Shown here: piece after piece, positions 1 to 64,000 of the stretch | How the letters are laid out: every line of letters begins with the position of its first letter | How positions within the stretch are numbered: the stretch's first letter is position 1 | Source of the DNA: Escherichia coli | GTDB lineage: Bacteria; Pseudomonadota; Gammaproteobacteria; Enterobacterales; Enterobacteriaceae | Assembly (NCBI RefSeq): GCF_011045215.1 | Contig: NZ_CP049201.1 | Strand: one strand, 5' to 3' | DNA length: 64,000 bases | The notes under the pieces: model-generated | What the model was told of the DNA's origin: nothing | Databases searched by the model: none | What the model saw: the letters and a program-made list of their open reading frames with translations, nothing else | Made by a program: the position numbers and the translations under genes

Positions 1-129
1 GCCGCAGATGATGAAAAACTGGCAGGCATTGGCTTTCATTGGGGATTTTCCGACCAGAGTCATTTTTCAACGGTATTTAAGCAACGCTTTGGGATGACGC
101 CAGGCGAGTATCGCCGTAAATTCCGCTAA
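1..129 (+). CDS. feaR: AraC-family transcriptional regulator, C-terminal end (5' partial), probably FeaR
   Basis: Frame-1 ORF open from the window edge to TAA at 127-129; C-terminal AraC-type HTH tail ...GFSDQSHFSTVFKQRFGMTPGEYRRKFR; position next to ydbL-ynbE-ydbH matches K-12 synteny. Confidence 0.7.
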   Translation, partial: AADDEKLAGIGFHWGFSDQSHFSTVFKQRFGMTPGEYRRKFR

Positions 130-130
130 C

Positions 131-163
131 TAATTCGCGTTGCATGTACTGCAACGCGAATTA
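131..163. terminator. Perfect 14-bp inverted repeat (TAATTCGCGTTGCA / TGCAACGCGAATTA) just after the feaR stop; likely transcript-end hairpin
   Basis: Hairpin read directly from sequence; no strong U-run, so terminator function is inferred. Confidence 0.4.
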
Positions 164-300
164 GTTAAAACAGATATTTGACTATGCATTTTTCAGGGCG
201 AAAGGCAATTTGACAGGAGTTTTTGAATATTCACCTTGTTTCAGGAAAATAGATCAATCGCTTTCTCCTGTAGCGTTATCCCGATATTGCGGTTTTGCTA

Positions 301-627
301 TTAAAATTTTCGCACCCATTTACCGTTTATCCCTTGTACATATTCCCCCGGTTTGGCCCGAGCGACGAGCTTTTGCCCGGCGAGTTTCGCGATATCATCT
401 ACAGACACATTATTTTGCTTTGCCAGTTGTTGGTAACTCGCTTTACGTTCGGCATTAATGTCGGTTACTAATTTCTCTGTTTCAGCATCCGTTTTCAGCG
501 CAACCAGATAACCATAAAATGTTTCACCTACCCGCCCCTGAGTTCTGGCTTCATCCAGAGTCAATGCCATTACATTGCTGCTTACCAGCCCAACAAGAAA
601 CGCACAAAGAAGTAATGTTTTCTTCAT
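301..627 (-). CDS. ydbL: YdbL, periplasmic DUF1318-family protein
   Basis: Track ORF 301..708; start moved to internal ATG (MKKTLLLCAFLVGL..., signal peptide) with GAGG upstream; last gene of the ydbH-ynbE-ydbL operon. Confidence 0.9.
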   Translation of the reverse strand: MKKTLLLCAFLVGLVSSNVMALTLDEARTQGRVGETFYGYLVALKTDAETEKLVTDINAERKASYQQLAKQNNVSVDDIAKLAGQKLVARAKPGEYVQGINGKWVRKF

Positions 628-634
628 CATCGCC

Positions 635-820
635 TCAGAAAAGATCGCTACGAGTTTCAAGCAGCTCTTCGACATCTTTGTCTGCCTTGATGATGATCTC
701 ATGCTCAATTTTAACGTTCATATTGATAGTGATCGGTTCCTTAGGTGCAGCGACTTCAATGCGAGGCGTACAGCCAACCAGCATAAAAGATGACGTCAAC
801 GCAGCCAGTAAAATTTTCAT
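635..820 (-). CDS. ynbE: YnbE lipoprotein (61 aa)
   Basis: 61-aa ORF MKILLAALTSSFMLVGC... with lipobox; 4-nt overlap with the ydbH stop. Confidence 0.9.
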   Translation of the reverse strand: MKILLAALTSSFMLVGCTPRIEVAAPKEPITINMNVKIEHEIIIKADKDVEELLETRSDLF

Positions 821-3456
821 TGTTTTTCCTCACACTCTTTTCCTTGCGGACAGTCATTTCCCGGCAGACGTGCGTTCTGCTCCAACCATGCCTGGAGATT
901 ATCGCCAAAGCGTAAACTGCGCCACAGCGTAAAAATATTCTCTTCATGATGGTAATTAAGGTTTACCGTACCGCTTTTACCATCGACGCGACTGGTGCCC
1001 GAAATGTTGGCCTGCATGGTTAACACACCGAGATTATCTAAATTAATCCTTGTTGATGAGCGACTGATTTCCATATAACGCAACCAGTTGATGGCAGTTC
1101 CAGCGGTCATATTGTCTTTGGCCACCGCATCTGCAGTGTCTTTATCCAGACGCAGCGTCATCGGCCCCGCGTTTGCCAACCAGCCATCTTTGACAATCCA
1201 TTTTTCATTGTTCAGCCATAGTGGCAACGCCCCACTAAATGCCCCAGACATAGCAAACTGTTTCGGATTAACCGCGCTAACCAGTTCGCTGGATGAGAGA
1301 TTATTCAGCCGCAACAGCGCCGGGTCATGTTGCGGCATACGTAATTGTTTCATCAGCACGTTACCGCCTAACACATCGACGCTAACATCAGTCAACAGCA
1401 ATGGTTCTTCTTCAGTCCACGGATAACGCCCTTGCAAATCAGCCGTAATATTTTTCGCTGTCACCAGATTAATCACTTCGGCAATTCGCAACGTAACGGG
1501 GCCGCGAGTCCCCAGATGCCAGGCTCCATCGGCAAAACGGAAAGGCAGGACAAAATCGACACCGTTAACCTGATTATCTGGCATCCAGGCACTACCGCCT
1601 TTCAACACGCCGTGCCCTCCCGCGCGGAATCCTTGTTCAGGCGCAGCAGAAAATGCAACCTGAGCATACAGTTCACCATCGCGTAAGTTCATCTTCCAGT
1701 CGGGTGGCACCAGCGGCTGGAATACAGTCAGTGATTGTTTAGGCCACCAGGCGTTACCGCGCAGACGAATACCGTCCCAGCGACCATTTACCCGAACCGG
1801 GCCAATCTCACCAGCATGTAAATCGCCTTTAAAGAGGAAATACGTCGGATCGCGCCCATCGACGCTAAATTTTAAGGTTGATGGCGGTAACACACTGCCG
1901 CCAGTGAACAGCGTTTGCCCGGCGTCCAGTGACAGCGCGCCGCTGAAGGAGGGATGCTGTGCGTCACGTACCCAGGCGACGGGCTTGTCGAGAATTAATC
2001 GCGGCTTTTCTACCGTCATCGTACCGTATTGTAACTGGTCGAAACCGGTGGAGAGATCGGTCAGCGTAATCGTGCTGTCATGCCACTCACCTTTTCCTGC
2101 GACATCCCAGGTGGCATTCATCGGTGTAAAGCTCCCTTTTCCCCAGTAGCGCCACTGCCAGCGGCCAGCGTCAGGGAGAAAATCATTCGCCAGCCCATCC
2201 ATATGCAGCACGAAATCGCCCAGTTCATTTTCATGCGCCTGCAAAATGGCCTGCAAACGTCCGTCAACACCACGTTGGGTGACTTTTACACCCGCTAAAG
2301 GCCAGCGGATTTCATCGATGTCCAGCGAATCGATGACTCTTCCCTTTGAACGAAGTAACGCGCCTGGCTCAAAGGTCAGCGTTGGGTCAGACAGACTTCC
2401 ACTTAGCTGCGCAGGTAAACGGGCATATAAAATGAGGTCCGCCTGTTTCGCTTCACCGGTCAGCTGCAGAGGCAGCTGGCTGTTATCCATGCTTAATTTT
2501 CCTGGGCCAAAATTAAGCACCGCGTTGCCCTTACCCGCTTGCCCCTGGGTCAGCACACTCAGTCGTCCGCTGACCAGAGCGTTCTCAAGCCCTGCCTGCC
2601 AGTTGTCGACTTTGACACCCAGTCGGCCACTCAAAGGAAAACCTGCATACGGCCAGCTCCAGCGACCATCGCTTACGGTCAATTGTTGACGAGTAATTCG
2701 CCACGGCAAATCGAGCAACGGATCGCCGTTATCCCGTGCCAGCACGATCAATTGCCCGCTATTTTCCTGCCAGTCCAGCTCGGCATCCACCAGTGACGGT
2801 TCCTGCGGCAAGTTTAACGTCGCAGTAGCATGCCCACTTACAGGAAGTCCATCCGGCACGAGCGGCATAGTAAATTCCCCCACCAGTTTAACCGGCGGCT
2901 GATTTTCAAACGCGACGACATCCAGTTCGCTGACTGTAAGTTGTTGCCCTTTCAGCTGGCCTTGAAATTTAACTTTTTCGCCCTGATAACGCAGTTGCTG
3001 GATATCAGAGGTTAATGCGAGAGAGAGTTTTCCCTGCCATTCCTGCCAGGGAGAAAAAATCAGTTTATCGATATTGATCCAGGTGTTAGGCAGCATGGAC
3101 TGCCACTGCGCGAGGGTTTTTGGAGCAGCTGGCGATTGCTCCGTCTGCGGCAATTTCGCCAGACAAGCAGAATCAAGTTCTACCATGCCGACGTTCAATA
3201 ACCAGCGGCTGGGATGTGAAAGGCTGGCGTTGGTGATATGCGCAAGCTGACAATCTCCCACCAGATAACGGAGATCGGGAATGATTAAACCTTTACGCGT
3301 AATGCGTGGGCTTTCATCTAATGCAATACGTGTCCCGAGCGGTAGCCAGATGCCCGCCAGCGTGGGAACCCACAGCCCGAGCGTCATCAGCAGCGTCAAC
3401 GGCACAAGAATAATCAGTAATAACAGCGCGAGAACGGCTTTATATTTACCCAGCAT
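817..3456 (-). CDS. ydbH: YdbH, AsmA-like large envelope protein (879 aa)
   Basis: 879-aa ORF with N-terminal TM segment; length and synteny match K-12 ydbH. Confidence 0.95.
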   Translation of the reverse strand: MLGKYKAVLALLLLIILVPLTLLMTLGLWVPTLAGIWLPLGTRIALDESPRITRKGLIIPDLRYLVGDCQLAHITNASLSHPSRWLLNVGMVELDSACLAKLPQTEQSPAAPKTLAQWQSMLPNTWINIDKLIFSPWQEWQGKLSLALTSDIQQLRYQGEKVKFQGQLKGQQLTVSELDVVAFENQPPVKLVGEFTMPLVPDGLPVSGHATATLNLPQEPSLVDAELDWQENSGQLIVLARDNGDPLLDLPWRITRQQLTVSDGRWSWPYAGFPLSGRLGVKVDNWQAGLENALVSGRLSVLTQGQAGKGNAVLNFGPGKLSMDNSQLPLQLTGEAKQADLILYARLPAQLSGSLSDPTLTFEPGALLRSKGRVIDSLDIDEIRWPLAGVKVTQRGVDGRLQAILQAHENELGDFVLHMDGLANDFLPDAGRWQWRYWGKGSFTPMNATWDVAGKGEWHDSTITLTDLSTGFDQLQYGTMTVEKPRLILDKPVAWVRDAQHPSFSGALSLDAGQTLFTGGSVLPPSTLKFSVDGRDPTYFLFKGDLHAGEIGPVRVNGRWDGIRLRGNAWWPKQSLTVFQPLVPPDWKMNLRDGELYAQVAFSAAPEQGFRAGGHGVLKGGSAWMPDNQVNGVDFVLPFRFADGAWHLGTRGPVTLRIAEVINLVTAKNITADLQGRYPWTEEEPLLLTDVSVDVLGGNVLMKQLRMPQHDPALLRLNNLSSSELVSAVNPKQFAMSGAFSGALPLWLNNEKWIVKDGWLANAGPMTLRLDKDTADAVAKDNMTAGTAINWLRYMEISRSSTRINLDNLGVLTMQANISGTSRVDGKSGTVNLNYHHEENIFTLWRSLRFGDNLQAWLEQNARLPGNDCPQGKECEEKQ

Positions 3457-3663
3457 GGGTAGTTAATATCGTGATTTAGCGAAAAATTAAGCATTCAATA
3501 CGGGTATTGTGGCATGTTTAACCGTTCAGTTGAAGGTTGCGCCTACACTAAGCATAGTTGTTGATGAATTTTTCAATATCGCCATAGCTTTCAATTAAAT
3601 TTGAAATTTTGTAAAATATTTTTAGTAGCTTAAATGTGATTCAACATCACTGGAGAAAGTCTT

Positions 3664-4653
3664 ATGAAACTCGCCGTTTATAGCACAAAACAGTACGACA
3701 AGAAGTACCTGCAACAGGTGAACGAGTCCTTTGGCTTTGAGCTGGAATTTTTTGACTTTCTGCTGACGGAAAAAACCGCTAAAACTGCCAATGGCTGCGA
3801 AGCGGTATGTATTTTCGTAAACGATGACGGCAGCCGCCCGGTGCTGGAAGAGCTGAAAAAGCACGGCGTTAAATATATCGCCCTGCGCTGTGCCGGTTTC
3901 AATAACGTCGACCTTGACGCGGCAAAAGAACTGGGGCTGAAAGTAGTCCGTGTTCCAGCCTATGATCCAGAGGCCGTTGCTGAACACGCCATCGGTATGA
4001 TGATGACGCTGAACCGCCGTATTCACCGCGCGTATCAGCGTACCCGTGACGCTAACTTCTCTCTGGAAGGTCTGACCGGCTTTACTATGTATGGCAAAAC
4101 GGCAGGCGTTATCGGTACCGGTAAAATCGGTGTGGCGATGCTGCGCATTCTGAAAGGTTTTGGTATGCGTCTGCTGGCGTTCGATCCGTATCCAAGTGCA
4201 GCGGCGCTGGAACTCGGTGTGGAGTATGTCGATCTGCCAACCCTGTTCTCTGAATCAGACGTTATCTCTCTGCACTGCCCGCTGACACCGGAAAACTACC
4301 ATCTGTTGAACGAAGCCGCCTTCGATCAGATGAAAAATGGCGTGATGATCGTCAATACCAGTCGCGGTGCATTGATTGATTCACAGGCAGCAATTGAAGC
4401 GCTGAAAAATCAGAAAATTGGTTCGTTGGGTATGGACGTGTATGAGAACGAACGCGATCTGTTCTTTGAAGATAAATCCAACGACGTGATCCAGGATGAC
4501 GTATTCCGTCGCCTGTCTGCCTGCCACAACGTGCTGTTTACCGGGCACCAGGCATTCCTGACAGCAGAAGCTCTGACCAGTATTTCTCAGACTACGCTGC
4601 AAAACTTAAGCAATCTGGAAAAAGGTGAAACCTGCCCGAACGAACTGGTTTAA
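3664..4653 (+). CDS. ldhA: Fermentative D-lactate dehydrogenase (NAD-dependent)
   Basis: 329-aa ORF MKLAVYSTKQYDKKYLQQVNESFGFELEFFDF..., NAD-binding GxGxxG (GVIGTGKIG); matches E. coli LdhA. Confidence 0.97.
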   Translation: MKLAVYSTKQYDKKYLQQVNESFGFELEFFDFLLTEKTAKTANGCEAVCIFVNDDGSRPVLEELKKHGVKYIALRCAGFNNVDLDAAKELGLKVVRVPAYDPEAVAEHAIGMMMTLNRRIHRAYQRTRDANFSLEGLTGFTMYGKTAGVIGTGKIGVAMLRILKGFGMRLLAFDPYPSAAALELGVEYVDLPTLFSESDVISLHCPLTPENYHLLNEAAFDQMKNGVMIVNTSRGALIDSQAAIEALKNQKIGSLGMDVYENERDLFFEDKSNDVIQDDVFRRLSACHNVLFTGHQAFLTAEALTSISQTTLQNLSNLEKGETCPNELV

Positions 4654-4763
4654 TCTTGCCGCTCCCCTGCAATCCAGGGGAGCTGATTCAGATAATCCCC
4701 AATGACCTTTCATTCTCTATTCTTAAAATAGTCCTGAGTCAGAAACTGTAATTGAGAACCACA

Positions 4764-5186
4764 ATGAAGAAAGTAGCCGCGTTTGTTGCGCTAAGCCTGC
4801 TGATGGCGGGATGTGTAAGTAATGACAAAATTGCTGTTACGCCAGAACAGCTACAGCATCATCGCTTTGTGCTGGAAAGCGTAAACGGTAAGCCCGTGAC
4901 CAGCGATAAAAATCCGCCAGAAATCAGCTTTGGTGAAAAAATGATGATTTCCGGCAGCATGTGTAACCGCTTTAGCGGTGAAGGCAAACTGTCTAATGGT
5001 GAACTGACAGCCAAAGGGCTGGCAATGACCCGTATGATGTGCGCTAACCCGCAGCTTAATGAACTCGATAACACCATTAGCGAAATGCTGAAAGAAGGTG
5101 CACAAGTGGATCTGACCGCGAACCAGTTAACGCTGGCGACCGCGAAACAGACATTAACTTATAAGCTGGCGGATTTAATGAATTAA
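4764..5186 (+). CDS. hslJ: Heat-shock lipoprotein HslJ (META domain)
   Basis: Track ORF begins at TTG 4752; ATG at 4764 gives MKKVAAFVALSLLMAGC... (140 aa, lipobox). Confidence 0.9.
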   Translation: MKKVAAFVALSLLMAGCVSNDKIAVTPEQLQHHRFVLESVNGKPVTSDKNPPEISFGEKMMISGSMCNRFSGEGKLSNGELTAKGLAMTRMMCANPQLNELDNTISEMLKEGAQVDLTANQLTLATAKQTLTYKLADLMN

Positions 5187-5449
5187 TAGCTGCCACAGCT
5201 CCCGGCGGCAAGTGACTGTTCGCTACAGCGTTTGCCGTTGGGTAATGCACACATCCCAATCGCCGTACCATCCAGTTGACGGGCAACAGAAAGCGAACCG
5301 CCGATCATTGCACAATTTGCTTCTCCACTACTCGACATTGACGCTTTTAAACCTGGCGCTACGTGCGCCGCAGTCGCCTGCTGAACAGGCTCACTACTAC
5401 ACGCCGACAACAATAAAGCGGCACACCCTACCCAAAACGCTGCTCGCAT
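5183..5449 (-). CDS. ydbJ: YdbJ, DUF333 lipoprotein (88 aa)
   Basis: 88-aa ORF with signal peptide and lipobox (LLLSACSS); convergent with hslJ. Confidence 0.85.
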   Translation of the reverse strand: MRAAFWVGCAALLLSACSSEPVQQATAAHVAPGLKASMSSSGEANCAMIGGSLSVARQLDGTAIGMCALPNGKRCSEQSLAAGSCGSY

Positions 5450-5722
5450 CTTTTCTTCCTCTGATCTTCAAGCCAAACGACACCGCCATAAATAATAGGC
5501 AGCACAGAGGGCGGCGTCGAGAGCTGTCCTGCGCGTTGCCCCGCATTTTTACTTTTTTATGGCTATTTTTTTGCCCTCTGTTTGATCAAAACATTCATTA
5601 CGCTGATGTGGGGGACACAAAAGCGAAAATGCAGAAGAAAGCCATTTGCTAAAATTGAAAGATTACTACTGGGCGCGCAGCAATTTCGTGCGCCCCTCAT
5701 TTGCGCAATGTAAGGGTGTCAT

Positions 5723-8700
5723 ATGATTACTATTGACGGTAATGGCGCGGTTGCTTCGGTCGCATTTCGCACCAGTGAAGTTATCGCCATCTACCCTATT
5801 ACCCCCAGTTCCACGATGGCAGAACAGGCTGATGCCTGGGCCGGAAACGGCTTAAAGAACGTTTGGGGAGACACACCACGCGTGGTTGAAATGCAGTCGG
5901 AAGCGGGTGCTATCGCTACCGTGCATGGCGCTTTGCAGACGGGTGCCCTTTCAACATCGTTTACATCATCGCAGGGTTTGCTGCTGATGATCCCGACGCT
6001 GTACAAACTGGCAGGCGAACTAACACCGTTTGTCCTGCATGTAGCGGCACGTACCGTTGCCACACATGCACTCTCTATTTTTGGCGATCATTCCGACGTC
6101 ATGGCGGTGCGCCAGACGGGTTGCGCGATGTTGTGTGCGGCAAACGTCCAGGAAGCGCAAGACTTTGCTCTCATTTCGCACATCGCGACGCTGAAAAGCC
6201 GCGTGCCATTTATTCATTTCTTTGATGGTTTCCGCACGTCCCACGAAATCAATAAAATTGTCCCGCTGGCCGATGACACGATTCTTGATCTCATGCCGCA
6301 GGCCGAAATTGATGCTCATCGCGCCCGGGCGCTCAACCCGGAACATCCGGTGATCCGCGGTACGTCCGCCAATCCTGACACTTATTTCCAGTCTCGCGAA
6401 GCCACCAACCCTTGGTACAACGCGGTCTATGACCATGTTGAACAGGCGATGAATGATTTCGCTGCTGCGACAGGTCGTCAGTATCAGCCGTTTGAGTATT
6501 ACGGGCATCCGCAAGCGGAACGGGTGATTATCCTGATGGGCTCTGCCATTGGCACCTGTGAAGAAGTGGTTGATGAATTGCTAACCCGTGGCGAAAAAGT
6601 CGGCGTGCTGAAAGTTCGCCTGTACCGCCCCTTCTCCGCTAAACATTTACTGCAAGCTCTGCCGGGATCCGTACGCAGCGTGGCGGTACTGGACAGAACC
6701 AAAGAAGCCGGTGCCCAGGCAGAACCGCTCTATCTGGATGTGATGACCGCACTGGCAGAAGCCTTTAATAATGGCGAGCGTGAAACCCTGCCCCGTGTCA
6801 TTGGTGGGCGCTATGGTCTTTCATCCAAAGAATTTGGTCCGGACTGTGTACTGGCGGTATTTGCCGAGCTCAACGCGGCTAAACCGAAAGCGCGCTTTAC
6901 GGTTGGTATTTACGATGATGTGACTAATCTGTCACTGCCGTTGCCGGAAAACACCCTGCCAAACTCGGCGAAACTGGAAGCCTTGTTTTATGGCCTTGGT
7001 AGTGATGGCAGCGTTTCCGCGACCAAAAACAATATCAAGATTATCGGTAATTCCACGCCGTGGTACGCACAGGGCTATTTTGTTTACGACTCCAAAAAGG
7101 CGGGCGGCCTGACGGTTTCTCACCTTCGAGTGAGCGAACAGCCGATTCGTTCCGCTTATCTCATTTCCCAGGCTGATTTTGTTGGCTGCCACCAGTTGCA
7201 GTTTATCGATAAATATCAGATGGCTGAGCGTTTAAAACCTGGCGGCATTTTCCTGCTCAACACACCGTACAGCGCAGATGAAGTGTGGTCGCGCTTGCCG
7301 CAAGAAGTTCAGGCCGTGTTAAACCAGAAAAAAGCGCGCTTCTATGTGATTAACGCGGCGAAAATCGCCCGCGAATGTGGCCTGGCGGCCCGTATTAATA
7401 CCGTCATGCAGATGGCTTTTTTCCATCTGACGCAAATTCTGCCTGGCGATAGCGCCCTCGCAGAATTGCAGGGTGCGATTGCCAAAAGTTACAGTAGCAA
7501 AGGCCAGGATCTGGTGGAACGCAACTGGCAGGCTCTGGCGCTGGCGCGTGAATCCGTAGAAGAAGTTCCGTTGCAACCGGTAAATCCGCACAGCGCCAAT
7601 CGACCGCCAGTGGTTTCCGATGCCGCCCCTGATTTCGTGAAAACCGTAACCGCTGCGATGCTCGCCGGGCTTGGTGATGCCCTCCCCGTTTCGGCGCTGC
7701 CGCCAGACGGCACCTGGCCGATGGGCACTACGCGCTGGGAAAAACGCAATATCGCCGAAGAGATCCCCATCTGGAAAGAGGAACTCTGTACCCAATGTAA
7801 CCACTGTGTTGCCGCTTGCCCACACTCAGCTATTCGCGCAAAAGTGGTACCGCCTGAAGCGATGGAAAACGCCCCTGCCAGCCTGCATTCGCTGGATGTG
7901 AAATCGCGTGATATGCGCGGGCAGAAATATGTCTTGCAGGTGGCTCCGGAAGATTGCACCGGTTGTAACCTGTGCGTCGAAGTTTGCCCGGCGAAAGACC
8001 GTCAGAATCCAGAGATTAAAGCCATCAATATGATGTCGCGCCTGGAACATGTCGAAGAAGAGAAAATCAATTACGATTTCTTCCTCAACCTCCCAGAAAT
8101 CGACCGTAGTAAACTCGAACGTATTGATATTCGTACATCACAGCTGATTACACCGCTGTTTGAATATTCAGGTGCTTGCTCCGGTTGTGGCGAGACGCCG
8201 TATATTAAATTGCTGACTCAGCTCTATGGTGACCGGATGTTGATCGCTAACGCCACCGGCTGTTCTTCAATTTATGGCGGTAACCTGCCCTCTACACCGT
8301 ATACTACCGATGCCAACGGTCGTGGTCCGGCCTGGGCGAACTCTCTGTTTGAAGATAATGCCGAATTTGGCCTGGGTTTCCGCCTGACGGTCGATCAACA
8401 CCGTGTACGCGTGCTGCGTCTGCTGGATCAATTTGCCGATAAAATCCCGGCGGAATTACTGACTGCGTTGAAATCAGACGCCACGCCAGAGGTTCGTCGT
8501 GAACAGGTTGCAGCTTTACGCCAGCAACTCAACGATGTTGCCGAAGCACATGAACTGCTGCGTGATGCAGATGCGCTGGTAGAAAAATCAATCTGGCTGA
8601 TTGGTGGCGACGGCTGGGCTTACGATATCGGCTTTGGCGGTCTGGATCATGTATTGAGTTTGACAGAAAACGTCAACATTCTGGTGCTGGATACGCAATG

Positions 8701-9247
8701 CTATTCCAACACCGGTGGTCAGGCGTCGAAAGCGACACCGCTGGGTGCAGTAACTAAATTTGGCGAGCACGGCAAACGTAAAGCGCGTAAAGATCTTGGC
8801 GTCAGTATGATGATGTACGGTCATGTTTATGTGGCGCAGATTTCTCTCGGCGCGCAACTGAACCAGACGGTGAAAGCGATTCAGGAAGCGGAAGCGTATC
8901 CGGGACCATCGCTGATCATTGCTTATAGCCCGTGTGAAGAGCATGGTTACGATCTGGCACTCAGCCATGACCAGATGCGCCAACTCACAGCTACCGGCTT
9001 CTGGCCGCTATATCGCTTCGATCCGCGTCGTGCCGATGAAGGCAAACTGCCGCTGGCGCTGGATTCACGCCCGCCGTCAGAAGCACTGGAAGAAACGTTA
9101 CTTCACGAGCAACGTTTCCGTCGTCTGAATTCGCAGCAGCCAGAAGTGGCAGAACAGTTATGGAAAGATGCTGCAGCTGATTTGCAAAAACGCTATGACT
9201 TCCTGGCACAAATGGCCGGAAAAGCGGAAAAAAGCAACACCGATTAA
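5723..9247 (+). CDS. ydbK: Pyruvate:flavodoxin/ferredoxin oxidoreductase (PFOR)
   Basis: 1174-aa ORF; two 4Fe-4S ferredoxin motifs (CTQCNHCVAACP, CTGCNLCVEVCP) and TPP-binding region (GGDGWAYDIGFGG). Confidence 0.97.
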   Translation: MITIDGNGAVASVAFRTSEVIAIYPITPSSTMAEQADAWAGNGLKNVWGDTPRVVEMQSEAGAIATVHGALQTGALSTSFTSSQGLLLMIPTLYKLAGELTPFVLHVAARTVATHALSIFGDHSDVMAVRQTGCAMLCAANVQEAQDFALISHIATLKSRVPFIHFFDGFRTSHEINKIVPLADDTILDLMPQAEIDAHRARALNPEHPVIRGTSANPDTYFQSREATNPWYNAVYDHVEQAMNDFAAATGRQYQPFEYYGHPQAERVIILMGSAIGTCEEVVDELLTRGEKVGVLKVRLYRPFSAKHLLQALPGSVRSVAVLDRTKEAGAQAEPLYLDVMTALAEAFNNGERETLPRVIGGRYGLSSKEFGPDCVLAVFAELNAAKPKARFTVGIYDDVTNLSLPLPENTLPNSAKLEALFYGLGSDGSVSATKNNIKIIGNSTPWYAQGYFVYDSKKAGGLTVSHLRVSEQPIRSAYLISQADFVGCHQLQFIDKYQMAERLKPGGIFLLNTPYSADEVWSRLPQEVQAVLNQKKARFYVINAAKIARECGLAARINTVMQMAFFHLTQILPGDSALAELQGAIAKSYSSKGQDLVERNWQALALARESVEEVPLQPVNPHSANRPPVVSDAAPDFVKTVTAAMLAGLGDALPVSALPPDGTWPMGTTRWEKRNIAEEIPIWKEELCTQCNHCVAACPHSAIRAKVVPPEAMENAPASLHSLDVKSRDMRGQKYVLQVAPEDCTGCNLCVEVCPAKDRQNPEIKAINMMSRLEHVEEEKINYDFFLNLPEIDRSKLERIDIRTSQLITPLFEYSGACSGCGETPYIKLLTQLYGDRMLIANATGCSSIYGGNLPSTPYTTDANGRGPAWANSLFEDNAEFGLGFRLTVDQHRVRVLRLLDQFADKIPAELLTALKSDATPEVRREQVAALRQQLNDVAEAHELLRDADALVEKSIWLIGGDGWAYDIGFGGLDHVLSLTENVNILVLDTQCYSNTGGQASKATPLGAVTKFGEHGKRKARKDLGVSMMMYGHVYVAQISLGAQLNQTVKAIQEAEAYPGPSLIIAYSPCEEHGYDLALSHDQMRQLTATGFWPLYRFDPRRADEGKLPLALDSRPPSEALEETLLHEQRFRRLNSQQPEVAEQLWKDAAADLQKRYDFLAQMAGKAEKSNTD

Positions 9248-9275
9248 ATGCTCTGTATAAGGATTATCCAATTCT

Positions 9276-9312
9276 AAAAAAAAGCCCGGACGACTGTTCG
9301 GGCTTGTCTTTT
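9276..9312. terminator. Bidirectional rho-independent terminator shared by ydbK (+) and micC (-)
   Basis: A8 run, hairpin GCCCGG-ACGACTGT-TCGGGC, then T-rich tract; read directly. Confidence 0.8.
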
Positions 9313-9385
9313 TATATGTTGGAAAATCAGTGGCAATGCAATGGCCCAACAGAAAATAAAATCTGTGACAATAAAGGCATATAAC
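9277..9385 (-). ncRNA. micC: MicC small regulatory RNA (Hfq-dependent, represses ompC)
   Basis: Minus strand reads GTTATATGCCTTTATTGTCACAGATTTTATTTTCTGTTGGGCC...CCGGGCTTTTTTT, matching the known MicC sequence; lies between ydbK and ompN as in K-12. Confidence 0.9.
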
Positions 9386-9612
9386 CCGCGCAGAATAACG
9401 TATAGAAAATTAAAAGTATAATTTTTATTTTGTATGTATTATCTTCGATACATTCACCAGACTTATTATCATTTCAGAGGAATTATTTGATTAAGGTTTT
9501 ACTTAAGGCGTAACAAATGATATTTATCGGCTAACTGAACTTCTCCTTTAGGATGTTTTCACTCCCCGAAATGGGGATCAAAGGCAAATAAAATAACTAA
9601 AGGATTTATTCA

Positions 9613-10746
9613 ATGAAAAGCAAAGTACTGGCACTTTTAATTCCTGCCCTGCTCGCCGCAGGTGCTGCACATGCAGCCGAAGTTTATAATAAAGACGGCA
9701 ACAAATTAGATCTGTATGGCAAAGTTGATGGCCTGCATTATTTTTCTGATAATTCAGCGAAAGATGGCGACCAGAGCTATGCGCGTCTGGGTTTTAAAGG
9801 CGAAACCCAAATTAACGATCAACTTACTGGCTACGGTCAATGGGAATACAATATTCAGGCAAACAACACTGAATCTTCAAAAAACCAGTCATGGACCCGT
9901 CTGGCATTTGCCGGACTGAAATTTGCAGATTACGGTTCTTTCGATTACGGACGTAATTATGGCGTAATGTACGACATCGAAGGCTGGACCGATATGCTGC
10001 CTGAATTTGGCGGTGACTCTTATACCAATGCAGACAACTTTATGACTGGTCGTGCCAATGGCGTCGCGACTTATCGTAATACTGATTTCTTCGGTCTGGT
10101 AAATGGTCTGAACTTCGCGGTGCAGTATCAAGGTAACAACGAAGGTGCCAGTAATGGTCAGGAAGGCACCAACAACGGACGTGATGTTCGCCATGAAAAC
10201 GGTGACGGCTGGGGTCTTTCCACAACATATGATTTAGGCATGGGCTTTAGCGCTGGTGCGGCATACACCTCTTCTGACCGCACCAATGACCAGGTTAACC
10301 ATACTGCGGCGGGTGGTGATAAAGCAGACGCGTGGACTGCTGGGCTAAAATACGATGCTAACAATATTTACCTGGCAACCATGTATTCAGAAACGCGTAA
10401 TATGACCCCGTTTGGCGACAGCGATTATGCAGTTGCGAACAAAACCCAGAACTTTGAAGTCACTGCACAGTACCAGTTTGATTTTGGTCTGCGTCCGGCA
10501 GTCTCTTTCCTGATGTCTAAAGGCCGTGACCTGCACGCTGCCGGTGGTGCAGACAACCCGGCAGGTGTTGATGATAAAGATCTGGTTAAATACGCCGATG
10601 TTGGCGCGACTTACTATTTCAATAAAAACATGTCCACCTATGTTGACTATAAAATCAACCTGTTGGATGAAGATGACAGTTTCTACGCTGCCAACGGCAT
10701 CTCTACCGATGATATTGTCGCTTTAGGTCTGGTTTATCAGTTCTAA
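9613..10746 (+). CDS. ompN: Outer membrane porin OmpN
   Basis: 377-aa ORF, signal peptide [21 protein letters not shown], porin C-terminal ...LGLVYQF; synteny. Confidence 0.95.
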
Positions 10747-10754
10747 ATCCTCCT

Positions 10755-10778
10755 GCCCGCTGTTATGGCGGGCTTTTT
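10755..10778 (+). terminator. Rho-independent terminator of ompN
   Basis: GCCCGC-TGTTATG-GCGGGC followed by TTTTT. Confidence 0.8.
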
Positions 10779-10805
10779 CTGCTTATTCTTCCTCCTTTGA
10801 TCTAA

Positions 10806-11321
<516 letters not shown>

Positions 11322-11328
11322 CACTAAC

Positions 11329-11353
11329 GCCCGCACATTGCTGCGGGCTTTTT
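11329..11353 (+). terminator. Rho-independent terminator of uspF
   Basis: GCCCGCA-loop-TGCGGGC followed by TTTTT. Confidence 0.8.
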
Positions 11354-11496
11354 GATTCATTTCGCAAATGTGCTGACATTTTCCCCTCTAATCCGTACCA
11401 TACACGCCACAGTTTTTATATCAGATTTCTTATGCTGGGCGTTCCGGCATGACGCATACTCTTCTGATGCCATATAACGAATTGAGTCGCTTTTAA

Positions 11497-11550
11497 ATGT
11501 CGCAAAATCAAGAAATTAGCAAGAAAGAACAATACAATCTGAACAAGTAA
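11497..11550 (+). pseudogene. ttcC: Remnant of the original ttcA 5' end (ttcC-like), displaced by prophage integration
   Basis: ATG...TAA encodes MSQNQEISKKEQYNLNK*, paralogous to the intact ttcA N-terminus [17 protein letters not shown] at 60641; stop lies immediately after the att core. Confidence 0.7.
11532..11546. repeat. attL core (15-bp direct repeat ATACAATCTGAACAA)
   Basis: Identical 15-mer at 60676..60690 inside ttcA; flanking bases show extended imperfect identity. Confidence 0.8.
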
Positions 11551-11643
11551 GGGCAAAAATCACAACCATCTGATGCATAATAGTTTTATTTATTTTTCAA
11601 TGCGTTAATCATTATCAGCAACAACAATAAGCTACGATAATCC

Positions 11644-11697
11644 ACTCTTTTGTTGCCCCATTTTTGCCCCTTTTACAGCATTTTGCCCCATTTTTGC
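11644..11697. promoter_or_regulatory. Repeated TTGCCCCATTTTTGCC motifs; candidate integrase arm-type binding sites
   Basis: Two copies of TGCCCCATTTTTGCC ~100 bp inside attL; a related TTTGCCCCATTT motif sits between int and attR (60601-60620). Confidence 0.4.
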
Positions 11698-11785
11698 CAC
11701 CGAAAAAATTCCAAAACTTCTCAACCTCAGCACGTTCTTGAATATGGCATATGACAATTTCCTTTACGATTTATATGCTGTTATA

Positions 11786-11815
11786 AAAATCCCCAGTTGT
11801 CAGCAACAACTGGGG
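11786..11815 (-). terminator. Rho-independent terminator after the HTH-peptidase gene
   Basis: CCCCAGTTGT-CAGC-AACAACTGGGG hairpin followed by a U-rich tract on the minus strand. Confidence 0.7.
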
Positions 11816-11873
11816 ATTTACTTTTCAGGCCCAAAAGACGTTCACTACGACTCTAGATGTGAGCATTTACGGG

Positions 11874-12980
11874 TCATACTAGTCGGAGCGAAGCCCTTGA
11901 TGGTGTTCTTTTGTTATTTCCGCCACTAATTGCCGCAACTCCATAAAGCAAACTACTCAATTCATCGAGAGGTACGTTAAGCTCATTACTCAAGTGAGCC
12001 AGATAAATGCCGTCTCCAGCCAGAGCAGTCATCATTTTTTCTATAACGAGTGATCTTTCGCGCTCAATTCCCCCCGGCTCACCGGTTCGATACCCCTTTG
12101 CCGTCGCATCACGCATCAAACTATTATACTGCCATTCCGTCAGCATATTTAGATTGCGCATTCTGACAATCAGGGCCATAGCCGAAACTTTCCAGAGTGA
12201 TTTCAATTGCACAATTTTATCAAACGTCGGGACCACCATCTTAACGGCCATCACGTTTTCCTGAGGCATTAGAAATGCAGAAGCAAAAGCATCCGCTTCA
12301 CGCTCAGCATCCTGCCCTTTGACTTCCCCTTGACGATGAAGTACTAGGTGAGCCAATTCATGTGCGGCATCAAAACGGCTGCGTTCACCTGACTTGCGTG
12401 TGTTAAGAAAGATATAAGGAACATCATCTTTCCAGAACGAAAAAGCATCAATACTCGCTGTTTCCTCTGAAAGCCAGAACACCTTAACTCCAAATTTCTC
12501 AAGTAGATGAACAACATTGGTGATACTCTTCTTACCAATCCCCCAAGCCTCGCGTATCGCTTGGGCAGCGACCTCAGGCTCACTTCCACGGAGATTCGGC
12601 AATTGAGGCGAAGGAAGAGTAAAGCGAGCATTAAAATAATCGCTAAGCATAACCCCTAAAGCACCTGCACCAATTGCCGCATGCTGGTCAGCAGCTTTTG
12701 TTGTGCGTAATGAACGAAATGAAACAGTCAATGGATCAATTGTTTCAACATCATCGCCAAAGAAAAAAGCCTCTGGATAATTTAAAGCACTAGCGTATGC
12801 GCGTACCGTCTCTGCCGTGGGTGCATAAAGACAATAATCTTTTTCGTATTCAATTACGATACGACTAGATAACCCGGTTCGCCTCGCCAGTTCTGCCAAG
12901 GTCAGTTTGCGTCTGATCCGCGCTAGCTTTAGTCGAGACGGATTAAAAAGACGTTTGACATCATCAACAGTGTTACTCAT
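11874..12980 (-). CDS. Fused XRE-family HTH / ImmA-IrrE (COG2856-type) zinc metallopeptidase protein; candidate antitoxin or regulator
   Basis: N-terminal HTH (LKLARIRRKLTLAELARRTGLS) and HEXXH motif (HELAHLVLH); ATGA start/stop overlap with upstream gene. Confidence 0.75.
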   Translation of the reverse strand: MSNTVDDVKRLFNPSRLKLARIRRKLTLAELARRTGLSSRIVIEYEKDYCLYAPTAETVRAYASALNYPEAFFFGDDVETIDPLTVSFRSLRTTKAADQHAAIGAGALGVMLSDYFNARFTLPSPQLPNLRGSEPEVAAQAIREAWGIGKKSITNVVHLLEKFGVKVFWLSEETASIDAFSFWKDDVPYIFLNTRKSGERSRFDAAHELAHLVLHRQGEVKGQDAEREADAFASAFLMPQENVMAVKMVVPTFDKIVQLKSLWKVSAMALIVRMRNLNMLTEWQYNSLMRDATAKGYRTGEPGGIERERSLVIEKMMTALAGDGIYLAHLSNELNVPLDELSSLLYGVAAISGGNNKRTPSRASLRLV

Positions 12981-13648
12981 TTGCTTTCAACTGAAATTGA
13001 TATGTCATCATCAAAATCCTGTTCAGGGAAAATATCCGCACCTTCAAATTGCAGAGGAGCTAAAATAATTCGCTCACTCCACGCGCTTACTCTGGCAAAT
13101 CCGTCCTGATTCACCATCCCTACCGGATACGACACCTCACAGCGAATTTCTTTATTTGCCGCATCATAATAATACAGAACGATATAAGTTCGGGTGCTAT
13201 CTATCGGCGTGATCTCAGCTTTGCCTGAATGTAAGGTATCTGCTTGGAACATATCGAATGTACCCGGATTGTTGTGAACAATCGAGCGAGTTGCCTCTCC
13301 CTTTGCATTTTTGGTTTTAGGCAATCCATCAGGACGCCCGGTATGTCCGTCACCTGAGGTAATAATCAGATTAACCCCTTTGCTTGAATTAACGACCATT
13401 TCCATGCGATTGACTACTTCAGAAGACCAGCCGTTACCCTTACCAATCAGAATACGGCGAAGCGCGGCAACCATCTCACTCCAAAAGCGGAATCCAGCAT
13501 CCACTTTAGGGTGGAGCTTACTGGATTTGCGTCGCTCGTATAAAGCAGACATTAACGCATCGCGAATATCATTTTCTGTAAAGCCCAGTTTACTAAGTAC
13601 AAAATCCGAATCAATTCCTGTATGCAGAACACAATGAGGCATATTCAT
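12977..13648 (-). CDS. Hypothetical protein, partner of the HTH-peptidase gene (candidate toxin/effector)
   Basis: Track ORF 12977..13666; ATG at 13648 with GGGAGA upstream; no recognisable motif; translationally coupled to downstream gene. Confidence 0.55.
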   Translation of the reverse strand: MNMPHCVLHTGIDSDFVLSKLGFTENDIRDALMSALYERRKSSKLHPKVDAGFRFWSEMVAALRRILIGKGNGWSSEVVNRMEMVVNSSKGVNLIITSGDGHTGRPDGLPKTKNAKGEATRSIVHNNPGTFDMFQADTLHSGKAEITPIDSTRTYIVLYYYDAANKEIRCEVSYPVGMVNQDGFARVSAWSERIILAPLQFEGADIFPEQDFDDDISISVESK

Positions 13649-13884
13649 GAAAGTTTCTCCCATCACTTTTACTTCATGATTTTATCATAAAATTTATGCA
13701 AAAATCAAGAAGTGACACCCTGCAAGCGATTGTAGACTTTCTCTTGTTTTCTTACGTTCCTGCTCTCCAATTGCGCAATTGATTTCTTCAACAATATGAG
13801 AGTACACATCATAAACCTCCGACTGCAGCCAGCAACCGGAGCCTCATTCTTCAGATACCAGAACAACTCACTGCGACCTATTCG

Positions 13885-14448
13885 TTACTCAACATTAAAT
13901 GCTCGTATCGCATCTAAATCCTCCAGACTACTCAACTCCTCCTTCATCTCCCGCTGACGCTGATAAATCTCGTCATTGCGATCGACCTGCGCCTGAACCA
14001 TTGCAGTAAGTAGCTCATCCAGTTGTTGCATTGACAACTTTACCTGCTGATTTTCCGCATCACCCCATACCATGTTTTTCCGTGCCGTGACTGATTTTGC
14101 TGATATCACCACCGGGTAAAGACGGGCCATCGAATCCGGTCCCCCGTTCCAGCTATGACCGTTCCATTCAAAAATGAATGGCTGCGCCTCCTGCTCTGTA
14201 CGCCATGCTTCAATTTCCCGGCGTTTGGCTGCTTTTGCTGCTTCCAGCATCTCTGGCGTGACGGTGAACGGCGTTATTTCTCCCCACTTGCCGCTTTGCA
14301 GTTCCTGCCAGACTCGCTGCCCTGTCTCTGCTGTATCCGTGGCAGTTGCCGTATACGGAACCGGTTCATCCATGCCATCAAACAACACCCCGCAGTCAAT
14401 CGCGCCATTTTCAAGATAACGCGCATTTTCGATGCGTTTTATTTCCAT
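13885..14448 (-). CDS. Tail fibre assembly protein (Tfa-like chaperone)
   Basis: Begins MEIKRIENARYLENG...; directly downstream of the Stf-like fibre gene. Confidence 0.75.
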   Translation of the reverse strand: MEIKRIENARYLENGAIDCGVLFDGMDEPVPYTATATDTAETGQRVWQELQSGKWGEITPFTVTPEMLEAAKAAKRREIEAWRTEQEAQPFIFEWNGHSWNGGPDSMARLYPVVISAKSVTARKNMVWGDAENQQVKLSMQQLDELLTAMVQAQVDRNDEIYQRQREMKEELSSLEDLDAIRAFNVE

Positions 14449-14455
14449 AAAACAC

Positions 14456-15880
14456 CTACGCAATACGTATGAACAAACCAATCATGACACTGGCTGACCC
14501 GGCAGACCCGAGTTCATCGCCTGACAGTGCACGATATGACCCCGGCATACCACCACCAGAACCCCGCACATATACGGAAACGCTGCCGTTATATCCAACC
14601 CCGCTACCGGTCGTGCCGTGACACATAAATTCAACCGCGCTCAGACGTGACCCCGGATAGCTGTACCCGCGTTTTATCCGGCGGTCGGTGTCTGCGTCTC
14701 CCTCACCGTTACAGGCCGCCAGTACAAGACTGCCTGTACCGTACCAGCCGTCCGTGGTACCGGGAGCAATACCGGACAGAAGAGAGATAATGTCCTGTGA
14801 GGTCATCTTCAGATTTTCCCAGCCAGTCAGATAACCATTACCTGTTGTCCAGTAGCGGCTGTAATAAACATCGCCATTAATACCGTAGAAAATAATGGCC
14901 TTTGCTGTATATCGCGGCTCCGGTGGATTATTGCGTGCCTCAACCCACCGGATTCTGACCACCCCGTTAAACAACACACCTCCGGATATGATTTTACTGC
15001 CACCCTCAACAAAATATTCACCCGGCGTCGCATTCCTTACCCATGCCAGAAAATCATCCTCTGTGTTAAAACGGATACGCTCTGCGGGCAAAAAAATATG
15101 CCCAAAACCAAATGCGCCAGGTGTCGCCAGACGACCTTCAGTCCGGTCACGAATGTCGCTCTGTGGCATCATTGTGGCAGCGCTTTTCAGTCCAAGATTA
15201 TCACGGGATTCCTGCTGAGCCTCTTCACCTTCATCAGCCAGCTCTGACAGGCGATTCGCCGTTTTCAGTGTCGCAGATAACGCAGTATCAATATCTGCTC
15301 TGGCCTGCTCTGCACCGGATGCGGCCTGTTTAGCAGCTTCAGCGTCCTTTTTTACCTCTGCGGCGGCATTCTCAACCTGCGAGGCCAGATTTTCGGCCTG
15401 TTGTTTACCCTCCGCAACAGCGTCGGCGTTCTGCTGAACACCTTCCGCCAGTTTTTTTACCTCTTCTTTTGCCCGGGCGGCAGCATCTGCATGTTGCCCT
15501 GCCTGTCGTTCGCTTTCTGTTGCGGTTTCGGCACCCTGCTGCGCCTGCGCCACCATTTCCTCAAATCGTTTCACCACGTCGGGTTTGAGGTCGCCTTCAT
15601 CCAGGGCAGTCAGAAAATCGTTCAGCGTGCCGGGCTTTGAGTCGTCGTATACAGCAATATCGCCAACACAGTACTCGTCGCGCCAGCCCTGTTTCAGATA
15701 TACGCAATATTTTCCGGTCTGCGCCTCAAAACAGTACTCGCCACAGTTTCCTGTCACCACGTCGGCAACTGTGCGCATCACCACCTCTGAGGTGTTTACC
15801 CGGGATTTCAGAATAATGTGGCATCCGGACATGGAGATACCTGCGCCATCAATCAGCGCACCTGATATCACTACAGACAT
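14456..15880 (-). CDS. Side tail fibre protein, lambda Stf-like
   Basis: N-terminus ISGALIDGAGISMSGCHIILKSRVNTSEVV...YDDSKPGTLNDFL resembles lambda Stf; Ala/Glu-rich coiled-coil centre. Confidence 0.8.
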   Translation of the reverse strand: MSVVISGALIDGAGISMSGCHIILKSRVNTSEVVMRTVADVVTGNCGEYCFEAQTGKYCVYLKQGWRDEYCVGDIAVYDDSKPGTLNDFLTALDEGDLKPDVVKRFEEMVAQAQQGAETATESERQAGQHADAAARAKEEVKKLAEGVQQNADAVAEGKQQAENLASQVENAAAEVKKDAEAAKQAASGAEQARADIDTALSATLKTANRLSELADEGEEAQQESRDNLGLKSAATMMPQSDIRDRTEGRLATPGAFGFGHIFLPAERIRFNTEDDFLAWVRNATPGEYFVEGGSKIISGGVLFNGVVRIRWVEARNNPPEPRYTAKAIIFYGINGDVYYSRYWTTGNGYLTGWENLKMTSQDIISLLSGIAPGTTDGWYGTGSLVLAACNGEGDADTDRRIKRGYSYPGSRLSAVEFMCHGTTGSGVGYNGSVSVYVRGSGGGMPGSYRALSGDELGSAGSASVMIGLFIRIA

Positions 15881-15903
15881 AGTTTTTCTCGCGATAAATT
15901 AAA

Positions 15904-16449
15904 TCAGGAAGAGGCTTCCGGAGAGACGGGCCATTCAATGGCGTTATATGAGGCTTTATCAGTGACGGTGCTGAAATCCATCGCCTGCAGCGATTTCGCG
16001 TAAATGCGGTACGCTTTCAGCTTTTCCCTGTCTTCGTCGCTGATTAATCCCAGCAGCAGGTCTTTTTCCCATTCGCTGGTCATGATGCTGGCCTGTTGTA
16101 ACAGGGCATCGCGTTCATCTTCTGCTTTAAGTTTGTAGTCGAAAACAAATTCATCATTGCGGTAAAACCAGTAACCAGGCACGGTAATACGGCGATTAGC
16201 GGTAATATCAGGAACTTCAATAACACTGGCGTTACGGGGTTCAATACCTGTCACATCCTTACCGACCCACACCACGCGTCCGTCTCCGGTGTAAACCATT
16301 TTTATGGTGTCACTGGCAAAGTTCTTCTGTTCTTCATACCAGTTTTTGCCGTCTTCCGAAAAAAGCCAGGTGACATCATACTGTTTTGTCAGCTGATATT
16401 GTTCCGCGGTTTTCGGATTACCCGCAGTAATATTTTTTAAATGCAACAT
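15904..16449 (-). CDS. Tail fibre assembly protein (second chaperone)
   Basis: 181-aa ORF directly downstream of a fibre gene; Tfa-like size and position. Confidence 0.65.
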   Translation of the reverse strand: MLHLKNITAGNPKTAEQYQLTKQYDVTWLFSEDGKNWYEEQKNFASDTIKMVYTGDGRVVWVGKDVTGIEPRNASVIEVPDITANRRITVPGYWFYRNDEFVFDYKLKAEDERDALLQQASIMTSEWEKDLLLGLISDEDREKLKAYRIYAKSLQAMDFSTVTDKASYNAIEWPVSPEASS

Positions 16450-16451
16450 TG

Positions 16452-18005
16452 TTAAACACTCGCCACGTTATACCAGGTGCCGTTAATCAGTTTCTGAAGC
16501 GGTCGGTAATACACGCCGCCGATGTTATCTGCTGAATTTTTTCCGGTATCCTGCACATTAATACCGGATAATCCGTGGCCTGAAGGTGAGCGAAATGTCC
16601 AGGATTTTTCGTTACCTCCCGGGTTATAAAACATTTCGGAGCCATAACGCACATCCTGCACGCCGCCATTTCGCTGCTGGTAACGGGCATCGAAATTTCC
16701 ATAGTTTGATGGAACCATCTGTCCGTTTACAGCGAATGTGATACTGCCATCGGTATTTCTCTGGCTGTAGAAATGCCAGCCGGAATCATCACCAAGCTCT
16801 GCAACTACAGGTCGGGATGAATTACCCCATAAATTAAACGTTGCATTTTTCGTGGAGTTGTTGGCGCTGGATAACGTGAATTTTTTAGCATTTCCGGCCT
16901 GAATATTTTTTAACGCTATCGCCACACCATTCTGGAAACGAAATACATGCTGTCCATTCGCATAAACATCCAGAATGCCGTCGCCGTTTTGTTTTATACC
17001 TGTATCGTTATCCCCGAAAGCAATTGAGTTTCCGCCCAGCGCGTTCTGAACGCCGATACCCAGCGCACCATTGACCTGCGAACCACCGCCAACAGACACT
17101 TTATGCGACATGGATATTTCACCAGTCCGCAGATTAATAGTGAACGGGCGAAGTGGACCAATATCGCCATTCTCGCCCTGACCTTCACTGGTAGGGATAA
17201 GGTGCAGGCACTCTTCCGAACGACGAAAAATAAGGCCAAAAGCGTCGTTGAAAATCCTCAGCGCATTAACACCACGGATTTTCAGCTCCCCGGTCATCAA
17301 ATCACCAGATTTTTTTACATATCGCAGATCAAAATCTGAATAGATATTGCTGGGGTTTATCACGCTGAAATAGCTTTTCTCGCTATCAAGAAGGCAAATC
17401 AAAGGAATACCCTTAATGATATCATTCGCTACCAGCTCGGACTTGTTCCCCTTATAAAGTGGGAACGTACCAAGAACCTTTCCGCCTAGTGTTAGTTGAA
17501 GTGTCGCCGCGTTGGTATTGTTCTGAACGGGGAAGACGATAATCGGGGTTCGTAGCGTCCAATCTGTACCCTCATTAACAAAAAACGTCGAGGGAAGTTC
17601 CAGCGCCAGTGTGTTTGCAGTGCCACCAGCAACACCCGCAATATAATGACCGCTCTGAAGCTGCGCTATCTGTACGAAATAGTTTTCCGATCCACGCGTG
17701 GCAAAGTTAGCCACTACGTCATTAAGGGACCAACCTTTCGCGGTTGTTCCTTCCTGCCCACGAATGACTTTCAGCACGTCACCGTTTACCGATACCAGGT
17801 GACAAATCTCAAATGCAGACTCTTTATTATCGGTAAGCGTAATTTTTGCATAGACGCGTTGCCCGTTCGATTTATTTTCAAAATCGGCAGAAAGCAATTT
17901 TGCAAATTTAGCTCCCGTGCCCGGCATCACCGGAATATCAGTCTGAATCGTCGTAATATCACCAGCCAGTGCTGAAACAACGTTATTGCCGAATCCAAGA
18001 ATCAT
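16452..18005 (-). CDS. Tail fibre protein (baseplate-proximal)
   Basis: 517-aa Gly/Asn/Ser-rich ORF following the baseplate genes; typical fibre position. Confidence 0.7.
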   Translation of the reverse strand: MILGFGNNVVSALAGDITTIQTDIPVMPGTGAKFAKLLSADFENKSNGQRVYAKITLTDNKESAFEICHLVSVNGDVLKVIRGQEGTTAKGWSLNDVVANFATRGSENYFVQIAQLQSGHYIAGVAGGTANTLALELPSTFFVNEGTDWTLRTPIIVFPVQNNTNAATLQLTLGGKVLGTFPLYKGNKSELVANDIIKGIPLICLLDSEKSYFSVINPSNIYSDFDLRYVKKSGDLMTGELKIRGVNALRIFNDAFGLIFRRSEECLHLIPTSEGQGENGDIGPLRPFTINLRTGEISMSHKVSVGGGSQVNGALGIGVQNALGGNSIAFGDNDTGIKQNGDGILDVYANGQHVFRFQNGVAIALKNIQAGNAKKFTLSSANNSTKNATFNLWGNSSRPVVAELGDDSGWHFYSQRNTDGSITFAVNGQMVPSNYGNFDARYQQRNGGVQDVRYGSEMFYNPGGNEKSWTFRSPSGHGLSGINVQDTGKNSADNIGGVYYRPLQKLINGTWYNVASV

Positions 18006-18628
18006 TTTTGAATCACCGTTGTTGCATAGGAATAAATAAAAGGGAGTTTTACATATTTCTGGTCAATGGCATCTTTCAGAAAATAGCCTATACCATCACC
18101 ATATTCTGGTATCTGAATAGAAAAAACACTGTCCGATACAGTCACGCTCACATCAAAAGTGTGCTGCAACGGCGGGTCTATTCCGTTTTTTCCATGAATA
18201 AAGCGCGCCACACGGCGCTTTAACCAGTCAATGCAGAAATGCGAACCGTCAGCCTTGTAAAAATTCCACGTTAATATTCGTTTGAAATAATCATCCGGAA
18301 CATACGATGCCTGCCCCGGAACATAATTCCGCATTGCCGCATAAGGGATTGTATTGTATTCAATGGTATCGTATGCGCCGCGTGCAATAGCCTCCTCGGA
18401 AACCTGTAGTAAAGGCCTTTCAACGCCATAAATCCCGAGAGCAATCCAGTCCAGCAATTGCCCGGTTATTGATTCCGATGTCCAGCATGGCAATGCCAGA
18501 TTGTTGAGTGAATCGAGGTATTCCTGAGCAATTTCATTGTATGCATCAAAGAACGCAACAACATTCGGATCATCTCTGTACTGCACAAACGGATAAGCAG
18601 GGAGAATTTTTTCAGTCAGATATTGCAT
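18002..18628 (-). CDS. Tail/baseplate protein (Mu gp48-like position)
   Basis: Track ORF 18002..18736; internal ATG at 18628 (MQYLTEKILPAY...); sits between the J-like gene and the tail fibre. Confidence 0.5.
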   Translation of the reverse strand: MQYLTEKILPAYPFVQYRDDPNVVAFFDAYNEIAQEYLDSLNNLALPCWTSESITGQLLDWIALGIYGVERPLLQVSEEAIARGAYDTIEYNTIPYAAMRNYVPGQASYVPDDYFKRILTWNFYKADGSHFCIDWLKRRVARFIHGKNGIDPPLQHTFDVSVTVSDSVFSIQIPEYGDGIGYFLKDAIDQKYVKLPFIYSYATTVIQK

Positions 18629-19838
18629 ACTTGTTAACTTGAACCTGTGATGCCACCGTCGAAAAATAGGAATAGGTATCGCCATAAACCAGGCTTGTGT
18701 CTTTTGCCGGAGGAACAATATGGCCATTAATGCCAATGCTCACACTGATTGTTGAGATCAACGTCGCATCAACCAACAATCTGACGGAACTGGTAAAAAT
18801 ATCCTGGATTCGCAGCAGATTTATCGGGTGTCCGACTTCAATAGAATTGATGTAATCAGCAACGTTTTGCTGCACAGCCATAGCAATACCCGCCGGATCA
18901 ACATAATCATCAGATACAGTGTTCCAGGTGATTAGCACCATGACGTTTTGTGATGACGGGATAACGAACGGCACCTGATAAACATCTGGCGAAACGGTTA
19001 TTGAAACCGTGCGTTTTTCCACTGCCGCACCAGATGGATTGCTAACATCGTTGGTCAGTTTCGAAATATCCGGTACAGATTTGTAAATAGCATAAGCCAC
19101 ATCATACGGATCACCGCCACCAACAACCGCAACCCATTTCCCCAGCGACGACTGCCGGAAAGAAATCAGGTTTTCTCGCACACCGCTTACTGATTTGAGC
19201 ATCGCTTTAAAGCAATCCGGTGTTCCCTGCACACCAAACATGCCGGACTCCATGACTTCGGCGCGGTAAGATGCCCACGTTTGCGCCTCCTGACCTGGCA
19301 TCCCTGCGGTAAGGTTCGTGCATTTTACAGGCTGATCTTTGGGTACCGATGTAATGACCTGCGTTACGGTTCCTTCCGGTACAGCCCATGAGCCTGACGT
19401 TGTGGCCACACAGTAGACTGGCTCAGTCTGCCCGCTTTCCGGCACCACCGTATCGCGGGAAACTGCATACTGGTAGTTGCCGTCACCGACAACAAATCCT
19501 TTAGGGATACCAAACCCCGGCAACGCCTCAAACACCACGTATACCGCCGTATTTGTACTTAATCCCTTCTGTGCTCCATAAATGTTTCCGAGTTGCATCA
19601 ATAACGGAATATTTGCGCCGTATGGGCTTACGGAGTTAATAAGGTCCACCCGCGCCTGGTCTATTAATGCCAGCGCCCCGACTGCCGTGCTGGCAAGGTC
19701 AGTAATAAGCCCCGCCGGAAGGTTGGCTGTATATCCAGGTACTTTTTCAGCAACTCTGATGATAAGATCTGCAAGCAAATCATTGGGTGGCGTAGGCTGC
19801 GCCCCCGCACTGGTCATAGTAATTGGTATTTCTGACAT
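18612..19838 (-). CDS. Baseplate J-like protein
   Basis: 408-aa ORF in baseplate context; assignment by position and size only. Confidence 0.5.
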   Translation of the reverse strand: MSEIPITMTSAGAQPTPPNDLLADLIIRVAEKVPGYTANLPAGLITDLASTAVGALALIDQARVDLINSVSPYGANIPLLMQLGNIYGAQKGLSTNTAVYVVFEALPGFGIPKGFVVGDGNYQYAVSRDTVVPESGQTEPVYCVATTSGSWAVPEGTVTQVITSVPKDQPVKCTNLTAGMPGQEAQTWASYRAEVMESGMFGVQGTPDCFKAMLKSVSGVRENLISFRQSSLGKWVAVVGGGDPYDVAYAIYKSVPDISKLTNDVSNPSGAAVEKRTVSITVSPDVYQVPFVIPSSQNVMVLITWNTVSDDYVDPAGIAMAVQQNVADYINSIEVGHPINLLRIQDIFTSSVRLLVDATLISTISVSIGINGHIVPPAKDTSLVYGDTYSYFSTVASQVQVNKYAISD

Positions 19839-19850
19839 ATTTACTCCATT

Positions 19851-19876
19851 AAAAAACCCGCTTTCGCGGGTTTTTT
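19851..19876 (-). terminator. Hairpin terminator (bidirectional form) right after the cargo nuclease gene, inside the tail operon
   Basis: AAAAAA-CCCGC-TTTC-GCGGG-TTTTTT. Confidence 0.75.
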
Positions 19877-19878
19877 AC

Positions 19879-21039
19879 TTATTCAACCTCTTCTAAACTG
19901 CTCACTCTGGACCCTCGGCGGAAATTATCATCATTTTTAACATACTCGTATGAATCCAGAATCAAACCAGATATGCGAAGTATATCTTCCGGATTAGTTA
20001 TATGTATCCTTTTACCATCCGTATCAAGTCGAGCTCGTCTTATTTCATTCAACTGAACTTCACTAAGCGAAATAGGTAAAGTTATAAATGAAGATTTTTT
20101 ATCATAAAATCTTAACAGCCATCTATTTGTTTTACCATTCAATAGTACACCGAAATATGACTCAGTATCTTTATATTCTATATTATCTTCTGTTTGTATG
20201 ATTTGTTTTACCCTTTCAAATAGCTCCAATTCTTTGGCTGTGGTTATTATGTTGGGGTTTTCTTCATCAACAATGGCGTTATTAACTTGTGTATCCGTTG
20301 CATCATTTTCTTTAGTTTGCTCTACCGGTTGTGTAGATAGCCCGGAAACCACCATTGCGCTAACAGCGCGCTCAACGGCCTGTTTAACTAATGGAGTCAC
20401 GAACTCAAGAAATCTCTGATTAAGTTGTCTCTCAATATTTGAACGACTAGCAACATATCGAACAAACTCCAGATCAACTTCACGAAGACTAGAACTGATT
20501 GTTTTAGTAAATGAATTCAAATAAACACTTTCTTCAGCCAGTGTCCGTAAAGCCTCTGGTTTGAATTTATCATAACGAAAACGAAATAATTGTGTAATAT
20601 CGGAGTGAGTTAGAGAATCCATTCTTAATTTTAAAAACGGCGTTGAATCCATTATGTTTTTTTGTTTCAAATCCGTAAAAAAACGCCATTCAACACCATT
20701 TGTAATGGCTGATATAGTAACTTCCGGTGTTGAATTAAAATATCTTGATAGCTGTGGGCAGTGATTATCAATTTGTTCTGAAAACGATTTCGCCTCAATG
20801 AACATCACAGGAACATCATGACAAAATAAAGCGTAATCAACCCGTTCATTAGCCTTAACCCCGGGGAAGTCAGCACTATACTCAGCTTTGACTTTTCTTG
20901 GATCATACGGAGTAAAACCAAGAATATCTAGTAATGGCATAATGAGTGCTTGTTTTGTCGTTTCTTCAGTTGTACAAAACACCCCCATTTTTGCAACATG
21001 CTCTGTGTGTATTTTTAACTTATTTGCAAAATTTTCCAT
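19879..21039 (-). CDS. PD-(D/E)xK nuclease-fold protein (HsdR-N/Mrr-like N-terminal domain) with unknown C-terminal domain; cargo gene
   Basis: Track ORF 19879..21054; ATG at 21039 with GGAGGAGA upstream; motif ...VDYALFCHDVPVMFIEAK... (D...E-x-K); own AT-rich upstream region and own terminator. Confidence 0.7.
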   Translation of the reverse strand: MENFANKLKIHTEHVAKMGVFCTTEETTKQALIMPLLDILGFTPYDPRKVKAEYSADFPGVKANERVDYALFCHDVPVMFIEAKSFSEQIDNHCPQLSRYFNSTPEVTISAITNGVEWRFFTDLKQKNIMDSTPFLKLRMDSLTHSDITQLFRFRYDKFKPEALRTLAEESVYLNSFTKTISSSLREVDLEFVRYVASRSNIERQLNQRFLEFVTPLVKQAVERAVSAMVVSGLSTQPVEQTKENDATDTQVNNAIVDEENPNIITTAKELELFERVKQIIQTEDNIEYKDTESYFGVLLNGKTNRWLLRFYDKKSSFITLPISLSEVQLNEIRRARLDTDGKRIHITNPEDILRISGLILDSYEYVKNDDNFRRGSRVSSLEEVE

Positions 21040-21188
21040 GCTTGTCTCCTCCATGGTAACAATATGTATTTTGCAAATCCGAAATAATATATGTCAATAT
21101 GCTCCAGCTTAGAAAATTACTCGCCCCCCTAAAATATCTCTCTACAGCACTCCAAACCAAGGTAAAAGTTTTATCATAAAACTGTGAT

Positions 21189-21536
21189 TCATACCGGCAC
21201 CTGCGTCCGGTAACTGGTCCCATTAAAAAACACAACATCGATGTTATAGGTGGGGTTATCTGCTCCATCTACCTTTGAAATTGCCAGTGATGCAAAATAC
21301 CCAGCAAACTGTTGCTGAACCATGTTCACATAGTAGTCTGGGTAAATCTGCTGCACGATGCACTGCTGCGCAGGAATACCGTAATTCGCGTAAAACGGCG
21401 ACTCCCCCAATCCCAGCTTTAACGTCTGAATGAGCGTCGTCAGCCAGCCGTAGGAGAAATCACCGTTGGCGTCAGATTCTACTGCAACCCATTTTTTGTT
21501 GCCGTTCGCGTCGGTGACGCGGCCCCATGTTCTCAT
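21189..21536 (-). CDS. Baseplate/tail protein (gp25/W-like position)
   Basis: 115-aa ORF between the spike gene and the J-like gene; positional call. Confidence 0.4.
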   Translation of the reverse strand: MRTWGRVTDANGNKKWVAVESDANGDFSYGWLTTLIQTLKLGLGESPFYANYGIPAQQCIVQQIYPDYYVNMVQQQFAGYFASLAISKVDGADNPTYNIDVVFFNGTSYRTQVPV

Positions 21537-21721
21537 CGTGCCCCCATCACTTTAACTAACTCTGTCAGTACTGGTGAAAAGGCAAATGCTAAAGCTACGA
21601 GTGCAGCGGTGTAATACATGCGTCGTAAGGTATTGCTTTTTGCCACTAATTTTAAGGCTTTCACAATCCAGTCTCCTCCGCTAAAATTAATCACGGAAGA
21701 CCTCCAAACATACGTAATCAT
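21533..21721 (-). CDS. Small hydrophobic protein
   Basis: Track ORF starts at TTG; internal ATG at 21721; one predicted TM helix. Confidence 0.3.
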   Translation of the reverse strand: MITYVWRSSVINFSGGDWIVKALKLVAKSNTLRRMYYTAALVALAFAFSPVLTELVKVMGAR

Positions 21722-21818
21722 CCCTTGCGTATTCAAGGTGAGAAACAGAAAACCCCGACTGGGCCAACAGTCGGGTTTTTCGTTTTATGGTCAGAATTTA
21801 AAGTGAAATGAACCGGTA

Positions 21819-22532
21819 TTAACCAGGATTTGGTTTCTTCGACGTAATCGTGCTGCTGCCGCTTTGAACACCAGTCACATCGTGGCTGTGGCCGCTGACG
21901 CTCACGCCGTTGATAACTGCATCCATCTCGACATTAAGAGGACCAATCAGCGAAGCGGTTGTATCCTTCATCTGGGCTTTGTCCTGGACGATCGGTCCGT
22001 TGAGGTGAATTTTCCCGTTCAGGAAAATATCTTCGGCCTCGAGGTAAACAGCTTTCGACTTTTGCCTGATTTCTTCCAGAGCCACCATTACCGAGCTACT
22101 GCCGTCCTCTGTTTTGAGGATCGCGCCATCCGGACCGTACAAAACGATTTTTTGCGGATCTTCGTCGGACCACTCCTTGTTTGCCAGTGGCACGAAAAAC
22201 AGGGGAGTGAGCGACATCGAGTAAGAAAGCGTTGCCATACCGGTTCCCAATCCGGACACACCGCGCAGTGATACATCAGCGGCAATTGTTACTCCTCGAT
22301 CGCCCGGCTGTATCGGGTAACGGATATACGGGAATGTGGCGACAGGGATTGTTATCTGCGGGAAGTTGATCCCCTCCGGCAACATATCAAACTGAACTGT
22401 CACTATTTGCCCGCAGATATCGACAACATGGCAGGGCAATTCGCGGCCTTTAAGCTCGGCTTGTTGGTTACCAGAACTGGTCATCATCTCCGACAGTGTT
22501 CGGAGAAACGGTAATTTTTGAGCGTTTGACAT
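21819..22532 (-). CDS. Baseplate spike / gpV-like protein
   Basis: 237-aa ORF with spike-like C-terminal region (GHSHDVTGVQSGSSTITS); baseplate context. Confidence 0.55.
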   Translation of the reverse strand: MSNAQKLPFLRTLSEMMTSSGNQQAELKGRELPCHVVDICGQIVTVQFDMLPEGINFPQITIPVATFPYIRYPIQPGDRGVTIAADVSLRGVSGLGTGMATLSYSMSLTPLFFVPLANKEWSDEDPQKIVLYGPDGAILKTEDGSSSVMVALEEIRQKSKAVYLEAEDIFLNGKIHLNGPIVQDKAQMKDTTASLIGPLNVEMDAVINGVSVSGHSHDVTGVQSGSSTITSKKPNPG

Positions 22533-23539
22533 TACACCCTCGCCCAGTTCTCAGCATATGCCTCAAATACCGTCACCCAGGCATCGCCATCGGCTGTCAG
22601 ATACGAACCAATGTGTCTGACTGATTTCACAAGAAATTTCCCGGTGAACGTGGTCGAATTTTTTGCGATAACGCTGGGTACCGTTGTATTAGCCATCACA
22701 ATCGACGCAGCGCCAGAATATAGCCCCTCCGGCAGTTTAACCACATCACCACATCTGATATCGCCTCTCATAGGGCATTTGAAACTGACGGTAAACGGCG
22801 CTATCCATGTCGGCTGCCCGACCAGTTCATGGGCATGAATTGTTTTTGGCTCACCCCACTTTGCCGATGCGTTATCGTAGATTCGTATTCTGTCGGAAAG
22901 AATACTGATGGCGATTCCGCTATACCTTTCATTACGCATCATCGCAATAGAGGCGTTTTTTACGACCATAGCCAGCGAACCAATCTCCGTATATTTGCCC
23001 GTCCACGGCTCTGGCAAAACCAGGTTGTCGCTGACTGTGCAATCAATAAGTTTATTGGGATATGCTTTTTGCAAAGCGCGGACTAAAACATCGCCCACCC
23101 TTTCCCCTGCTTCCCCCTGCCCCTCAATTGAAAAAGGTTTACCGTCATCGGTTTTGCGTATGCTTGGATTTATTACCAGGTTTAAAGTCTGGTTCGTGCC
23201 GATCCAGTTGGCATAGGCCAGATAAATTTCACCATAGATTACCTCCCCCTGTTGATCCTTATTTGCCAGTGGTAACCCCTGAACAAAGCCTGCTTTCATA
23301 CGTACCAGACAACCCTGCAAACTTACGCTTTGCTTCAGCATGTCAATTGGTAATCCATAGATCGTCAGCATCGTACCCGAACAGACTACATCCAGGCCGG
23401 TTACTTCAAAGTCAAATTCAACATGTAACCCACATCCTGGTGTTTCATTGGTATCAAAAGGTCCAATGGGTTTTCCATTGCTATCCACTGGCGGCTTGCC
23501 TGTTTTAGGATTAATAATTTCCAGTCGGTAATAACGCAT
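22532..23539 (-). CDS. Tail/baseplate hub protein
   Basis: 335-aa ORF between the tape measure and the spike; positional. Confidence 0.45.
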   Translation of the reverse strand: MRYYRLEIINPKTGKPPVDSNGKPIGPFDTNETPGCGLHVEFDFEVTGLDVVCSGTMLTIYGLPIDMLKQSVSLQGCLVRMKAGFVQGLPLANKDQQGEVIYGEIYLAYANWIGTNQTLNLVINPSIRKTDDGKPFSIEGQGEAGERVGDVLVRALQKAYPNKLIDCTVSDNLVLPEPWTGKYTEIGSLAMVVKNASIAMMRNERYSGIAISILSDRIRIYDNASAKWGEPKTIHAHELVGQPTWIAPFTVSFKCPMRGDIRCGDVVKLPEGLYSGAASIVMANTTVPSVIAKNSTTFTGKFLVKSVRHIGSYLTADGDAWVTVFEAYAENWARV

Positions 23540-23805
23540 TACGAAACCTCAAACTGATTCGTACTTTCGCGAAAAACAAGTTTCCCCGGTGAGCAAGGCA
23601 GCGCCAGATTGATGTCGTAACTGTCTGGTGACGCGATCAAAGGCATGTATACAATCACGTCGCCTGAACTGTCTTTCAGTTCCAGGTAGTAACGATTTGC
23701 ATACAGATTAAACGGAACGCGGGCGAATGTTTCATATTCTCCGATTCTGGCCGTGAACTGAAATGGTCCTCGCCCGTCAGGTTTGAAAGGAATTAACGTT
23801 GTCAT
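23539..23805 (-). CDS. Tail protein (small)
   Basis: 88-aa ORF with stop/start overlap to neighbours in the tail operon. Confidence 0.4.
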   Translation of the reverse strand: MTTLIPFKPDGRGPFQFTARIGEYETFARVPFNLYANRYYLELKDSSGDVIVYMPLIASPDSYDINLALPCSPGKLVFRESTNQFEVS

Positions 23806-24470
23806 AAGCCAAAACCAAACTCCTGCACGACCTGGTTCTTAATACCTGACCACGATAGCGCCCCGTCTGACGGCATCCCTTTATCAAATTTATCCAGAAC
23901 GCTCGCCAGCGTTTTTACCGTTTGTTCGACAGACGACAATGGTTGCTCAAACTCAATCTGCCAGGTGTGCTGAACCTGCTTGTTCTGCTCAGAGAAACCG
24001 GATGTATCGATAAACGACCGCATCAGACAGCGCGTGTAGATGAAAGATGGCGTCATTACGGTGTAACAACCGCCATACTGGTTATGCATATCGAGCGCCA
24101 TTTTCAGCGCCGTAAACGTCATCCCCTTAGTGGTGTAGCCACCGTCCTCCGTTGATACCGGACGGATCATCTGCATGACTACCCGGTTAGGCTTCCTGAC
24201 GGTCGCATTCGCTGCCGTTACCTGGTTATAGAAATTCAGGTTGCAAATATCCTGCTGGACCAGCGTTGTCCCGGCCATTGGCGTGAATGCCGCCATCGAG
24301 CGTGTATGAATCTCTCCATGCAGCAGACCGTTCGCGATACTTAGTCCTTCGGTCAGAACAGCAATCGGCATCACCCCGCCGGGAATTTTCGACGCTATGC
24401 CATCAACTAAAAGAATGGGCGAAACTTCAAACGCCAGTTTGAAAGCTTGTCCAAAGTAATTAAGTGACAT
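23802..24470 (-). CDS. Tail protein
   Basis: 222-aa ORF immediately downstream of the tape measure gene. Confidence 0.4.
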   Translation of the reverse strand: MSLNYFGQAFKLAFEVSPILLVDGIASKIPGGVMPIAVLTEGLSIANGLLHGEIHTRSMAAFTPMAGTTLVQQDICNLNFYNQVTAANATVRKPNRVVMQMIRPVSTEDGGYTTKGMTFTALKMALDMHNQYGGCYTVMTPSFIYTRCLMRSFIDTSGFSEQNKQVQHTWQIEFEQPLSSVEQTVKTLASVLDKFDKGMPSDGALSWSGIKNQVVQEFGFGL

Positions 24471-24473
24471 CTT

Positions 24474-26447
24474 TTACCCCGGTATTTGTTGCGTTCCGGC
24501 GAGTTGTGCCAGTATGTCGGAACCCGGCGATTGTCGCACCTGAAGCTCAATTATTGCGCGGGCATTTTTGCCAGCACCCTGAAGGTTATCTCTGGCATTT
24601 CTTAGCTGATTCATAATACCAGGGTGTTGATCCAAAGCTCCCTGTATCTGAGGCAATAATTTAATTAAATATTTTACAGTCTCCATTCTCAAACTTAGAT
24701 TTCCATCTCTATCAATACGACCTCCGTTATATGCCGTAAGCATTTTTGCCACATCGCCTTTATAACGCCGGTTCAGATCATTTAAAAAGCGGCCAGCCGC
24801 AAGAGTGGATTTATTTGGGTCATAAACATCATCACCCACCAGACCATACTGTTTTGCGGTGCTATCCCAGAATTGCCACAACCCCTTAGCGAATCTACCT
24901 TTTTCATCTGGAGTTCCTCTTGCCAGAGGATTCCACGAAGATTCAACCTCCGCGATAGCTGACATCATATTTTTAGGAAGTCGATAAGTATTATTGGCTT
25001 GCTCTACAAAGTTCTGAATATTTCTCTTTAAATCATTAGGCATACGGTAATTTTTATATACATCATCCTGTTTATAAAACTCACCCGTATACTGATTTGT
25101 CATCGGGTTTGCTCCCGGCAACGCACCACCGAGATATTTATTCCCAAATGCCGCAAGAACTGGATCTGCCTGTTCAGCACCAACTCCGGTTCCGGGGAGA
25201 TATTTATCTTCCCCACCGATCCATTTGATAGCTGACCATATTGCTTTTGCAATCCGGCTCACCGCCAGAGAAAAATCGTCAAGATCATTTTTAAATTGTT
25301 CGCTATTCAGCCACTTACCAAGTTTCTCCAGCCCTTCGCCAGCCTCAGTGAGAATTTTCTGAAAATTTCCACCATTCAGAAAACCTTCAATATTGGATGT
25401 CAGCCCATCAGATGCACCTGTGATTAGTGGGTTATATCTGGCGAGAGCTGCATACCAGGAATTTGATATTCTGTTTCCATTTACCATCAGGTTACTCACC
25501 GTATCCTGATAACCTGACTGCATAGCTGGCGTGAGGTAAGCACCGAGCAACCTGGTATTTGATGCAAATTTCTCGTTCAGTTGGGGGATCTTGTCCAGAT
25601 TCGCTTCCACCTGGTTAGTTGTCGCGACATCAACAAATCCAAGCCCTTGTCCGTTGAGAATCCCCTGAGTAAGTCCTGAACCTTTATATTGCTTAACGAG
25701 AGATGCAAGCGCGCTCATAAGTTTGGGCAGATTCTTTGCTGCACCATCTCGAGGATCAATTCCAAGACTGACCAGACCAGCATAGTTTGGATCATTCGGA
25801 TTTTTCTGTGCGTTCGCCAGATGCTGAACCAGTTCTTCTGTGCCAGAAAAATATGGCGAATAGGTGGCACGTGCGGCCTGCATCTGTGCGGTTTCCATAC
25901 CCAGCCCCTGAGCCACGCTGTATTGCGCTGCAACCTTGCTCGCCATATATCCGTACCCGAAAGCACCGACCGAACCAAGCGCCGCAATTTTGCTCCCCCA
26001 GGATACAGTCGTTTTAAACAGCGTTTTCAGTCGTGAATTGGTCGTTTTAAGCGTTGAATTGATCTGCTTGTAAGTTTTCAGCGTCCCCTGAGCGTTTTTA
26101 CCCAGACTACTGAGATACTTATCAAACATCGTTTCGCCGCGACCTTTATAGTTGCTCACCAGCGAATCAGGTGTTTTTCCGCTACCGACAAAGCTCCCTT
26201 TTTCATCCCTTAAACGTCCATCGGTGGGCGCAGGTGAAGATGGTTTCCTGGGAGCCTGATTGGCTTCTCCGCCCGAGGTTGCCTGCTGCGTGCCACCTCC
26301 TAGACCTGTATTTGAAGGTATTTTAAGCGGCGTCCCCGCAGGGCCAATCATCAGCCCATTGCGATACTTTTCAAATATCGCCTCAAGTCGCTTAAGGTGT
26401 TCTTCATTAACGTCCAGTGTCAGAACTGGCATCTGATTACCTGACAT
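24474..26447 (-). CDS. Tail tape measure protein with lytic transglycosylase (SLT) domain
   Basis: 657 aa; SLT-like motif ...SAIAEVESSWNPLARG...GLWQF; follows the frameshifted chaperone pair. Confidence 0.7.
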   Translation of the reverse strand: MSGNQMPVLTLDVNEEHLKRLEAIFEKYRNGLMIGPAGTPLKIPSNTGLGGGTQQATSGGEANQAPRKPSSPAPTDGRLRDEKGSFVGSGKTPDSLVSNYKGRGETMFDKYLSSLGKNAQGTLKTYKQINSTLKTTNSRLKTLFKTTVSWGSKIAALGSVGAFGYGYMASKVAAQYSVAQGLGMETAQMQAARATYSPYFSGTEELVQHLANAQKNPNDPNYAGLVSLGIDPRDGAAKNLPKLMSALASLVKQYKGSGLTQGILNGQGLGFVDVATTNQVEANLDKIPQLNEKFASNTRLLGAYLTPAMQSGYQDTVSNLMVNGNRISNSWYAALARYNPLITGASDGLTSNIEGFLNGGNFQKILTEAGEGLEKLGKWLNSEQFKNDLDDFSLAVSRIAKAIWSAIKWIGGEDKYLPGTGVGAEQADPVLAAFGNKYLGGALPGANPMTNQYTGEFYKQDDVYKNYRMPNDLKRNIQNFVEQANNTYRLPKNMMSAIAEVESSWNPLARGTPDEKGRFAKGLWQFWDSTAKQYGLVGDDVYDPNKSTLAAGRFLNDLNRRYKGDVAKMLTAYNGGRIDRDGNLSLRMETVKYLIKLLPQIQGALDQHPGIMNQLRNARDNLQGAGKNARAIIELQVRQSPGSDILAQLAGTQQIPG

Positions 26448-26739
26448 TCAATACCCCTCCCGGCGTCGTGCATTTACGCAGCTCACGAAACTGAGCTGCT
26501 GTTTTTACATTCAGACCGGAATTTGCCCAGATGTCGCTGAATCCGTCTCCGGCTGAGTAGTCGAGGATGTCGCTGATAACGTGCTCGCCGTCGCGCCAGA
26601 ACTGGCGACAGGCTTCAATGTCGGCAATGAAGCAATCCATTCCGTAAGACTCAAGGATGAAGTGCGACTGTTCCACATTCCACTGACTACCAGCATCATC
26701 TGTTCCGTCTGCTCCGGTGTGTTTATCGACGAGACGCAT
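26437..26739 (-). CDS. -1 frame C-terminal extension of the tail assembly chaperone (GT-like fusion segment)
   Basis: ORF in -1 frame relative to 26511..27128; -1 frame is closed by a stop just upstream of the U8 run (plus 26742-26749); ends 10 nt before the tape measure start. Confidence 0.55.
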   Translation of the reverse strand: MRLVDKHTGADGTDDAGSQWNVEQSHFILESYGMDCFIADIEACRQFWRDGEHVISDILDYSAGDGFSDIWANSGLNVKTAAQFRELRKCTTPGGVLNVR

Positions 26740-27128
26740 GTAAAAAAAACGAGTTCACCTGCCACATCATCAAATTCAACGATGCCGCGCTCTAGCGCCA
26801 TATCAAGCGGGATCGTGTCGTAGCCTTTCCCTTCGACTGGGTAAACCAGATTCGCAAGACGAATGATTTCATTCACGAGCGTATTGCGAACGCCCTTTTC
26901 GCCATCCCAGATATTCATATCTGAGGAGATCCGTTCCAGCATAAGGCAGGCGATACGCGGCCCCGAAACGACGCCAAGACCTTCTGAAAAAATGGCAGAA
27001 AAGGTTTTACTCAGAATAAAGAAATGCTCTTTAAACACCTCTTTGCTGATCGGCGTGGCATGGATCCAGCCGTTCCCCTTTTCTGTCCGGACAGGAATAA
27101 TCAGATTCAAATTTCGCGCGATTTTCAT
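26511..27128 (-). CDS. Tail assembly chaperone (G-like, zero-frame product)
   Basis: Track ORF 26511..27140 (GTG); ATG at 27128 overlaps tube stop (ATGA); contains the slippery run. Confidence 0.6.
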   Translation of the reverse strand: MKIARNLNLIIPVRTEKGNGWIHATPISKEVFKEHFFILSKTFSAIFSEGLGVVSGPRIACLMLERISSDMNIWDGEKGVRNTLVNEIIRLANLVYPVEGKGYDTIPLDMALERGIVEFDDVAGELVFFTCVSSINTPEQTEQMMLVVSGMWNSRTSSLSLTEWIASLPTLKPVASSGATASTLSATSSTTQPETDSATSGQIPV

Positions 27129-27568
27129 ACCAGATCCCACATTTCAGAGTTGATGTAATACGTACCGGTAATGGTGATGGCTACACCAGGCTCGCCCCCG
27201 GCGAAGGTCATATCCTGCACGTTGGTGATCGCCGTGTTATAGATATCGAAGTCACCGAATACCGTGCTGTCGCTATACACTTTTGCGTCGCCGATCGTGG
27301 CGTTCTTTTCCCATTGAGCCTTGAATTGTTTCCCCAGCGCCTGGCTACGCAGCAGATGAACACGCGCCTGTAAAATCATGTATGGCTGCGGCGACTGCAC
27401 GGCTCCCGTCATGGCGGGTAAAAACTCCGTGATATTGCCCTGAAAGGACAATTCGACGCCTTCTTTTGCCAGAAATGAGGCGGACACATTCAGTTCGGAA
27501 TGAGAGGTGAATTTAACGCTGGCGCGAACCCGGTTAAGGGTGCCAACGGGGATCATTGGATTAGGCAC
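27125..27568 (-). CDS. Tail tube protein
   Basis: 147-aa ORF between sheath and chaperone; GTG start with GAGGGA upstream. Confidence 0.55.
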   Translation of the reverse strand: MPNPMIPVGTLNRVRASVKFTSHSELNVSASFLAKEGVELSFQGNITEFLPAMTGAVQSPQPYMILQARVHLLRSQALGKQFKAQWEKNATIGDAKVYSDSTVFGDFDIYNTAITNVQDMTFAGGEPGVAITITGTYYINSEMWDLV

Positions 27569-27579
27569 GGTTCAGTCCC

Positions 27580-28917
27580 TCACGAAAGCTGCATTGTCAC
27601 ATTGATGTTAAAAATGATTTCGACAAATCCGCGCATCGGCGTATAGGAGGCCGAAAGGCCCGCATAACGCCCGATACCGTAATCATTCGGATTCGTGTTG
27701 ATATACTGGCGGAAAGGCACTGCATCTACGACAGGCTGGCCGTTGACCAGGCCGTAAGATACGCCCGTATTGAACACCGCCTGTGCGACCTGCTGCAGAC
27801 GGTCGATCCCGTCCTGGTTGTAGTAAAGCGGGTTAATTGGGTTATTGCAGCCGTTGATCACCGCGTTGGCGAGCTGCATATCGACGTTAATCTGCACCCA
27901 ATCCACGGAATACCAGTACGTCATATCGTTACCGTCACTGGTAACGCCTTTCACCAGGATCGTGTTGGAGATTCCACCCTCAGCACCCGTTTCGATGTAG
28001 TTAATATTCTGCTTCGTCATCGTGGCCAGAATGGAATTTTTGCCCTTGTGGGCGTTTACCGCCTGTAAATAGCGAAATGCCATCGGCGGCACCTTGTTGA
28101 TTTCTGAAGGTGATGCGGAAACATAGTTCCACATTACGGCTGCTGCCGCGTTTGTCGCCGGGTACGTATCATCCGCCGTTGCAATAACCGACTTAATACC
28201 GGCATAAGGCGAAACGTAATTCGTGTCGTCCGGCGTTTTCGTCAGCACGAAGAAATACTGCATCGCTTCGTTGGCGGTGTGGAGTTTTGCCAGACTGATA
28301 AACTCTGCGTCACCATCCCACGGCTGCGGCACCAGATACGCATAAAAACGCAGGAGCGGATCTTCCATATAAGCTTTCAGTGCAGCGATTTCCTTACTGA
28401 CTCCGCCTTTCTGTACTCCCAACTCCAGCAGGTAAATCCCCACTGAATTTCCCTGGGCAAAAAACGTGTTTACTGCCGTCACCAGATTTTCACTGCCAGC
28501 AATGGAAAACTGACCCAGTGTCACTGGCGAACCGGAAAGCTGAGAATCAGCTATTGTCCAGGTCAGTGTTTTTTCATCCGCGACGGTAGCAGTATATTCG
28601 CCGTTCCACGCGTCGGGAGAGCAACCGGAAACGACAATCTTTACCTCAGAACTGTTTTCGCGCCGGATATTACTCCCTTCCGGAAGCGTCATCGTAACAG
28701 TGACGTTTGTCGCAGATTTTCCTGCGGCTGCTGCCGACAGTGCTGCAATCGGATTTTTAACCAGATCGTTGATATCCTGATTACGGGTGAGTAATACGGG
28801 TTTCCCAGGCTCATGAGTCGTGGAGCCAAACGAGAGAACCGCGGACATCTGCTGCAAATTCGAGGGAATGGCCCCGATGGTCTGGGACACATTCACCGTG
28901 ACGATATTAAATCCCAT
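27580..28917 (-). CDS. Tail sheath protein
   Basis: 445-aa ORF directly upstream of the tube gene; contractile-tail gene order. Confidence 0.6.
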   Translation of the reverse strand: MGFNIVTVNVSQTIGAIPSNLQQMSAVLSFGSTTHEPGKPVLLTRNQDINDLVKNPIAALSAAAAGKSATNVTVTMTLPEGSNIRRENSSEVKIVVSGCSPDAWNGEYTATVADEKTLTWTIADSQLSGSPVTLGQFSIAGSENLVTAVNTFFAQGNSVGIYLLELGVQKGGVSKEIAALKAYMEDPLLRFYAYLVPQPWDGDAEFISLAKLHTANEAMQYFFVLTKTPDDTNYVSPYAGIKSVIATADDTYPATNAAAAVMWNYVSASPSEINKVPPMAFRYLQAVNAHKGKNSILATMTKQNINYIETGAEGGISNTILVKGVTSDGNDMTYWYSVDWVQINVDMQLANAVINGCNNPINPLYYNQDGIDRLQQVAQAVFNTGVSYGLVNGQPVVDAVPFRQYINTNPNDYGIGRYAGLSASYTPMRGFVEIIFNINVTMQLS

Positions 28918-29861
28918 TATTTAACCTCATATTTACAAATAACTTTTTCAATCAACTGCCGGGATATTTTCCGGGCGGTGCTCTGGTAGTAATTCACGTC
29001 AAAATCGACAATCTTTTTCTTCGCCAGAGCGTTGATTTCAACCTGTCCCGACTTTGCGTCCTGAACCACCGGAATATTGGTTACACCAAACTTTTCCTCC
29101 TCCAGCGCCCTGTTCACCACCGAGTCGACAAGATCCAGCGCCATTTTGTTGCTGAATCCGTAAAGCGTCAGGCGAACCGAATCCTGGACTAGCTGGAACC
29201 GCTCACCGCCGAAAACAACGGGAGCCACCTGCAACGGAATACTGTTGCGAACATCCACCGCGATATACGGAGGGCGAAGGTTCTGCGGTACCAGGTAAGA
29301 CGGATACACGGTCGCGGCATCTTTCATTTGCAGCCAGATCGGGATGCTGTTGGAGATGATCTGCTCGTCGCTGATATCCTCCTCGCAGTCGATAATCTGA
29401 GAACGCATGGTTGGTAAAATCGCCATGCCGCGATAATGAAAAATACCAGACTGCTGATAACGGCTCTCCATTCGTGAAAAAGCGAACTGGACGCCTCCGT
29501 ACTCACCGAGATAGATCGCATCGGGATTTTCCACATTAAAATCATCAACCTGCTGAACAGGCGTGAAAATAATGTTGTTCACATCCTTCGAGACAGACTC
29601 GTCCTGAATCGCAATAACCTGACGATGCAGGCTGCCTTTGATTTTCAGACGAGTTGGTGACTCAATATTCAGGCGACACAGTTCATCGCAACTGATGATT
29701 TCCGCATTAACCCAATAGACAAAGCCATCCAGCGGCAGAACCTGCCGGACATAGAGCCTGAACGTGATTTCCTGGTCTGACGAGATGGTTTCAACTGCGG
29801 ATTTAAGAACGGACGAGAGCTGCGAACTGTGCTGTTCGGCTAATTCCTCAAGACTCGGCAT
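28917..29861 (-). CDS. Virion structural protein (head-tail joining region)
   Basis: 314-aa ORF between head and sheath genes. Confidence 0.4.
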   Translation of the reverse strand: MPSLEELAEQHSSQLSSVLKSAVETISSDQEITFRLYVRQVLPLDGFVYWVNAEIISCDELCRLNIESPTRLKIKGSLHRQVIAIQDESVSKDVNNIIFTPVQQVDDFNVENPDAIYLGEYGGVQFAFSRMESRYQQSGIFHYRGMAILPTMRSQIIDCEEDISDEQIISNSIPIWLQMKDAATVYPSYLVPQNLRPPYIAVDVRNSIPLQVAPVVFGGERFQLVQDSVRLTLYGFSNKMALDLVDSVVNRALEEEKFGVTNIPVVQDAKSGQVEINALAKKKIVDFDVNYYQSTARKISRQLIEKVICKYEVK

Positions 29862-30303
29862 TATTATCTATCCACGCTATAAAGCTGCCCTTAAACAGGC
29901 CGCCGTCTATGAATGACGGACGCCGCTCTCCGGTATACTTGTCCTTAAGCCTGGAGTTAACGCCCAGTAGCGCGGCCTGAGTTGGCACAGGGTTTCCGTT
30001 AATCGTCATCCCGGCCATTTCTTCAGTTTCAAGAAAAATATGGAAAATCTTCCCGGTCCCTTCCAGAAAATGCTCGCCAGGTAGCGGAGCCTTATACTTG
30101 AAGTGATTGACCAACTGGTACGCCAGTTCAGTACCTGCCTCCTGGATAATCTCGTCCTTATGCATTTCCCAGAAGTGCGTAAAAATTTCGTATCGCTCCT
30201 CGAGGTCACAGGCTACGTCAAACGTGGTTTTTCCCGGTTCGTCGCCGTAGTCATACGGCTGGTCGATAACCCCAAAACAAAGTTTCATGGCGTGTAACCC
30301 CAT
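29848..30303 (-). CDS. Virion protein (head completion/connector region)
   Basis: 151-aa ORF, overlapping neighbours. Confidence 0.4.
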   Translation of the reverse strand: MGLHAMKLCFGVIDQPYDYGDEPGKTTFDVACDLEERYEIFTHFWEMHKDEIIQEAGTELAYQLVNHFKYKAPLPGEHFLEGTGKIFHIFLETEEMAGMTINGNPVPTQAALLGVNSRLKDKYTGERRPSFIDGGLFKGSFIAWIDNNAES

Positions 30304-30725
30304 ACCGTGCCCATCTGCATCAGCACCGCAACAACCTGTCGCCCATACGGATCCTGTAACATCTGCAAATCCAGCAAAGACAGATTACTCAGCGCGTCGC
30401 TGATGGTGATCGAACCCGATGTCCCCTGGTCTGCTGCCGCGCTGACAAGCCCGGTAGCCAGTTTCCCCAGGTTGAGTTTTTTTCTCAGGTCGGCAAACCA
30501 CGAGCCGGGAGCGAAATTCAGGAGAAATGAGGCAGCAGCGTTATAAACCGTTCGCACATAGATGATGGATAAACGCTCCAGCCCCTGATCGTGAGGGATT
30601 AGCTCCATCGCAGACTGAAAGCAACATTCCAGCGTCGGATCATCGTCAGCAATAGCGTGAACCGGTACTTTCATGTCTTCACGAACGAAGCGAATAAACC
30701 CCTCCAGTGACGGACGCAGGGTCAT
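30285..30725 (-). CDS. Virion protein (head completion/connector region)
   Basis: 146-aa ORF. Confidence 0.4.
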   Translation of the reverse strand: MTLRPSLEGFIRFVREDMKVPVHAIADDDPTLECCFQSAMELIPHDQGLERLSIIYVRTVYNAAASFLLNFAPGSWFADLRKKLNLGKLATGLVSAAADQGTSGSITISDALSNLSLLDLQMLQDPYGRQVVAVLMQMGTVWGYTP

Positions 30726-31222
30726 TATTTTTTAACCTTAATATTTCGCTTTGTGCTGGGCGGATTTTCCTGTTCGGTGTTAACCGCTTCCCCGGTGATT
30801 TCCATCTCAATACCGCCCGGTTGAGGTTTTTCGCCACTCTGAATCACCGCCTGATCCACTGCGTTATTCAGCGATACAGCGCTGGCTGCGAGAATTTCTT
30901 CTGACAGGGATTCCAGATTTTCCGTTTTCTGCTCCGCGCAATCCTCAATGCGACCGACGCTCACAGGTTTATCGATGGAATAGCAGATACCGGAAAAATT
31001 CTTGTCCACCTTGTCACAACGCTGGAATCCGTAAGGCTCATGCTGTCGGATGATGTGGTCGATAATATCGGACTGATTTTCGATCATATGCTGACGTCCG
31101 GACGGAATTGTCACACCGAACGACTGCGTTTTTTCGGGGAGTTTGTAGTTGAACGTGTGCGGCTGACGTGAGCAGTTAGCGATGTAGAGCTTCATAAATT
31201 TTCCCACAAAAAAGGGGAGCAT
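30725..31222 (-). CDS. Hypothetical head-associated protein
   Basis: 165-aa ORF with GGGGAG RBS; directly downstream of the major capsid gene. Confidence 0.4.
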   Translation of the reverse strand: MLPFFVGKFMKLYIANCSRQPHTFNYKLPEKTQSFGVTIPSGRQHMIENQSDIIDHIIRQHEPYGFQRCDKVDKNFSGICYSIDKPVSVGRIEDCAEQKTENLESLSEEILAASAVSLNNAVDQAVIQSGEKPQPGGIEMEITGEAVNTEQENPPSTKRNIKVKK

Positions 31223-31251
31223 TTAGCTCCCCGCATTATCAGATTGAACGT

Positions 31252-32280
31252 TTATGCGTATTTGGCAGACAACAGAGTGATCCCCTCAGGGCGGAAGTTC
31301 CAGCCCGGCGTCGCGCGCATGGTATACAACGTGGTCAGGCCGCCATCCGGCATAGGGGACGGAATTTCCGTCGGCGCTGCCATATCACAGAACATCACGT
31401 TGACGGCCTGCTGGTTAGGGACCAGCGTGGAGAAAATATTGGTGTTAATGTTGTGACGCGCTTCCGGAACCTCAATCGTCGGGTTCGTAACGATGATCAG
31501 GTCATTACCACCAGCGCCTTTACCGATCAGCGTGTCGTCCTGGCAGAAAATGATGTCGTCGCCTGCCGCCTTATCGGCGACGTCTTTAACCATCGTTCCC
31601 ACCGTTCCGGTACCACCACCAGGACGCTGGTAACTGGTCAGCTCAACAATTCCTGTCCACTCCAGCGCCTTCATGAATCGCTGTGGGCTCAGAATAACAG
31701 TCGTTAATGGCTGCCCCAGCAGCAACATGCGGGTTTTCTGGTCAGCAATCAGGCCAAGCATAAATTTAGCCATCTCGCCGGAATCCCAGGTGGTATATGA
31801 ATCATTCCCTTTGCTGTCGTTGCCCAGATTCAGCGTCACTGCGTTCGGGGAGTTGGTGATCCCCTCGTTATTAGCTGCATTCACGCCATACAGCAGCATA
31901 TTACGCAACATTTGAGCGTGTCCCTGACGGTTAGCCAGGCGCAAGCCTTCAATCAGAGAATAGCCCCAGCGATCTGCTGCATCAGTATCGAGATAGCTGT
32001 ATTGCGAGCGGGAAGAAATTCGGTAAGTCATCATCCCGTCATAGCCGCCAGAGATACTGGAAGACGGTAACTGGCCCGGCAGAGACTGGCCGACCTGCGC
32101 CTGCGAGGTCATGCGCAGATATTTCTGATAGACCATCAAATCACTGGAACTGATTTTTACCGCTGGAGCACCACCAGCCAGGACTTCAAACGCCCCGGAA
32201 GCCATGCTCTGTTGCACGATCATTTCCGGCAGCACCATTGACGGCGACACAATAGTAGTCGCAGGAGTAAATGCGCTCAT
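31252..32280 (-). CDS. Major capsid protein
   Basis: 342-aa ORF after the scaffold gene; size and position typical of a major head subunit. Confidence 0.6.
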   Translation of the reverse strand: MSAFTPATTIVSPSMVLPEMIVQQSMASGAFEVLAGGAPAVKISSSDLMVYQKYLRMTSQAQVGQSLPGQLPSSSISGGYDGMMTYRISSRSQYSYLDTDAADRWGYSLIEGLRLANRQGHAQMLRNMLLYGVNAANNEGITNSPNAVTLNLGNDSKGNDSYTTWDSGEMAKFMLGLIADQKTRMLLLGQPLTTVILSPQRFMKALEWTGIVELTSYQRPGGGTGTVGTMVKDVADKAAGDDIIFCQDDTLIGKGAGGNDLIIVTNPTIEVPEARHNINTNIFSTLVPNQQAVNVMFCDMAAPTEIPSPMPDGGLTTLYTMRATPGWNFRPEGITLLSAKYA

Positions 32281-32294
32281 TAATTAATATCCCC

Positions 32295-32912
32295 TTAAAT
32301 TAAAAACAGGCCGCACGGTTTGCCGATTTCCCAGACAACGTTACCGCCATCCTCTTTTTTCACCGTCAGGTTTCCGTCAACTGAAACCATCAGCAGCTTA
32401 ATATCCACTTTCGGATTAGCGCCGGGTGATCCCGAATAAACATCAACCATGTTTTTCGTCAGATCCCACACAAAACCACTGGCAGCAACGGTGTTATTGC
32501 CATCAGCCAGCGCAACAACTTCTGCACTGACAGGGAGAGGAATGCGGGCACCTGAGCCAACGCGGTAATAGTGAACAAAGCCACCCGCAAGATATAACGG
32601 CACCGGATTATCCGGCGTGGTAATGCCATGAAATGCCTGATTAAAGACCGTAAAGGCGTTACATGCGTTTTGTGTAGCCTGCTTAATTACCGCGCCGTTA
32701 ACGCTGTCTTTCGCGGGAGCAATGCACTCCATAATGCCAACGCCACCCCATACCGGTTCAGTGATTTTGCTGTCCAGTCGACCGGAGCAAAGTTGCAGAC
32801 GAATTGCCGGATCATCCTGCGCATCCCCCTGCATCAGCCCACGGGATTCGACGTTAAAAAGGCCAACAAATGCTCCACGGTTTTTAAACGGATGAAAATT
32901 AATATCAGCCAT
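32295..32912 (-). CDS. Head protein (decoration/scaffold-associated)
   Basis: 205-aa ORF between scaffold and capsid genes. Confidence 0.4.
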   Translation of the reverse strand: MADINFHPFKNRGAFVGLFNVESRGLMQGDAQDDPAIRLQLCSGRLDSKITEPVWGGVGIMECIAPAKDSVNGAVIKQATQNACNAFTVFNQAFHGITTPDNPVPLYLAGGFVHYYRVGSGARIPLPVSAEVVALADGNNTVAASGFVWDLTKNMVDVYSGSPGANPKVDIKLLMVSVDGNLTVKKEDGGNVVWEIGKPCGLFLI

Positions 32913-34227
32913 TGTTCAGGCTCCCTTGAGTGTTAATTTTTGCCAGACGACGCCCCGGAATTTTGAAAGCACTCAGCCAGACGTTCGGATCGCCCTGATA
33001 TTCAGTAATGCGACGCCCGGCTTCATCGTTGCGGATACGTTTATGCAGTTGCCCCTGCCTACTCATCATTTCTTTTTCGATGGACTGACGGGCGGCACTG
33101 AAAATTGCGTCCTCAAGCACAGCCAGCGTTGCAGAATCCGCAATCGCGCGAATATTGACGTCCTTATGTGCCGGAGAGTGTTTCTGCATAGCGATTAGCG
33201 CACGCTTGCGGTAGTCCAGCGCATTTTCACCAGAAAACGGTGCTGGCGCGTTTTTACCGCAGGCACTGAATGCGGAGTCGGCTTTTGCCTGCGCTTCTGC
33301 CAGGGCAGAGTCATTGCGTTCTTTTTCTGCCTCCTCGTCAGCCTTACGCTGTTCTTCCGCTTCGGAATCAGCCTTTGCTTTCTCCTCAGCGTCTTTGGCT
33401 GCCGCCTCGTCAGCTTTGGCTTTTTCTTCCGCCTCCTTTGCCGCAGCTTCATCAGCTTTACGCTGTTCCTCTGCTGCTTCATCGGCTTTGGCCTTTTCTT
33501 CGGCCTCTTTTTTCGCCAGCTCTTCAGCATCCGCCCGCGCTTTGTCCCGCTGTTCCAGTGAGTCCATGCGCGTGACGACTCCATCGATTTTCTGATTAAT
33601 GCCGCTCAGGGCATCATTCACCACCCCCTGTAACAGGGCCTGGAGTTCTTCTTTTTCCATCTCAATTTCACCTGTATTTGTCACTTCAACCCCTGCGGGG
33701 ATCCGGTCTTTATCCCACACGCCCAACGAGCCGTGGTCTTTCGTCACCAGGGCGATGTGATCAACAAGGAAAGGAACGCCTTCGATTAAAAAATTGGTGT
33801 CACCTTCCTGTACTTCCACATTTCCTGATGTGCTGTTGAACACCACCGACGGGCTTGTCGAAACATCCCCCTCAGTGATTTCTTCAACAATGCTCTGGAG
33901 GTAAACGCGGCACACCGCCCATACCTCATCACCCCGGATATACGGCAGCATGACGCTACCAACGATCCGCGATTTAAAATCCTCCTCCGTCAGAACTGCG
34001 TCGTCAGGATGGTTTGCGATAACCGGAAGGCCATTGCATCGCCTTAAAAACTCCTCGTTCAGATAGAGCTTTGGATCACGCCAGACGTGCTCTTTCAGCC
34101 CGGCGCGATAGGCAAGCCCGGTTCCGGTTATGCGCAAATTCACCAGCCACATGTTGGAGAATTTCACCGGAGACGGTACGGTTCCGTCCCTGATGCGTTC
34201 TGCCACTTCAAGCTCGGTTAAACTCAC
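32905..34227 (-). CDS. Head scaffold / prohead protease-like protein with Ala-Glu-Lys repeat
   Basis: 440 aa; central repeat EEKAKADEAA(A/E)... encoded by tandem DNA repeats ~33270-33560. Confidence 0.5.
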   Translation of the reverse strand: MSLTELEVAERIRDGTVPSPVKFSNMWLVNLRITGTGLAYRAGLKEHVWRDPKLYLNEEFLRRCNGLPVIANHPDDAVLTEEDFKSRIVGSVMLPYIRGDEVWAVCRVYLQSIVEEITEGDVSTSPSVVFNSTSGNVEVQEGDTNFLIEGVPFLVDHIALVTKDHGSLGVWDKDRIPAGVEVTNTGEIEMEKEELQALLQGVVNDALSGINQKIDGVVTRMDSLEQRDKARADAEELAKKEAEEKAKADEAAEEQRKADEAAAKEAEEKAKADEAAAKDAEEKAKADSEAEEQRKADEEAEKERNDSALAEAQAKADSAFSACGKNAPAPFSGENALDYRKRALIAMQKHSPAHKDVNIRAIADSATLAVLEDAIFSAARQSIEKEMMSRQGQLHKRIRNDEAGRRITEYQGDPNVWLSAFKIPGRRLAKINTQGSLNNG

Positions 34228-35041
34228 GTTTGCCCTTCTCCGTTAAAAATTCGTCGGGTAGTTTCTGAGGGGCGTAGATCGGCAGTGCATCGCAACTGCA
34301 ATAAACCTCCTCCCCGGCAGCAGTGATTTCGTCATAAAAACCATATACGGGCTTAATCAGCCCCTGCTCCAGCGCCCACGAATCGCGGAGGAGATAAATT
34401 TTCTCGTCGCGCTCTTTGTGGTCCTGTCGGTATTTGTAGCCCGGACGCCGCCAATTCGAATGCCAGCGCAGAGCAATCGCTCCACTCTGAACAGCCAGCA
34501 GATACTTAACGTTGCTTGCCAGCTTATGCCCCTGGTCAATTGCCACCCGACGACTGATAAAATCCATATCCTTCACGGATTTCTGAAACCCGGCCTTCAC
34601 TTCCCGGCGATCAATTTCGCTCACCCCGTCAGGCGGAATGGACGTAACCCAACCCTGAAAACGCTGTATGGTTTTCTCGATGGCCTGTTCTCGGTTGAGT
34701 TTTATCAGGTTGGCACTGGCGAAAATTCGCCTGTCGAGTTCCTTGCGAAACTCAGGTTTCAGTTTTTCAACAGTGATTTTTTTAGGGCCGTCAGGAGGCT
34801 GATCCCGTAATGCCCCGCCGTCGATGACAAGACGGCTGTAGATAGCGGTGAGGTGTTTTCTGGCTACGGTATCATCAGGGGTTTCTCGCTGAGCGGCTAC
34901 ACGGAGTTTCCGGCACCATTCGAGCAATGATTTTTCGCTATCCCACCCGTGATTTACGTAGTAGTTAACGGCATCCGTCAGAACCTCATACAGCGTCCTG
35001 ATCCGTTTCTTCTTCCTCACCGCCCGGCTGGAAATTGCCAT
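34208..35041 (-). CDS. Head morphogenesis protein (Mu F-like / SPP1 gp7 family)
   Basis: Track ORF 34208..35179 overlaps portal; internal ATG at 35041; follows the portal as in Mu-like head modules. Confidence 0.5.
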   Translation of the reverse strand: MAISSRAVRKKKRIRTLYEVLTDAVNYYVNHGWDSEKSLLEWCRKLRVAAQRETPDDTVARKHLTAIYSRLVIDGGALRDQPPDGPKKITVEKLKPEFRKELDRRIFASANLIKLNREQAIEKTIQRFQGWVTSIPPDGVSEIDRREVKAGFQKSVKDMDFISRRVAIDQGHKLASNVKYLLAVQSGAIALRWHSNWRRPGYKYRQDHKERDEKIYLLRDSWALEQGLIKPVYGFYDEITAAGEEVYCSCDALPIYAPQKLPDEFLTEKGKREFNRA

Positions 35042-36425
35042 CAGGCGTCTCCTGCTTCGGTGGTTCATAATTCGCCAGCGCGTCCACATCAATGATGAGT
35101 GGAGCTTCGCCATAGGTTTGCGTGGCATTAACAAGGCTTGCCAGCCATTCAGTGACGGCGGCACGGTTTTCAGGATCAACCTGTGGCGACACGGCAGAGA
35201 AAAGTGCTATCGCCTGTTGAATCACTTTACTGTCGCTTTCCCGGCGTTTGTCCGGCGACTCCTCCACCAGCTCCTGCCATGTCGCGGTAAATTCACGTCG
35301 CCACTGGTAAAACGTGGTTTTATAGTCATCAGTTATGATGTCCGGGTAATCATTTTTCAGCGACTGATAAAATTCCTCGTTCCAGGCGATGTACTGCACC
35401 AGGCGTTCGAAATAATCCATCACGGGTTCAATCTGCTGGCGTACACCATCGATATACTGGCTGATGGCTTTCGAATCTTCGGTCCCCTCACCGAAACCAT
35501 TCGAAAAGGCTTCCTCTTTGATGAGGATCGCCGGAACGTCACTCCCTGACGCAATATCGGAAATAATATTGTCGCGTGCAGCGTTTAGCGCACCATCGAT
35601 GTTTTGTAGATTTAGCGAGGTAACGTCCTCATCCTTCCCGATACTAAGCACACCTTTATTTTTTGCCTCTTTGACGTTTTCCCTTTTTCGTCCCGTGGCG
35701 GCAGCCATGATCCCGTCAAGTTTCGAACCGTACTGCACAACTTTAGCTACCAGTACGCCCGCCTTCTGGCTGACGAGATCATTCGCCTCCATCGTGTTGA
35801 TATAGGATTTCAGGGAATAAAGAACGCGCTGAAACACACTTCGTCCGGTGAATCCGAACGATGAACTCTGAAACTCCAGATAAATCGGTGTGCCGTTGAA
35901 GATTTTCAGTGTGCGTGACGGATGCCAGTCTTTCCCACCAATCTTCAGTTTTTTATTGGCTTCCTGGAAAAACGGGCTGTTGGGGTTCTGGTCAGTCACC
36001 ATCGAACCGGAAGCGTTCAACGGGTCCCACGCGTTGATATACACGTCATCTTCTGTCAGTCCGAACGTCGGAAGCGGTTCACGACATGGAACGCTGTCGG
36101 TGCCCACGCCGATCGCTGCAGCACCGTAGCAACGAGACAGAAAAAACAGATTTTTAATCTTCTCGTTGACCTTCATGCGTTCCCATACCTCCTGAAAACG
36201 CCTCACAACCCTCTCGTCAGGGTCTGTCTCCACGTTATACTGGCGCGGCTTACACATCGCCATCAGTATGGGTTTTTCGACAAGTTTTCCGCCCAGAGGA
36301 TGGAATTGCCACAGCTGCTTACACAATTCATAGCCAATGTCGGTTCCCGGCTGAATTTCTTCAGCCTCAAGAATACGCATCAGTGCCGAACCGAGGCCGC
36401 CAGTAATCTCGATCTCTGCCATCAA
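34986..36425 (-). CDS. Portal protein
   Basis: 479-aa ORF immediately downstream of the large terminase. Confidence 0.7.
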   Translation of the reverse strand: MMAEIEITGGLGSALMRILEAEEIQPGTDIGYELCKQLWQFHPLGGKLVEKPILMAMCKPRQYNVETDPDERVVRRFQEVWERMKVNEKIKNLFFLSRCYGAAAIGVGTDSVPCREPLPTFGLTEDDVYINAWDPLNASGSMVTDQNPNSPFFQEANKKLKIGGKDWHPSRTLKIFNGTPIYLEFQSSSFGFTGRSVFQRVLYSLKSYINTMEANDLVSQKAGVLVAKVVQYGSKLDGIMAAATGRKRENVKEAKNKGVLSIGKDEDVTSLNLQNIDGALNAARDNIISDIASGSDVPAILIKEEAFSNGFGEGTEDSKAISQYIDGVRQQIEPVMDYFERLVQYIAWNEEFYQSLKNDYPDIITDDYKTTFYQWRREFTATWQELVEESPDKRRESDSKVIQQAIALFSAVSPQVDPENRAAVTEWLASLVNATQTYGEAPLIIDVDALANYEPPKQETPDGNFQPGGEEEETDQDAV

Positions 36426-36439
36426 AAATATCCTGATTT

Positions 36440-37768
36440 TTACAACTCCGCGTAATTACCGTGCGCGATGATCAATCCATAGGTGTAACAATCGAAAAGG
36501 TCATCAGCACGTTTATGCGCGTCTTTGTCTGCCAGGTGGAACCCGGCGATTTGTTTGATGAGGTGGTTTGCGGTTGTGCGCTTGAATGAAACGGTTTTGT
36601 CGTAAGCCTCGCGGGTAATTTTGCATTTACCCTGGTAATGGTGGCTGGAAGCCAGCACCGCGCGCTCGTCTTTCCCTTTGCTGGTTAACGCTGATTTAAT
36701 CGGCGTCATATCCCAGCCTTCGGTTTCCGCTTTCTGGTTGAGGATTGCGCCCATTGCGGCATCCTCCATGAATACCCCCTGACTCCCCAGGCGCGGGCGG
36801 CAGAGTTGCGCCAGCCGCTCGAGGTTGTCATAAACACCGGGGATATACTCAGGAAGCAGCGACGCTTTAATTTGCGTCACATCCCAGTCGATAACGGTCA
36901 GTTTCGGCTCATCGGAATACGTGGACTCATACGCGAAGTAAACCACGCCTGTCCCGTCGTTCTCCGTCCCGCCTTTCAGCGCCGTATCCATTACCGCAAA
37001 AATCATGTCGCAGTGTCGCGGCATCTCAACCGGCTGGCCATCCACCAGCAGCTTATCGACATCGAGTAACGCGTCTTTGGACCAGTCTACGAACTCTGCA
37101 AGATATTCCTGCTGCCAGACGCGCGGATCGGATTTCTTCTCCGTTTCCTCCAGTTCTTCTTTCGGAATATACGGATTCGATGAAGTTGGCGCATGGTGCA
37201 TAACAAATCCCAGGGATTCATCGTGGCATATCGCGTAGAAAAAATTGCTCTCGTCGATACCGTTTGGTGTGGAAAATACCCACGCACAGCCGCGGTAATC
37301 GACAAGCGTCGGGCGTATCGCTCGGGGCCAGATTTCCTCGAGCATTTCCGGCGATTTAGTGAATGCGGCCTCATCAATCAGCACAGCGTGATATTTACGC
37401 CCACGCCCGGCCAGTTTGTTATTGTCCGTTACCCAAAAGTCGATGCGCCCCCCATTACGGAGAATGATGCGCTTTTCATTTTTTGACTGACTGAGGATCA
37501 GCGGTTGCAGAACGGCGCTAATTTCATCCCAGATTTCCTGGTACTGGCGGTATTGCGCGGTAAAAATCCCCACCCTACCCGCGATAAGTTGCCCGGTGGT
37601 AGGAACGGCAAATTTCCGCGTAGCGAAACTGGTAGCGATGTTCACCAGCATCACCGTTTTACCCCAGCGACGACCACAGCATACCGCGTGGAAGCGTTCC
37701 TCTATTGCCGCCGTCCATGCAGCTATTTGCCCCTCATGAGGTTTTGGGAGGTAGATTTCAATCGACAT
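36440..37768 (-). CDS. Terminase large subunit
   Basis: 442 aa; Walker A (CGRRWGKT) near N-terminus; C-terminal nuclease-like region. Confidence 0.85.
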   Translation of the reverse strand: MSIEIYLPKPHEGQIAAWTAAIEERFHAVCCGRRWGKTVMLVNIATSFATRKFAVPTTGQLIAGRVGIFTAQYRQYQEIWDEISAVLQPLILSQSKNEKRIILRNGGRIDFWVTDNNKLAGRGRKYHAVLIDEAAFTKSPEMLEEIWPRAIRPTLVDYRGCAWVFSTPNGIDESNFFYAICHDESLGFVMHHAPTSSNPYIPKEELEETEKKSDPRVWQQEYLAEFVDWSKDALLDVDKLLVDGQPVEMPRHCDMIFAVMDTALKGGTENDGTGVVYFAYESTYSDEPKLTVIDWDVTQIKASLLPEYIPGVYDNLERLAQLCRPRLGSQGVFMEDAAMGAILNQKAETEGWDMTPIKSALTSKGKDERAVLASSHHYQGKCKITREAYDKTVSFKRTTANHLIKQIAGFHLADKDAHKRADDLFDCYTYGLIIAHGNYAEL

Positions 37769-38849
37769 TATCCACTCCCGGCATCGGCAGAGAGTTGTGG
37801 ATAATTATTTCGTTATTCTCACCACCCACGCCTTTTTTGAGGTTTTCAATCTCAGTGCGCAGCTTTTCGTTGCGAAGCCTCAGTCCTTCAAGCTCCAGAT
37901 CATTGCGACTGTCAGTTGCACCACCAGCAGAACTTCCTTTCGTCGCCATTATCAGCTTGATAAGTTCGCGCCGGGCGGCAGCCTTATCCTCCAGCAGGAT
38001 CTCAACACCAAATTTCCCGAGCTTTGCCCCTGCATATAATTGTCGCGCATCCCCATCAAGCAGAGTGGTATCAGCCATATAAAGCTGTCCCGTTCCCTCA
38101 CCGCAGCACTTCGGACAATCCGGATTGGGTATGGCGTTATCAACAAAGCCGAGGCCTCCATATTCCGGCTCGGGTTTGCCATCTCTGGAGGCCTGTGCCG
38201 CTGCCTTATCGAATTCTGCAATATCACGCCACTGGTAGAGGTGATTCTCGCCCCAGCAATAACGGCAGTTAACACGGCGAAATTGTGCCAACTGATTGGG
38301 GTCGGCCTGGACAATGGCCATCAACTGACTCACCAGTAAATCCAGGTCTGCGGTATAGCGTTTCTGATACTGATTGCGGAAGTAGCTGATAGCACGATAA
38401 ACCCTGGCATTTCTAAGCATACGGCTGGCGTTGCTGTTAGCTGTCGCACCTTGCCCCTCATAACCAGCCAGTCGGTATGCCTCTGTCGGCTTTTTCCCCT
38501 GAGCAACAAGCATCGCAAACTTAGCCTGCTGGTCAGAAATGCCGAATTCATCGGGGCAGAACGAAAATTCCTCCGCGTCGCCCTCATTCAGGCACGCATC
38601 GGATACTGGCTTTTTTTTCTGAGATTTTCCGTTCCGCTTTTGCGCAGTCTGCGCAGATTTTTTCTGCGCACTTTGTTGCGCAGTTTTGCGCATTTCTGTC
38701 TGCGCATTTTTCGGAGGTTTTTTGATGTAACGACGGGCTGTTGCGTAATTCAGTCCCCTTGCCTCACACCATGCCACCGGGGATACACCGGAGCGGGTGT
38801 ATTCAGCAATATATTCCTGCTGCAACGCCCCCCAGTCCGGTCTGCTCAT
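37758..38849 (-). CDS. Terminase small subunit (HTH N-terminus)
   Basis: 363-aa ORF overlapping the TerL start; N-terminal HTH, basic linker, coiled-coil C-terminus. Confidence 0.6.
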   Translation of the reverse strand: MSRPDWGALQQEYIAEYTRSGVSPVAWCEARGLNYATARRYIKKPPKNAQTEMRKTAQQSAQKKSAQTAQKRNGKSQKKKPVSDACLNEGDAEEFSFCPDEFGISDQQAKFAMLVAQGKKPTEAYRLAGYEGQGATANSNASRMLRNARVYRAISYFRNQYQKRYTADLDLLVSQLMAIVQADPNQLAQFRRVNCRYCWGENHLYQWRDIAEFDKAAAQASRDGKPEPEYGGLGFVDNAIPNPDCPKCCGEGTGQLYMADTTLLDGDARQLYAGAKLGKFGVEILLEDKAAARRELIKLIMATKGSSAGGATDSRNDLELEGLRLRNEKLRTEIENLKKGVGGENNEIIIHNSLPMPGVDNVD

Positions 38850-38852
38850 TAG

Positions 38853-39104
38853 TTAGTCCTGATTTTTATCCACCCTGAGTAGTTCACGCAGGGCAAAGGC
38901 ATCCCCTTTTCTGGCAAGCTTAAACAATGCCGCCCGTAGTTCGGCTTCACCTTTCGCTCTGCCCTTACGGATGGATGCGTAAAAATCTGTCATTGCTTCC
39001 CGATTTTCTTTCAGTCGGTTCAGATCAACATCCAGAACGTCAGCGATTTGTTGTGCAGTCATCCGGCACGCTGCCAGAGACTCGACTTTCGAATACGGAA
39101 TCAT
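38853..39104 (-). CDS. Hypothetical small protein
   Basis: 83-aa ORF just upstream of TerS. Confidence 0.35.
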   Translation of the reverse strand: MIPYSKVESLAACRMTAQQIADVLDVDLNRLKENREAMTDFYASIRKGRAKGEAELRAALFKLARKGDAFALRELLRVDKNQD

Positions 39105-39990
39105 TTGTCACCCCCATTGATATGCAGGGTGTCTTCTTCCTGTATTTTTCGTGAAGGATTTTTACTGCAGCGTTGTTCCAGGTGACCTGATGGTGAATGC
39201 GTTTATGGCTGGCCCCCATCAGTGAGATTTTTACGCACGAGGGCGCATACATGACGGAGTAAAAACTTTTAACGTAGGTTCCGGAATCCAGATACAGCTC
39301 GGTCATTCCGCCGCTGTTTTTCTGCGTCTGTTTCTGCCCTAACTGGACAGCACCGATCGTCATAAACAATTCACCACAGCGACCGAGATTCGTGTACGTA
39401 TTCACATCCTCGTTAATGCGCCCCATGAATGAGAACGGTCGATCAACCGAACAGATAAAGCTGTTCATTGCCTTGCGTTTCACCCACGAAGCATGGCCGC
39501 CATTGTCACCAAGAAAATCCCCGCCCTGCGACATAGCGATGGAAAGCGCAGGTATTGATTCGTAGTACGCCAGCATTTCAGAAAGGATCGCATCCAGTTT
39601 TCTTATCGGGAAATAGGCCTGGTCATAGTTGCGATCCACCCGAAACTGAAACTCGTGATAATCATCATCGAGCTGAATGAAGTATTTACACCCGACCAGT
39701 TTTGCCAGGTCGAAACAGGCATTACGGGCGTAAAAAATTGAGCGGCGATCACCGAAATTATCGGCTTCGTCAAAACGACTGGCTATATCGGCTTTGGAAA
39801 ACACCAGCACCTGTTCACCAAATTCAGCTATGTACTGATGCCGTGTCTTATCTTCATCATCAACAACGATAAAAATTTTCCCGGTATAGCCAGCACGACG
39901 CAACGTCCGGTAAGTCAGAACTTTGTCCGGTCGCCCGTGAGTCAGAATAAAGGCGCAAAAATCATCACGCATATTCCTCCTCCCCGCCAT
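39040..39990 (-). CDS. Hypothetical protein with glycosyltransferase-like (GT-A-like) motifs
   Basis: N-terminal FILTHGRPD and later DDD motif (IQLDDDY) suggest a nucleotide-sugar transferase fold; alternative ATG at 39972. Confidence 0.4.
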   Translation of the reverse strand: MAGRRNMRDDFCAFILTHGRPDKVLTYRTLRRAGYTGKIFIVVDDEDKTRHQYIAEFGEQVLVFSKADIASRFDEADNFGDRRSIFYARNACFDLAKLVGCKYFIQLDDDYHEFQFRVDRNYDQAYFPIRKLDAILSEMLAYYESIPALSIAMSQGGDFLGDNGGHASWVKRKAMNSFICSVDRPFSFMGRINEDVNTYTNLGRCGELFMTIGAVQLGQKQTQKNSGGMTELYLDSGTYVKSFYSVMYAPSCVKISLMGASHKRIHHQVTWNNAAVKILHEKYRKKTPCISMGVTNDSVFESRVSGSVPDDCTTNR

Positions 39991-40753
39991 GCATGATCTC
40001 CACCATACGCTGCGTCATCCGGACAAAACCATTTTCGATGGCTTGCTGATAATCAATGATCACCAGTGCCGACTCCTCAAAAAGGCCCTGAATTTCAGCG
40101 GGGGCGTGAGCGTAATAGTCTGCAATTCTGCTGAAATTAAACACCGTGTGGCGTTCTGCCGCGCACAGGAGGAATTTTTCGATATCAGGCTCAAGGGACG
40201 CCGTACGTATCCGGCTGACCAGCTCCTGAGTTTTCGTATCGTCGTACAGTTCACTGATATCCGGTTCATCCCCTGACGGCTCATAAACAGGCGTATCAAT
40301 TTTCGTCGTGTACGGCTCATCCTCATTCGCTGTACCTGGCAAAACATCCGTTAATAGTTCGTCAATTTCTGTCGGGCAGAATCCTGTCAGGGAGATATCA
40401 AAATCAGCATTGATTAGGTCCGACAGCTCCATCCGTAACAGATCTTCATCCCAGCCAGCACTCATCGGCAGGCGATTATCAGCCAGGCGGTACGCCTTTT
40501 TCTGATCATCCGTCAGACCAGACAGAACAATGACCGGAACCGAATCCATTTTGAGCGCCTCAGCCGCCATAACACGCCCGTGCCCCGCAATAATTTCACC
40601 CTTTTCATCAATCAGCACCGGATTTGTCCAGCCGAATTGCTTAATGCTTTCAACCAGCTGTGTCACCTGTTCAGGAGAGTGTGTCCTTGCATTGTGCACA
40701 TACGGAGACAACTCTTGTAACAGTCGATAGACAATATTCAATTTTTCGCTCAT
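39965..40753 (-). CDS. ParB-like nuclease domain protein
   Basis: Track ORF 39965..40840; ATG at 40753 with GAGG upstream; ParB/Srx-type N-terminal motif ...TNPVLIDEKGEIIAGHGRVMAA... Confidence 0.75.
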   Translation of the reverse strand: MSEKLNIVYRLLQELSPYVHNARTHSPEQVTQLVESIKQFGWTNPVLIDEKGEIIAGHGRVMAAEALKMDSVPVIVLSGLTDDQKKAYRLADNRLPMSAGWDEDLLRMELSDLINADFDISLTGFCPTEIDELLTDVLPGTANEDEPYTTKIDTPVYEPSGDEPDISELYDDTKTQELVSRIRTASLEPDIEKFLLCAAERHTVFNFSRIADYYAHAPAEIQGLFEESALVIIDYQQAIENGFVRMTQRMVEIMHGGEEEYA

Positions 40754-41113
40754 ACAACCTCGCTTTATGAATAAAAAACTAACAGCAGCCAGTGGAGAGC
40801 ATTTATCATTAACATTTACAGATAAGATGACGTACATCATTGAAACGCCATTAAGCTATATACCTGCAGCATTTGTAGTTGCACTCCGCAACTCTGCGAC
40901 TACGGTTATAAAAGCATTGGCAACTTTTGCCACCGGCAAATCTTCCATGGATTTCCTCTGCCGGTTTTTTATTTTCGTCGATGCATAACATTGCATTTAC
41001 ATCAATACCGTCTATTGTCATAAGTATGTTGTACCGATGCTCGGGTGATATTGGCGGTCTTCGCCAGCCGGTTCTGTGTAGTTGCTCCCTGTGACCGGTT
41101 TTTTATTTCTCAC

Positions 41114-41148
41114 ATTACAGCAGCCCCTCACCAAAGGGCTGCTGTAAT
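41114..41148. other. Perfect 13-bp inverted repeat (ATTACAGCAGCCC / GGGCTGCTGTAAT), 9-nt loop
   Basis: Read directly; no U-run on either strand, so not a canonical terminator. Confidence 0.5.
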
Positions 41149-41226
41149 GCCTGCTGTTACTCACAAATCAGACCATCATGATCACCGCTCATCCCTGGAC
41201 TGTTCCCGCAGTCGGAGTTTTGTTTT

Positions 41227-41586
41227 TCATTTACTGGTATGAGTTCTGCATCGGGCTATTTCATTCCGGGCCTTACTGTCACCGCGACAGATACAACGCA
41301 CCGTGTCTCCGGTCAGCGTGGTAATGTAAGCCTCATCCTCTTTTTCTACCGAAATACATGGAATATCCCAGCCCCGGCAATACTCAATTTTTGCTGCCAA
41401 GTGAGTGTCACGCGGATAGAACTCCAGACGATACATATCCCCCAGGACATGCACTTCCTCAACCTGACGGCCATCTTTAGTTACCGTTATTTTTTTCAGT
41501 GCGTACATACGTACCTCCGTTCTTTCGTTTTTTGAGTAATAAAAAAGGCCGCCACAGCGACCTTTGCCAGTACGTTTACAAACCAA
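41227..41586 (-). CDS. Hypothetical Cys-containing protein downstream of endolysin
   Basis: 119-aa track ORF (internal start MYALKKITV... possible); no Rz-like features. Confidence 0.35.
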   Translation of the reverse strand: MVCKRTGKGRCGGLFYYSKNERTEVRMYALKKITVTKDGRQVEEVHVLGDMYRLEFYPRDTHLAAKIEYCRGWDIPCISVEKEDEAYITTLTGDTVRCICRGDSKARNEIARCRTHTSK

Positions 41587-42121
41587 CGCGCGCTTTCATC
41601 CAGCCATAGACAAACGACTCATTGGCCTCGCGTTTCTCTGCCAGCTCCAGATAACGCTCGCCCTGCGTACAGTTCAGGGCTTTCACCAGTACCAGTTCAC
41701 CATCCCTGCTGCGATTTTTCAGATATGCCCGTAACGCATTAAGAGTACGCGGCCCGATGCGTCCATCTGCATCCATATCCGGATAGAGTTTCCCGCGCAG
41801 GTTGAAAACGTTCAGCCAGCGTTGAAGCATTCTGGACGCCACAGTTGGCCCCATGTTCACGCCCGTATCGCACAACTCTGAGGCAATATCCGGAGACAGG
41901 TTCGCAACCAGGTCGAATCGTGGTCCGTACCAGTAGTCCGCCTCGAGTATTTCCAGCGCCTGCTCACGCGTCAGGTCACGCATATCGCCATGATAACCGT
42001 GTGCGCGGGCAACTTTTTCAGTAATGCCCCATCTGGTCGGTCCACCTTTATCATCCGGATGATTGATGTAACCGCCCTCTTTTCCCAGAATTTCGTCAAA
42101 AATTTCATCTTTCGACTTCAT
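41576..42121 (-). CDS. Endolysin, GH108-type muramidase with peptidoglycan-binding domain
   Basis: Track ORF starts at TTG; ATG at 42121 gives MKSKDEIFDEILGKEGGYINHPDDKGGPTRWGIT..., characteristic GH108 N-terminus. Confidence 0.85.
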   Translation of the reverse strand: MKSKDEIFDEILGKEGGYINHPDDKGGPTRWGITEKVARAHGYHGDMRDLTREQALEILEADYWYGPRFDLVANLSPDIASELCDTGVNMGPTVASRMLQRWLNVFNLRGKLYPDMDADGRIGPRTLNALRAYLKNRSRDGELVLVKALNCTQGERYLELAEKREANESFVYGWMKARVGL

Positions 42122-42122
42122 A

Positions 42123-42413
42123 TCAGCGCCTTCGTAATACAAGGATTTTTGATACGTTCCCGCGTGCTCGTATCACCAGCACGCAGAACACCAGGTTAAT
42201 CAGGACGACCAGCCAGTTACCGGGTGGAAAGCGACCACACAGATAACAAAGCGGCGCAAAGGCATAAAGCAGCATCAGCAGCCAGGCCAGCCACGACATC
42301 AGCGGTTTATGTCTCGACTCACCACGACGATAAAAAAAGAGCGTCAGCACGATAACCGTGCTTAACACCACATTCAGTAATCCGGGAAGGTTACTTAACA
42401 TTACCGCCTCCAC
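42123..42413 (-). CDS. Putative lysis membrane protein (second holin/antiholin-like)
   Basis: 96-aa hydrophobic ORF between holin and endolysin. Confidence 0.4.
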   Translation of the reverse strand: MEAVMLSNLPGLLNVVLSTVIVLTLFFYRRGESRHKPLMSWLAWLLMLLYAFAPLCYLCGRFPPGNWLVVLINLVFCVLVIRARGNVSKILVLRRR

Positions 42414-42780
42414 CCCGCAGACGGGAGAACAGCCCGGATACCAGCGATGCGATATCCTGCTGGTGGATGAATGAGAGAATCTTCACTGACACCACCGATA
42501 CCAGTACCGCACAAAGCGCGTCGAGAGATGTGCTGTGGAGATTCAGTTTTTCAACCAGGTAAGACGCCATCACATCCGCCCCCAGCACGCCAACAATGAA
42601 CGACACCAGAAAATGCGCTGCCACACGCCAGACAGAAATCTTCTGTGGTATCGTGGCCACAAACAGCGCCCCTGCGAATGCACCAAACACAATCCCGAAA
42701 TCCGTTCCGGTAAACAGCCCGAATACCGTCGCCCCGCCGAGCGCCGCAGCCGTGCCGGAACCGGATAAGGGTTCAGACAT
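42391..42780 (-). CDS. Holin
   Basis: Track ORF 42391..42906; ATG at 42780 with GGAGA upstream gives MSEPLSGSGTAAALGG... with ~3 TM segments; first gene of lysis cassette. Confidence 0.6.
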   Translation of the reverse strand: MSEPLSGSGTAAALGGATVFGLFTGTDFGIVFGAFAGALFVATIPQKISVWRVAAHFLVSFIVGVLGADVMASYLVEKLNLHSTSLDALCAVLVSVVSVKILSFIHQQDIASLVSGLFSRLRGGGGNVK

Positions 42781-42796
42781 ACTTTTTCTCCTGTCA

Positions 42797-42820
42797 ATAA
42801 AAAAGGGCCTCTGTCGGCCC
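42797..42820 (-). terminator. Rho-independent terminator ~15 nt upstream of the holin RBS
   Basis: Minus strand: GGGCC-GACAGA-GGCCC followed by UUUUAUU. Confidence 0.6.
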
Positions 42821-43277
42821 GTAAAAAAACACCCCGTCAAAGGCACCCGCAGATACCTTTTGTGTGGTGTTATCTGGTGTTTTCTGGTGTGGTGTGTGCA
42901 GGACACAGATGTGAAAAAGGTCCGCTGGTACGAACCCTGTATATGGATAAAAAAATGCCCGTCAGGAGACGGGCCAGAGCATTCATCGTGTAGTAATAGA
43001 ATTATATTTATATATGGTCGCCACCAGAATGAGTCGTCAACCTACAAAGCCATCCTGGCTTACTGTACGTGTGCGCATGGAACAGGTAACGACTCATTCT
43101 GCTAACGACGTTTACAAGTAATAATCACATACCATTATGTAATACAAAAAAAAGCAGCACTGAAACTGTAACCGTTCAGATATTACAGCATGAAGAAAAA
43201 CAATAGTACCTACAAAGCTGTTCTCCGCGAAAATTCGCCAGTGCTGATAAAGCTATGCCTCGTTTGTTTTACAGGAG

Positions 43278-43349
<72 letters not shown>

Positions 43350-43352
43350 ATA

Positions 43353-43428
<76 letters not shown>

Positions 43429-43430
43429 GT

Positions 43431-43490
43431 TGGTTCCTCGGGAGTGAGATGAGATGCCCCGATACATAATGTATCATTCCCTCGGAACCA
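43431..43490 (-). other. Structured ~60-nt element (compound hairpin) just upstream of tRNA-Thr
   Basis: Outer stem GGTTCC...GGAACC plus inner hairpin GATACAT-A-ATGTATC; not a complete cloverleaf. Confidence 0.35.
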
Positions 43491-44038
43491 CAAAAATAAT
43501 ACTAATAAATAATCAGGATGCAATATTTACCAACTATGTAATTGTAAATTTGTTTGAATAAAAAAATTACTAAACACGCCATACCCCCCTAAAAAGGGGG
43601 TCGTAATAATATAAGTGATACTAAACATCACATTACTAAATACATTGTATTAAGCTGGCGACCCGATGCGTAATCCCTTGATATTAAAAACTCCAAACAA
43701 AATCAGAATGCCATCTAAATACACAAAAAGCTGGCTTCACACCACCCTGTATGTGAACGCAGAACTCATCACCCCACGCGCTTTCGCAGCCAGTACACAA
43801 CCTGTGTCAAACGCTGGCAGATGAACAATGAAACTGCCAGCACGGTCACCTATCTTAGTTCGCGTCTCGCATTCTGCTTGATAATAAGTTTCCCGTTCTT
43901 CTCTTATTGTGCATTTCTCAGTTTATCTGTCAGTAGCATTTTGACATACCAATAATTCCTGTCGAGAAAATCAGTGAGCTAAAAAACCGTATTCACAGCC
44001 TCGGGCACGTTTAACGTACCGCACCACTTTTCGGGCGT

Positions 44039-44064
44039 AAAAAAACCCGCATTAAGCGGGTTTT
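44039..44064 (-). terminator. Rho-independent terminator ~80 nt downstream of Q (candidate tR-prime)
   Basis: Minus strand: CCCGC-UUAAU-GCGGG followed by U7. Confidence 0.65.
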
Positions 44065-44144
44065 CAGGTGTCCATGTCTGCTATACGCCTCGTGATACAG
44101 CTTTACGAAGCGTACCAAAATTGAAGCAGTTTGTACGTAAAAAA

Positions 44145-44600
44145 TCAAGCCATTTTTTGAGCAAATGATTCTCGCATGGGAATGTATAGCGCATACTCAG
44201 CAACAGCCAACCAATTAGCAATTCGCTTTTCGCATGTGCTAAAACACCACTCTGGGTGTGCATCATTTAGCAATTCAGCCATTTTTCGCTTAGTCATCCC
44301 CCGCCCCTCATAGCGTTGCCGGAGAATACAAATCAATCCCGGATGATCCGCCATAACTTCGCCAATAACTCTGTCGATTATTAATGCCTCTGAATCGGCA
44401 CAATGTGCCAGCCAGCTCTTTTGCTTGCCGTTAATCATATCCCGCAAAAAAGCCTCAAGTTCAGGCTTGTCCAGACCTGCTTTTTTCATCCTCCGGAGCG
44501 CCTCGTTAATTGCCGTTTTTGTCAGCTTTTTAGAGGTCAACATCTGGTTAAACATATTCCCTGTCTTACCGCCACCAATATACGACCAGCGCCCCCACAT
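44145..44600 (-). CDS. Putative late-gene antiterminator Q
   Basis: Track ORF 44145..44807; ATG at 44600 avoids overlap with upstream gene; call rests on position (after nin-type genes, before terminator/tRNAs/lysis) and weak family resemblance. Confidence 0.45.
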   Translation of the reverse strand: MWGRWSYIGGGKTGNMFNQMLTSKKLTKTAINEALRRMKKAGLDKPELEAFLRDMINGKQKSWLAHCADSEALIIDRVIGEVMADHPGLICILRQRYEGRGMTKRKMAELLNDAHPEWCFSTCEKRIANWLAVAEYALYIPMRESFAQKMA

Positions 44601-44683
44601 ACGCAGTTTTCCCTGAATCCAGACACTTTCCAGCGTAGTGAGACGAAGGTGTTCTCCGCTTTTTCCTGTATTCGTTGGGTAAA

Positions 44684-44974
44684 TCACAAATATCCCTCCT
44701 TTCTCCAGATTTCTTGTGTGCGAAAAACACCTTCTGCATGCATCAGGCGCAATTCTTCTTTGGTGTAATCGATGGTTTTTACTCTCCCGTCGATTAAATC
44801 GTGGCACGAGCTACAGGCAATCGCCGCCTGCATATCGTGTGGTTTTGTCGCTGTTCCACACGTCCCCGCCAGCCTGTAATGTGCCAGCACAGACGTTCCG
44901 GGATTGTGATTGCAGTAGCCAGGAATTCTGACCTGGCACATCTGGCCCCGCGCCGCTTTACGCAAATTCACCAT
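44684..44974 (-). CDS. YbcO-like (DUF1364) Cys-rich nin-region protein
   Basis: 96-aa ORF with Cys/His pattern (CNHNPG...CSSCHDLIDG) as in DLP12 ybcO-type proteins. Confidence 0.5.
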   Translation of the reverse strand: MVNLRKAARGQMCQVRIPGYCNHNPGTSVLAHYRLAGTCGTATKPHDMQAAIACSSCHDLIDGRVKTIDYTKEELRLMHAEGVFRTQEIWRKEGYL

Positions 44975-45585
44975 TACGCAAACTCCAGCAGCTGCGCGGC
45001 CACATTTTCGACTTGTTCCGGAGAGGAAAATTTACGGAACAGGATCCAGTTCCACAGCACATTCAGTACAGATTTATAAACCTGCTGAAACTCGGTTTCG
45101 TCCATATTCGCAAACGCGATTGATTTCGCCCTGCGCCCACGGCTACCATCCGGATAAAAATGCTCGGTGTAAAATCCGGCCTGAATGATTACCCACTCGC
45201 GGAAAGCGTCAAATGACTTAAGCAATGCCGTATCCCGGGTTCTGCGTGTCGCAACTGTATTCAGATATTGCTCTGCGGCTTCGCTCAGAGCTGGCGTATG
45301 TTCCCGGCCTACTGATTCACACAGGTAATCAACGAATCCTGATACCATTTCTCGTTCTCGAGGTGTGATCGCCCCACCGATCGGAGTCCAGTAATCGAAT
45401 CCCAGTTGCAGGAGTTTGAAAAAACGCTTGTGGAATGCGTAGTTACGCACACGCTTAAAGTCTGCGTGTATCCACTCACCTATTTTGATTTGATACAGAA
45501 AATCGCAACTCTCCGGCGTCGCCGGGAGAAGTAATCCGGAAGAGGTTTGTTTGACCAGTTGTATATGCGCCATTGCTTTCTCCAA
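44974..45585 (-). CDS. Hypothetical nin-region protein
   Basis: 203-aa ORF, stop/start overlap with the ybcO-like gene. Confidence 0.45.
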   Translation of the reverse strand: MEKAMAHIQLVKQTSSGLLLPATPESCDFLYQIKIGEWIHADFKRVRNYAFHKRFFKLLQLGFDYWTPIGGAITPREREMVSGFVDYLCESVGREHTPALSEAAEQYLNTVATRRTRDTALLKSFDAFREWVIIQAGFYTEHFYPDGSRGRRAKSIAFANMDETEFQQVYKSVLNVLWNWILFRKFSSPEQVENVAAQLLEFA

Positions 45586-45632
45586 TAGCGCTGTAGGTTG
45601 CCAGGTGTTCAGGCTGGCTTACGAATTATAAC

Positions 45633-45875
45633 TCATTCCCAAACTACCTTGAAACCGAGCCTTTCCAGGTATTCAATGAATGCCTCGATAGATAAAATTA
45701 CATGATCATCAGGAATTAACGTTGCGTAGATAACTTCCCCATTCTCAACGCGCACAGCATAGAGGCCATTTTCACTAAAAATTTCACGCAATTCTTCGAT
45801 TTTCATCAGCAGAATCCTTCTGGATAAATAACTTTCCCCTGTTTGGGGGCCATCCCTCTTCTCCCTGCGCGCCAA
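45633..45875 (-). CDS. Hypothetical small protein
   Basis: 80-aa track ORF (internal start MKIEELREIF... possible). Confidence 0.3.
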   Translation of the reverse strand: MARREKRDGPQTGESYLSRRILLMKIEELREIFSENGLYAVRVENGEVIYATLIPDDHVILSIEAFIEYLERLGFKVVWE

Positions 45876-45965
45876 TCAAGTAATGAGATTCTATTTCCCC
45901 CGTAATTAGCCTCAAGAACAACAAATCACAAAAACACAAAAAGCCTGTTTGATTAAAAATAATCG

Positions 45966-45996
45966 TAACAAAAAACCCGTCGAAGCGGGTTAAGTA
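45966..45996 (-). terminator. Rho-independent terminator downstream of the hok-like gene
   Basis: Minus strand: AACCCGC-UUCGA-CGGGUU followed by UUUUUUGUU. Confidence 0.6.
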
Positions 45997-46059
45997 CGGG
46001 GGCGTTGAAGATGCCTGACACATCAGAGGTGGCGGGAGATTTCTCTCCCGCCAGGTCTC

Positions 46060-46197
46060 TTACTCCTCAGGTTCGTAAGCTGTAAAGACAGCGACCTCCG
46101 TCTGACCGATTCGGATTTGTACCTCACAGAGGTCTTTCCTCGTTACCAGTGTCGTCACTATGACGGTTAAACAGATGACGATCAGGACGATTAACAT
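46060..46197 (-). CDS. Hok/Gef-family type I toxin (HokD/RelF-like)
   Basis: Not in ORF track (<60 aa). Minus strand encodes MLIVLIVICLTVIVTTLVTRKDLCEVQIRIGQTEVAVFTAYEPEE*, closely matching HokD/RelF; in-frame GTG just upstream; 3' palindrome GGCGGGAGA...TCTCCCGCC after the stop. Confidence 0.75.
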   Translation of the reverse strand: MLIVLIVICLTVIVTTLVTRKDLCEVQIRIGQTEVAVFTAYEPEE

Positions 46198-46283
46198 CAC
46201 CTTTTGCTACTTTATAGCCTGCTATGCCTTTCATGCATTCTTGGCTATACTAACCTTATACCTACAACACGAGAGACGCAGAA

Positions 46284-46454
46284 ATGACCGTTCATGGCAT
46301 ATCAACAGGCAGTATCGTTCACTTACGTGAAAAAGATGGAGAATGGCTCGTAGTGCACATTCTTAATGACGACATTGTATATGTCCTCAAAAATGCAGAT
46401 TCAGGTGAAGAAATAAAAGTCACTCTTCAAGACATCAATACACCCAATAAATAA
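46284..46454 (+). CDS. Hypothetical small protein (56 aa)
   Basis: ATG...TAA ORF MTVHGISTGSIVHLREKDGEWLVVHILNDDIVYVLKNADSGEEIKVTLQDINTPNK; below track cutoff; weak RBS. Confidence 0.3.
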   Translation: MTVHGISTGSIVHLREKDGEWLVVHILNDDIVYVLKNADSGEEIKVTLQDINTPNK

Positions 46455-46654
46455 TCCCTCCACAATCCCACGGGGGGTATTGTTCTTCTTATCATCACAA
46501 CCGCATCACACCACCAATTGCTCATTGCAGACAACACCCCAGCCATGCTACTCCTAAACGGTTTTATAGTGCTATAGCCCCGGATGTCTGTTGTCGTCAA
46601 CAGACATAACAAGCTAAAATAACAACACTCCCCAACAACGAAGGACTTAATACC

Positions 46655-46942
46655 ATGGCTCAGGTCTATTTTGATACTCTGAAATTCGTTGAAACCCTAG
46701 AAGCCGCCGGAATGCCTGCAGCACAAGCTCGCGCCATATCTGCTGCAGTAAAGGATTCTCACGAAGCGGCAGAAGTCGCTACAAAGCGCGACCTGAACGA
46801 TGTTAAAACTGAACTAAAAAATGACATTGCTGCCATTGATGCAAAAATTGATAAACTCACCCTGCAACTGACTGTCAGATTTGGCGGGATGCTCGTCGTT
46901 GCTGTTGGCGCACTGGCAGCCATCATGAAGCTACCTCTTTAA
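46655..46942 (+). CDS. DUF1640-like coiled-coil protein with C-terminal membrane anchor
   Basis: 95-aa ORF followed by terminator CCAGCCC-TAAT-GGGCTGG-TTTTG at 46950-46972. Confidence 0.5.
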   Translation: MAQVYFDTLKFVETLEAAGMPAAQARAISAAVKDSHEAAEVATKRDLNDVKTELKNDIAAIDAKIDKLTLQLTVRFGGMLVVAVGALAAIMKLPL

Positions 46943-47050
46943 AAAACCAGCCCTAATGGGCTGGCTTTTGTTATCCCCAGCAGAAAATCGAATACACCAC
47001 CAGCGCCACCGCCATCGCAATTCCTGCCGTTGTGAATGCTTCAGGCCAGG

Positions 47051-47413
47051 TCATCGTAAAACATCCTCCACGCTTGTCAGTCCGTTTCGCTCCAGGTAGT
47101 CCATCGCCTTATCCGGCAATTTGCAGTCCGGCTTCGCTTTCCTCAGTTGCCAGGCTAACTGCTTTACCTGCATAGTTAACTCGTCGACCAGACGCTGATA
47201 CCCCACTGGTTTGTATTCATAAAATTTACCAACTGGCGCTGCTGCCAGCGATTGCAGTGCAATTTCCAGAACAGCAATATCCATCTTATATGCGCGAATG
47301 AGGTCATGGTCGATTGTGCCTGGTATGCACAGTCTCTGTGATTCAATAGCCTCCTCTGCGTGGGCTATTAACTGCTCTTTGGTAAACCGTTCTTCTTTGG
47401 TCAAAGTCGCCAT
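47051..47413 (-). CDS. Hypothetical nin-region protein
   Basis: 120-aa ORF, start abuts stop of upstream gene. Confidence 0.4.
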
Positions 47414-47668
47414 TTACTCTTCCACTTCGTCTTTTATTTCGTAAATTGAGTAATTGCAGTGATTAAAGAAAACATCAATTGCCTCGTTTTCTATTTCCTC
47501 AGGAGTCGCATCATCATCCACTTCAAATACATCTTCACGCACGTTACCAACAATCCTCGTTTCGATAACTATTTTGAATTTTCGCATTGTCTTACCGCCC
47601 TTTCGGGCGGCCTCCTGATGTTTTGAGGGTGCAGAAATCCCTCCGGTTAAGGATTTAATAAAAATCAC
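47414..47668 (-). CDS. Hypothetical protein
   Basis: 84-aa track ORF; internal start MRKFKIVIET... likely. Confidence 0.35.
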   Translation of the reverse strand: MIFIKSLTGGISAPSKHQEAARKGGKTMRKFKIVIETRIVGNVREDVFEVDDDATPEEIENEAIDVFFNHCNYSIYEIKDEVEE

Positions 47669-47713
47669 TTCTGATTTAAATTTCAGTGTCTTATTGTCAG
47701 TTTGTTTATCGCT

Positions 47714-48052
47714 TTATGCCTGAACCTTATTTCTCATCCATACACAAACCGGGCCGTCTTCCGTGTCATGAATGGAGCCAATAAACCACCCATCACCCTC
47801 TGGTCGTTCCGGCTCCCATGCGGAAATATCAGGACCATCCGCATCCGGATTAAAATCATCTTCATCCATTGCGCGAATGGTCCACTGAAGATTATTCGCC
47901 TTCATCCAGGCATTAAATTCTTCCGTCGAAATATACTCCCGGCCATCACAAAATTTTTCATATTCAGGATGTATCCAGCAGCCATATGCATCACGTTCTA
48001 CCGGCATTTCTTTGATTTCGTTCATAACATTAACTCCATTAAAATAATGCAA
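47714..48052 (-). CDS. Hypothetical acidic protein
   Basis: 112-aa ORF. Confidence 0.4.
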   Translation of the reverse strand: MHYFNGVNVMNEIKEMPVERDAYGCWIHPEYEKFCDGREYISTEEFNAWMKANNLQWTIRAMDEDDFNPDADGPDISAWEPERPEGDGWFIGSIHDTEDGPVCVWMRNKVQA

Positions 48053-48221
48053 AACAAATTAACCACACCACTACAACCGATGCTATTAACACCCTGATTG
48101 CAAACAGTGGACTGATATGTCGAAAAGGATTTTCCCAGATAATAAAAGCCGCTGCCAGAAATGCACTGATCAGGAAAACAATAACAAACAGCTCAATTTT
48201 GATTATCCAGAACATATTCAC
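48039..48221 (-). CDS. Small membrane protein
   Basis: 60-aa hydrophobic ORF overlapping neighbours. Confidence 0.3.
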   Translation of the reverse strand: MNMFWIIKIELFVIVFLISAFLAAAFIIWENPFRHISPLFAIRVLIASVVVVWLICFALF

Positions 48222-48508
48222 TGCATCGCCTTCTGTAAAATAACCGCATGCCCCAGCTTCTCCGCCAGTGCCAGTTCTGCCCTAGCACCTGCCGACCGCT
48301 GCCAGTCTTTCAGCATGTAAATCGCATCCACGCAGCGAATCATTGCCATGCAAATATCCATGTAGTGCGGCTGCGTCAGTCCGTCCGGAAGTACTGCCGG
48401 ATTTAAGACTGTGTGCCCATCCCGTTTCAGTTCCTCTTCCGCCTTGTGGAACGCCTCACGGTTGAAATTTTCATAGCCCGTCATTGGACCGGCGATATAA
48501 ACCCTCAC
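48218..48508 (-). CDS. Nucleoside 2-deoxyribosyltransferase-like protein (DUF4406-type)
   Basis: 96 aa beginning [27 protein letters not shown]... (Rossmann-like YIAGPMTG). Confidence 0.5.
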   Translation of the reverse strand: MRVYIAGPMTGYENFNREAFHKAEEELKRDGHTVLNPAVLPDGLTQPHYMDICMAMIRCVDAIYMLKDWQRSAGARAELALAEKLGHAVILQKAMQ

Positions 48509-48909
48509 TCCAGAACCCTCCTGTTGAAATAAACGTAGTTATTCACTGTGCGCAACGGCATTCCGAATTTTCTGGCAATTTCTCTCCTGGACACGCCACG
48601 CTGATGCAACTGTCGCACCAGCTCAATATCGCTCTGCGGATATTTTGTTGACTGGTGATAATCACCACGCAACATCATGCCGATACCCAGTTCCCGTGCT
48701 TTCGCCCTGACCGCCGGCTCACTACGACCAATCAGACTGCCGATGCTGTCGACTGTCATCGTTCCCGCACACTGCCGGAGCACCATGATTTCAGCCCTGC
48801 ACCACTTCTTCCAGCCACTCACCGCTACCGTTCTCCGGTGGCGATAATCTGTCTGACAATATCCTTGTGCCTGTACAGTTCCCGCAGCGCCGCGCAGACT
48901 CGCTCCCAC
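48505..48909 (-). CDS. Hypothetical HTH DNA-binding protein
   Basis: C-terminal HTH-like segment ([22 protein letters not shown]); true start probably internal. Confidence 0.4.
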
Positions 48910-49571
48910 TTCCGGACATGATTTTTCGCCCGACGCAGTTCGCGGTTTGCCATATGCAGTGATGGTAAAACCAGGTCATCAGCTCGCGTTTCAGTAAACG
49001 ATGGCAGCGAATGCACAATGTCCGCCACAGTTTCTGTTTTAATATCTTCCTGTGTTGCAGCCTCCTGTACTGGTAACGCAACACATGCAGGTTGAGGAAA
49101 GGCTTTACCATCAGTTTCCGCTACCGATGCAGCTTTCGGCTCTGCTGGTAAATTATCGCCCGGCATGCAGTAACGAAATTTACCGTTCTGATTAACGCGA
49201 ATCAGACGACCTTTACTGATTGCCATTGCCAGCGTTGAAGCCACTTTGCGTGATGTGGTGCCGAAAAACGTAGCCAGTTCATCCGCCGTTTGTGGGCCAC
49301 GTTGTTCAATCGTCGCAGTTAAATCGCACTCCGAAATTTTCGCGACTGTTGCCGTGGCGGTTTCTTCCGGCAGTTCTGCCTGCTCTGGCTGTTCCTGCTG
49401 AACGTTGTTATCAGCCACACGCCAGGTGTATACGCTTTTATCAACGAAACCAGCCTTTTTCAGTTCCCACAGCTCGTTCAGTACCTCTTCACGACTGATA
49501 TCAAGTCGCGCAGCCAGTTCTACCGACGTGGCTTTTCCCATTGCTTTCAGTGCGTCAAAAACAGTCTCCAT
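48825..49571 (-). CDS. Hypothetical replication-region protein
   Basis: Track ORF 48825..49604; ATG at 49571 with GGGAGG upstream; directly downstream of the DnaC-like gene. Confidence 0.45.
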
Positions 49572-49593
49572 TAAAATTTCCTCCCGGTAAAAA

Positions 49594-50340
49594 TCACTTC
49601 GCAATTCCTAGCTGGACGACATTCGGACGCCAGCTCTCCCAGTTAAAATTCACCCATCGCCCGCCGTTCATGGTCATGCGATCCATAATCCTCTCGCCGA
49701 GCAATGTTTTCATGGCCTCATAGTTCAGGTTTGTCAGCATCCCCACGCTGCGCATCGACGCTGTCCGGCGATCAACAATCTGGTGCAGCACCACCAGCTC
49801 GTTTTTTGTCTCGCGCTGAATGCCAATTTCATCAAGAACCAGCAGATCCACTTCGCACAGTTCCCGCAAAAATTTTTCGCCTGATTTCCCGTCGTCATAG
49901 CTGGCGTGTAGAGCACTCATGACATCAGCCACGGTAACCACAATCACTGTCTGGCCATCTTTCAGCAGGCGATTCCCGATTGCCGCCGCCAGATGGTTTT
50001 TTCCGGTACCAGGTTTTCCGCTGAACGCAAAATTTGTACACCCGGTCATCAGTTCATCAGCGATAGATTTCGCCTGGCTCAACGCGTATCGCTGGCCGTC
50101 GTTCTGCACCAGGTAATTCGCAAACGAGCATTTGCGGTGCAACAGCTGGATGCCGGAGCGATTCAGGATTTTTTCCACCCGCAACTGACGATTCTGACGG
50201 TTGATCTCCTCACAACGTTTCTGGCCTTCTACAAGTTGCCACTCGCGCCACTCCGCCACCGTCCTGAATGGCGCGGTTACATGTGACGGGGCCAGTCTGC
50301 GGATACGTTCCAGAACGCCGCCTGTCGCAATATTTTTCAT
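49594..50340 (-). CDS. DnaC-like helicase loader / replication protein (AAA+), Rac YdaV-like
   Basis: 248 aa; Walker [16 protein letters not shown], Walker B LLVLDEIG. Confidence 0.85.
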
Positions 50341-50346
50341 GGTCAG

Positions 50347-51153
50347 TTACCCCCTGAAGCCTGGCGGGATCGCACTGTCCGGCAACGAGACGGTGTTAAC
50401 CTGTCGAGGCAGCATCTCCGGTCGAACGCCTTTCGGTGCGAACAAACCCTGGTATTCATTGGCGATGCTGTGTCGAATCACCTGCTCAGGGGTAAAACCC
50501 TGCTGGCGGAATTTTTCCAGTTCCCGTATCGCCCCGTTAGCGCCCTGCTCTGTTCGAATCGGTTTTCGCAATGCCTGGCGAAATTCAACCCACTCACGCC
50601 AAAGCGAGACAGAAATCCAGTTCGGCAAAGCAATATCCAGAGGGTCAAACTTTTTGACACCTCGATTCCCCCGGGGGGGATTTAGGGGGGGATCTGTTTT
50701 TAGATCTTTATCTGTATCTTTATTAGTTGCCTTTGTGTTGGCATCATGTTCAAACACTGCTCCAACTTCTGTTTGAACACCTGTTAAATTTCTCTCTTGT
50801 TTTGTTTGAACATCTGCTTCCTTTCTGCTTCTTCTGGCCTGAACAGATGCTTTTCCGGCGGCTGATTTTTTGGTTAATTTTTCCCTGACTGAAGCCAGAT
50901 CTTCCTCAATCCGAAGATGCACCCATTCGTCGCCGTTATCGCAAAAAAACTCCCGCAAGGATGGTTCAACATCAGCCCATCGCTCGTTAGTCAGACGAGC
51001 AATTTTTGCCAGCCTGTTTTTGGGTATTGGCTTTCCTGTTTGCCAGTAATTGAACATCAGCAACAAATACGCACCGTGCTCCTCTGCTGACAAATGCATG
51101 GTGTCAGCCAAGTAATCAGCTATGTACAGTTGCATATATGGTAATGCGGCCAT
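50347..51153 (-). CDS. Replication initiation protein (DUF1376 / Rac YdaU-like)
   Basis: Track ORF starts at TTG 51207; ATG at 51153 with GAGG upstream (MAALPYMQLYIADYL...). Confidence 0.6.
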   Translation of the reverse strand: MAALPYMQLYIADYLADTMHLSAEEHGAYLLLMFNYWQTGKPIPKNRLAKIARLTNERWADVEPSLREFFCDNGDEWVHLRIEEDLASVREKLTKKSAAGKASVQARRSRKEADVQTKQERNLTGVQTEVGAVFEHDANTKATNKDTDKDLKTDPPLNPPRGNRGVKKFDPLDIALPNWISVSLWREWVEFRQALRKPIRTEQGANGAIRELEKFRQQGFTPEQVIRHSIANEYQGLFAPKGVRPEMLPRQVNTVSLPDSAIPPGFRG

Positions 51154-51232
51154 AACTGCCTCATCTGGTGCCGAACCTTCCTCCGGATATAATCTGTGAT
51201 TCCCCAATCAACAGAACCAAAGGAGGTTCGAC

Positions 51233-51484
51233 ATGTCTTTTACATTTGATAAGTCTGCTCCATTCCCCCAAAAATTTTGGGTGGACAGTATTACTGGAAC
51301 CGAGTCAAAAATTTTTAGCACCTCAGGAATGCTCAATCGCGGAGGAGTAAAAATACTTGCCCAGGAATTCCATACACAGGAACTAAATTACGGGGCTTAT
51401 CACAAACTGGAGTTGATAATGGATGCAACCCAAATTGATGAACTGATCGTTGCCCTACAAAAGCTAAAAGAAAAGATGTCATAA
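51233..51484 (+). CDS. Hypothetical protein (83 aa), opposite-strand moron in the replication module
   Basis: ATG preceded by AAGGAGG at 7 nt; stop abuts the stop of a convergent gene. Confidence 0.5.
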   Translation: MSFTFDKSAPFPQKFWVDSITGTESKIFSTSGMLNRGGVKILAQEFHTQELNYGAYHKLELIMDATQIDELIVALQKLKEKMS

Positions 51485-51781
51485 TCACCCCCTAAAAATT
51501 ACGTGGCGCAGCGGTTGAGCTTTGCTGTAGTCGATCTCATCGCCATACTCAATATCAAGAGCTTGTCCCTGCGCCAGTTCCATCCACCGAATGTGATCTG
51601 CGGCTTTTTCTTTATCTTTGATATTGATGAACAACAGCGTTGACGAGGGATACCCGTTAACAAGATGGCGATGCAGAGAGAGTCGTATCGCATACCAGGC
51701 AACATTTCGGGCTATACGCTGAAGCAATGTTTCGGCTTCCAGTGTTTTAAGTCGGTATTTTTTCAGTTCATATTTTTCCAT
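51485..51781 (-). CDS. Hypothetical protein (98 aa), convergent with the 83-aa gene
   Basis: Track ORF starts at GTG 51787; ATG at 51781 with AAGGTG upstream. Confidence 0.45.
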   Translation of the reverse strand: MEKYELKKYRLKTLEAETLLQRIARNVAWYAIRLSLHRHLVNGYPSSTLLFINIKDKEKAADHIRWMELAQGQALDIEYGDEIDYSKAQPLRHVIFRG

Positions 51782-51793
51782 CACCACATCACC

Positions 51794-52216
51794 TTAATGA
51801 ACAACAACAGAATCGCCGGACGAACCGCCGCCGCTGAAATGCGCTTTACGGTAAACGGCCTGGACTGCGTCATCATGCGCATCAATTGCCGTACTCAGTG
51901 CGTCCTGTGCCGCAAGTAATGCCCGTCGTTCCAGGGTATCGAAGATGCTGAGTCGGTGGCGCAGCTCGCGCGGAAGGATTGCCAGAATTGCTGGGATCAG
52001 CTTCTGAATTTTTTCTCTTTGCGTTTTCGTTTCACCTTTCAACCAACGGTGATAGATATTCTGCTGATTGTTCCAGTCCTTGCCTGGTACCAGGGGCAAT
52101 TCGCCGCCCCCCTGGCGCAGATATTCTTCAGTAATTGCATTGGCTACCCATGCCTGCCCTTTTTCGGCTGCCAGGGCTAACAGCACTGATTCGATGTGCT
52201 CATGCCTGATTTTCAT
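51794..52216 (-). CDS. Rac YdaT-like protein (140 aa)
   Basis: 140-aa ORF directly downstream of the Cro-like ydaS homologue, same size and position as Rac ydaT. Confidence 0.5.
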   Translation of the reverse strand: MKIRHEHIESVLLALAAEKGQAWVANAITEEYLRQGGGELPLVPGKDWNNQQNIYHRWLKGETKTQREKIQKLIPAILAILPRELRHRLSIFDTLERRALLAAQDALSTAIDAHDDAVQAVYRKAHFSGGGSSGDSVVVH

Positions 52217-52475
52217 GAATCAACTCCTGTGCATTTTGTGTGTTAGTCTTACATCCAACAGGTAAACCATCGGTCGGATTCGGGTAGATATCAGGCCGAA
52301 GTTCATGAGGTGTAACCTCGAAATTCGTAGCCTCAGCGATACGCAATACCTTTTCGGGGCTTAACTGACTACGGCCAGTAGCTACGAGGCTAATCATTGA
52401 TTGCGAACAACCAGCGAGCGCGGCCAAACAAGACTGTCGTACACGATTTTTTTTCAAATATTCATCTAATGTCAT
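52200..52475 (-). CDS. Cro-like HTH regulator (Rac YdaS-like)
   Basis: Track ORF starts at TTG 52502; ATG at 52475 with AAGGTG upstream; HTH SCLAALAGCSQSMISLVATG; divergent from repressor. Confidence 0.6.
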   Translation of the reverse strand: MTLDEYLKKNRVRQSCLAALAGCSQSMISLVATGRSQLSPEKVLRIAEATNFEVTPHELRPDIYPNPTDGLPVGCKTNTQNAQELIHENQA

Positions 52476-52579
52476 AAGGGTCACCTTAGTAATGCCTGTC
52501 AAAATATTAACTATATTAATTTATATGATCAATACCCATATCAGTTTGAGATTATGAGTTGTGTTCATAAAATGGTGGT
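52476..52579. promoter_or_regulatory. Divergent promoter/operator region of the immunity switch
   Basis: AT-rich ~100-bp spacer between divergent repressor and cro-like genes; operator repeats not resolved by eye. Confidence 0.45.
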
Positions 52580-53044
52580 ATGAGAAGAAAACGCGAAGAA
52601 ATCGCATCGCCAGAAGCTACGCAGCGTCTGCGCGCAGTCTGGGATGCAAAAAAAAGAGAGCTCAAACTGACTCAGGAGCTTGCTGCTGAGCTGATGGGCT
52701 TTGAGACTCAATCCACAGTTAGCCACTATCTCAACGGAAAGGCTCCACTAAACACTGATGCAGCATTAAAATTCGCTGTATTACTAAGAGTTAAGCCTGA
52801 AGAGTTGAGGCCTGATTTAGCTGATCTGATGAATTACGTCCGTTCTTCAGGAACTTATGACGAAAGTTTCGAAGGCGAAGGTTGGCGGATGGTTAACAAG
52901 CAACAAGCTGATTTACTGGATCTTTTTGAAATCCTACCCGAATCAGAAAAAGCAAAACTAATCGAAAGGCTTAAAGGTCAGAATGAACTCTACAAAGAAG
53001 CGTTTGAAAAGATGCTGGCAGCTCAGAAACGCATGAAGAAATAG
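52580..53044 (+). CDS. Prophage repressor, RacR-like (XRE-family HTH)
   Basis: 154-aa ORF, N-terminal HTH (LTQELAAELMGFETQSTVSHYLNGK); divergent from cro-like gene. Confidence 0.65.
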   Translation: MRRKREEIASPEATQRLRAVWDAKKRELKLTQELAAELMGFETQSTVSHYLNGKAPLNTDAALKFAVLLRVKPEELRPDLADLMNYVRSSGTYDESFEGEGWRMVNKQQADLLDLFEILPESEKAKLIERLKGQNELYKEAFEKMLAAQKRMKK

Positions 53045-53279
53045 CTCCCGCAACCTCGTAACTAAACCGCCATTTTTGGCGGTTTTTTTGTCCCCTCTGC
53101 CCCCTCACCTTACTTTTTTATCAAAAAAAACACTAAAAATTTCATTACGATAGTGCATTTTTATCAACAAAATGCATATTTATGTTGATCACTCATATGA
53201 ATATAACTAATATTATTGCAGAAGTAGCACGGCGCTGTAGGTTTTAGTTCCGCCACCCGGCGTTAAGGGGAGAGATAAG

Positions 53280-53585
53280 ATGACATTTACTCAGGGTATT
53301 GACCCGCTAGAAACGAATAATGCTGTATTTTGTCTGGCGTATGAATTGTCTGTACAGGCATCAACAATGGCAAAGGAAAGAGAGCTAACTCCAGGGCAGG
53401 CACGTCTCGCACTGGAACTCGCCAGCCGGGTATCAGTAGCAAAAAAAATCGCACCAGCCGTAATGGCACGAAACCTGGCTGATGCAATTACAGATCTCAG
53501 GTCACTACAACCATACAATTATCATGTCGAAGAGGTATTAGAAAAATTAATCGCTGCTGCCGACGCCATCATTGATGAACTGTAA
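53280..53585 (+). CDS. Hypothetical early protein
   Basis: 101-aa ORF with AAGGGGAGAG RBS. Confidence 0.4.
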   Translation: MTFTQGIDPLETNNAVFCLAYELSVQASTMAKERELTPGQARLALELASRVSVAKKIAPAVMARNLADAITDLRSLQPYNYHVEEVLEKLIAAADAIIDEL

Positions 53586-53853
53586 TAATTGATATGCGGG
53601 AATTTCTATTCCTGAGAGATGCATTTTTCACGCCCGGACAACGCCCGGCAATTGCCAGATTCAGTTTTTCACGCTGCTCTGGCGTAAGAAGTTTAACAAG
53701 TTCTTCAAGAACAAGCGCGGTAGCCTCTAATCTGGCGGAAAGATAATCAATATTTTTGTGTTGAGATTGAATAGGCATAAGCAATTCCTTACTGGTTGTG
53801 TGAGAGCGCCAGTATACCACCGAGCCTGAAGTGGTAAAAAAAGACAAGCACAC
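53569..53853 (-). CDS. Hypothetical protein
   Basis: 94-aa track ORF opposite to early-left transcription; weak. Confidence 0.25.
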   Translation of the reverse strand: MCLSFFTTSGSVVYWRSHTTSKELLMPIQSQHKNIDYLSARLEATALVLEELVKLLTPEQREKLNLAIAGRCPGVKNASLRNRNSRISIITVHQ

Positions 53854-54198
53854 AACACGAAAGCGTACGGAGGAGGTGTTTTTCCCTTAGAAGGCTTGTC
53901 GTTAAATTTCTTCGACCGTGCGCTTCCGGTTGTGAATAACAACATTGCTGTGTGTAGTCTTGGCGGCATCAGTTTTTTCTTGAAGTTCGGCTGATGTCCG
54001 CCCTTTTTAAAGTGAATTTTGTGATGCGGTGAATGCGGCTCAGCGCACGCGGAACAGTTAAAAGGCCAGTTGACCTCCGTATTGGTTCTTATGGGTGGGT
54101 TCTCTGTATCCGGCGTTAATTGTTAACTGGTTAACGTCACCTGGAGGCACCAGGCACCGCATCGACAAAATTCATTTGTGAAAATGGAGATAATTATG

Positions 54199-54417
54199 AT
54201 TGCTCATCACTTCGGAACTGATGAAATACCACGTCAGTGTGTGACTCCTGGCGATTATGTTCTTCATGAAGGTCGGACATATATCGCCTCAGCAAACAAT
54301 ATTAAAAAGCGAAAACTTTATATTCGTAGCCTGACTACAAAAACATGCATTTCTGACTGCATGATTAAAGTCTTCCTCGGTCGTGATGGTTTACCTGTAA
54401 AGGCGGAGTCATGGTGA
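54199..54417 (+). CDS. Hypothetical early protein
   Basis: Track ORF starts at GTG 54178; ATG at 54199 with GGAGA upstream. Confidence 0.35.
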
Positions 54418-54587
54418 TGACTAAGAAAATAAAATGTGCTTACCACCTTTGCAATAAAGGAATTGAAGAAAGCAAAAGCATTAAAAGACCACTTCATTTC
54501 ATGCGTGGAGTTATCCCAACGACGGAAATGAAAAAATATTGTAGTGAAAATTGTGCCGAAAAAGACCAGATGGCACACGAACTCTAA
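54417..54587 (+). CDS. Small Cys4 zinc-ribbon protein (56 aa)
   Basis: Not in track. ATG overlaps upstream stop (TGATGA); encodes [56 protein letters not shown]. Confidence 0.45.
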   Translation: MTKKIKCAYHLCNKGIEESKSIKRPLHFMRGVIPTTEMKKYCSENCAEKDQMAHEL

Positions 54588-54661
54588 TTAACTGACTATT
54601 CGAAACTGAATTTATGCCAGCAATGGCAGGGATTCTTTCAACCTTAAAAAAGGAAACAGCA

Positions 54662-54961
54662 ATGCACAAGCATATTAAATGTGAAATTGAACTTGATGTT
54701 ATTAACGATTCTCTCGCCGAATTTAAATGCGGGAATACATTACATGGTTTTATTCAGATTTCCCAAAAAGAAAACATTACGGTAATTATTGATGGTGGTT
54801 ACGTTCTGGGAACATTTGATTGTGATGCATGTGCCCTTAAAGAAGTCGCATTACTCGCAGCTCGTATTGAAGAGGCTGACAAGAAATACGGTATCAGTTA
54901 TCAACGACTGAAAGAACTCTCTTATATCGCATCATCAGTTCATTTCTTTTATGCAATCTGA
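54662..54961 (+). CDS. Hypothetical early protein
   Basis: Track ORF 54614..54961; internal ATG at 54662 with AAGGAAA upstream. Confidence 0.35.
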   Translation: MHKHIKCEIELDVINDSLAEFKCGNTLHGFIQISQKENITVIIDGGYVLGTFDCDACALKEVALLAARIEEADKKYGISYQRLKELSYIASSVHFFYAI

Positions 54962-54985
54962 ATCTGAGTTGAGGTTAAAAAAATA

Positions 54986-56887
54986 ATGAGCATAAAACAA
55001 CACTTCCTGTTACGGAAAGCGAAAAAATCATCCGGTGAACCTGACGCAGTTCTGTGGGCAAGCGACGATCTCGAATCGACCAGTGCCACTCTGGACTACC
55101 TGATTGTTAAGTCAGGTAAAAAACTGAGCAACTATTTTAAAGCTGTTGCTACGAATTTTCCTGTCGTTAACGACCTGCCCCCAGAAGGGGAGATCGATTT
55201 TACGTGGTGTGAACGCTATCAACTCGGCAAGGACTCCATCACCTGGGAACTAAAACCAGGTGCAGCACCAGACGACGTTCACCATCAGGAGAATATCCCG
55301 GAAACTGAAGAACTGGCTGGAGACCAGGAAGAAAACGCGCAGGCGGACGCTCACGGGGATTGCCAGGATTGCGAAGTTCCTGTAGCCACACTCAGTCTTA
55401 CTCATCGTTTCCTTCATCTCTTCTTTTTCGGTCAGATGGAAGGTGGAAAATACAGTAGTCACGCCACGCCGGAACAGCGCAATACCGTCATCCGGATGGA
55501 GCTGGATACGGAGGACAGCTACCTCCAGAGTCTGCTTACAGCAGTACGCTCTCATCCTGAACTGGATAAGCTGACAAACCACCATCTTGGCAGACTGGCG
55601 GAGTCTGTATCCAGAGTGTTTACCCACACAGAAACCCGTTGCATCAGCCCCGCTGAATTCGACAAATTCATTTCCACCTGGATGAAAACTGATTATCTGG
55701 ATCAGGGATTACTGACAAAAGAATGGGCGAAGGGAAACTGCGTATCTGAAATCAATCGCACCCCGTCGGGCGCTAATGCCGGTGGCGGTATCCTTACCGA
55801 CCGTGGAGAAGGTTTTGTCCATGATGATGCATCAGTAGCGCGTGACGTAGCCGCTGGCGTACTGGCACGTTCAATGGATATCGATATTTACAATCCACAT
55901 CCAGCACACGCTAAACGTATTGGGGAAATTGTCGCTGAAAATAAACCGCCATTTTCTGTTTTTTTCAGCAAATTCATCACCATGCCTGGCCACAAGGATT
56001 TCTCCCGCGCCATCGTGGTTGCGTCCGTGAAAGAAGCGCCAGTCGGTATAGAGGCTACCCCACACCATGTCACTGAATATCTGAACAGGGTGCTGACTGA
56101 AACCGATCATGCCAACCCTGATCCGGAAATCGTGGATATTGCCTGCGGTCGCTCCTCTGCCCCGATGCCACAGCGTGTAACAGAAGAAGAAAAACCGCAA
56201 CCATCTTGCGCAATGGCAGATGAACAGGCAACGGCTGAAACAGTGGAACCGGATACAAGTGAACATCATCAGGACACGCAGCCGCTGGATGCCAAGTCAC
56301 AGGCCGATGCGAAATATCAGAAACTGCGGGAAGAACTCCATGAAGCCCGGAAAAACATTCCGCCCAAAAATCCTGTCGATACAGACAAAATGCTGGCAGT
56401 CCATCGCGGTGAGTTCGTTGAAGGAATTAGCGACCCGAATGATCCGAAATGGGTGAAGGGAATTGAAACCCGCGATTCTGTGAACCAGAACCTGCCAGAA
56501 ACGGAAAAAACCAGTCAGGATGTGAAACAACCTGAGCCAGTAGTGCAACGGGAACCGGAAATAGTCTGCACCGCCTGCGGTCAGAGCGGTGGCGGCAACT
56601 GCCCTGATTGTGGCGCGGTGATGGGCGACGCAACATATCAGGAAACATTCGATGAAGAGAATCAGGCTGAAACTCAGGAAAATGATCCGGAGGAAATGGA
56701 AGGCACTGAACCATCATTAGAAAAACTCGACTGGAAAAGACAAGTGGTGATTGCGGCTGTTTATGGTTTGTGTGCGAATCCTGCAGGTATAGCCTCAGCG
56801 CCATTAATTCCGGGTATTGCAATGATGATTGCCAACAAGCTTGAAAATTTTGGGGTGACGGATGATGAGCACATACCCGATTTTTGA
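54986..56887 (+). CDS. Large hypothetical early-left protein (633 aa), acidic, C-terminal CxxC...CxxC and hydrophobic tail
   Basis: Long ORF between immunity region and gam; motif [16 protein letters not shown] then hydrophobic [30 protein letters not shown]; no family recognised. Confidence 0.6.
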
Positions 56888-57161
56888 TCGCATTGAAGAG
56901 CTGGCATGGTCACGCCACTACCAGCAGATCGTTCGCGAAGAAAAAGAAACGGAGCTGGCAGACGACCTGGAAAAAGGTCTACCCCAGCACCTGTTTGAAT
57001 CGCTCTGCATCGACCATTTGCAACGCCACGGTGCCAGCAAACAGGCAATCAGTCGCGCATTTGATGACGATGTTGAATTTCAGGAACGCGTGGCGGAACA
57101 CATCCGGTACATGGTTGAAACCATTGCTCGTCACCAGGTTGATATTGATTTGAAGGTATAA
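56862..57161 (+). CDS. gam: Gam, RecBCD inhibitor (lambda Gam-like)
   Basis: 99 aa; ...[42 protein letters not shown]... closely matches lambda Gam; precedes bet. Confidence 0.85.
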
Positions 57162-57166
57162 AACAA

Positions 57167-57952
57167 ATGAGTACAGCACTTGCAACACTGGCCGGGAAGC
57201 TGGCTGAACGTGTCGGCATGGATTCTGTCGACCCACAGGAACTGATCACCACTCTTCGCCAGACAGCATTTAAAGGCGATGCCAGCGATGCGCAGTTCAT
57301 CGCATTGCTGATCGTCGCCAACCAATACGGCCTTAATCCGTGGACGAAAGAAATTTACGCCTTCCCTGATAAGCAGAACGGCATCGTTCCGGTGGTGGGC
57401 GTTGATGGCTGGTCCCGCATCATCAATGAAAACCAGCAGTTTGATGGCATGGACTTTGAGCAGGACAATGAATCCTGTACATGCCGGATTTACCGCAAGG
57501 ACCGTAATCATCCGATCTGCGTTACCGAATGGATGGATGAATGCCGCCGCGAACCATTCAAAACCCGCGAAGGCAGAGAAATCACCGGACCGTGGCAGTC
57601 GCATCCCAAACGAATGTTGCGGCATAAAGCCATGATTCAGTGTGCCCGTCTGGCCTTCGGATTTGCTGGTATCTATGACAAGGATGAAGCCGAGCGCATT
57701 GTCGAAAATACCGCATACACTGCAGAACGTCAGCCAGAACGCGACATCACTCCGGTTAACGATGAAACCATGCAGGAGATTAACACTCTGCTGATCGCCC
57801 TGGATAAAACATGGGATGACGACTTATTGCCGCTCTGTTCCCAGATATTTCGCCGCGACATTCGCGCATCGTCAGAACTGACACAGGCCGAAGCAGTGAA
57901 AGCTCTTGGATTCCTGAAACAGAAAGCCACTGAGCAGAAGGTGGCAGCATGA
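57167..57952 (+). CDS. bet: Bet (Red-beta) single-strand annealing protein
   Basis: 261 aa, [35 protein letters not shown]..., essentially lambda Bet. Confidence 0.95.
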
Positions 57953-58629
57953 CACCGGACATTATCCTGCAGCGTACAGGGATCGACGTGAGAGCTGTCG
58001 AACAGGGGGATGATGCATGGCACAAATTACGGCTCGGCGTCATCACCGCTTCAGAAGTTCACAACGTGATAGCAAAGCCCCGCTCAGGAAAGAAGTGGCC
58101 TGACATGAAAATGTCCTACTTCCACACCCTGCTGGCTGAGGTTTGCACCGGTGTGGCTCCGGAAGTTAATGCTAAGGCGCTGGCCTGGGGAAAACAGTAC
58201 GAGAACGACGCCAGAACCCTGTTTGAATTCACTTCCGGCGTGAATGTTACTGAATCCCCGATCATCTATCGCGACGAAAGTATGCGCACCGCCTGCTCTC
58301 CCGATGGTTTATGCAGTGACGGCAACGGCCTTGAACTGAAATGCCCGTTTACCTCCCGGGATTTCATGAAATTCCGGCTCGGTGGTTTCGAGGCAATAAA
58401 ATCGGCTTACATGGCCCAGGTGCAGTACAGCATGTGGGTGACGCGAAAAGATGCCTGGTACTTTGCCAACTATGACCCGCGTATGAAGCGTGAAGGCCTG
58501 CATTATGTCGTGGTTGAGCGGGATGAAAAGTACATGGCGAGTTTTGACGAGATGGTGCCGGAGTTCATCGAAAAAATGGACGAGGCACTGGCTGAAATTG
58601 GTTTTGTATTTGGGGAGCAATGGAAATGA
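57949..58629 (+). CDS. exo: Exo (Red-alpha) 5'-3' exonuclease
   Basis: 226 aa, [40 protein letters not shown]..., essentially lambda Exo. Confidence 0.95.
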
Positions 58630-58856
58630 GCGCAGCCACAAAGCTCACAGGAGAAAAACCAGTGCGATACACAAAAATTAAACCATGTCCATTTTGTGGT
58701 TGTCCATCAGTAACGGTGAAAGCCATTTCAGGATATTACCGAGCGAAGTGTAACGGATGCGAATCCCGAACCGGTTATGGTGGAAGTGAAAAGGAAGCAC
58801 TCGAAAGATGGAATAAACGAACCACTGGAAATAATAATGGAGGTGTTCATGTATAA
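58620..58856 (+). CDS. Lar-family restriction alleviation protein (RalR-like)
   Basis: 78 aa with zinc-ribbon motif KPCPFCGC...CNGCE typical of Lar. Confidence 0.6.
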
Positions 58857-59037
58857 AATTACCGCCACTATTGAAAAGGAAGGTGGCACTCCTACTAACT
58901 GGACAAGATATTCAAAATCTAAACTAACGAAATCAGAATGCGAAAAAATGCTCTCAGGTAAAAAAGAAGCGGGCGTTTCCAGAGAGCAGAAAGTAAAACT
59001 GATAAATTTTAATTGCGAGAAACTTCAGTCCTGGTGA
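58849..59037 (+). CDS. Hypothetical small protein
   Basis: Track ORF 58777..59037; internal start [10 protein letters not shown]... assumed. Confidence 0.35.
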   Translation: MYKITATIEKEGGTPTNWTRYSKSKLTKSECEKMLSGKKEAGVSREQKVKLINFNCEKLQSW

Positions 59038-59136
59038 ATTGCATTGTATTCAAATTAAAACTTCATAGCTGATTATTAATAATCAACATCGGGCGTCAAT
59101 TTCAGTCTAACATTGGCGCCTGCCAGAGGTGATGCG

Positions 59137-59352
59137 ATGGCACAAGTAATCTTTAATGAAGAGTGGATGGTTGAATACGGCCTGATGCTTCGCACTGGTC
59201 TGGGGGCCAGACAAATTGAAGCATACCGCCAGAACTGTTGGGTGGAAGGCTTCCACTTCAAACGAGTATCTCCTTTAGGGAAGCCAGACAGTAAGCGAGG
59301 GATTATCTGGTACAACTATCCAAAGATAAATCAGTTTATCAAAGACTCATGA
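59137..59352 (+). CDS. Excisionase (Xis, Rac XisR-like)
   Basis: Track ORF starts at TTG 59113; ATG at 59137 with GAGGTGA upstream; [22 protein letters not shown]...; immediately upstream of int. Confidence 0.6.
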
Positions 59353-59353
59353 T

Positions 59354-60589
59354 ATGTCTAAATTACCAACAGGTGTCGAGATTCGAGGTAAATACATTCG
59401 CATCTGGTTCATGTTTCGAGGAAAACGATGCCGGGAAACATTGAAAGGCTGGGAGGTTACTAACAGTAACATTAAAAAAGCCGGGAATTTAAGAGCGTTG
59501 ATAGTTCATGAAATCAATTCCGGTGAATTTGAGTATTTAAGACGTTTCCCCCAGTCCGGCACTGGGGCAAAAATGGTGACAACTAGGGTCATAAAAACGT
59601 TCGGGGAGCTTTGTGATATCTGGACAAAAATTAAAGAGACAGAGTTAACAACAAACACAATGAAGAAAACGAAATCACAATTAAAAACACTCAAGATAAT
59701 AATTTGTGAGAGTACCCCGATATCGCATATTCGTTATAGCGATATCTTAAACTACCGGAATGAACTGCTGCATGGAGAAACGCTTTACCTGGATAATCCA
59801 AGATCCAACAAAAAAGGAAGAACCGTGCGCACAGTTGATAACTATATCGCCCTACTCTGTTCGCTGTTACGTTTTGCGTATCAGTCGGGATTTATATCAA
59901 CCAAACCATTTGAAGGAGTAAAAAAATTACAGCGAAACAGAATAAAGCCTGACCCGTTATCTAAAACAGAATTCAATGCATTAATGGAAAGTGAAAAAGG
60001 ACAGAGCCAGAACTTATGGAAATTTGCCGTTTACTCAGGACTTCGTCACGGGGAACTGGCAGCTCTGGCGTGGGAGGATGTGGATCTCGAGAAGGGAATT
60101 GTGAATGTCAGAAGAAACCTGACGATACTTGATATGTTCGGTCCCCCAAAAACAAATGCCGGGATCCGGACAGTAACACTACTGCAGCCTGCTCTTGAAG
60201 CACTGAAGGAGCAATACAAACTGACCGGACATCATCGCAAAAGCGAAATCACCTTTTATCATAGGGAGTACGGCAGAACCGAAAAGCAAAAACTGCATTT
60301 TGTTTTCATGCCCAGGATGTGTAACGGAAAACAGAAACCTTATTACTCGGTAAGCAGTTTGGGTGCGAGATGGAATGCAGCAGTAAAACGTGCTGGTATT
60401 CGCCGCCGTAATCCGTACCATACGCGGCATACTTTTGCCTGCTGGCTGTTGACGGCAGGAGCGAACCCGGCGTTTATAGCCAGCCAGATGGGGCATGAAA
60501 CTGCGCAGATGGTGTATGAAATTTACGGTATGTGGATTGATGACATGAACGACGAACAGGTAGCCATGTTGAATGCGCGGTTATCGTAA
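59354..60589 (+). CDS. Site-specific tyrosine integrase
   Basis: 411 aa; C-terminal catalytic region HTRHTFACWLLTAGANPAFIASQMGHETAQMVYEIYG (R...HxxR...Y); next to attR. Confidence 0.9.
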   Translation: MSKLPTGVEIRGKYIRIWFMFRGKRCRETLKGWEVTNSNIKKAGNLRALIVHEINSGEFEYLRRFPQSGTGAKMVTTRVIKTFGELCDIWTKIKETELTTNTMKKTKSQLKTLKIIICESTPISHIRYSDILNYRNELLHGETLYLDNPRSNKKGRTVRTVDNYIALLCSLLRFAYQSGFISTKPFEGVKKLQRNRIKPDPLSKTEFNALMESEKGQSQNLWKFAVYSGLRHGELAALAWEDVDLEKGIVNVRRNLTILDMFGPPKTNAGIRTVTLLQPALEALKEQYKLTGHHRKSEITFYHREYGRTEKQKLHFVFMPRMCNGKQKPYYSVSSLGARWNAAVKRAGIRRRNPYHTRHTFACWLLTAGANPAFIASQMGHETAQMVYEIYGMWIDDMNDEQVAMLNARLS

Positions 60590-60640
60590 TTGCAAAGTTT
60601 GCCCCCAATTTGCCCCATTTAGTACCAGAGAACTGAAATA

Positions 60641-61576
60641 ATGCAAGAAAATCAAAAGAATACGAAGAAAGAGATATACAATCTGAACAAATTACAAAAA
60701 CGCCTGCGTCGTAACGTGGGCGAAGCCATTGCTGACTTCAATATGATTGAAGAAGGCGATCGCATCATGGTTTGCCTCTCCGGGGGTAAAGACAGCTATA
60801 CCATGCTGGAGATTCTGCGCAATTTGCAGCAAAGCGCGCCAATCAATTTTTCGCTGGTGGCTGTTAACCTCGATCAAAAGCAACCGGGCTTCCCGGAACA
60901 CGTTCTGCCCGAGTATCTTGAAAAGCTGGGCGTTGAGTACAAGATTGTTGAAGAGAACACTTACGGTATCGTGAAAGAGAAGATTCCAGAGGGCAAAACC
61001 ACTTGCTCACTGTGTTCTCGGCTACGTCGCGGTATCCTTTATCGCACCGCAACGGAACTGGGGGCGACGAAGATCGCGTTGGGCCACCATCGTGACGATA
61101 TCCTGCAAACGTTGTTCTTAAATATGTTCTACGGCGGTAAGATGAAAGGTATGCCTCCGAAACTGATGAGCGATGATGGCAAACATATCGTTATTCGTCC
61201 GCTGGCCTACTGCCGCGAGAAAGATATTCAGCGATTTGCCGATGCAAAAGCGTTCCCGATTATTCCGTGCAACCTGTGCGGTTCACAGCCTAACCTGCAA
61301 CGTCAGGTGATTGCTGACATGTTGCGTGACTGGGATAAACGTTATCCAGGGCGTATCGAGACGATGTTCAGCGCGATGCAGAATGTGGTGCCGTCGCATC
61401 TGTGCGATACCAACCTGTTCGATTTCAAAGGCATCACCCACGGTTCTGAAGTGGTTAACGGGGGTGATCTTGCGTTTGATCGCGAAGAGATCCCACTACA
61501 ACCGGCGGGCTGGCAGCCAGAAGAAGATGAAAATCAGTTGGATGAGTTACGGCTGAATGTGGTTGAAGTGAAATAA
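60641..61576 (+). CDS. ttcA: tRNA 2-thiocytidine(32) synthetase TtcA (5' end and promoter supplied by prophage DNA)
   Basis: 311 aa; PP-loop SGGKDS, CxxC clusters; N-terminal 11 codons differ from the ttcC remnant. Confidence 0.95.
60676..60690. repeat. attR core (15-bp direct repeat ATACAATCTGAACAA) inside ttcA codons 12-17
   Basis: Identical to 11532..11546. Confidence 0.8.
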
Positions 61577-61583
61577 CCCGGAT

Positions 61584-61660
61584 AGCGCCCGATGCGCAAG
61601 CGTATCGGGCTACTCTAATGGAGGCCGGATAAGACGCGGCCAGCGTCGCATCCGGCAATC
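61584..61660. repeat. REP/BIME-like palindromic units between convergent ttcA and dbpA
   Basis: GCCGGATAAGACGCGGCCAGCGTCGCATCCGGC (61624-61656) is REP-type; second imperfect palindrome GCCCGAT...ATCGGGC upstream. Confidence 0.55.
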
Positions 61661-61704
61661 CCGAATAAGATGTTTACTCTTGCACCCGGCAATTCAACAT
61701 TTCA

Positions 61705-63078
61705 TTATTTTAATAACCGCACCCGGCACGTTTTTCCTTTAATCTTCCCGCCCTGTAACTGTTTCCATGCTTTATGAGCAACAGCCTGACGGACCGCGAC
61801 ATAGACATGCGCCGGATGCACGGCGATTTTGCCAATATCTGCGCCATCAAGCCCGATATCTCCTGTCAGTGCACCTAATACATCACCCGGGCGCATTTTG
61901 GCTTTTTTCCCGCCATCGATACACAACGTTGCCATTTCTGCTTCCAGCGTCGCAATGGAACTATTAGCTGGCGGCGTTTGCCAGTTAAGTTTTATCTGCA
62001 ACATGTCAGAAATGATATTGGCCCGCTGTGCTTCTTCCGGAGCACAGAAACTGATCGCCAGACCGCTATTTCCTGCACGAGCTGTACGACCGATGCGATG
62101 TACATGAACTTCAGGGTCCCACGCCAGCTCAAAGTTCACCACCAGCTCAAGCGATTTAATATCCAGACCACGCGCAGCAACATCAGTCGCGACCAGTACA
62201 CGGGCGCTACCGTTAGCAAAACGTACCAGGGTCTGATCGCGATCGCGTTGCTCCAAATCGCCGTGTAATGACAATGCACTTTGCCCTACTTCATTCAGCG
62301 CGTCGCAGACAGCCTGGCAATCTTTTTTGGTATTGCAAAACACCACGCAAGAGGATGGCTGATGCAAGCTTAATAACCGTTGCAACAGAGGAATTTTGCC
62401 TTTGCTGGATGTCTCATAAAATTGTTGTTCAATGGGTGGCAAAGCATCTGTTGAGTCAATTTCAATCGCCAAAGGATCGCGTTGCACTCGTCCGCTGATT
62501 GCAGCGATGGCTTCCGGCCAGGTTGCCGAAAACAGAAGCGTCTGTCGAGATGCTGGCGCAAAACGGATGACATCATCAATGGCATCGCTAAATCCCATAT
62601 CCAGCATGCGGTCGGCCTCATCCATCACCAGCGTATTCAACGCATCCAGTGATACCGTGCCTTTTTGCAGGTGATCCAGCAAACGCCCCGGCGTTGCCAC
62701 GATAATATGCGGCGCATGTTGCAACGAATCACGCTGCATACCGAACGGTTGACCACCGCACAACGTCAAAATTTTGGTATTTGGCAGAAAACGCGCCAGC
62801 CGACGCAATTCACCTGCCACCTGATCCGCCAGTTCACGCGTAGGACACAGCACTAAAGCCTGGGTTTGAAATAGCGACGCATCAATTTGCTGTAACAAGC
62901 CGAGGCCAAAAGCCGCCGTTTTGCCGCTGCCGGTTTTCGCCTGCACGCGAACATCTTTTCCGGCAAGGATCGCCGGAAGCGCGGCGGCCTGCACCGGCGT
63001 CATGGTTAAATAACCCAACTCATTAAGGTTCGTGAGTTGGGCGGGAGGCAAAACATTCAGGGTAGAAAAAGCGGTCAC
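61705..63078 (-). CDS. dbpA: ATP-dependent RNA helicase DbpA (DEAD-box)
   Basis: 457 aa; Walker A AKTGSGKT, DEAD box VMDEAD, SAT, HRIGRTAR motifs. Confidence 0.95.
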   Translation of the reverse strand: MTAFSTLNVLPPAQLTNLNELGYLTMTPVQAAALPAILAGKDVRVQAKTGSGKTAAFGLGLLQQIDASLFQTQALVLCPTRELADQVAGELRRLARFLPNTKILTLCGGQPFGMQRDSLQHAPHIIVATPGRLLDHLQKGTVSLDALNTLVMDEADRMLDMGFSDAIDDVIRFAPASRQTLLFSATWPEAIAAISGRVQRDPLAIEIDSTDALPPIEQQFYETSSKGKIPLLQRLLSLHQPSSCVVFCNTKKDCQAVCDALNEVGQSALSLHGDLEQRDRDQTLVRFANGSARVLVATDVAARGLDIKSLELVVNFELAWDPEVHVHRIGRTARAGNSGLAISFCAPEEAQRANIISDMLQIKLNWQTPPANSSIATLEAEMATLCIDGGKKAKMRPGDVLGALTGDIGLDGADIGKIAVHPAHVYVAVRQAVAHKAWKQLQGGKIKGKTCRVRLLK

Positions 63079-63338
63079 AATCTATTCTCGTGGTCATCGA
63101 CGCAAAGTTAGCAGGCGCGTATCCTCGCAGATCTACGCTCACGATGCGACAATTTAATCGGTTCTTCATCGGGTGGTGGGTCAGGCATGGGTTGCGGGCG
63201 AGGGATCGGATCGGGCACTGGAACAGGATCGCCAGGAATCGGTTCAGGGACAGGAATTTGCAAATAAATAAGTGTCGTCATATTTCCCTCTGGTCATTGG
63301 GTGGACTCTTAAAGGGTAGACGCTGATAAATAACAGGC

Positions 63339-63366
63339 AAAAAAAAGCCGACTCATCAAAGTCGGC
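63339..63366 (-). terminator. Rho-independent terminator ~190 nt downstream of zntB
   Basis: Minus strand: GCCGAC-UUUGAUGAG-GUCGGC followed by U8. Confidence 0.6.
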
Positions 63367-63555
63367 GTCGTACGAATCAATTGTGCTATGCAGTAATTCA
63401 AAAAAGGAAGTAAGACAATATGGAGCGCAACGCCCATCGCTTGACGTTGCATTCACCTGCAAGAGAGATATTGCCCTGAATGGGTAGAGAGTTTATTGAC
63501 TTCGCTCAAACTTTGCGGCGTTTTTGTATACAGACAGCCGGAAAAATTGCTTTTG

Positions 63556-64000
<445 letters not shown>

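Follow-up and report, generated by a model that had tools for sequence, protein, structure and literature searches.

A hairpin shared by micC and ydbK in Escherichia coli: a strong MicC terminator and a candidate partial terminator or pause site for the convergent gene

Hairpins shared by convergent genes are widespread in E. coli and have been described as a class (Ju 2019). At the overlapping bidirectional terminators recognised by SEnd-seq (Ju, Li and Liu 2019), a single hairpin lies between convergent units, with flanking A/T tracts and U tracts that are asymmetric between the two directions. For the hairpin at ynaJ–uspE, Ju 2019 and Wang 2022 are reported to give release without convergent transcription as 9 % one way and 39 % the other, the longer U tract being on the stronger side. 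Leaky intra-operon terminators and attenuators, in which a hairpin with an imperfect U tract stands between co-expressed genes of the same strand, offer a second comparison. A third is provided by micF–ompC, where a porin-repressing sRNA is encoded divergently from another porin gene; the parallel with micC has been drawn in PMC5745476, which also describes MicC as an Hfq-dependent repressor of OmpC.

The micC–ydbK locus of E. coli has points in common with each of these systems. With micC, its terminator and its convergence with ydbK, the locus is already annotated in K-12. The arrangement is an ordinary case of a known class, and no explicit description of a terminator shared by micC and ydbK was found in the literature searched. 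The locus differs from the SEnd-seq examples in that one of the partners is an sRNA which depends on the terminator for its own function, and in that published expression data point to strong read-through one way; as that class requires mapped 3' ends, micC–ydbK is a candidate member. Like the leaky intra-operon elements, it places a hairpin and an imperfect U tract between two same-strand, co-expressed genes, ydbK and ompN, but it is constrained mainly by a gene on the opposite strand. The description of micF–ompC, for its part, does not include a convergent metabolic gene that shares the sRNA's 3' end and reads into the porin gene.

The window analysed here is a 64,000-nt stretch of an E. 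coli chromosome (contig NZ_CP049201.1), and the features around the hairpin are collected in Table 1. The Rfam model of MicC (RF00121, gathering score 90) matches 9268–9388 on the minus strand at 125.3 bits (E = 2e-19), covering model positions 1–123 of 123. In the K-12 RefSeq annotation micC occupies 1437121..1437231 (+) and ydbK 1437260..1440784 (-), leaving a gap of 28 nt, and alignment to this record maps micC onto 9276–9385 (-). These are the coordinates and strand given in the preliminary description, which the Rfam match and the K-12 alignment thus bear out. The annotated K-12 end, 1437231, aligns with the last U of the run after the hairpin, so that by annotation the 3' end of the sRNA lies where the preliminary description had put it, and not elsewhere. 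The seed, GUUAUAUGCCUUUAUUGUCAC, is identical in K-12 and in 30 loci from five genera. This 5' seed of MicC is expected to pair with the ompC leader. Synteny in the window is as expected for micC, which is divergent from ompN and convergent with ydbK/nifJ, and the ydbK product carries POR_N, POR, EKR, PFOR_II and Fer4, the full Pfam domain set of a pyruvate:ferredoxin/flavodoxin oxidoreductase. From the ydbK stop codon, 28 nt separate the A run and 36 nt the stem, in keeping with the earlier estimate of about 30 bp. The length of the micC–ompN intergenic region agrees with that reported in PMC5745476, likewise 227 nt. A 63-aa open reading frame over the terminator (9158–9349, minus strand) was set aside, as it starts with TTG, overlaps both micC and the 3' end of ydbK, and is without support.

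Table 1. Features of the micC–ydbK–ompN locus, in window coordinates
Feature	Coordinates	Strand	Details and basis
ydbK (nifJ/pfo) CDS	5723..9247	+	1174 aa, pyruvate:ferredoxin/flavodoxin oxidoreductase; ORF list, Pfam, RefSeq name nifJ/ydbK
ydbK stop codon	9245..9247	+	TAA
Spacer from ydbK stop to A8 tract (= MicC 3' end)	9248..9275	+	28 nt; sequence; 28 nt in the K-12 annotation too
micC	9276..9385	-	110 nt: 5' seed GUUAUAUGCCUUUAUUGUCAC, middle stem-loop, terminator hairpin, then U8
A8 on plus strand = U8 tail of MicC on minus strand	9276..9283		Sequence
Palindromic GC-rich hairpin	9284..9303		Stems 9284–9291 and 9296–9303, loop 9292–9295
Interrupted T tract TTGTCTTTTT	9304..9313	+	Putative U tract for termination in the ydbK sense; read on the minus strand, the A-rich AAAAAGACAA ahead of the MicC hairpin
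micC–ompN divergent intergenic region	9386..9612		227 nt; contains the micC and ompN promoters
ompN porin gene	9613..10746	+	Same strand as ydbK; ORF list, Pfam Porin_1 (E = 1e-145), RefSeq
Strong intrinsic terminator 3' of ompN	10755..10778	+	GCCCGCUGUUAUGGCGGGC then TTTTT; window-wide terminator scan, d = +24.7

The locus closely resembles its counterpart in K-12 (micC b4427, ydbK b1378). The gene, its neighbours and the 28-nt gap are the same, the hairpin and the TTGTCTTTTT tail are identical, and the surrounding 221-bp region is 98 % identical. The differences are an A9/U9 run in K-12 as against A8/U8 in the window, two flanking SNPs, and a smaller Rac-type prophage in K-12. Within E. coli the run varies further, from A8 in the window and A9 in K-12 to A10 in isolate A21005-2. 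PGAP-annotated RefSeq genomes of E. coli list nothing under micC, which appears only in the curated K-12 record. Two other small RNAs were located in the window, RalA at 58855–59033 (-) and FnrS at 63343–63460 (-), along with an adjacent tRNA-Gly(tcc)/tRNA-Thr(tgt) pair at 43277–43428 (-). The distance from micC to fnrS is ~54 kb in the window and ~28 kb in K-12, which points to a larger lambdoid prophage of the Rac type in the window (~12000–61000). In strain Combat11I9 a full-length Rac-like prophage adjoins uspF–ompN, the tRNAs not being annotated there.

The hairpin structure exceeds chance expectation on both strands. A 51-nt segment folds at -17.8 kcal/mol on the plus strand (z = -5.3) and at -14.7 kcal/mol on the minus strand (z = -4.7), with none of 200 shuffled sequences as stable in either case. 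In the plus-strand RNA the stem has 8 bp, including one G.U pair (G9289/U9298), and the core of -13.3 kcal/mol reaches -17.8 kcal/mol with its A/U extension. The MicC-strand stem has 5 + 2 bp around a single A.C mismatch and a core of -9.3 kcal/mol, and is followed directly by a perfect U8. The preliminary description had seen one A8/hairpin/T-run structure serving both genes. The palindrome is indeed common to the two, but the T run on the ydbK strand is interrupted: in the ydbK-sense tail, UUGUCUUUUU, 8 of the 10 nt are U, with breaks at positions 3 and 5, whereas the U8 of MicC is unbroken.

Terminator sites were scored with a d'Aubenton-Carafa-type discriminant into which ViennaRNA energies were entered; the use of modern energies in a discriminant of 1990 makes its zero point approximate. 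Across the whole window 22 sites have d > 0, compared with 0.87 +/- 0.81 in block shuffles. The MicC-sense site scores d = +22.9 (rank 13 of the 22 positive sites) and the ydbK-sense site d = +6.3 with a T score of 3.24 (rank 20 of 22), an asymmetry that is plain in the scores themselves. The MicC face is a strong, textbook intrinsic terminator; the ydbK face is borderline by score and marginal as a terminator. As a yardstick, rrnB T1, which has a similarly interrupted tail, gives d = +14.6 and T = 3.42 when scored in this way. From local base composition, the probability of a tail as T-rich as TTGTCTTTTTATATG, given the hairpin, is 0.014. In the interval from the ydbK stop to ompN a consensus terminator scan called a single terminator-like site, on the plus strand; it missed the terminator of MicC itself because the A.C mismatch splits the stem, and it was dropped as evidence, one site comparing with 1.3 +/- 1.3 in shuffles. 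Two other palindromic hairpins in the window, at 19857–19870 (d = 25/26) and 11790–11816 (d = 23/6), are also positive on both strands, so two-sided terminator hairpins are common even in this one window.

These figures bear on the possibility that the element is an efficient two-way intrinsic terminator, a single hairpin which cleanly ends both MicC and ydbK with negligible read-through. An A tract, a hairpin and a T tract are present on both strands, the consensus scan calls the plus-strand site, and two-sided hairpins occur elsewhere in the window. The positive d, the tail probability of 0.014 and the more stable plus-strand hairpin (-13.3 against -9.3 kcal/mol for the core) would also be compatible with fairly efficient termination of ydbK under non-inducing conditions. 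Against this stand the interruptions in the ydbK-sense U tract, together with the variability of the tail and the expression data considered below, and on balance a clean two-way stop seems unlikely.

The comparison of related genomes separates the two faces of the hairpin. An exact-pattern scan for the MicC seed yielded a comparative set of 30 loci from Escherichia, Citrobacter, Salmonella, Superficieibacter, Pseudocitrobacter and related genomes. In nearly all 30, ydbK runs towards MicC and ends at a distance of 17–33 nt from it (~27 other species), and an ompN-like porin gene lies ~224–294 nt upstream of micC, divergent from it and on the ydbK strand, although it is absent in both Salmonella loci. 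The hairpin is near-invariant among 28 distinct sequences, 8 of 10 pairs being fixed and one pair covarying from C-G to U-A. A run of U7–U10 follows the MicC-sense hairpin in 30/30 other loci, and d in this sense reaches +32 to +59 in other genera. The ydbK-sense tail behaves differently. In Citrobacter and Salmonella it reads TTGTCAATTTAT, with d about -6, and in Superficieibacter TTGTCATAAATA, with d down to -25, both below threshold. The tail TTGTCTTTTT occurs only in Escherichia (d +4 to +13), where all sampled lineages carry the T5 tail or a near variant. MicC-sense features are thus invariant, while ydbK-sense terminator features are not conserved among relatives. As judged from these alignments, selection evidently acts on the MicC face, and the ydbK face would be at best weakly maintained, and that only in Escherichia.

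The layout of ydbK converging on micC is therefore common to at least five genera and is not diagnostic alone of the host, as had been supposed when the shared structure was taken to confirm host identity. The identification of the host does hold on other grounds: the sequence is 99.8–100 % identical to E. coli genomes, and it has the hairpin allele GCCCGGAC, which among sampled loci is found only in E. coli and its close relative Escherichia sp. MOD1-EC7003. The A.C mismatch is limited, among the same loci, to E. coli sensu stricto and MOD1-EC7003. Stem changes in E. coli sensu stricto and in strain E69 leave A.C or C.A in MicC and G.U in the ydbK-sense RNA; these substitutions are two independent events. 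A stem substitution in one Superficieibacter locus (L004) has the reverse asymmetry.

Insertions were also encountered at this position. An element of the IS200/IS605 family lies between the MicC T run and the ydbK stop in E. coli SC418 and in a Citrobacter MAG, that is in two genera, with the same MicC-sense junction, ...GGGCTTTTTTT/GTGCACAG... In both cases the insertion parts ydbK from the shared hairpin (E. coli SC418, locus L037, ~1580–2290; Citrobacter MAG, locus L011, ~1–130). The insertions suggest a hot spot at the micC terminator.

The lack of conservation on the ydbK side lends some weight to a reading in which the hairpin is a terminator for MicC only. Its reverse face would have no role, ydbK would end only after ompN or by the action of Rho or RNA decay, and the T-rich tail would be a by-product of the A-rich sequence that MicC needs ahead of its hairpin. 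The variability of the tail within E. coli and the evidence for read-through (operon report, arrays and fusions) agree with this, as do the unconserved tails TTGTCAATTTAT and TTGTCATAAATA set beside invariant MicC-sense features. However, a hairpin of -13 to -18 kcal/mol followed by 8 U in 10 nt should at least pause RNA polymerase, the improved T5 tail or a near variant is present in all sampled Escherichia lineages, and the two independent stem changes in Escherichia keep the ydbK-sense G.U while breaking the MicC-sense pair. Furthermore, the stretch from the hairpin to ompN (9305–9612, plus strand) is AT-rich, with 15 % C and 16 % G. Rho-dependent termination of ydbK in this interval was considered and is unlikely by base composition, as the stretch is not a typical C-rich loading site. 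A role confined to MicC is accordingly quite improbable.

The locus occurs, as a single copy, in 5412/5426 complete E. coli genomes. Three alleles of the ydbK-sense tail were counted by exact match: TTGTCTTTTTATATG (TTTTT) in 3717 genomes (~69 %), with d in the ydbK sense of +6.3; TTGTCTTCTTATGTG (TTCTT) in 860 (~19 %), with d of 0.0; and TTGTCTCATTATTTG (TCATT) in 530 (~11 %), with d of -4.9. Such a spread, from just above the approximate zero point to below it, speaks against a clean two-way terminator. The mismatch stem allele (9289/9298) is carried by at least 5107/5426 E. coli genomes. A repeated element, whether a REP or an IS end, was ruled out by a median of one place per genome. Three to five plasmid-typed records contain the chromosomal region 8900–9700, and in strain YZMc3-1 an IS1 lies within this 801-bp stretch.

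Evidence that transcription continues past the hairpin comes from expression studies. According to the summary of Fabrega 2012 in PMC6176095, a second-hand account, ydbK and ompN were found to be 'coexpressed in an operon' controlled by SoxS. In the paraquat time course of MG1655 by Blanchard et al. 2007 (PMC2064960, Table S1), four contiguous probe sets, ompN, IG_1434918_1435144-r, micC and ydbK, fall in the SoxR-dependent induced cluster 1. The second of these corresponds exactly to the 227-nt ompN–micC spacer, on the ydbK/ompN strand. Co-clustering on an array is not proof of a single RNA, and it is uncertain from which strand the micC probe signal comes. Dam et al. 2017 found that paraquat caused no significant change in micC-lacZ and ompN-lacZ fusions bearing only the intergenic spacer, so that the SoxS signal must come from outside the intergenic region. 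The ydbK promoter is the obvious source of the SoxS signal reaching ompN. The simplest reading of these data would be SoxS-driven transcription which starts at the ydbK promoter, passes through the hairpin and runs antisense across micC into ompN. The co-induction of the four probe sets, the unresponsive spacer-only fusions and the operon report, as far as its summary goes, all argue against a hairpin that cleanly ends ydbK. Neither micC nor ydbK appears in the supplements of Adams 2021 (Term-seq) or Yan 2018 (SMRT-Cappable-seq).

MicC is itself listed as a SoxR-dependent sRNA from array data (PMC2064960, Table S1). Given the geometry of the locus and the paraquat-unresponsive reporter fusions, this array signal may be ydbK read-through rather than activation of the micC promoter.

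Taken together, the evidence favours, with a probability of about 0.68, a strong MicC terminator whose reverse face is a partial, leaky terminator or pause site for ydbK. On this reading the hairpin at 9284–9303 and its U8 would serve MicC, an Hfq-dependent sRNA, primarily as a Rho-independent terminator and probably also as a 3' Hfq-binding module. The stem being palindromic and ydbK converging on it, a polymerase coming out of ydbK copies this element in the opposite direction, and would meet an A8 tract, a more stable hairpin and the interrupted U tract UUGUCUUUUU, a combination expected to give partial termination or pausing. Some ydbK transcripts would then end ~57–66 nt past the stop codon, overlapping MicC at their 3' ends by up to 38 nt. 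The remainder would continue antisense over all of micC, across the 227-nt spacer on the plus strand, and into ompN. The product would correspond to the reported ydbK–ompN co-transcript, the strong terminator after ompN being the likely end point of any such read-through RNA. The ydbK 3' ends, the fraction of polymerases reading through and any consequence for MicC are what we infer from this scheme. Thus, of the claim that the hairpin is a bidirectional terminator, the part concerning MicC is strongly upheld, whereas the statement that it terminates ydbK went further than the marginal d of +6.3, the polymorphic tail and the read-through data allow. That ydbK read-through would be antisense to micC, as also proposed at the outset, is fully so by geometry.

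A different role for the hairpin is conceivable if it belongs to the collision-dependent bidirectional terminators of the SEnd-seq type. It would then serve mainly as a pause site, and the ending of ydbK would need head-on and trailing collisions with polymerases from micC. A shared convergent hairpin with weak intrinsic features one way is what Ju 2019 and Wang 2022 are reported to describe, for instance at ynaJ–uspE. However, such a mechanism needs simultaneous and frequent transcription of both units, whereas the MicC promoter is weak by inspection, no consensus promoter being called, and in one survey MicC was undetected in late logarithmic or stationary growth. Collision as the main cause of ydbK termination is hence very improbable.

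The leaky reverse face might also have been put to use. It is tempting, though doubtful, to regard it as a tuned, Escherichia-specific valve, through which SoxS-induced read-through from ydbK switches on the otherwise silent ompN and could lower MicC activity. The T5, TTCTT and TCATT alleles could set the degree of coupling, and it would fit that a T-rich tail was gained in Escherichia relative to Citrobacter and Salmonella and that the two independent Escherichia stem substitutions preserve ydbK-sense pairing only. These hints are thin, and we know of no regulatory input that modulates read-through at the micC–ydbK hairpin. Were the valve real, a 110-nt perfect antisense to MicC, together with interference from convergent transcription, could shift porin balance under oxidative stress.

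For the interpretation of existing data, the arrangement means that the 'induction of micC and ompN' by SoxS or paraquat on arrays is probably read-through from ydbK rather than promoter activation. The strength of the stop on the ydbK side varies among E. coli lineages. Finally, where micC is deleted or engineered, or its terminator reused as a part, effects on the formation of ydbK 3' ends and on ompN expression are to be expected.

Follow-up and report, generated by a model that had tools for sequence, protein, structure and literature searches.

The tRNA-thiolation gene ttcA is represented twice in the window (the whole 64-kb stretch of DNA analysed here), once as an intact gene and once as a short 5' remnant beside uspF, and a prophage occupies the interval between the two copies. 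The locus comprises the following elements.

10887-11321, + strand: uspF, the chromosomal neighbour on the left side of the insertion (translation ending LVVR before the stop; annotated uspF in the matching empty-site locus)
11497-11550, + strand: ttcA 5' remnant of 17 codons and a stop, reading MSQNQEISKKEQYNLNK, equivalent to the K-12 pseudogene ttcC
11532-11546, + strand: att core copy at the uspF-side junction, ATACAATCTGAACAA
11547-60675, no strand assigned: prophage DNA between the core copies, Rac-SA53-like with mosaic early genes
59113-59352, + strand: XisR-like excisionase (phrog_539, E=6.7e-27), placed as xisR is in K-12
59354-60589, + strand: tyrosine integrase (int) of the IntR family with an N-terminal arm-binding domain, from its Pfam domains
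60641-61576, + strand: intact ttcA, encoding the 311-aa TtcA; codons 1-12 and all upstream DNA are assigned to the phage, the body from the core onward to the chromosome
60676-60690, + strand: att core copy at the int-side junction, ATACAATCTGAACAA

Both ttcA reading frames and the 15-bp core that they had been predicted to share are present, and the 15-mer occurs exactly twice in the window, with the two copies lying 49,144 bp apart. The two 51-nt ttcA 5' ends align in register with 38/51 nt identical, while the similarity of both junctions ends at the right edge of the core and the sequences beyond are unrelated. The arrangement of the flanking genes was also as originally described: ompN and uspF, the latter followed by its terminator, lie to the left of the insertion, and xis, int, a 52-bp spacer, ttcA and dbpA follow one another on the right. 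The core encodes YNLNK, the first strongly conserved residues of TtcA. In gamma-proteobacterial TtcA proteins the residues before YNLNK vary freely while a 12-residue segment is conserved, so that the core coincides with the first codons under conservation and integration replaces the portion of the protein that tolerates change; the residues that integration changes are six, at positions 2, 3, 6, 7, 8 and 12. As uninterrupted att identity extends over only 15 bp, the possible position of the crossover is narrowed, and going by the extent of identity alone the exchange is likely to have taken place within the core. The seventh base of the core is polymorphic (ATACAA[T/C]CTGAACAA): it is T at both window positions (11538 and 60682) and C in both K-12 copies, both Rac-SA53 copies and the attP of the free phage PHB10.

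The DNA between the core copies includes annotated matches to tail, baseplate, terminase, recE/recT and int genes. Its late half (window 11551-36000) matches Rac-SA53 over 77% of its length at 95.4% identity, and its early half (36001-60675) over 47% at 90.7%. Most of the late and some of the early genes (13900-59000) are in addition 90-95% identical to PP818812.1, named 'Actinobacillus phage vB_Apl-pPE4', an odd host assignment for a phage of the Rac family. At the uspF-side end, the - strand carries a Rosmer anti-phage defence pair (11874-13666) composed of rmrA (PADLOC PDLC03949, E=5.6e-143) and rmrT (PDLC03935, E=1.3e-59), and just 7 of the 5426 complete E. coli genomes have this 2-kb prophage end with its Rosmer pair. 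Between the P' arm repeats described below and rmrA, at the 3' end of that gene, lies a strong hairpin (11787-11819; -21.8 kcal/mol, z = -6), which probably terminates transcription in both directions and would block transcripts arriving from the stranded start region of ttcA.

The short reading frame and the 15-mer might in principle reflect a chance similarity or a local duplication, with no site-specific recombination involved, a reading that draws on the small size of the features and nothing more. Against it, the 15-mer is confined to the termini of a 49-kb segment of phage-like DNA that int/xis delimit, the starts of the two copies align in register at the 38/51 nt given above, and K-12 has this structure as an annotated feature, as over half of E. 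coli genomes have it too; we consider this explanation already refuted.

Empty site, attP and direction of the exchange

The uninterrupted locus was reconstructed by joining the left flank, the core and the right flank into a predicted attB of 413 nt, which was searched in 5426 complete E. coli genomes. It is present, contiguous and 100% identical over the 413 nt, in EC1515 and many other prophage-free E. coli, where uspF and ttcA are annotated as neighbours. The alignment with a prophage-free ttcA, which the original prediction had put forward as its own refutation test, therefore returned the predicted junction at 100% over 413 nt. Across the 5426 genomes, an uninterrupted ttcA site was found in 2489 and an int-ttcA junction resembling that of the window in 2911, the latter being mostly of the K-12 type at 90-95% identity (highest, 98.3%); the integrase gene at these matching junctions is annotated as intR.

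Phage DNA provides the complementary half of the comparison. The attP of the free phage PHB10 is preserved in one piece and consists of int, two repeats, an open reading frame reading MQENQQNTKKEQYNLNKLR and a stop, and the other arm; that of IMG/VR contig L146, likewise in one piece, runs from int through a spacer into MQENQQITKKEQYNLNK and a stop, followed by GGGCAAAAATCAC... Free or excised phage DNA (PHB10 and one IMG/VR contig) thus has int, a ttcA-like reading frame of 17-19 codons, the core and the other arm joined together, and Rac-SA53 carries exactly the window's version of the phage-borne ttcA start. The proposal that the phage brings its own ttcA 5' end is borne out by the copies in PHB10, the L146 attP and Rac-SA53.

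The two copies are symmetric when the window is considered alone, and the opposite polarity, with the MQENQK... start being the host's own and the uspF-side stub brought in by the phage, would fit the window equally. Prophage-free genomes, however, join uspF directly to the MSQNQEISKKEQ...ttcA allele, and phage DNA joins int to the MQENQ... reading frame and then to the other arm, observations by which we regard the reverse polarity as already refuted. The attB of the empty-site genomes and the attP of phage DNA identify the uspF-side stub as the pre-integration start and the int-side start as that of the phage. The locus combines the features expected of a Rac element at ttcA, namely an IntR-type integrase upstream of the gene and in the same orientation, a ttcC-like duplicate by uspF, a natural attB and an attP in one piece.

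Taken together, these results support, with a probability of roughly 95%, a model in which a Rac-family phage of ~49.1 kb, closest to Rac-SA53, was integrated by its Int into ttcA codons 12-17 and swapped the start of the gene. According to this model, attP would carry, directly after int, the 52-bp spacer and a diverged copy of ttcA codons 1-17. Integration would then bring ttcA back to full length, with codons 1-12, the ribosome-binding site and all DNA upstream coming from the phage. The displaced start, 17 codons closed by a stop that lies in phage DNA, would be left beside uspF together with the region upstream of it, and excision would restore the MSQNQEISKKEQ... allele. The observation that prompted the analysis is confirmed and its main interpretation supported, with nothing that contradicts the integration model. 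Integration at ttcA with a swapped start is already known, having been documented for Rac in E. coli K-12, where both the excision of the element and the accompanying change of the TtcA N-terminus have been described (Liu et al. 2015, PMC4632033).

Integrase, arm repeats and ttcA transcription in the lysogen

The int and xis reading frames are both intact in the window. The integrase, which ends 52 bp before the ttcA ATG and is 98% identical to a protein cluster of 4126 members, combines an Arm-DNA-bind_2 domain (PF12167, E=4.9e-26, residues 5-68) with a Phage_integrase domain (PF00589, E=1.9e-22, residues 205-391). Its synonymous-codon identity to the E. cloacae/PHB10 integrase gene rises from ~0.25 in the middle of the gene to 0.6-0.9 in the last third (codons ~300-411), and this increase towards the att site suggests recombination among phage lineages, or with relics residing in hosts. 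Short direct repeats were located within both ends of the element.

11652-11703, + strand: P'-arm direct repeats, candidate Int arm-type sites (GTTGCCCCATT at 11652, TTTGCCCCTTT at 11663, TTTGCCCCATT at 11682 and the degenerate TTTTGCCACCG at 11692)
60598-60620, + strand: P-arm direct repeat pair, candidate arm-type sites (TTTGCCCCCAA / TTTGCCCCATT at 60598 and 60609, at an 11-bp interval, after the int stop codon and ahead of the ttcA ATG)

The 16-mer TTGCCCCATTTTTGCC is found at 11653 and 11683, and the related TTTGCCCCCAATTTGCCCCATTT occupies 60598-60620 at the right end. Their common motif, TTTGCCCC, occurs in seven copies in the window against 3.2 expected, and four of the seven lie less than 150 bp from the cores, all on the + strand; the distances between repeats and core are 57-78 bp to the left for the P arm and 106-160 bp to the right for the P' arm. 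Repeats had been anticipated inside both ends, and the count of two in the P arm and three to four in the P' arm, clustered beyond chance, agrees with that expectation. The P'-arm repeats are kept in K-12 Rac and Rac-SA53, PHB10 has two and three repeats at equivalent places in arms that are otherwise diverged, and the P' arm of IMG/VR contig L281 has four TTTGCCCC repeats. All the relatives examined have a TGCCCC repeat pair at the 3' end of int or just past it, independently of the gene they target; those with other targets comprise phiP27, Gifsy-2, RothC and VT1-Sakai together with integrases from Y. pseudotuberculosis, Serratia and Pantoea. The presence of an arm-binding domain in Int and the conservation of the repeats in diverged relatives indirectly support the view that the TTTGCCCC repeats are candidate arm-type sites. 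XisR has been reported to bind one Rac att junction, and IHF to bind transiently at the K-12 ttcA start. The IHF consensus WATCAANNNNTTR occurs within the window only in the remnant, at 11506-11518 (AATCAAGAAATTA); it is lost in the window phage's ttcA start (60650-60662, AATCAAAAGAATA) and kept in the phage-derived start of K-12.

The 52-bp spacer between int and ttcA (60590-60640) is taken up by the ribosome-binding region and two of the repeats, and a scan of 60200-60800, the spacer included, revealed neither a consensus promoter-like nor a terminator-like site. Two 5' ends of ttcA have been mapped in K-12, 111 and 114 nt ahead of the ATG and both inside intR (Kim et al. 2012, PMC3415461); they rest on 8 and 15 reads in the supplementary TSS table of that study. 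The same table has no TSS near ttcC, and the K. pneumoniae part of the tables has no entry for a ttcA orthologue. The 51 nt upstream of the K-12 ends are 50/51 identical to the window, which allowed their equivalents to be placed.

60527-60530, + strand: equivalents of the K-12 ttcA 5' ends, inside int at codon ~392 (60530 for the 111-nt and 60527 for the 114-nt 5'UTR)

Given that the K-12 ends fall in intR and that the sequence upstream of them is nearly identical, ttcA appears to be driven from phage DNA within int. The gene had originally been proposed to be expressed from phage-derived DNA at 60590-60640; the phage origin stands, but the coordinates do not, the ends being at 60527/60530. 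The PWM scan detected a weak ATGAAA-17-GAAATT site with a poor -35 just upstream of these positions. It is conceivable, although we consider it unlikely, that ttcA has no promoter of its own in the lysogen and depends on read-through from int/xis, with the mapped 5' ends being processing products: no terminator-like or consensus promoter-like site separates int from ttcA, and the ends have few reads and a poor -35. The mapping method, on the other hand, enriched primary transcripts (PMC3415461), the weak site is located just upstream of the mapped ends, and int expression is normally low in lysogens and yet ttcA function is retained (PMC4632033).

An integrase-like block in the uspF-ttcA spacer

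The 175-bp spacer that separates uspF from the displaced ttcA start, and which is also present in empty-site strains, contains a segment resembling the integrase gene itself.

11329-11348, + strand: uspF intrinsic terminator, a terminator-like GCCCGCACATTGCTGCGGGC followed by TTTTT; the block begins 18 nt further on
11366-11416, + strand: integrase-derived block, candidate promoter of pre-integration ttcA (CTGACA at 11373-11378, 17 nt, TACCAT at 11396-11401)
60386-60436, + strand: the block inside int, codons 345-361 (CTGGTA at 60393-60398, 17 nt, TACCAT at 60416-60421)

The spacer block is identical to int 60386-60436 at 39/51 positions (local score of 42, versus 19.3 +/- 2.3 for 500 shuffles) and reads KCADIFPSNPYHTRHSF, compared with KRAGIRRRNPYHTRHTF in int. 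It is the only promoter-like site on the + strand upstream of the remnant ATG and has the top score of the PWM scan. Gapped alignments of the 80 nt between the block and the empty-site ATG with the int 3' end and P arm were ambiguous. The stranded allele resembles the P arm of another Rac-family lineage. The original prediction held that the native ttcA promoter and start had been left next to uspF: the sequence is indeed that of the pre-integration allele, but this allele itself includes a recognisable piece of an integrase gene. In the K-12 lysogen, the mapped 5' ends lie at -111/-114 and not at the ~-216 that the block inside int would predict if it acted as a promoter there.

We then inspected the neighbourhood of ttcA in one genome per species. 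A full int stands beside the gene in an E. coli-like MAG, a soil MAG and E. cloacae, and an int truncated at aa 288-342 in E. albertii, Kluyvera, two Enterobacter species, RIT691 and Brenneria. In E. coli, Citrobacter, Pseudocitrobacter, Superficieibacter, Enterobacter BIGb0383, Pectobacterium, Mangrovibacter, Pantoea and, partly, Budvicia, only the block is present, ~50-140 nt before the ATG and with flanking sequences that are unrelated between genera. Among the sigma-70-like sites within 200 nt ahead of ttcA, the block ranks first in 11 of the 15 prophage-free hosts, with an invariant 17-nt spacing, and it takes the form of CTGGYA or CTGACA, exactly 17 nt and TACCAT; the better -35 (CTGACA) belongs to E. 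coli, Citrobacter and Budvicia, and the -35 of Pantoea is TTGGAA at equal spacing. The short host blocks translate in the int frame, that of Superficieibacter reading KRAGIRRRNPYHTRH, and differ from the window int at 19 third codon positions and at only 4 first and 5 second positions. This frame and the predominance of third-position differences indicate that the host blocks derive from diverged, functional integrase alleles. Enterobacter sp. Ag1 has two such layers, the first made up of an older block, an older ttcA 5' stub, the core and the start of a P' arm, and the second of a 5'-truncated int that contains another block and abuts ttcA (L019 3478-3600 and 3745-4000). On IMG/VR contig L266, the decayed remains of an integrase gene and a truncated start resembling that of ttcA (block at 4717) are followed, 4.8 kb further along, by an intact integrase of the same clade (block at 9487), so that this contig may have another stacked or tandem arrangement.

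Because a protein search of viral contigs with Int returned only integrases that are 98-100% identical, mostly cut at the int stop, the diversity of phage alleles was taken from a degenerate DNA pattern for NPYHTRH in IMG/VR contigs, and the matches with full flank yielded 25 distinct versions of the 51-nt block. In 120 of the 121 pattern matches AATCCGTACCAT is invariant, whereas neighbouring synonymous sites vary. Alleles with the synonymous variants of the E. coli block (ACA CGC CAC) exist among phages; in the lineage L271/L235 this allele is followed by the ttcA start MSQNQEVNKKEQ, close to the 'native' start of E. coli, and L281 has an intermediate structure in which the block is followed by 30 nt of int, a deletion, the arm repeats and then MSQNQETTKKEQYNLNKLR and a stop. 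The ttcA-adjacent integrase gene of Dickeya keeps the block exactly at an overall amino acid identity of 62%. The nucleotide block is absent from integrase relatives that target other genes: Y. pseudotuberculosis int, with another target and the same NPYHTRH residues, has CCA TAC CAC, and YQ is found in relatives further removed. Between the window int and that of E. cloacae/PHB10, synonymous-site identity amounts to 0.85-0.89 over the block versus 0.42 overall, a peak that cannot by itself separate constraint from mosaicism, as the whole last third of int is elevated. We also considered a fixed 5' boundary produced by recombination between resident and incoming blocks and rejected it: the longer relics are truncated at varied points (aa 288-342) and never inside the block, a distribution that is better explained by retention of the block than by a single point of recombination.

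From these sequence comparisons we infer, short of proof, that an earlier phage of the Rac family left its P arm behind, in decayed form, as the displaced 'native' upstream region, and that the 51-nt integrase fragment retained in it would serve as the ttcA promoter in non-lysogens. The broader proposal, to which we give even odds, is that Rac-family phages have serially replaced the ttcA promoter and the opening codons of the gene in Enterobacterales, and that a surviving 47-51-nt int block (within the codons of the catalytic motif AGIRRRNPYHT, constant at synonymous sites) acts as promoter in prophage-free hosts such as E. coli, Citrobacter, Pectobacterium and Pantoea. Each integration would put in a phage copy of the start, which would become the host's once the prophage had decayed, and the promoter-shaped block (CTGGYA, 17 nt, TACCAT) would be the minimal int fragment to survive upstream of ttcA. 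Alternatively, the block could be an ancestral host promoter that phage int acquired through gene conversion or selection for mimicry, in which case the host blocks would not be relics. A related element (CTGGCA-17-TATCAT-ACGCGCC) does occur upstream of ttcA in some Vibrionaceae, integrases of this clade from Vibrionaceae hosts were absent from the best 120 homologues, and the -10 and the GC-rich discriminator are conserved even where the remainder diverges; for these hosts, the related element and the unseen integrase keep an ancestral promoter in play as a rival. Overall we find this alternative improbable, since the blocks of Enterobacterales translate in the int frame to KRAGIRRRNPYHTRH with the codon-position bias given above, graded relics (full int, int truncated at aa 288-342, block only) and the stacked older and newer relics of Enterobacter sp. 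Ag1 are found, and phage alleles share the ACA CGC CAC variants of E. coli. In addition, the block codons (KRAGIR, RHT) are homologous in integrases with other targets, which argues that the block descends from the integrase family.

Serial replacement with an integrase-derived promoter does not appear to have been described, as far as the papers searched show. If correct, it would constitute a case of coding sequence that doubles as, and is then reduced to, a host promoter, with int and the attP arm as its serial supplier, and it would explain why the TtcA N-terminus is variable while the residues from YNLNK onward are fixed. A lysogen and its cured derivative would then offer a simple system to measure how prophage turnover rewires the expression of a core tRNA-modification gene.

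Comparison with known systems

The closest well-characterized counterpart is Rac of K-12 MG1655 (1411899..1434958), annotated with intR/xisR by ttcA and the 51-bp pseudogene ttcC by uspF. Its excision changes four N-terminal residues of TtcA, XisR is its excisionase, and strains fall into two TtcA N-terminal classes that follow Rac occupancy (Liu et al. 2015, PMC4632033), findings repeated in PMC11014345 and PMC6379469. The two elements have in common the ttcA target codons, the integrase family, xis, the uspF-side stub (ttcC) and repeats in both arms, and the uspF-side junction of the window aligns with that of K-12 through the P' arm. They differ in that K-12 Rac is a 23-kb defective remnant and the window element spans 49 kb with a full late-gene set; in the phage-borne start, which is MQENQQITKKEQ in K-12; in the number of residues changed (6 in the window, 4 in K-12); and in the uninterrupted att identity, 15 bp in the window as opposed to 26-27 bp in K-12 Rac. 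The window element offers a clean case of this arrangement, verified in full, from a Rac relative that is larger and apparently complete. Rac-SA53 (KU052037) agrees with the window in its phage-borne ttcA start and in the sequences of the junctions, and it matches the late genes best, but the early region of the window is mosaic and only 47% covered at ~91%. Sp10 and CP-933R of O157:H7 have been reported at the same ttcA site (PMC4632033); unlike these elements and Rac-SA53, the window has the Rosmer pair in its uspF-side 2 kb.

The integrase has the heterobivalent organization of the lambda type, with an N-terminal arm-binding and a C-terminal catalytic domain and xis beside int, and, at the sequence level, candidate direct repeats distinct from the core lie in both attP arms as in lambda, although the repeat motif (TTTGCCCC) is unrelated to that of lambda. 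Carrying the displaced segment so that the target remains functional and a pseudo-copy is left behind is a strategy shared with e14 and phage 21 in icd and with many tRNA-gene phages (PMC6379469). Those phages, however, replace the 3' end of their targets, whereas the phage in the window replaces the 5' end and must therefore also supply the signals for the start of translation and transcription. Qin at ydfJ offers the contrasting outcome of a 5'-end insertion, in which the promoter was lost and the protein truncated (PMC6379469).

Follow-up and report, generated by a model that had tools for sequence, protein, structure and literature searches.

Gene pair and prophage setting

The window analyzed here is a 64,000-nucleotide stretch of the Escherichia coli contig NZ_CP049201.1. 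On its minus strand, two open reading frames, rmrT and rmrA, lie at one end of a prophage integrated at ttcA (Table 1). The two genes overlap, as stated in the initial annotation: the ATG of rmrA (12980-12978) and the TGA of rmrT (12979-12977) together form an ATGA at 12977-12980. The toxin gene comes first, a single promoter-like site lies upstream and one terminator downstream, and the same arrangement on one strand is found at every related locus examined. At each of these loci an RmrA-type reading frame directly follows the toxin gene, including one (L017) where it has not been called as a gene. Read from the ATG at 13648, RmrT has 223 residues; the RefSeq form in strain C7 has 228 (687-nucleotide CDS), and the 223-residue homologues begin at the methionine equivalent to the start of the window protein.

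Table 1. Features of the rmrTA locus and its surroundings in the window
Feature	Position	Strand	Remarks
att core ATACAATCTGAACAA	11532..11546, repeat 60676-60690	.	Within short duplicated ttcA 5' end (11497-11550)
Intrinsic terminator of the rmrTA operon	11780..11819	-	15-bp stem (about 11787-11819), 3-nt loop, then UUUUUAU
rmrA, antitoxin/regulator, 368 aa	11874..12980	-	Match to PADLOC RmrA PDLC03949; stop codon included
RmrA C-terminal tail LRLV-COOH	11877..11888	-	After variable Gly/Ser/Lys-rich linker; resembles SspB "XB" ClpX-tethering peptide
RmrA ImmA/IrrE-type zinc metallopeptidase domain, residues 161-274	12159..12500	-	Pfam Peptidase_M78, E=1.3e-20
RmrA XRE-type HTH domain, residues 17-72	12765..12932	-	Pfam HTH_3, E=3.7e-08
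rmrT, RosmerTA toxin, 223 aa	12977..13648	-	Match to PADLOC RmrT PDLC03935; stop codon included
RmrT residues 130-134 TFDMF, clamp-motif site	13247..13261	-	Start of low-confidence loop 128-152; family consensus QL[SDE]LF
Shine-Dalgarno GGGAGA	13656..13661	-	7 nt upstream of rmrT ATG; read from sequence
Candidate operator, 43-bp imperfect palindrome	13671..13713	-	21-nt arms, 18/21 paired; overlaps predicted promoter
Predicted promoter	-35 TTGATT 13708-13703, -10 TAAAAT 13684-13679	-	TG-extended

In PADLOC profile HMM searches, the models for RmrT (PDLC03935; E=1.4e-59, profile positions 10-206 of 207) and RmrA (PDLC03949; E=5.6e-143, profile positions 2-362 of 363) matched the two window proteins over their full length. 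We compared both pairwise with the verified RosmerTA proteins of E. coli OLC-716, taken from Table S2 of Millman 2022. RmrT shows 29% identity to its counterpart (E=4e-19) and RmrA 44% over the full length (E=8e-106), and the verified toxin matches PDLC03935, the same model as window RmrT. Given these full-length profile matches and this homology, the gene pair is, judged by sequence, a divergent copy of RosmerTA and thus a fresh member of an already known system. It combines adjacent, toxin-first genes and the RmrT profile match with an HTH plus M78 antitoxin whose HEXXH motif is intact. The initial annotation had named RosmerTA as one possible match and had proposed searching defense databases with both proteins; the profile searches confirmed this match.

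The OLC-716 system is verified as anti-phage and was described in 2022 as having a "toxin of unknown function" (Millman 2022). Like the window pair, it is a toxin-first operon on a mobile element, with a ∼220-240-residue toxin on PDLC03935, a ∼370-residue XRE HTH and M78 antitoxin that ends in LRLV(K), and the same type of promoter palindrome. It differs in residing on a P4-like satellite and in having 9 bp between its genes, where the window genes overlap at a prophage end, and its clamp-like motif reads QGELIL instead of TFDMF. The annotation itself is routine, as a defense-finder run would call the pair RosmerTA, another prophage-borne defense cargo. The mechanism is what gives the pair its value: among the publications searched, a target has since been assigned to a single distant relative, the pneumococcal toxin RipA.

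The pair stops 328 bp from the att core, close to the ∼330 bp from attL given initially, and the far copy of this core adjoins a tyrosine recombinase and ttcA. The gene immediately upstream of the pair (13885-14481, minus strand) encodes a DUF4376 tail-fiber-type protein. In strain GmM062, the same ttcA site is occupied by a sibling prophage whose tail genes are nearly identical but whose slot contains an unrelated 317-residue gene, which supports the earlier view of this prophage end as a moron or defense cargo locus. Elsewhere, toxin/antitoxin pairs of this kind occur in a satellite, an ICE/IME, a lambdoid nin region, a RecET region, and a defense island. Taken jointly with its identity as RosmerTA and the working proposed below, the pair is, with moderate confidence, exchangeable cargo between the last tail-fiber gene and the att site.

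ImmA/IrrE peptidases regulate the induction of mobile elements, and the pair directly follows tail-fiber genes, as would suit an HTH-peptidase that controls prophage induction as an ImmA-type anti-repressor or repressor, next to an unrelated phage accessory protein such as a tail-fiber one. We consider this reading most improbable. Both genes travel together in elements without tail genes and at other positions in other prophages, the protein encoded by the first gene has no structural match in PHROGs, and the absence of the pair from the sibling prophage implies that it is dispensable for the phage. On these grounds we also rejected a tail-fiber accessory role for RmrT, which the initial annotation had raised against its own interpretation.

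Related modules are found in places typical of defense systems: the variable slot at a prophage end, a P4-like satellite, and a site next to a SIR2-nSTAND gene. Protection against phages was demonstrated for the RosmerTA systems of OLC-716 (Millman 2022) and phage Kita (Ernits 2023). The genomic sites, together with the protection of E. coli by a relative whose toxin matches the same model, argue against a module that serves mainly prophage addiction or stabilization, or stress response as proposed for RipAB (Spr1630/Spr1629 of Streptococcus pneumoniae; PLoS Genet 2025, PMC12795458) and that has no appreciable effect on phages in this host. That alternative seems to us quite unlikely, even though relatives behave as classical TA modules (antitoxin undeletable, toxin lethal), RipAB is chromosomal and tied to competence rather than to phage, and the pair is rare (7 of 5426 complete E. 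coli genomes).

Antitoxin domains, tail, and operator

RmrA contains both Pfam domains, HTH_3 and Peptidase_M78, in agreement with the fusion of an XRE-type HTH to an ImmA-type peptidase noticed initially. The motif HELAHLVLH spans residues 207-215 (nucleotides 12336-12362), with HELAH at residues 207-211 (12348-12362). H207, E208, H211, H215, and E226 are invariant across seven RmrA/RipB sequences, down to 30% identity; E226 is a candidate third zinc ligand. The capP (E=1.2e-19) and capH (E=1.2e-05) profiles gave secondary matches to the corresponding halves of RmrA; a sequence search found no relative with a solved structure. An XRE HTH repressor is likewise coupled to an M78/ImmA-type zinc protease in CapH/CapP, ImmR/ImmA, and DdrO/IrrE. 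In those systems the two are separate proteins that control transcription of other genes, whereas RmrA is a fusion that would also neutralize a toxin.

The palindrome in front of rmrT scores 12; the best of 1000 shuffles reaches 9. Its outer 12-nucleotide arms are invariant in four loci whose surrounding intergenic DNA fails to align. A comparable palindrome, with arms of 14-23 nucleotides and covarying inner arms, ends 17-37 nucleotides before the toxin start codon in 8 of 11 other loci; L018, L019, and the RipAB locus have palindromes of 6-7 nucleotides only. From this pattern we infer that RmrA binds the palindrome. At the 3' end of the pair, the terminator noted initially was confirmed by direct folding (z = -4.2; none of 200 shuffles equally stable). 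A simple terminator scan had missed it because its stem runs into the U-run.

The C terminus of RmrA may carry a further function. Of 12 RmrA/RipB sequences, 9 terminate in L-[RKQH]-L-[VI]-(K); the verified OLC-716 protein, with RPSHLRLVK, is one of them. The E. coli ClpXP adaptor SspB ends in RGGRPALRVVK (PDB code 8ET3, chain Y); in both proteins, a flexible linker leads to L-R-[VL]-V-K at the C terminus (RPALRVVK in SspB). [quoted passage not shown] The remainder of SspB and RmrA is unrelated, and the likeness, drawn from the primary structure, would point to ClpX binding by the RmrA tail. The genetics of relatives is consistent with such a role: clpX or clpP is essential only where a Rosmer-type TA is present, and overexpression of RipB makes up for the loss of clpX. 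RipB, however, lacks the LRLV(K) tail though it is ClpX-dependent, which counts against an adaptor function of the tail.

The toxin and its clamp-binding-like motif

The RmrT family comprises 1899 clusters at 50% identity, and the best 150 of these 1899 are nearly all ∼190-250 residues long. The earlier statement that the 223-residue protein has no recognizable motif holds for Pfam, NCBIfam, and PHROGs, which gave no match, and fails for defense-specific profiles, where PDLC03935 matches. A profile of RmrT searched against PDB sequences yielded nothing above noise (Hsp70 substrate domain and BfiI; E>0.1). The AF2 model of window RmrT (pLDDT 89, pTM 0.84) is a compact soluble α/β domain without a long hydrophobic helix. 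Foldseek found nothing significant for it in the PDB, and its matches in AFDB50 were uncharacterized family members only.

This model bears on a possible action at the membrane. RmrT-D5 of the Gordonia phage Kita RosmerTA depolarizes membranes (Ernits 2023), and a later preprint extends depolarization to "RmrT" generally; the target is therefore not the same for all Rosmer toxins. A membrane-localized C-terminal region is predicted for the Kita toxin, in contrast to the soluble model of window RmrT, and RmrTs are diverse according to the Kita paper, with several distinct RmrT models in PADLOC. We consider membrane action by toxins of the window family very improbable.

Among the strongly conserved polar residues of RmrT, E171 and R193 are invariant, and K116, R169, and R64 are also conserved. 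Their conservation suggests that the protein may do more than bind a clamp passively. PD-(D/E)XK nucleases share an α-β-β-β-α-β core with conserved D...(D/E)xK catalytic residues. The predicted fold of RmrT is weakly similar to restriction endonucleases, and the catalytic motif is absent from the model. An enzymatic toxin, most likely a nuclease of this fold that kills by cutting DNA and for which a functional clamp motif would merely serve recruitment to replication forks, is in our estimate unlikely, though it is the rival reading we weigh most seriously.

The motif itself lies in a loop of low model confidence (mean pLDDT ∼55 for residues 131-140 and for 141-150). Over 255 family members, its five columns hold Q in 153, L in 117, D, S, or E in 132, L in 178, and F in 184. 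QLSLF is the commonest pentamer at this site, and 75 of the 81 occurrences of Qxx[LM]F are located there. The β-clamp-binding consensus is QL(S/D)LF (PMC9690074). The window copy, TFDMF within the loop peptide NNPGTFDMFQAD, is degenerate: the L/M-F anchor is kept and Q is replaced by T. The Q is absent throughout its enterobacterial clade. These patterns hint that RmrT docks on the DNA sliding clamp.

[quoted passage not shown] We recovered its gene through the primers of that paper by an exact-match genome scan. RipAB was termed a Rosmer-type TA by its authors and, like the window pair, joins a toxin of similar size to an HTH plus ImmA protein, RipB (30% identity to window RmrA); the toxin is restrained by ClpX and has QMELV (Q-x-E-L-V) in the equivalent low-confidence loop. 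In contrast to window RmrT, RipA matches only PDLC03931, another RmrT subfamily in PADLOC. A profile-profile comparison (hhalign) of RipA with the window RmrT family gave no significant similarity (E=0.23, probability <1%). The two toxins agree only in the order of secondary structure elements, as judged with a poor RipA model (pLDDT 59.8), for which the word-indexed search had supplied just six relatives. Since RipA is not demonstrably homologous to the window family, we rejected a transfer of the DnaN result by homology; DnaN targeting is experimental for RipA and conjectural for window RmrT.

Proposed working of the module

Growth arrest by the toxin and its neutralization by the antitoxin have been demonstrated in relatives of the window pair. 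In the proposed scheme, a single promoter would drive rmrT and rmrA, and the HTH domain of RmrA, presumably as a dimer, would bind the 43-bp palindrome over the -35 and -10 elements and repress its own operon. RmrA would neutralize RmrT after translation, as in relatives (Vmi470 and RipB; rmrA undeletable), probably together with ClpXP: through its LRLV(K) tail, RmrA may be tethered to the N-domain of ClpX and hand over the toxin. The dependence on ClpX/ClpP is purely genetic and known only from relatives. In CapP/CapH, ImmA/ImmR, and IrrE/DdrO, the HTH partner is cleaved in response to a damage signal. By analogy, the peptidase domain of RmrA is the likely switch upon infection, at which its control would lapse and RmrT accumulate. 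RmrT would then block host and phage replication, leading to growth arrest or abortive infection, as suggested by its motif and by the binding of DnaN by RipA, a member of a different RmrT subfamily.

This scheme resembles SocAB of Caulobacter crescentus. As far as Aakre 2013 is cited in PMC12795458 and PMC9690074, the SocB toxin binds the β-clamp cleft by a clamp-binding motif and blocks replication, and the antitoxin SocA promotes degradation of the toxin by ClpXP, which is thereby essential. SocA has no HTH or peptidase domain. We draw a functional analogy and claim no homology; SocB and RipA show no sequence or structural similarity according to the RipA authors (PMC12795458). A SocAB-like working is proposed here on account of the motif and tail features and the genetics of relatives (RipA-DnaN, ClpX/ClpP essentiality), and it would explain why clpX or clpP is essential in strains with Rosmer modules.

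Taken together, a RosmerTA prophage cargo module with such a working is the reading that we favor on balance. More tentatively, and with somewhat less than even confidence, we propose that the main RosmerTA family, including the verified E. coli system and the window copy, would be SocAB-like from unrelated parts, with RmrT directed to the clamp through QL[SD]LF in a disordered loop and RmrA acting as autorepressor, protease-type sensor, and ClpX adaptor through LRLV(K). We found no description of the clamp motif in RmrT, the SspB-like tail of RmrA, or the promoter palindrome in the literature searched. If all three features hold, they would unite the essentiality of ClpX/ClpP in E. coli, Pectobacteriaceae, and S. 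pneumoniae with the dnaN suppressors, and they would mean that a toxin that poisons the clamp and is controlled by a ClpXP adaptor arose independently a second time.

Two further systems are alike by description, Vmi480/Vmi470 on MGIVmi1 of Vibrio mimicus (Luo 2015, PMC4671572) and the prophage TA E101_02645/02644 of E. coli E101 (Rousset 2020/2021). Both are carried by mobile elements, and in both a gene for a lethal toxin of unknown function comes first and is followed by that of an essential ∼360-residue HTH plus zinc peptidase antitoxin; clpP becomes essential in E101. Accession numbers gave no link between the E101 system and the window toxin family: the verified OLC-716 system and the other E. 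coli variants found carry different ones. Vmi480 differs from the window toxin in its length of 198 residues, and a 5-bp gap separates its gene from that of Vmi470.

Identity of the gene pair and its prophage setting

Two coupled genes followed by a terminator, about 330 bp from attL, had been described in the initial annotation, and all of these features are present, both genes lying on the minus strand. RosmerTA had also been named there as one possible match. Pfam detects no domain in the 223-aa protein. The 368-aa protein contains HTH_3 (residues 17–72) and Peptidase_M78 (residues 161–274) with HELAHLVLH at residues 207–215, in agreement with the fusion of an XRE-type HTH and an ImmA-type peptidase read from it earlier. 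In PADLOC, the 223-aa protein matches the RmrT model PDLC03935 practically from end to end (E=1.4e-59), and the 368-aa protein matches the RmrA model PDLC03949 (E=5.6e-143). RosmerTA was named by Millman et al. (2022), who verified one system, that of E. coli OLC-716 (sequences in their Table S2). The window RmrT shows 29% identity to the OLC-716 toxin (E=4e-19, residues 7–200), which itself matches PDLC03935, and the window RmrA shows 44% identity to its OLC-716 counterpart over the full length (E=8e-106). Because of these matches and the similarity to the verified proteins, the RosmerTA guess proved right; judged by sequence, the identity of the pair as a divergent RosmerTA member is secure. 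Standard defence annotation would find this module, RosmerTA itself being already known.

The RefSeq form of the upstream protein in strain C7 has 228 aa and begins at an ATG further upstream, but the start at 13648 is favoured because homologues have 223 aa. None of 200 shuffled sequences folded as stably as the rmrA-distal hairpin, which a simple terminator scan did not pick up.

The window is E. coli chromosome, in which nifJ/ydbK, ompN, and uspF precede the prophage. The first copy of the 15-bp att core ATACAATCTGAACAA lies within a short duplicated ttcA 5' end and the second at the beginning of intact ttcA, adjoining a tyrosine recombinase gene. These positions place rmrTA within the prophage, separated from the att site by 328 bp and directly after a DUF4376 tail-fibre-type gene. 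A short ORF fragment similar to the TtcA start (MSQNQEISKKEQYNLNK*) is the ttcA 5' end displaced and left by integration; K-12 has a comparable displaced ttcA end, ttcC, at its Rac site. Just within each end of the prophage are several TTTGCCCC(A)TTT-like repeats, such as TTTGCCCCATTT at 11682 and 60609, which look like putative arm-type integrase binding sites. Between tail and baseplate genes, an odd location for a nuclease gene, lies a 391-aa gene that matches PHROG 4225 "endonuclease" over its full length (E=1e-148), with no match in PADLOC; its relatives in RefSeq bear the name "type I restriction endonuclease." Two adjacent tRNA genes are also found within the prophage.

Coordinates of the rmrTA module, its prophage and comparison loci (window positions unless a locus is named)
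Feature	Position	Strand	Details
ttcA 5' fragment	11497–11550
att core, copy 1	11532–11546
End repeats	11640–11700, 60596–60620
rmrA	12980–11874	-	ATG 12980; 368 aa; ATGA overlap with rmrT
Hairpin	~55 nt past rmrA stop	-	15 bp, then UUUUUAU; fold z-score -4.2
rmrT	13648–12977	-	ATG 13648, TGA 12979–12977; 223 aa; GGGAGA 7 nt before ATG
Promoter, sigma-70-like	13708–13679	-	TTGATT, 18 nt, TG-extended TAAAAT
Palindrome	13671–13713	-	43 bp, encloses promoter; 18/21 positions paired
391-aa gene	19879–21054	-
tRNA genes	43277–43428	-	Gly-TCC, Thr-TGT
att core, copy 2	60676–60690
WP_047649541.1	L002:3926–4879	opposite	strain GmM062; 317 aa; slot equivalent to window 11870–13880
rmrA-like ORF	L017:3100–4330		Alcanivorax sp. 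PN-3
ImmA/IrrE fragment	L009:4109–4399		E. coli strain 1105; 96 aa

RmrT and a clamp-type motif

When 1.84 billion representative proteins were searched with a profile, 1899 clusters fell into the RmrT family (E≤0.001); in the best 150 of these, nearly all relatives have ~190–250 aa. Across a 144-sequence alignment, G117, E171, and R193 are invariant, and conservation reaches 90% or more at L18, G52, R64, W74, G99, T103, G104, P110, K116, N127, L158, R169, S173, P175, and W190. The AlphaFold2 model is confident (pLDDT 89.2, pTM 0.84) and comprises three N-terminal helices, a three-stranded meander, helix 118–126, a loop (residues 127–152), and three long strands. Within the loop, 10-residue blocks in 131–150 average a pLDDT of ~55.

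Nuclease activity of RmrT would be the main rival to, or complement of, docking on the beta sliding clamp, DnaN. AFDB50 yielded uncharacterised relatives only, one of which is labelled "restriction endonuclease." Foldseek returned no significant match in the PDB, and the strands expected to bear the canonical D...(D/E)xK pattern do not show it conserved. On these grounds, we keep the nuclease-like fold as a lead, not as a finding.

Docking on DnaN is suggested by the start of the disordered loop. With 255 members aligned to the HMM of the family, the five columns directly following the conserved N127 contain Q (153), L (117), D/S/E (132), L (178), and F (184), the commonest exact pentamers being QLSLF (14), QLELF (7), and QLDLF (3). 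Qxx[LM]F occurs 81 times anywhere in these proteins, 75 times at this site. QL(S/D)LF is described, in a passage of PMC9690074 that cites Dalrymple 2001, as the consensus that lets bacterial proteins bind in the clamp's hydrophobic cleft. The window toxin and its enterobacterial clade carry T-x-[DE]-[LM]-F (TFDMF in the window), in which the hydrophobic anchor is retained and Q is gone; the OLC-716 toxin has QGELIL.

RipA (Spr1630), a Rosmer-type toxin of Streptococcus pneumoniae, interacts with DnaN in two-hybrid assays, and its suppressors lie in the hydrophobic pocket of DnaN; RipB supplied in trans neutralises it, RipA is the sole reason why ClpX is essential, and RipB overexpression compensates for clpX loss (PMC12795458). 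The paper mentions no clamp motif for RipA, whose sequence we recovered from its primers by an exact genome scan. RipA matches a different PADLOC RmrT model (PDLC03931, versus PDLC03935 for the window toxin), and a profile–profile comparison with the window family was not significant (E=0.23). Its model (pLDDT 59.8, low confidence) has the same element order as window RmrT, and the low-confidence loop that follows the equivalent helix in RipA contains Q-M-E-L-V. Because of the different PADLOC model, the E value, and the poor model, homology is not demonstrated, and transfer of the RipA–DnaN result by homology was rejected. Instead, the RmrT-family motif, as independent sequence evidence, points to the same target.

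Genetics is also available for other relatives. A prophage system with RosmerTA architecture makes clpP essential in E. coli E101 (Rousset 2020/2021), rmrA and clpX are essential in three Pectobacteriaceae exactly where RosmerTA is present, and in Vibrio mimicus the lethal Vmi480 has Vmi470 as its antidote (Luo 2015, PMC4671572). The family's conserved T-x-N-H-P motif appears in the OLC-716 toxin as T46-T47-Q-N-H-P; the suppressor T46S of the E101 toxin E101_02645 (Rousset 2020 preprint) would adjoin this motif if that protein belongs to the RmrT family.

RmrA, the candidate operator, and a proposed mechanism

Residues H207, E208, H211, H215, and E226 and the FASAFLMP block are invariant in seven RmrA/RipB sequences, down to 30% identity, and the RmrA peptidase is probably active. 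Of 12 RmrA/RipB sequences, 9 finish with L-[RKQH]-L-[VI]-(K), preceded by a variable stretch rich in Gly/Ser/Lys: SLRLV in the window, TLKLV in Yersinia, DLKLV in Serratia, NLQLVK in Providencia, SLHLVK in Alcanivorax, and RPSHLRLVK in OLC-716. [quoted passage not shown] If the RmrA tail were an adaptor-like tether, toxin release on loss of ClpX or ClpP would be explained, whereas with an antitoxin degron ClpXP loss would instead protect. The tail cannot be the whole ClpX explanation, since RipB lacks it.

The palindrome enclosing the rmrTA promoter scores 12, while the best of 1000 shuffles reached 9. Its outer arms, ACTTCTTGATTT / AAATCATGAAGT, are invariant in four loci with unalignable flanking DNA and toxins 54–83% identical to the window toxin. 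Comparable palindromes (14–23-nt arms) end 17–37 nt before the toxin start codon in 8 of 11 other loci, with inner arms that covary in a compensating manner (CATAA/TTATG, ACCTCA/TGAGGT, CCCCTAA/TTAGG); only 6–7-nt palindromes were found upstream of the toxin in comparison loci L018 and L019 and at RipAB. This is the footprint expected of an operator bound by a dimeric RmrA HTH.

We propose that rmrTA would repress itself at this palindrome, that RmrA and ClpXP would control RmrT post-translationally via the XB-like tail, that infection would release RmrT through an ImmA/IrrE-type peptidase switch, and that RmrT would then dock on DnaN and arrest replication. The sequence features found here and the genetics in relatives favour the first, second, and fourth steps; the third is drawn by analogy with CapP/CapH, secondary PADLOC matches of RmrA. 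The literature searchable here describes no clamp consensus in the RmrT family, SspB-like RmrA tail, or operator, which are testable additions to knowledge of RosmerTA.

Distribution and cargo slot

By megablast of the 2.2-kb region, the pair occurs in only 7 of 5426 complete E. coli genomes, always chromosomal and with 99.4–99.5% identity. The exact proteins turn up across hundreds of contigs from E. coli and Salmonella, where their annotation goes no further than hypothetical, XRE, or ImmA/IrrE. At each locus examined, the toxin gene has an RmrA-type ORF directly behind it, and the contexts include a Yersinia island (adjoining a SIR2-nSTAND gene), a locus adjoining RecE/RecT, lambdoid prophages of Serratia (in their nin region), E. 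coli elements that encode a MobQ relaxase, the P4-like satellite of the verified OLC-716 system, and several non-enteric genomes. Because the pair travels in so many unrelated contexts, a tail-fibre accessory role of the upstream gene is excluded, and the distribution supports rmrTA as an autonomous two-gene cargo module.

In strain GmM062, a sibling prophage at the same site has tail-fibre genes 95% identical to those of the window, and an unrelated 317-aa gene replaces RosmerTA between uspF/att and the DUF4376 gene. Its product matched nothing in PADLOC or PHROGs, and the gene is a candidate for unknown cargo, or for a defence function, at this shared hotspot. In Alcanivorax sp. PN-3, an intact rmrA-like ORF, uncalled in the source annotation, follows the rmrT homologue; this pair lies at the end of a P2-like prophage, past the lysozyme gene and adjoining a type III restriction gene. 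Finally, four genomes, E. coli strain 1105 among them, contain an "ImmA/IrrE" fragment without a toxin (85.8% DNA identity to part of rmrA), which adjoins genes for a ComF-family protein and an AAA ATPase in a CP4-57-like island (yfjQ, GTPase) and is apparently a decayed RosmerTA remnant.

Follow-up and report, generated by a model that had tools for sequence, protein, structure and literature searches.

Two tandem fibre and chaperone cassettes as putative independent receptor-binding modules of a contractile-tailed Rac-site prophage of Escherichia coli

In Ur-lambda, the StfN domain of the side tail fibre (Stf) makes the tail collar (PMC12617516), and in the Vibrio myophage XM1 a homologous N-terminal domain (NTD) is bound at the neck of the contractile-tailed particle (PMC10457771). 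DUF4376 proteins have been shown experimentally to act as fibre chaperones in other phages and are required in V22, A5 and CJIE1 (PMC7289586, PMC10579305, PMC7882524). An arrangement of two fibre genes, each directly followed by a gene for a partner protein, recurs in E. coli prophages, Rac-SA53 (tail1-4), pPE4 and the Stx2e phage phiP27 (L54-L57). This four-gene layout is thus already known, and the Rac-SA53 and phiP27 records assign nothing beyond "tail fiber" to it. When 5,426 complete E. coli genomes were surveyed, 86 had the tail family of the prophage studied here, with the same four-gene order, which is also present in almost all of the 80 IMG/VR loci compared. Since the layout is common and already annotated in related phages, it is ordinary as such; members of this prophage family and phiP27-type phages have it as a rule, and it is not a recent event here. 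A preliminary description of the locus had considered acquisition of the distal cassette by recombination, which holds in a deep, family-wide sense only and not as a recent event in this genome.

The host element is a temperate E. coli prophage of ~49 kb at the Rac site (ttcA/uspF), related to "phage Rac-SA53" and located in the window, i.e. the whole 64-kb stretch of DNA analysed. Its att core is present in two copies (11532-46 and 60676-90), int adjoins ttcA, and the early region is lambdoid/Rac-like. The late operon ends with four co-directional, intact minus-strand genes, encoding fibre 1, a Caudo_TAP chaperone, fibre 2 and a DUF4376 protein, just as had been described beforehand for two tandem, intact and co-directional pairs. 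The relevant features are:

13817..13841, minus strand: terminator-like stem-loop, ~45 nt past the DUF4376 stop (consensus scan only)
13885..14448, minus strand: DUF4376 protein, 187 aa, putative fibre-2 chaperone (Pfam PF14301, E 8.5e-16; PHROG 1141)
14456..15880, minus strand: fibre 2, 474 aa (Pfam phage_tail_N PF08400, E 2.4e-59)
15904..16449, minus strand: chaperone 1, Mu U-type tail fibre assembly protein, 181 aa (Pfam Caudo_TAP PF02413, E 1.4e-24; PHROG 136)
16452..18005, minus strand: fibre 1, 517 aa (PHROG tail-fibre families)
18002..18628, minus strand: last gene of the baseplate module, 208 aa, directly upstream of fibre 1 (PHROG 8212)
27580..28917, minus strand: tail sheath gene, 445 aa (PHROG 205 tail sheath, E 2e-53)

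Called mechanically, the fourth ORF spans 13885-14481 and begins with a TTG (198 aa); with the ATG at 14448 as start, its product has 187 aa, in line with the 187-190 aa of annotated homologues. The four ORFs are not chance ORFs, since each has strong family matches: they matched PHROG tail-fibre/chaperone families with E-values of 1e-60 to 1e-162 and have hundreds of homologues, and their products include the Pfam families Caudo_TAP, phage_tail_N and DUF4376. The presence of the sheath gene indicates that the tail carrying the two fibres is contractile; baseplate J and the hub are likewise encoded by the prophage (PHROG annotation).

The spacing of the four genes is best explained by a single operon, probably transcribed together with the baseplate genes. 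The start codon of fibre 1 and the stop codon of the baseplate-module gene before it overlap (ATG and TGA within ATGA), and the following gaps amount to 2 nt (fibre 1 to chaperone 1), 23 nt (chaperone 1 to fibre 2) and 7 nt (fibre 2 to the DUF4376 gene). A terminator scan yielded no strong candidate inside the block, the internal minus-strand calls being 5-7-bp stems located inside genes. Its best candidate, a 10-bp stem, is the stem-loop just 3' of the DUF4376 stop, which likely marks the end of the late operon; this call is tentative because the T-tail is weak. The product of the 208-aa baseplate-module gene had no match in a Pfam search and displays 99-100% identity across five compared prophage/phage records of the tail family, while the fibres downstream of it vary.

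Cassette 1 corresponds to a Mu S/U-type pair. Fibre 1 is composed of an anchor (residues 1-~229), a shaft (230-360) and a variable Mu S-like tip (360-517), the C-terminus of which matches Mu gpS (5yvq_A, E 1.2e-14, residues 419-516) as well as the short tail fibre of phiTE (9cuy_c, E 1.1e-15). The PF02413 chaperone encoded directly downstream matches TfaMu (5yvq_B, E 1.1e-39), with Mu U aligned over residues 1-159, and would help to fold the fibre-1 tip. The first ~229 residues of fibre 1 are confined to this tail family. Together with the translational coupling to the baseplate module, this agrees with the earlier designation of fibre 1 as baseplate-proximal: its N-terminus would be baseplate-specific, and the fibre would accordingly be expected to sit on the baseplate. 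Neither cassette is a copy of the other, as BLASTP revealed no similarity between the fibres (E 4.1) or between chaperone 1 and the DUF4376 protein (E 0.35).

Gin/Pin-type switches at fibre loci are used by Mu, P1, e14 and Rac-type prophages. For the present locus, the preliminary description had denied a switch of this type, having seen neither an invertase gene nor inverted repeats, and this was borne out. A PHROG scan of the prophage ORFs of >=110 aa, excluding antisense shadow ORFs, retrieved a Rac-type tyrosine integrase as the sole recombinase, and a tblastn search of all six frames of the window with a Hin sequence as query gave a best E-value of 1.6. The longest inverted repeats in the region 11300-21200 measure 14-23 nt, and any exceeding 14 nt are imperfect. 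A single perfect 14-nt pair flanks the block (13850-13863/18104-18117; ~0.2 expected by chance, an estimate), its right arm falling within the upstream baseplate gene, and no crossover sites (~26-bp, AAACC..GGTTT core) were found around the block. A Gin/Pin/Hin-type invertible switch was rejected, there being no invertase in the window and no crossover sites, and the cassettes being co-directional. A hidden host-range switch, by which an invertase acting in trans or regulated read-through would bring one cassette at a time into use, could draw on the flanking 14-nt repeat and on the use of such switches elsewhere. It is nevertheless highly improbable, considering that the window lacks an invertase homologue, that the repeat does not exceed chance expectation and has one arm within an essential baseplate gene, that both fibre genes are complete, have their own N-terminal anchors and share one orientation, such that inversion could not swap C-termini, and that the short stems noted above provide no strong terminator between the cassettes.

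Fibre 2 combines an N-terminal anchor of the StfN collar type (residues 1-93, nt 15602-15880) with a helix/coiled coil (~101-215) and a globular tip (~260-474). The collar assignment is based on sequence matches to the Ur-lambda Stf collar (9e7m_Ta, E 1.5e-15) and the XM1 collar spike (7kjk_A3, E 2.3e-6; Foldseek E 2.1e-6), and the AF2 model of the N-terminal domain agrees with it in a Foldseek comparison (TM 0.85 versus the 9e7m target). The AF2 model of fibre 2 also has a long helix at 101-215 and a globular C-terminus. With lambda StfN, fibre 2 shares 40 of 93 identical residues. Its likeness to lambda Stf, which had been attributed to the fibre at large, is limited to residues 1-~130 (PF08400) and does not extend to the C-terminal half, which lacks similarity to Stf; a Foldseek search with the tip retrieved no solved relative. 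Over residues 185-474, fibre 2 matches at 88% identity the tip of another fibre with a P2 H-type anchor, onto which the tip and its DUF4376 partner travel together. Module 2 may hence be described as an accessory fibre with an Ig-like collar anchor (lambda StfN/XM1 gp40 type), a coiled coil of ~115 residues and a globular tip.

A partner gene directly follows fibre 2, as it does fibre 1, yet the partner of fibre 2 is not the Tfa it had been taken for. The DUF4376 protein had no Pfam match to Caudo_TAP, matched TfaMu neither by sequence profile nor by fold, and shares no BLAST similarity with the neighbouring Tfa, whereby a lambda/Mu-type Tfa was rejected. PF14301 covers its C-terminal part (residues 81-188 of the 198-aa ORF), and its AF2 model reached a pLDDT of 96.7. 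We infer that the 187-aa protein is the cognate chaperone of fibre 2, which would fold the fibre-2 tip and the variable N-terminal part of which would be matched to that tip. Pairwise identities of the fibre-2 tip correlate with those of the DUF4376 N-terminus (75 aa) at r = 0.81, partly due to linkage of adjacent segments and among loci related to one another, versus r = 0.14 with the Tfa1 N-terminus. The DUF4376 protein thus appears to pair specifically with the fibre-2 tip, linkage contributing. Between strains, the two fibres diverge separately: compared to the reference, strain C7 has 98% identity in fibre 1 and 55% in fibre 2, GmM062 82% and 95%, respectively. Fibre alleles hence shuffle independently while the baseplate gene stays conserved, and both fibres behave like receptor-binding proteins; a hypervariable tip with a co-varying chaperone is likewise expected of a receptor-binding protein under selection.

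Taken together, the locus is best read as two co-transcribed, constitutively expressed and independent receptor-binding modules on a contractile-tailed Rac-site phage, without a switch (probability roughly 0.65). Both fibres would be present on one virion and give two binding specificities; this simultaneous display, already proposed in the preliminary description, is the best reading of the gene content and stays at the level of prediction. Fibre 2 would dock by its StfN domain at a site independent of the tail family, by analogy with XM1 most likely the neck collar. The gpV-gpM tube junction should not be exposed on this virion because, unlike that of lambda, the tail has a sheath. As the neck, tail and baseplate proteins of the prophage have no sequence similarity to those of XM1 and other solved virions, except for the central spike resembling phi92 gp138, docking at the neck has a single precedent, XM1. 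A literature search for Rac-SA53 virions retrieved no paper.

Alternatively, cassette 2 could be a lambdoid (Rac-type) passenger that recombination has brought to the prophage end, i.e. expressed but unmounted, or of use only once recombined into a siphovirus. Siphovirus tails are the best-known bearers of the StfN anchor, and cassette 2 occupies the attR-proximal end, where K-12 Rac carries stfR-tfaR. Unrelated tails bear this anchor sequence, true lambdoid loci have close variants of it behind Stf-Tfa, and deletion remnants lacking fibre 2 exist, some degenerate phiP27-like prophages having lost it. Speaking against such a passenger, almost all members of two myovirus families carry cassette 2 intact and coupled to the operon, its hypervariable tip and co-varying chaperone fit a receptor-binding protein under selection, and the homologous NTD does mount on contractile-tailed XM1. 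Furthermore, in P2/HP1-like phages the second fibre at the same gene position bears a baseplate-type anchor; since these phages place the same tip on it, the tip module is in use by myoviruses. An unmounted passenger is therefore unlikely.

Two contractile tails whose structural proteins otherwise lack detectable similarity bear identical 100-aa StfN anchors, which is odd for a specific docking domain and sits uneasily with the preferred reading. The late proteins common to the prophage and phiP27 comprise only fibre 1 residues 230-517, Tfa1, fibre 2 and the DUF4376 protein. P2-like myoviruses and lambdoid siphoviruses have close variants of the anchor behind their primary fibre-Tfa pair (Stf-Tfa in the latter). 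Among 80 IMG/VR loci, 66 have a Mu U-like Tfa gene immediately upstream of the StfN-type fibre (BLAST), to which PHROG matches add a Tfa-type gene in two further loci (L066, L073), in myovirus as well as lambdoid contexts; of the 41 loci with enough DNA, 31 carry a DUF4376 gene on the downstream side. The same anchor on unrelated tails and its close variants elsewhere would point to a generic docking site. The StfN fibre and its DUF4376 partner may represent a tail-type-independent "plug-in" receptor-binding module, a tentative extension that we consider possible but doubtful. The generic dock could be a ring of the neck or tail whose shape is recognised, or the fibre-1/Tfa complex (a branched fibre). 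If so, any of these phages could acquire a second specificity just by recombining where the tail operon ends.

In the latter variant, fibre 2 would attach by its StfN domain to the complex of fibre 1 and Tfa, resulting in a two-headed fibre per baseplate socket. This complex is the only virion component present in all contexts, as reflected by the restricted overlap with phiP27, the identical anchors in both tail families and the frequent Tfa-StfN synteny. Moreover, TfaMu reportedly remains on the Mu fibre after assembly of the pair (North et al. 2019, cited in PMC7882524), and T5-like phages are among those known to have branched receptor-binding complexes. On the other hand, StfN binding to a fibre or Tfa has no precedent, both solved cases binding ring-shaped tail or neck proteins, and operon order together with recombination at conserved linkers accounts for the synteny equally well. 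The correlation between StfN identity and that of the Tfa C-terminus is weak (r = 0.28), and the baseplate-type anchor of the P2/HP1-like second fibre likewise speaks against branching, rendering it improbable.

Among known systems, Mu S-U (PDB 5YVQ) resembles cassette 1 in the relatedness of chaperone 1 to Mu U and of the fibre-1 tip to the Mu S C-terminus, with the chaperone gene directly downstream. In contrast to Mu, there is no invertible G segment, Gin or S'/U', the second cassette runs in the same direction and has an unrelated sequence, and neither the fibre-1 N-terminus nor the baseplate is Mu-like. Ur-lambda Stf (PDB 9E7M) shares with fibre 2 the StfN collar (residues 1-93), followed by a linker and coiled coil, and lambda Stf-Tfa has PF08400 in common with cassette 2. 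Whereas Stf-Tfa is mounted on a non-contractile tail, at the tube/tip junction, the prophage with cassette 2 encodes a sheath and a myovirus baseplate, and the tip of fibre 2 is unrelated to Stf/gp37 and paired with DUF4376 instead of Caudo_TAP. XM1 gp40 (PDB 7KJK) likewise combines a StfN-like Ig NTD with a coiled coil of ~100 residues on a contractile-tailed phage, but its tip is a tailspike, and no sequence relatives of the XM1 neck proteins were detected in the prophage. The closest counterparts, phiP27 L54-L57 (NC_003356) and Rac-SA53 tail1-tail4 (KU052037), share the same four genes in the same attR-proximal order, with identities of 55-77% (for fibre 1 the C-terminal 288 aa only, residues 230-360 being ~95% identical by tblastx) and 41-80%, respectively. 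Their StfN domains are identical to that of fibre 2 in 87-89 of 93 residues, whereas their tips are different alleles, the length of fibre 2 spanning 474 to 1061 aa; phiP27 moreover has a Mu-like baseplate and nothing else in common with the prophage. The chaperones of V22 (Alteromonas; gp27), A5 (gp9) and Campylobacter CJIE1 agree with the DUF4376 protein in size (~190 aa), C-terminal PF14301 and position right after the fibre gene, but are distant relatives with partners of different fibre types. Finally, T-even phages (LTF/STF), the Jilinvirus, Wifcevirus and Gordonclarkvirinae of the BASEL collection, and phiTE also encode two separate receptor-binding proteins, presumably displayed together, although these phages are lytic and employ other fibre families.

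The Escherichia coli-type chromosome runs through nifJ/ydbK, ompN and uspF into a prophage, at whose far end a tyrosine integrase (411 aa) adjoins ttcA. Because a 15-bp att core is present twice and the integrase adjoins ttcA, the prophage was delimited to ~49 kb and assigned to the Rac site. Its early region is lambdoid/Rac-like (RecET-like genes, CII, O/DnaC-like replication genes, Q, holin and the RalA sRNA), and its late region, with all genes on the minus strand, encodes a contractile tail (sheath, baseplate hub, phi92 gp138-like spike and baseplate J). Among phage records, those nearest to the prophage are 'Escherichia phage Rac-SA53' (KU052037) and 'Actinobacillus phage vB_Apl-pPE4' (PP818812); the Stx2e phage phiP27 is a close record for the fibre block only. 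This block of four genes ends the late operon. The positions of its genes and of some of the other features are:

5723-9247: nifJ/ydbK
11532-11546 and 60676-60690: the two copies of the att core
27580-28917, minus strand: tail sheath gene
16452-18005, minus strand: fibre 1, 517 aa
15904-16449, minus strand: chaperone 1 (Tfa1), 181 aa
14456-15880, minus strand: fibre 2, 474 aa
13885-14481, minus strand: ORF for a DUF4376 protein, likely start at ATG 14448 (187 aa)

All four block genes are intact, co-directional and situated where the preliminary description had placed them; the ATG at 14448 is the likely start of the DUF4376 gene, because every annotated homologue has that start. Fibre 1 overlaps the upstream baseplate-module gene by ATGA, and gaps of 2, 23 and 7 nt follow in gene order. 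A terminator scan yielded no strong candidate between the block genes, where minus-strand matches have stems of only 5-7 bp, and its best candidate is a 10-bp stem-loop ~45 nt beyond the last stop of the block, all promoter and terminator calls being consensus matches only. None of the four proteins had a match in NCBIfam. A tandem duplication of one fibre/chaperone cassette was rejected, since the fibres are dissimilar to each other, as are the chaperones, and the cassettes are not paralogues. The layout is common, already annotated in temperate phages of E. coli and thus routine for this window.

An invertible host-range switch of the Gin/Pin type had been excluded in the preliminary description for lack of an invertase and of inverted repeats, and this exclusion was confirmed. 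PHROG annotation of the prophage ORFs of at least 110 aa (antisense shadow ORFs left out) revealed no invertase, a Hin query against the window in six frames returned noise only, and the inverted repeats around the block are short. A perfect 14-nt inverted repeat (13850-13863, TTCAGATACCAGAA; 18104-18117, TTCTGGTATCTGAA) brackets the block almost exactly. It is considered a coincidence because its right arm falls within the upstream baseplate gene; by estimate, chance alone would produce ~0.2 such perfect pairs in 9.9 kb. Without an invertase, and with a repeat at chance level that has one arm in a baseplate gene, the switch was rejected.

The four-gene order is the norm rather than a peculiarity of this genome. 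Annotated cases are E. coli prophages at the same site, Rac-SA53 (tail1-4), pPE4 and phiP27 (L54-L57), and the tail family itself was detected in 86 of 5,426 complete E. coli genomes. Among 80 IMG/VR loci selected for a close relative of the fibre-2 anchor, a Mu U-like Tfa directly precedes the second fibre in 66, and the DUF4376 gene follows in 31 of the 41 having enough DNA; these loci are related to one another, so that the counts do not represent independent events. A recent one-off acquisition, or a remnant of an earlier Rac prophage, was therefore rejected as the main reading, the order being conserved widely across the 86 complete genomes with this tail family, three phage records and ~80 IMG/VR loci. 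The earlier proposal that the distal cassette was acquired by recombination thus captures how the module family as a whole evolves rather than something that happened in this genome.

Cassette 1 (fibre 1 and Tfa1) is, judged from its sequence, Mu-like. Tfa1 carries a Caudo_TAP domain and aligns with phage Mu U (5YVQ_B, E 1e-39), and the C-terminal ~100 residues of fibre 1 can be aligned with the tip of Mu S and with the short tail fibre of phiTE. In fibre 1, residues 1 to ~229 are confined to this tail family, the stretch 230-360 shares ~95% identity with phiP27 L54, and the tip is variable.

Fibre 2 combines three parts in a mosaic: a PF08400 anchor (residues 1-133), a helix of ~115 residues and a globular C-terminal domain of ~215 residues, the latter two as seen in an AF2 model of a single chain of this trimeric protein (mean pLDDT 66.8). 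By sequence as well as predicted fold, the anchor part matches two N-terminal domains: that of Ur-lambda Stf (9E7M), which forms a collar, and that of gp40, the collar spike of XM1 (7KJK). An attempt to derive receptor specificity from the fold of the tip led nowhere, as the fold search with the C-terminal domain retrieved no solved relative; by sequence, phage records provided as relatives only uncharacterised fibres from the lytic coliphages Av-05, TH18 and Goslar (30-36% identity). The designation of fibre 2 as lambda Stf-like with its own Tfa accordingly applies to the anchor and to the functional role of the partner, not to the remainder. In two IMG/VR loci of this tail family (L070 and L074), a 465-aa second fibre with a lambda Stf-type collar anchor (StfN) has a Mu U-like Caudo_TAP protein behind it in place of DUF4376, implying that the chaperone class goes with the tip and not with the anchor.

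Across related prophages the fibres vary and the baseplate is constant, and the two cassettes vary independently: identities are 98% for fibre 1 and 55% for fibre 2 in strain C7, and 82% and 95%, respectively, in strain GmM062; in Rac-SA53, Tfa1 is 41% identical and fibre 2 comprises 1061 aa. Over 33 complete loci, the identity of the fibre-2 tip tracks that of the N-terminal 75 residues of DUF4376 (r = 0.81) and does not track Tfa1 (r = 0.14), the former value being the strongest among adjacent segments, though linkage and relatedness inflate such values. Tip and DUF4376 (88% identical each) recur with a fibre whose anchor is of the P2 H type (PF12571), and this fibre, too, comes second after a fibre-Tfa pair. 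Conserved order, independent variation, tip-DUF4376 tracking and anchor exchange are together hallmarks of a receptor-binding protein with its cognate chaperone, and these several lines of evidence speak for cassette 2 (fibre 2 and DUF4376 protein) being a real, used module.

No similarity to phiP27 was detectable in the head, neck, tail or baseplate proteins, and the fibre block is the sole late-region similarity of the two phages; oddly, their StfN domains are nonetheless identical in 89 of 93 positions. In the IMG/VR set (loci L017-L096), two unrelated contractile tail families share a StfN anchor that is identical over 100 aa. Anchors of 80-87% identity head the second fibre in lambdoid siphovirus loci (L025, L073/L078), ordered J - Lom - Stf - Tfa - second StfN fibre (plus DUF4376), and, after an H-type fibre and its Tfa, in the P2-like locus L066. 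The cassette thus behaves, whatever the tail type, as an add-on that follows a primary fibre-Tfa pair.

As to its docking site, the collar at the gpV-gpM junction of Ur-lambda consists of twelve StfN domains, which bear four trimeric fibres (PMC12617516), and in contractile-tailed XM1 the neck carries six gp40 trimers, bound to head-completion and tail-terminator proteins (PMC10457771). By analogy, fibre 2 might dock on a structurally generic ring, for which the XM1 neck sets a precedent among sheathed tails. Neck candidates of the prophage are proteins of 165, 146, 151 and 314 aa encoded at 28917-31222. A search for neck docking through protein homology led nowhere: apart from the central spike, which matched phi92 gp138, the neck, tail and baseplate proteins had no sequence relatives in XM1, Mu, P2 or other solved structures. 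Fibre 2 may instead dock on the shared fibre-1/Tfa complex, yielding a branched fibre, or possibly be a passenger devoid of docking in some hosts.

Several further features of the prophage and its surroundings were recorded:

9268-9388, minus strand: host sRNA gene MicC, adjoining ompN
11874-12980, minus strand: RmrA, 368 aa, HTH and ImmA/IrrE peptidase (PADLOC E 6e-143)
12977-13666, minus strand: RmrT, 229 aa (PADLOC E 1e-59)
19879-21054, minus strand: 391-aa protein between two baseplate genes
39040-40840, minus strand: two genes just upstream of the small terminase
43277-43428, minus strand: phage-borne tRNA-Gly(TCC) and tRNA-Thr(TGT)
58855-59033, minus strand: RalA sRNA
63343-63460, minus strand: host sRNA gene FnrS

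RmrT and RmrA constitute a Rosmer defence system (11874-13666) just inside attR and beyond the tail operon, with a promoter-like site of their own (13708-13679, consensus match); related prophages carry other cargo or none at this position. The 391-aa protein corresponds to type I restriction R subunits in their N-terminal HSDR_N domain only and had no match in PADLOC; its gene has a GC content of 0.357 (~0.47 in the surroundings), and Rac-SA53 and pPE4 harbour different cargo here in opposite orientation, including an antirepressor, so the position looks like a moron hot spot within the baseplate cluster. The genes near the terminase, coding for a ParB-like protein (291 aa; PADLOC type II methyltransferase-like, E 7e-37) and a PHROG 842 protein (316 aa), may form a DNA-modification or anti-restriction pair. 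The tRNA genes lie between the Q-like antiterminator gene and holin, where Stx phages carry tRNAs and toxin genes. RalA, which is the antitoxin in Rac's type I system RalR/RalA, is encoded close to the integrase end and confirms the early region as Rac-type; MicC and FnrS, on either side of the prophage region, are ordinary chromosomal features.

Three public records bear host or strain labels that look doubtful. DNA of pPE4 is 93.6% identical to the window prophage over 71% of a 10.9-kb query, and CP026085 and CM135829, named E. coli DH5alpha, carry its E. coli W/LY180-type version, which is not known to occur in K-12. In L007 (E. coli AST19 chromosome) and L008 (strain E300082, record pE300082_261, a 262-kb record labelled plasmid that carries the chromosomal hya operon), degenerate phiP27-like prophages by tRNA-Ser/hya have lost fibre 2 except for ~40 nt of its 5' end, next to a 129-nt DUF4376 pseudogene; both also contain a YmfQ pseudogene, and one an IS2 insertion.

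The literature that could be searched on virion composition of Rac-SA53 and phiP27 offered nothing useful, with no virion data for this tail family; the 'P27' of PMC12502783 is a podovirus different from phiP27. From the genomic evidence, simultaneous display of both fibre types, one of the options in the preliminary description, appears to be the best-supported reading. If the anchor is tail-agnostic, it would be a handy tool for engineering the host range of temperate phages and tailocins, and would explain switch-free broadening of adsorption in prophages of pathogenic E. coli, including phiP27. Two sets of fibres are well known from other phages, and for small myoviruses the literature leaves the relation between the two sets open; here, the wider pattern is an accessory fibre module, equipped with a conserved anchor and a chaperone class of its own, that returns after the primary fibre in several unrelated tail types and shuffles independently of it, the interest residing chiefly in the possibly tail-agnostic anchor and its docking site on a sheathed tail.
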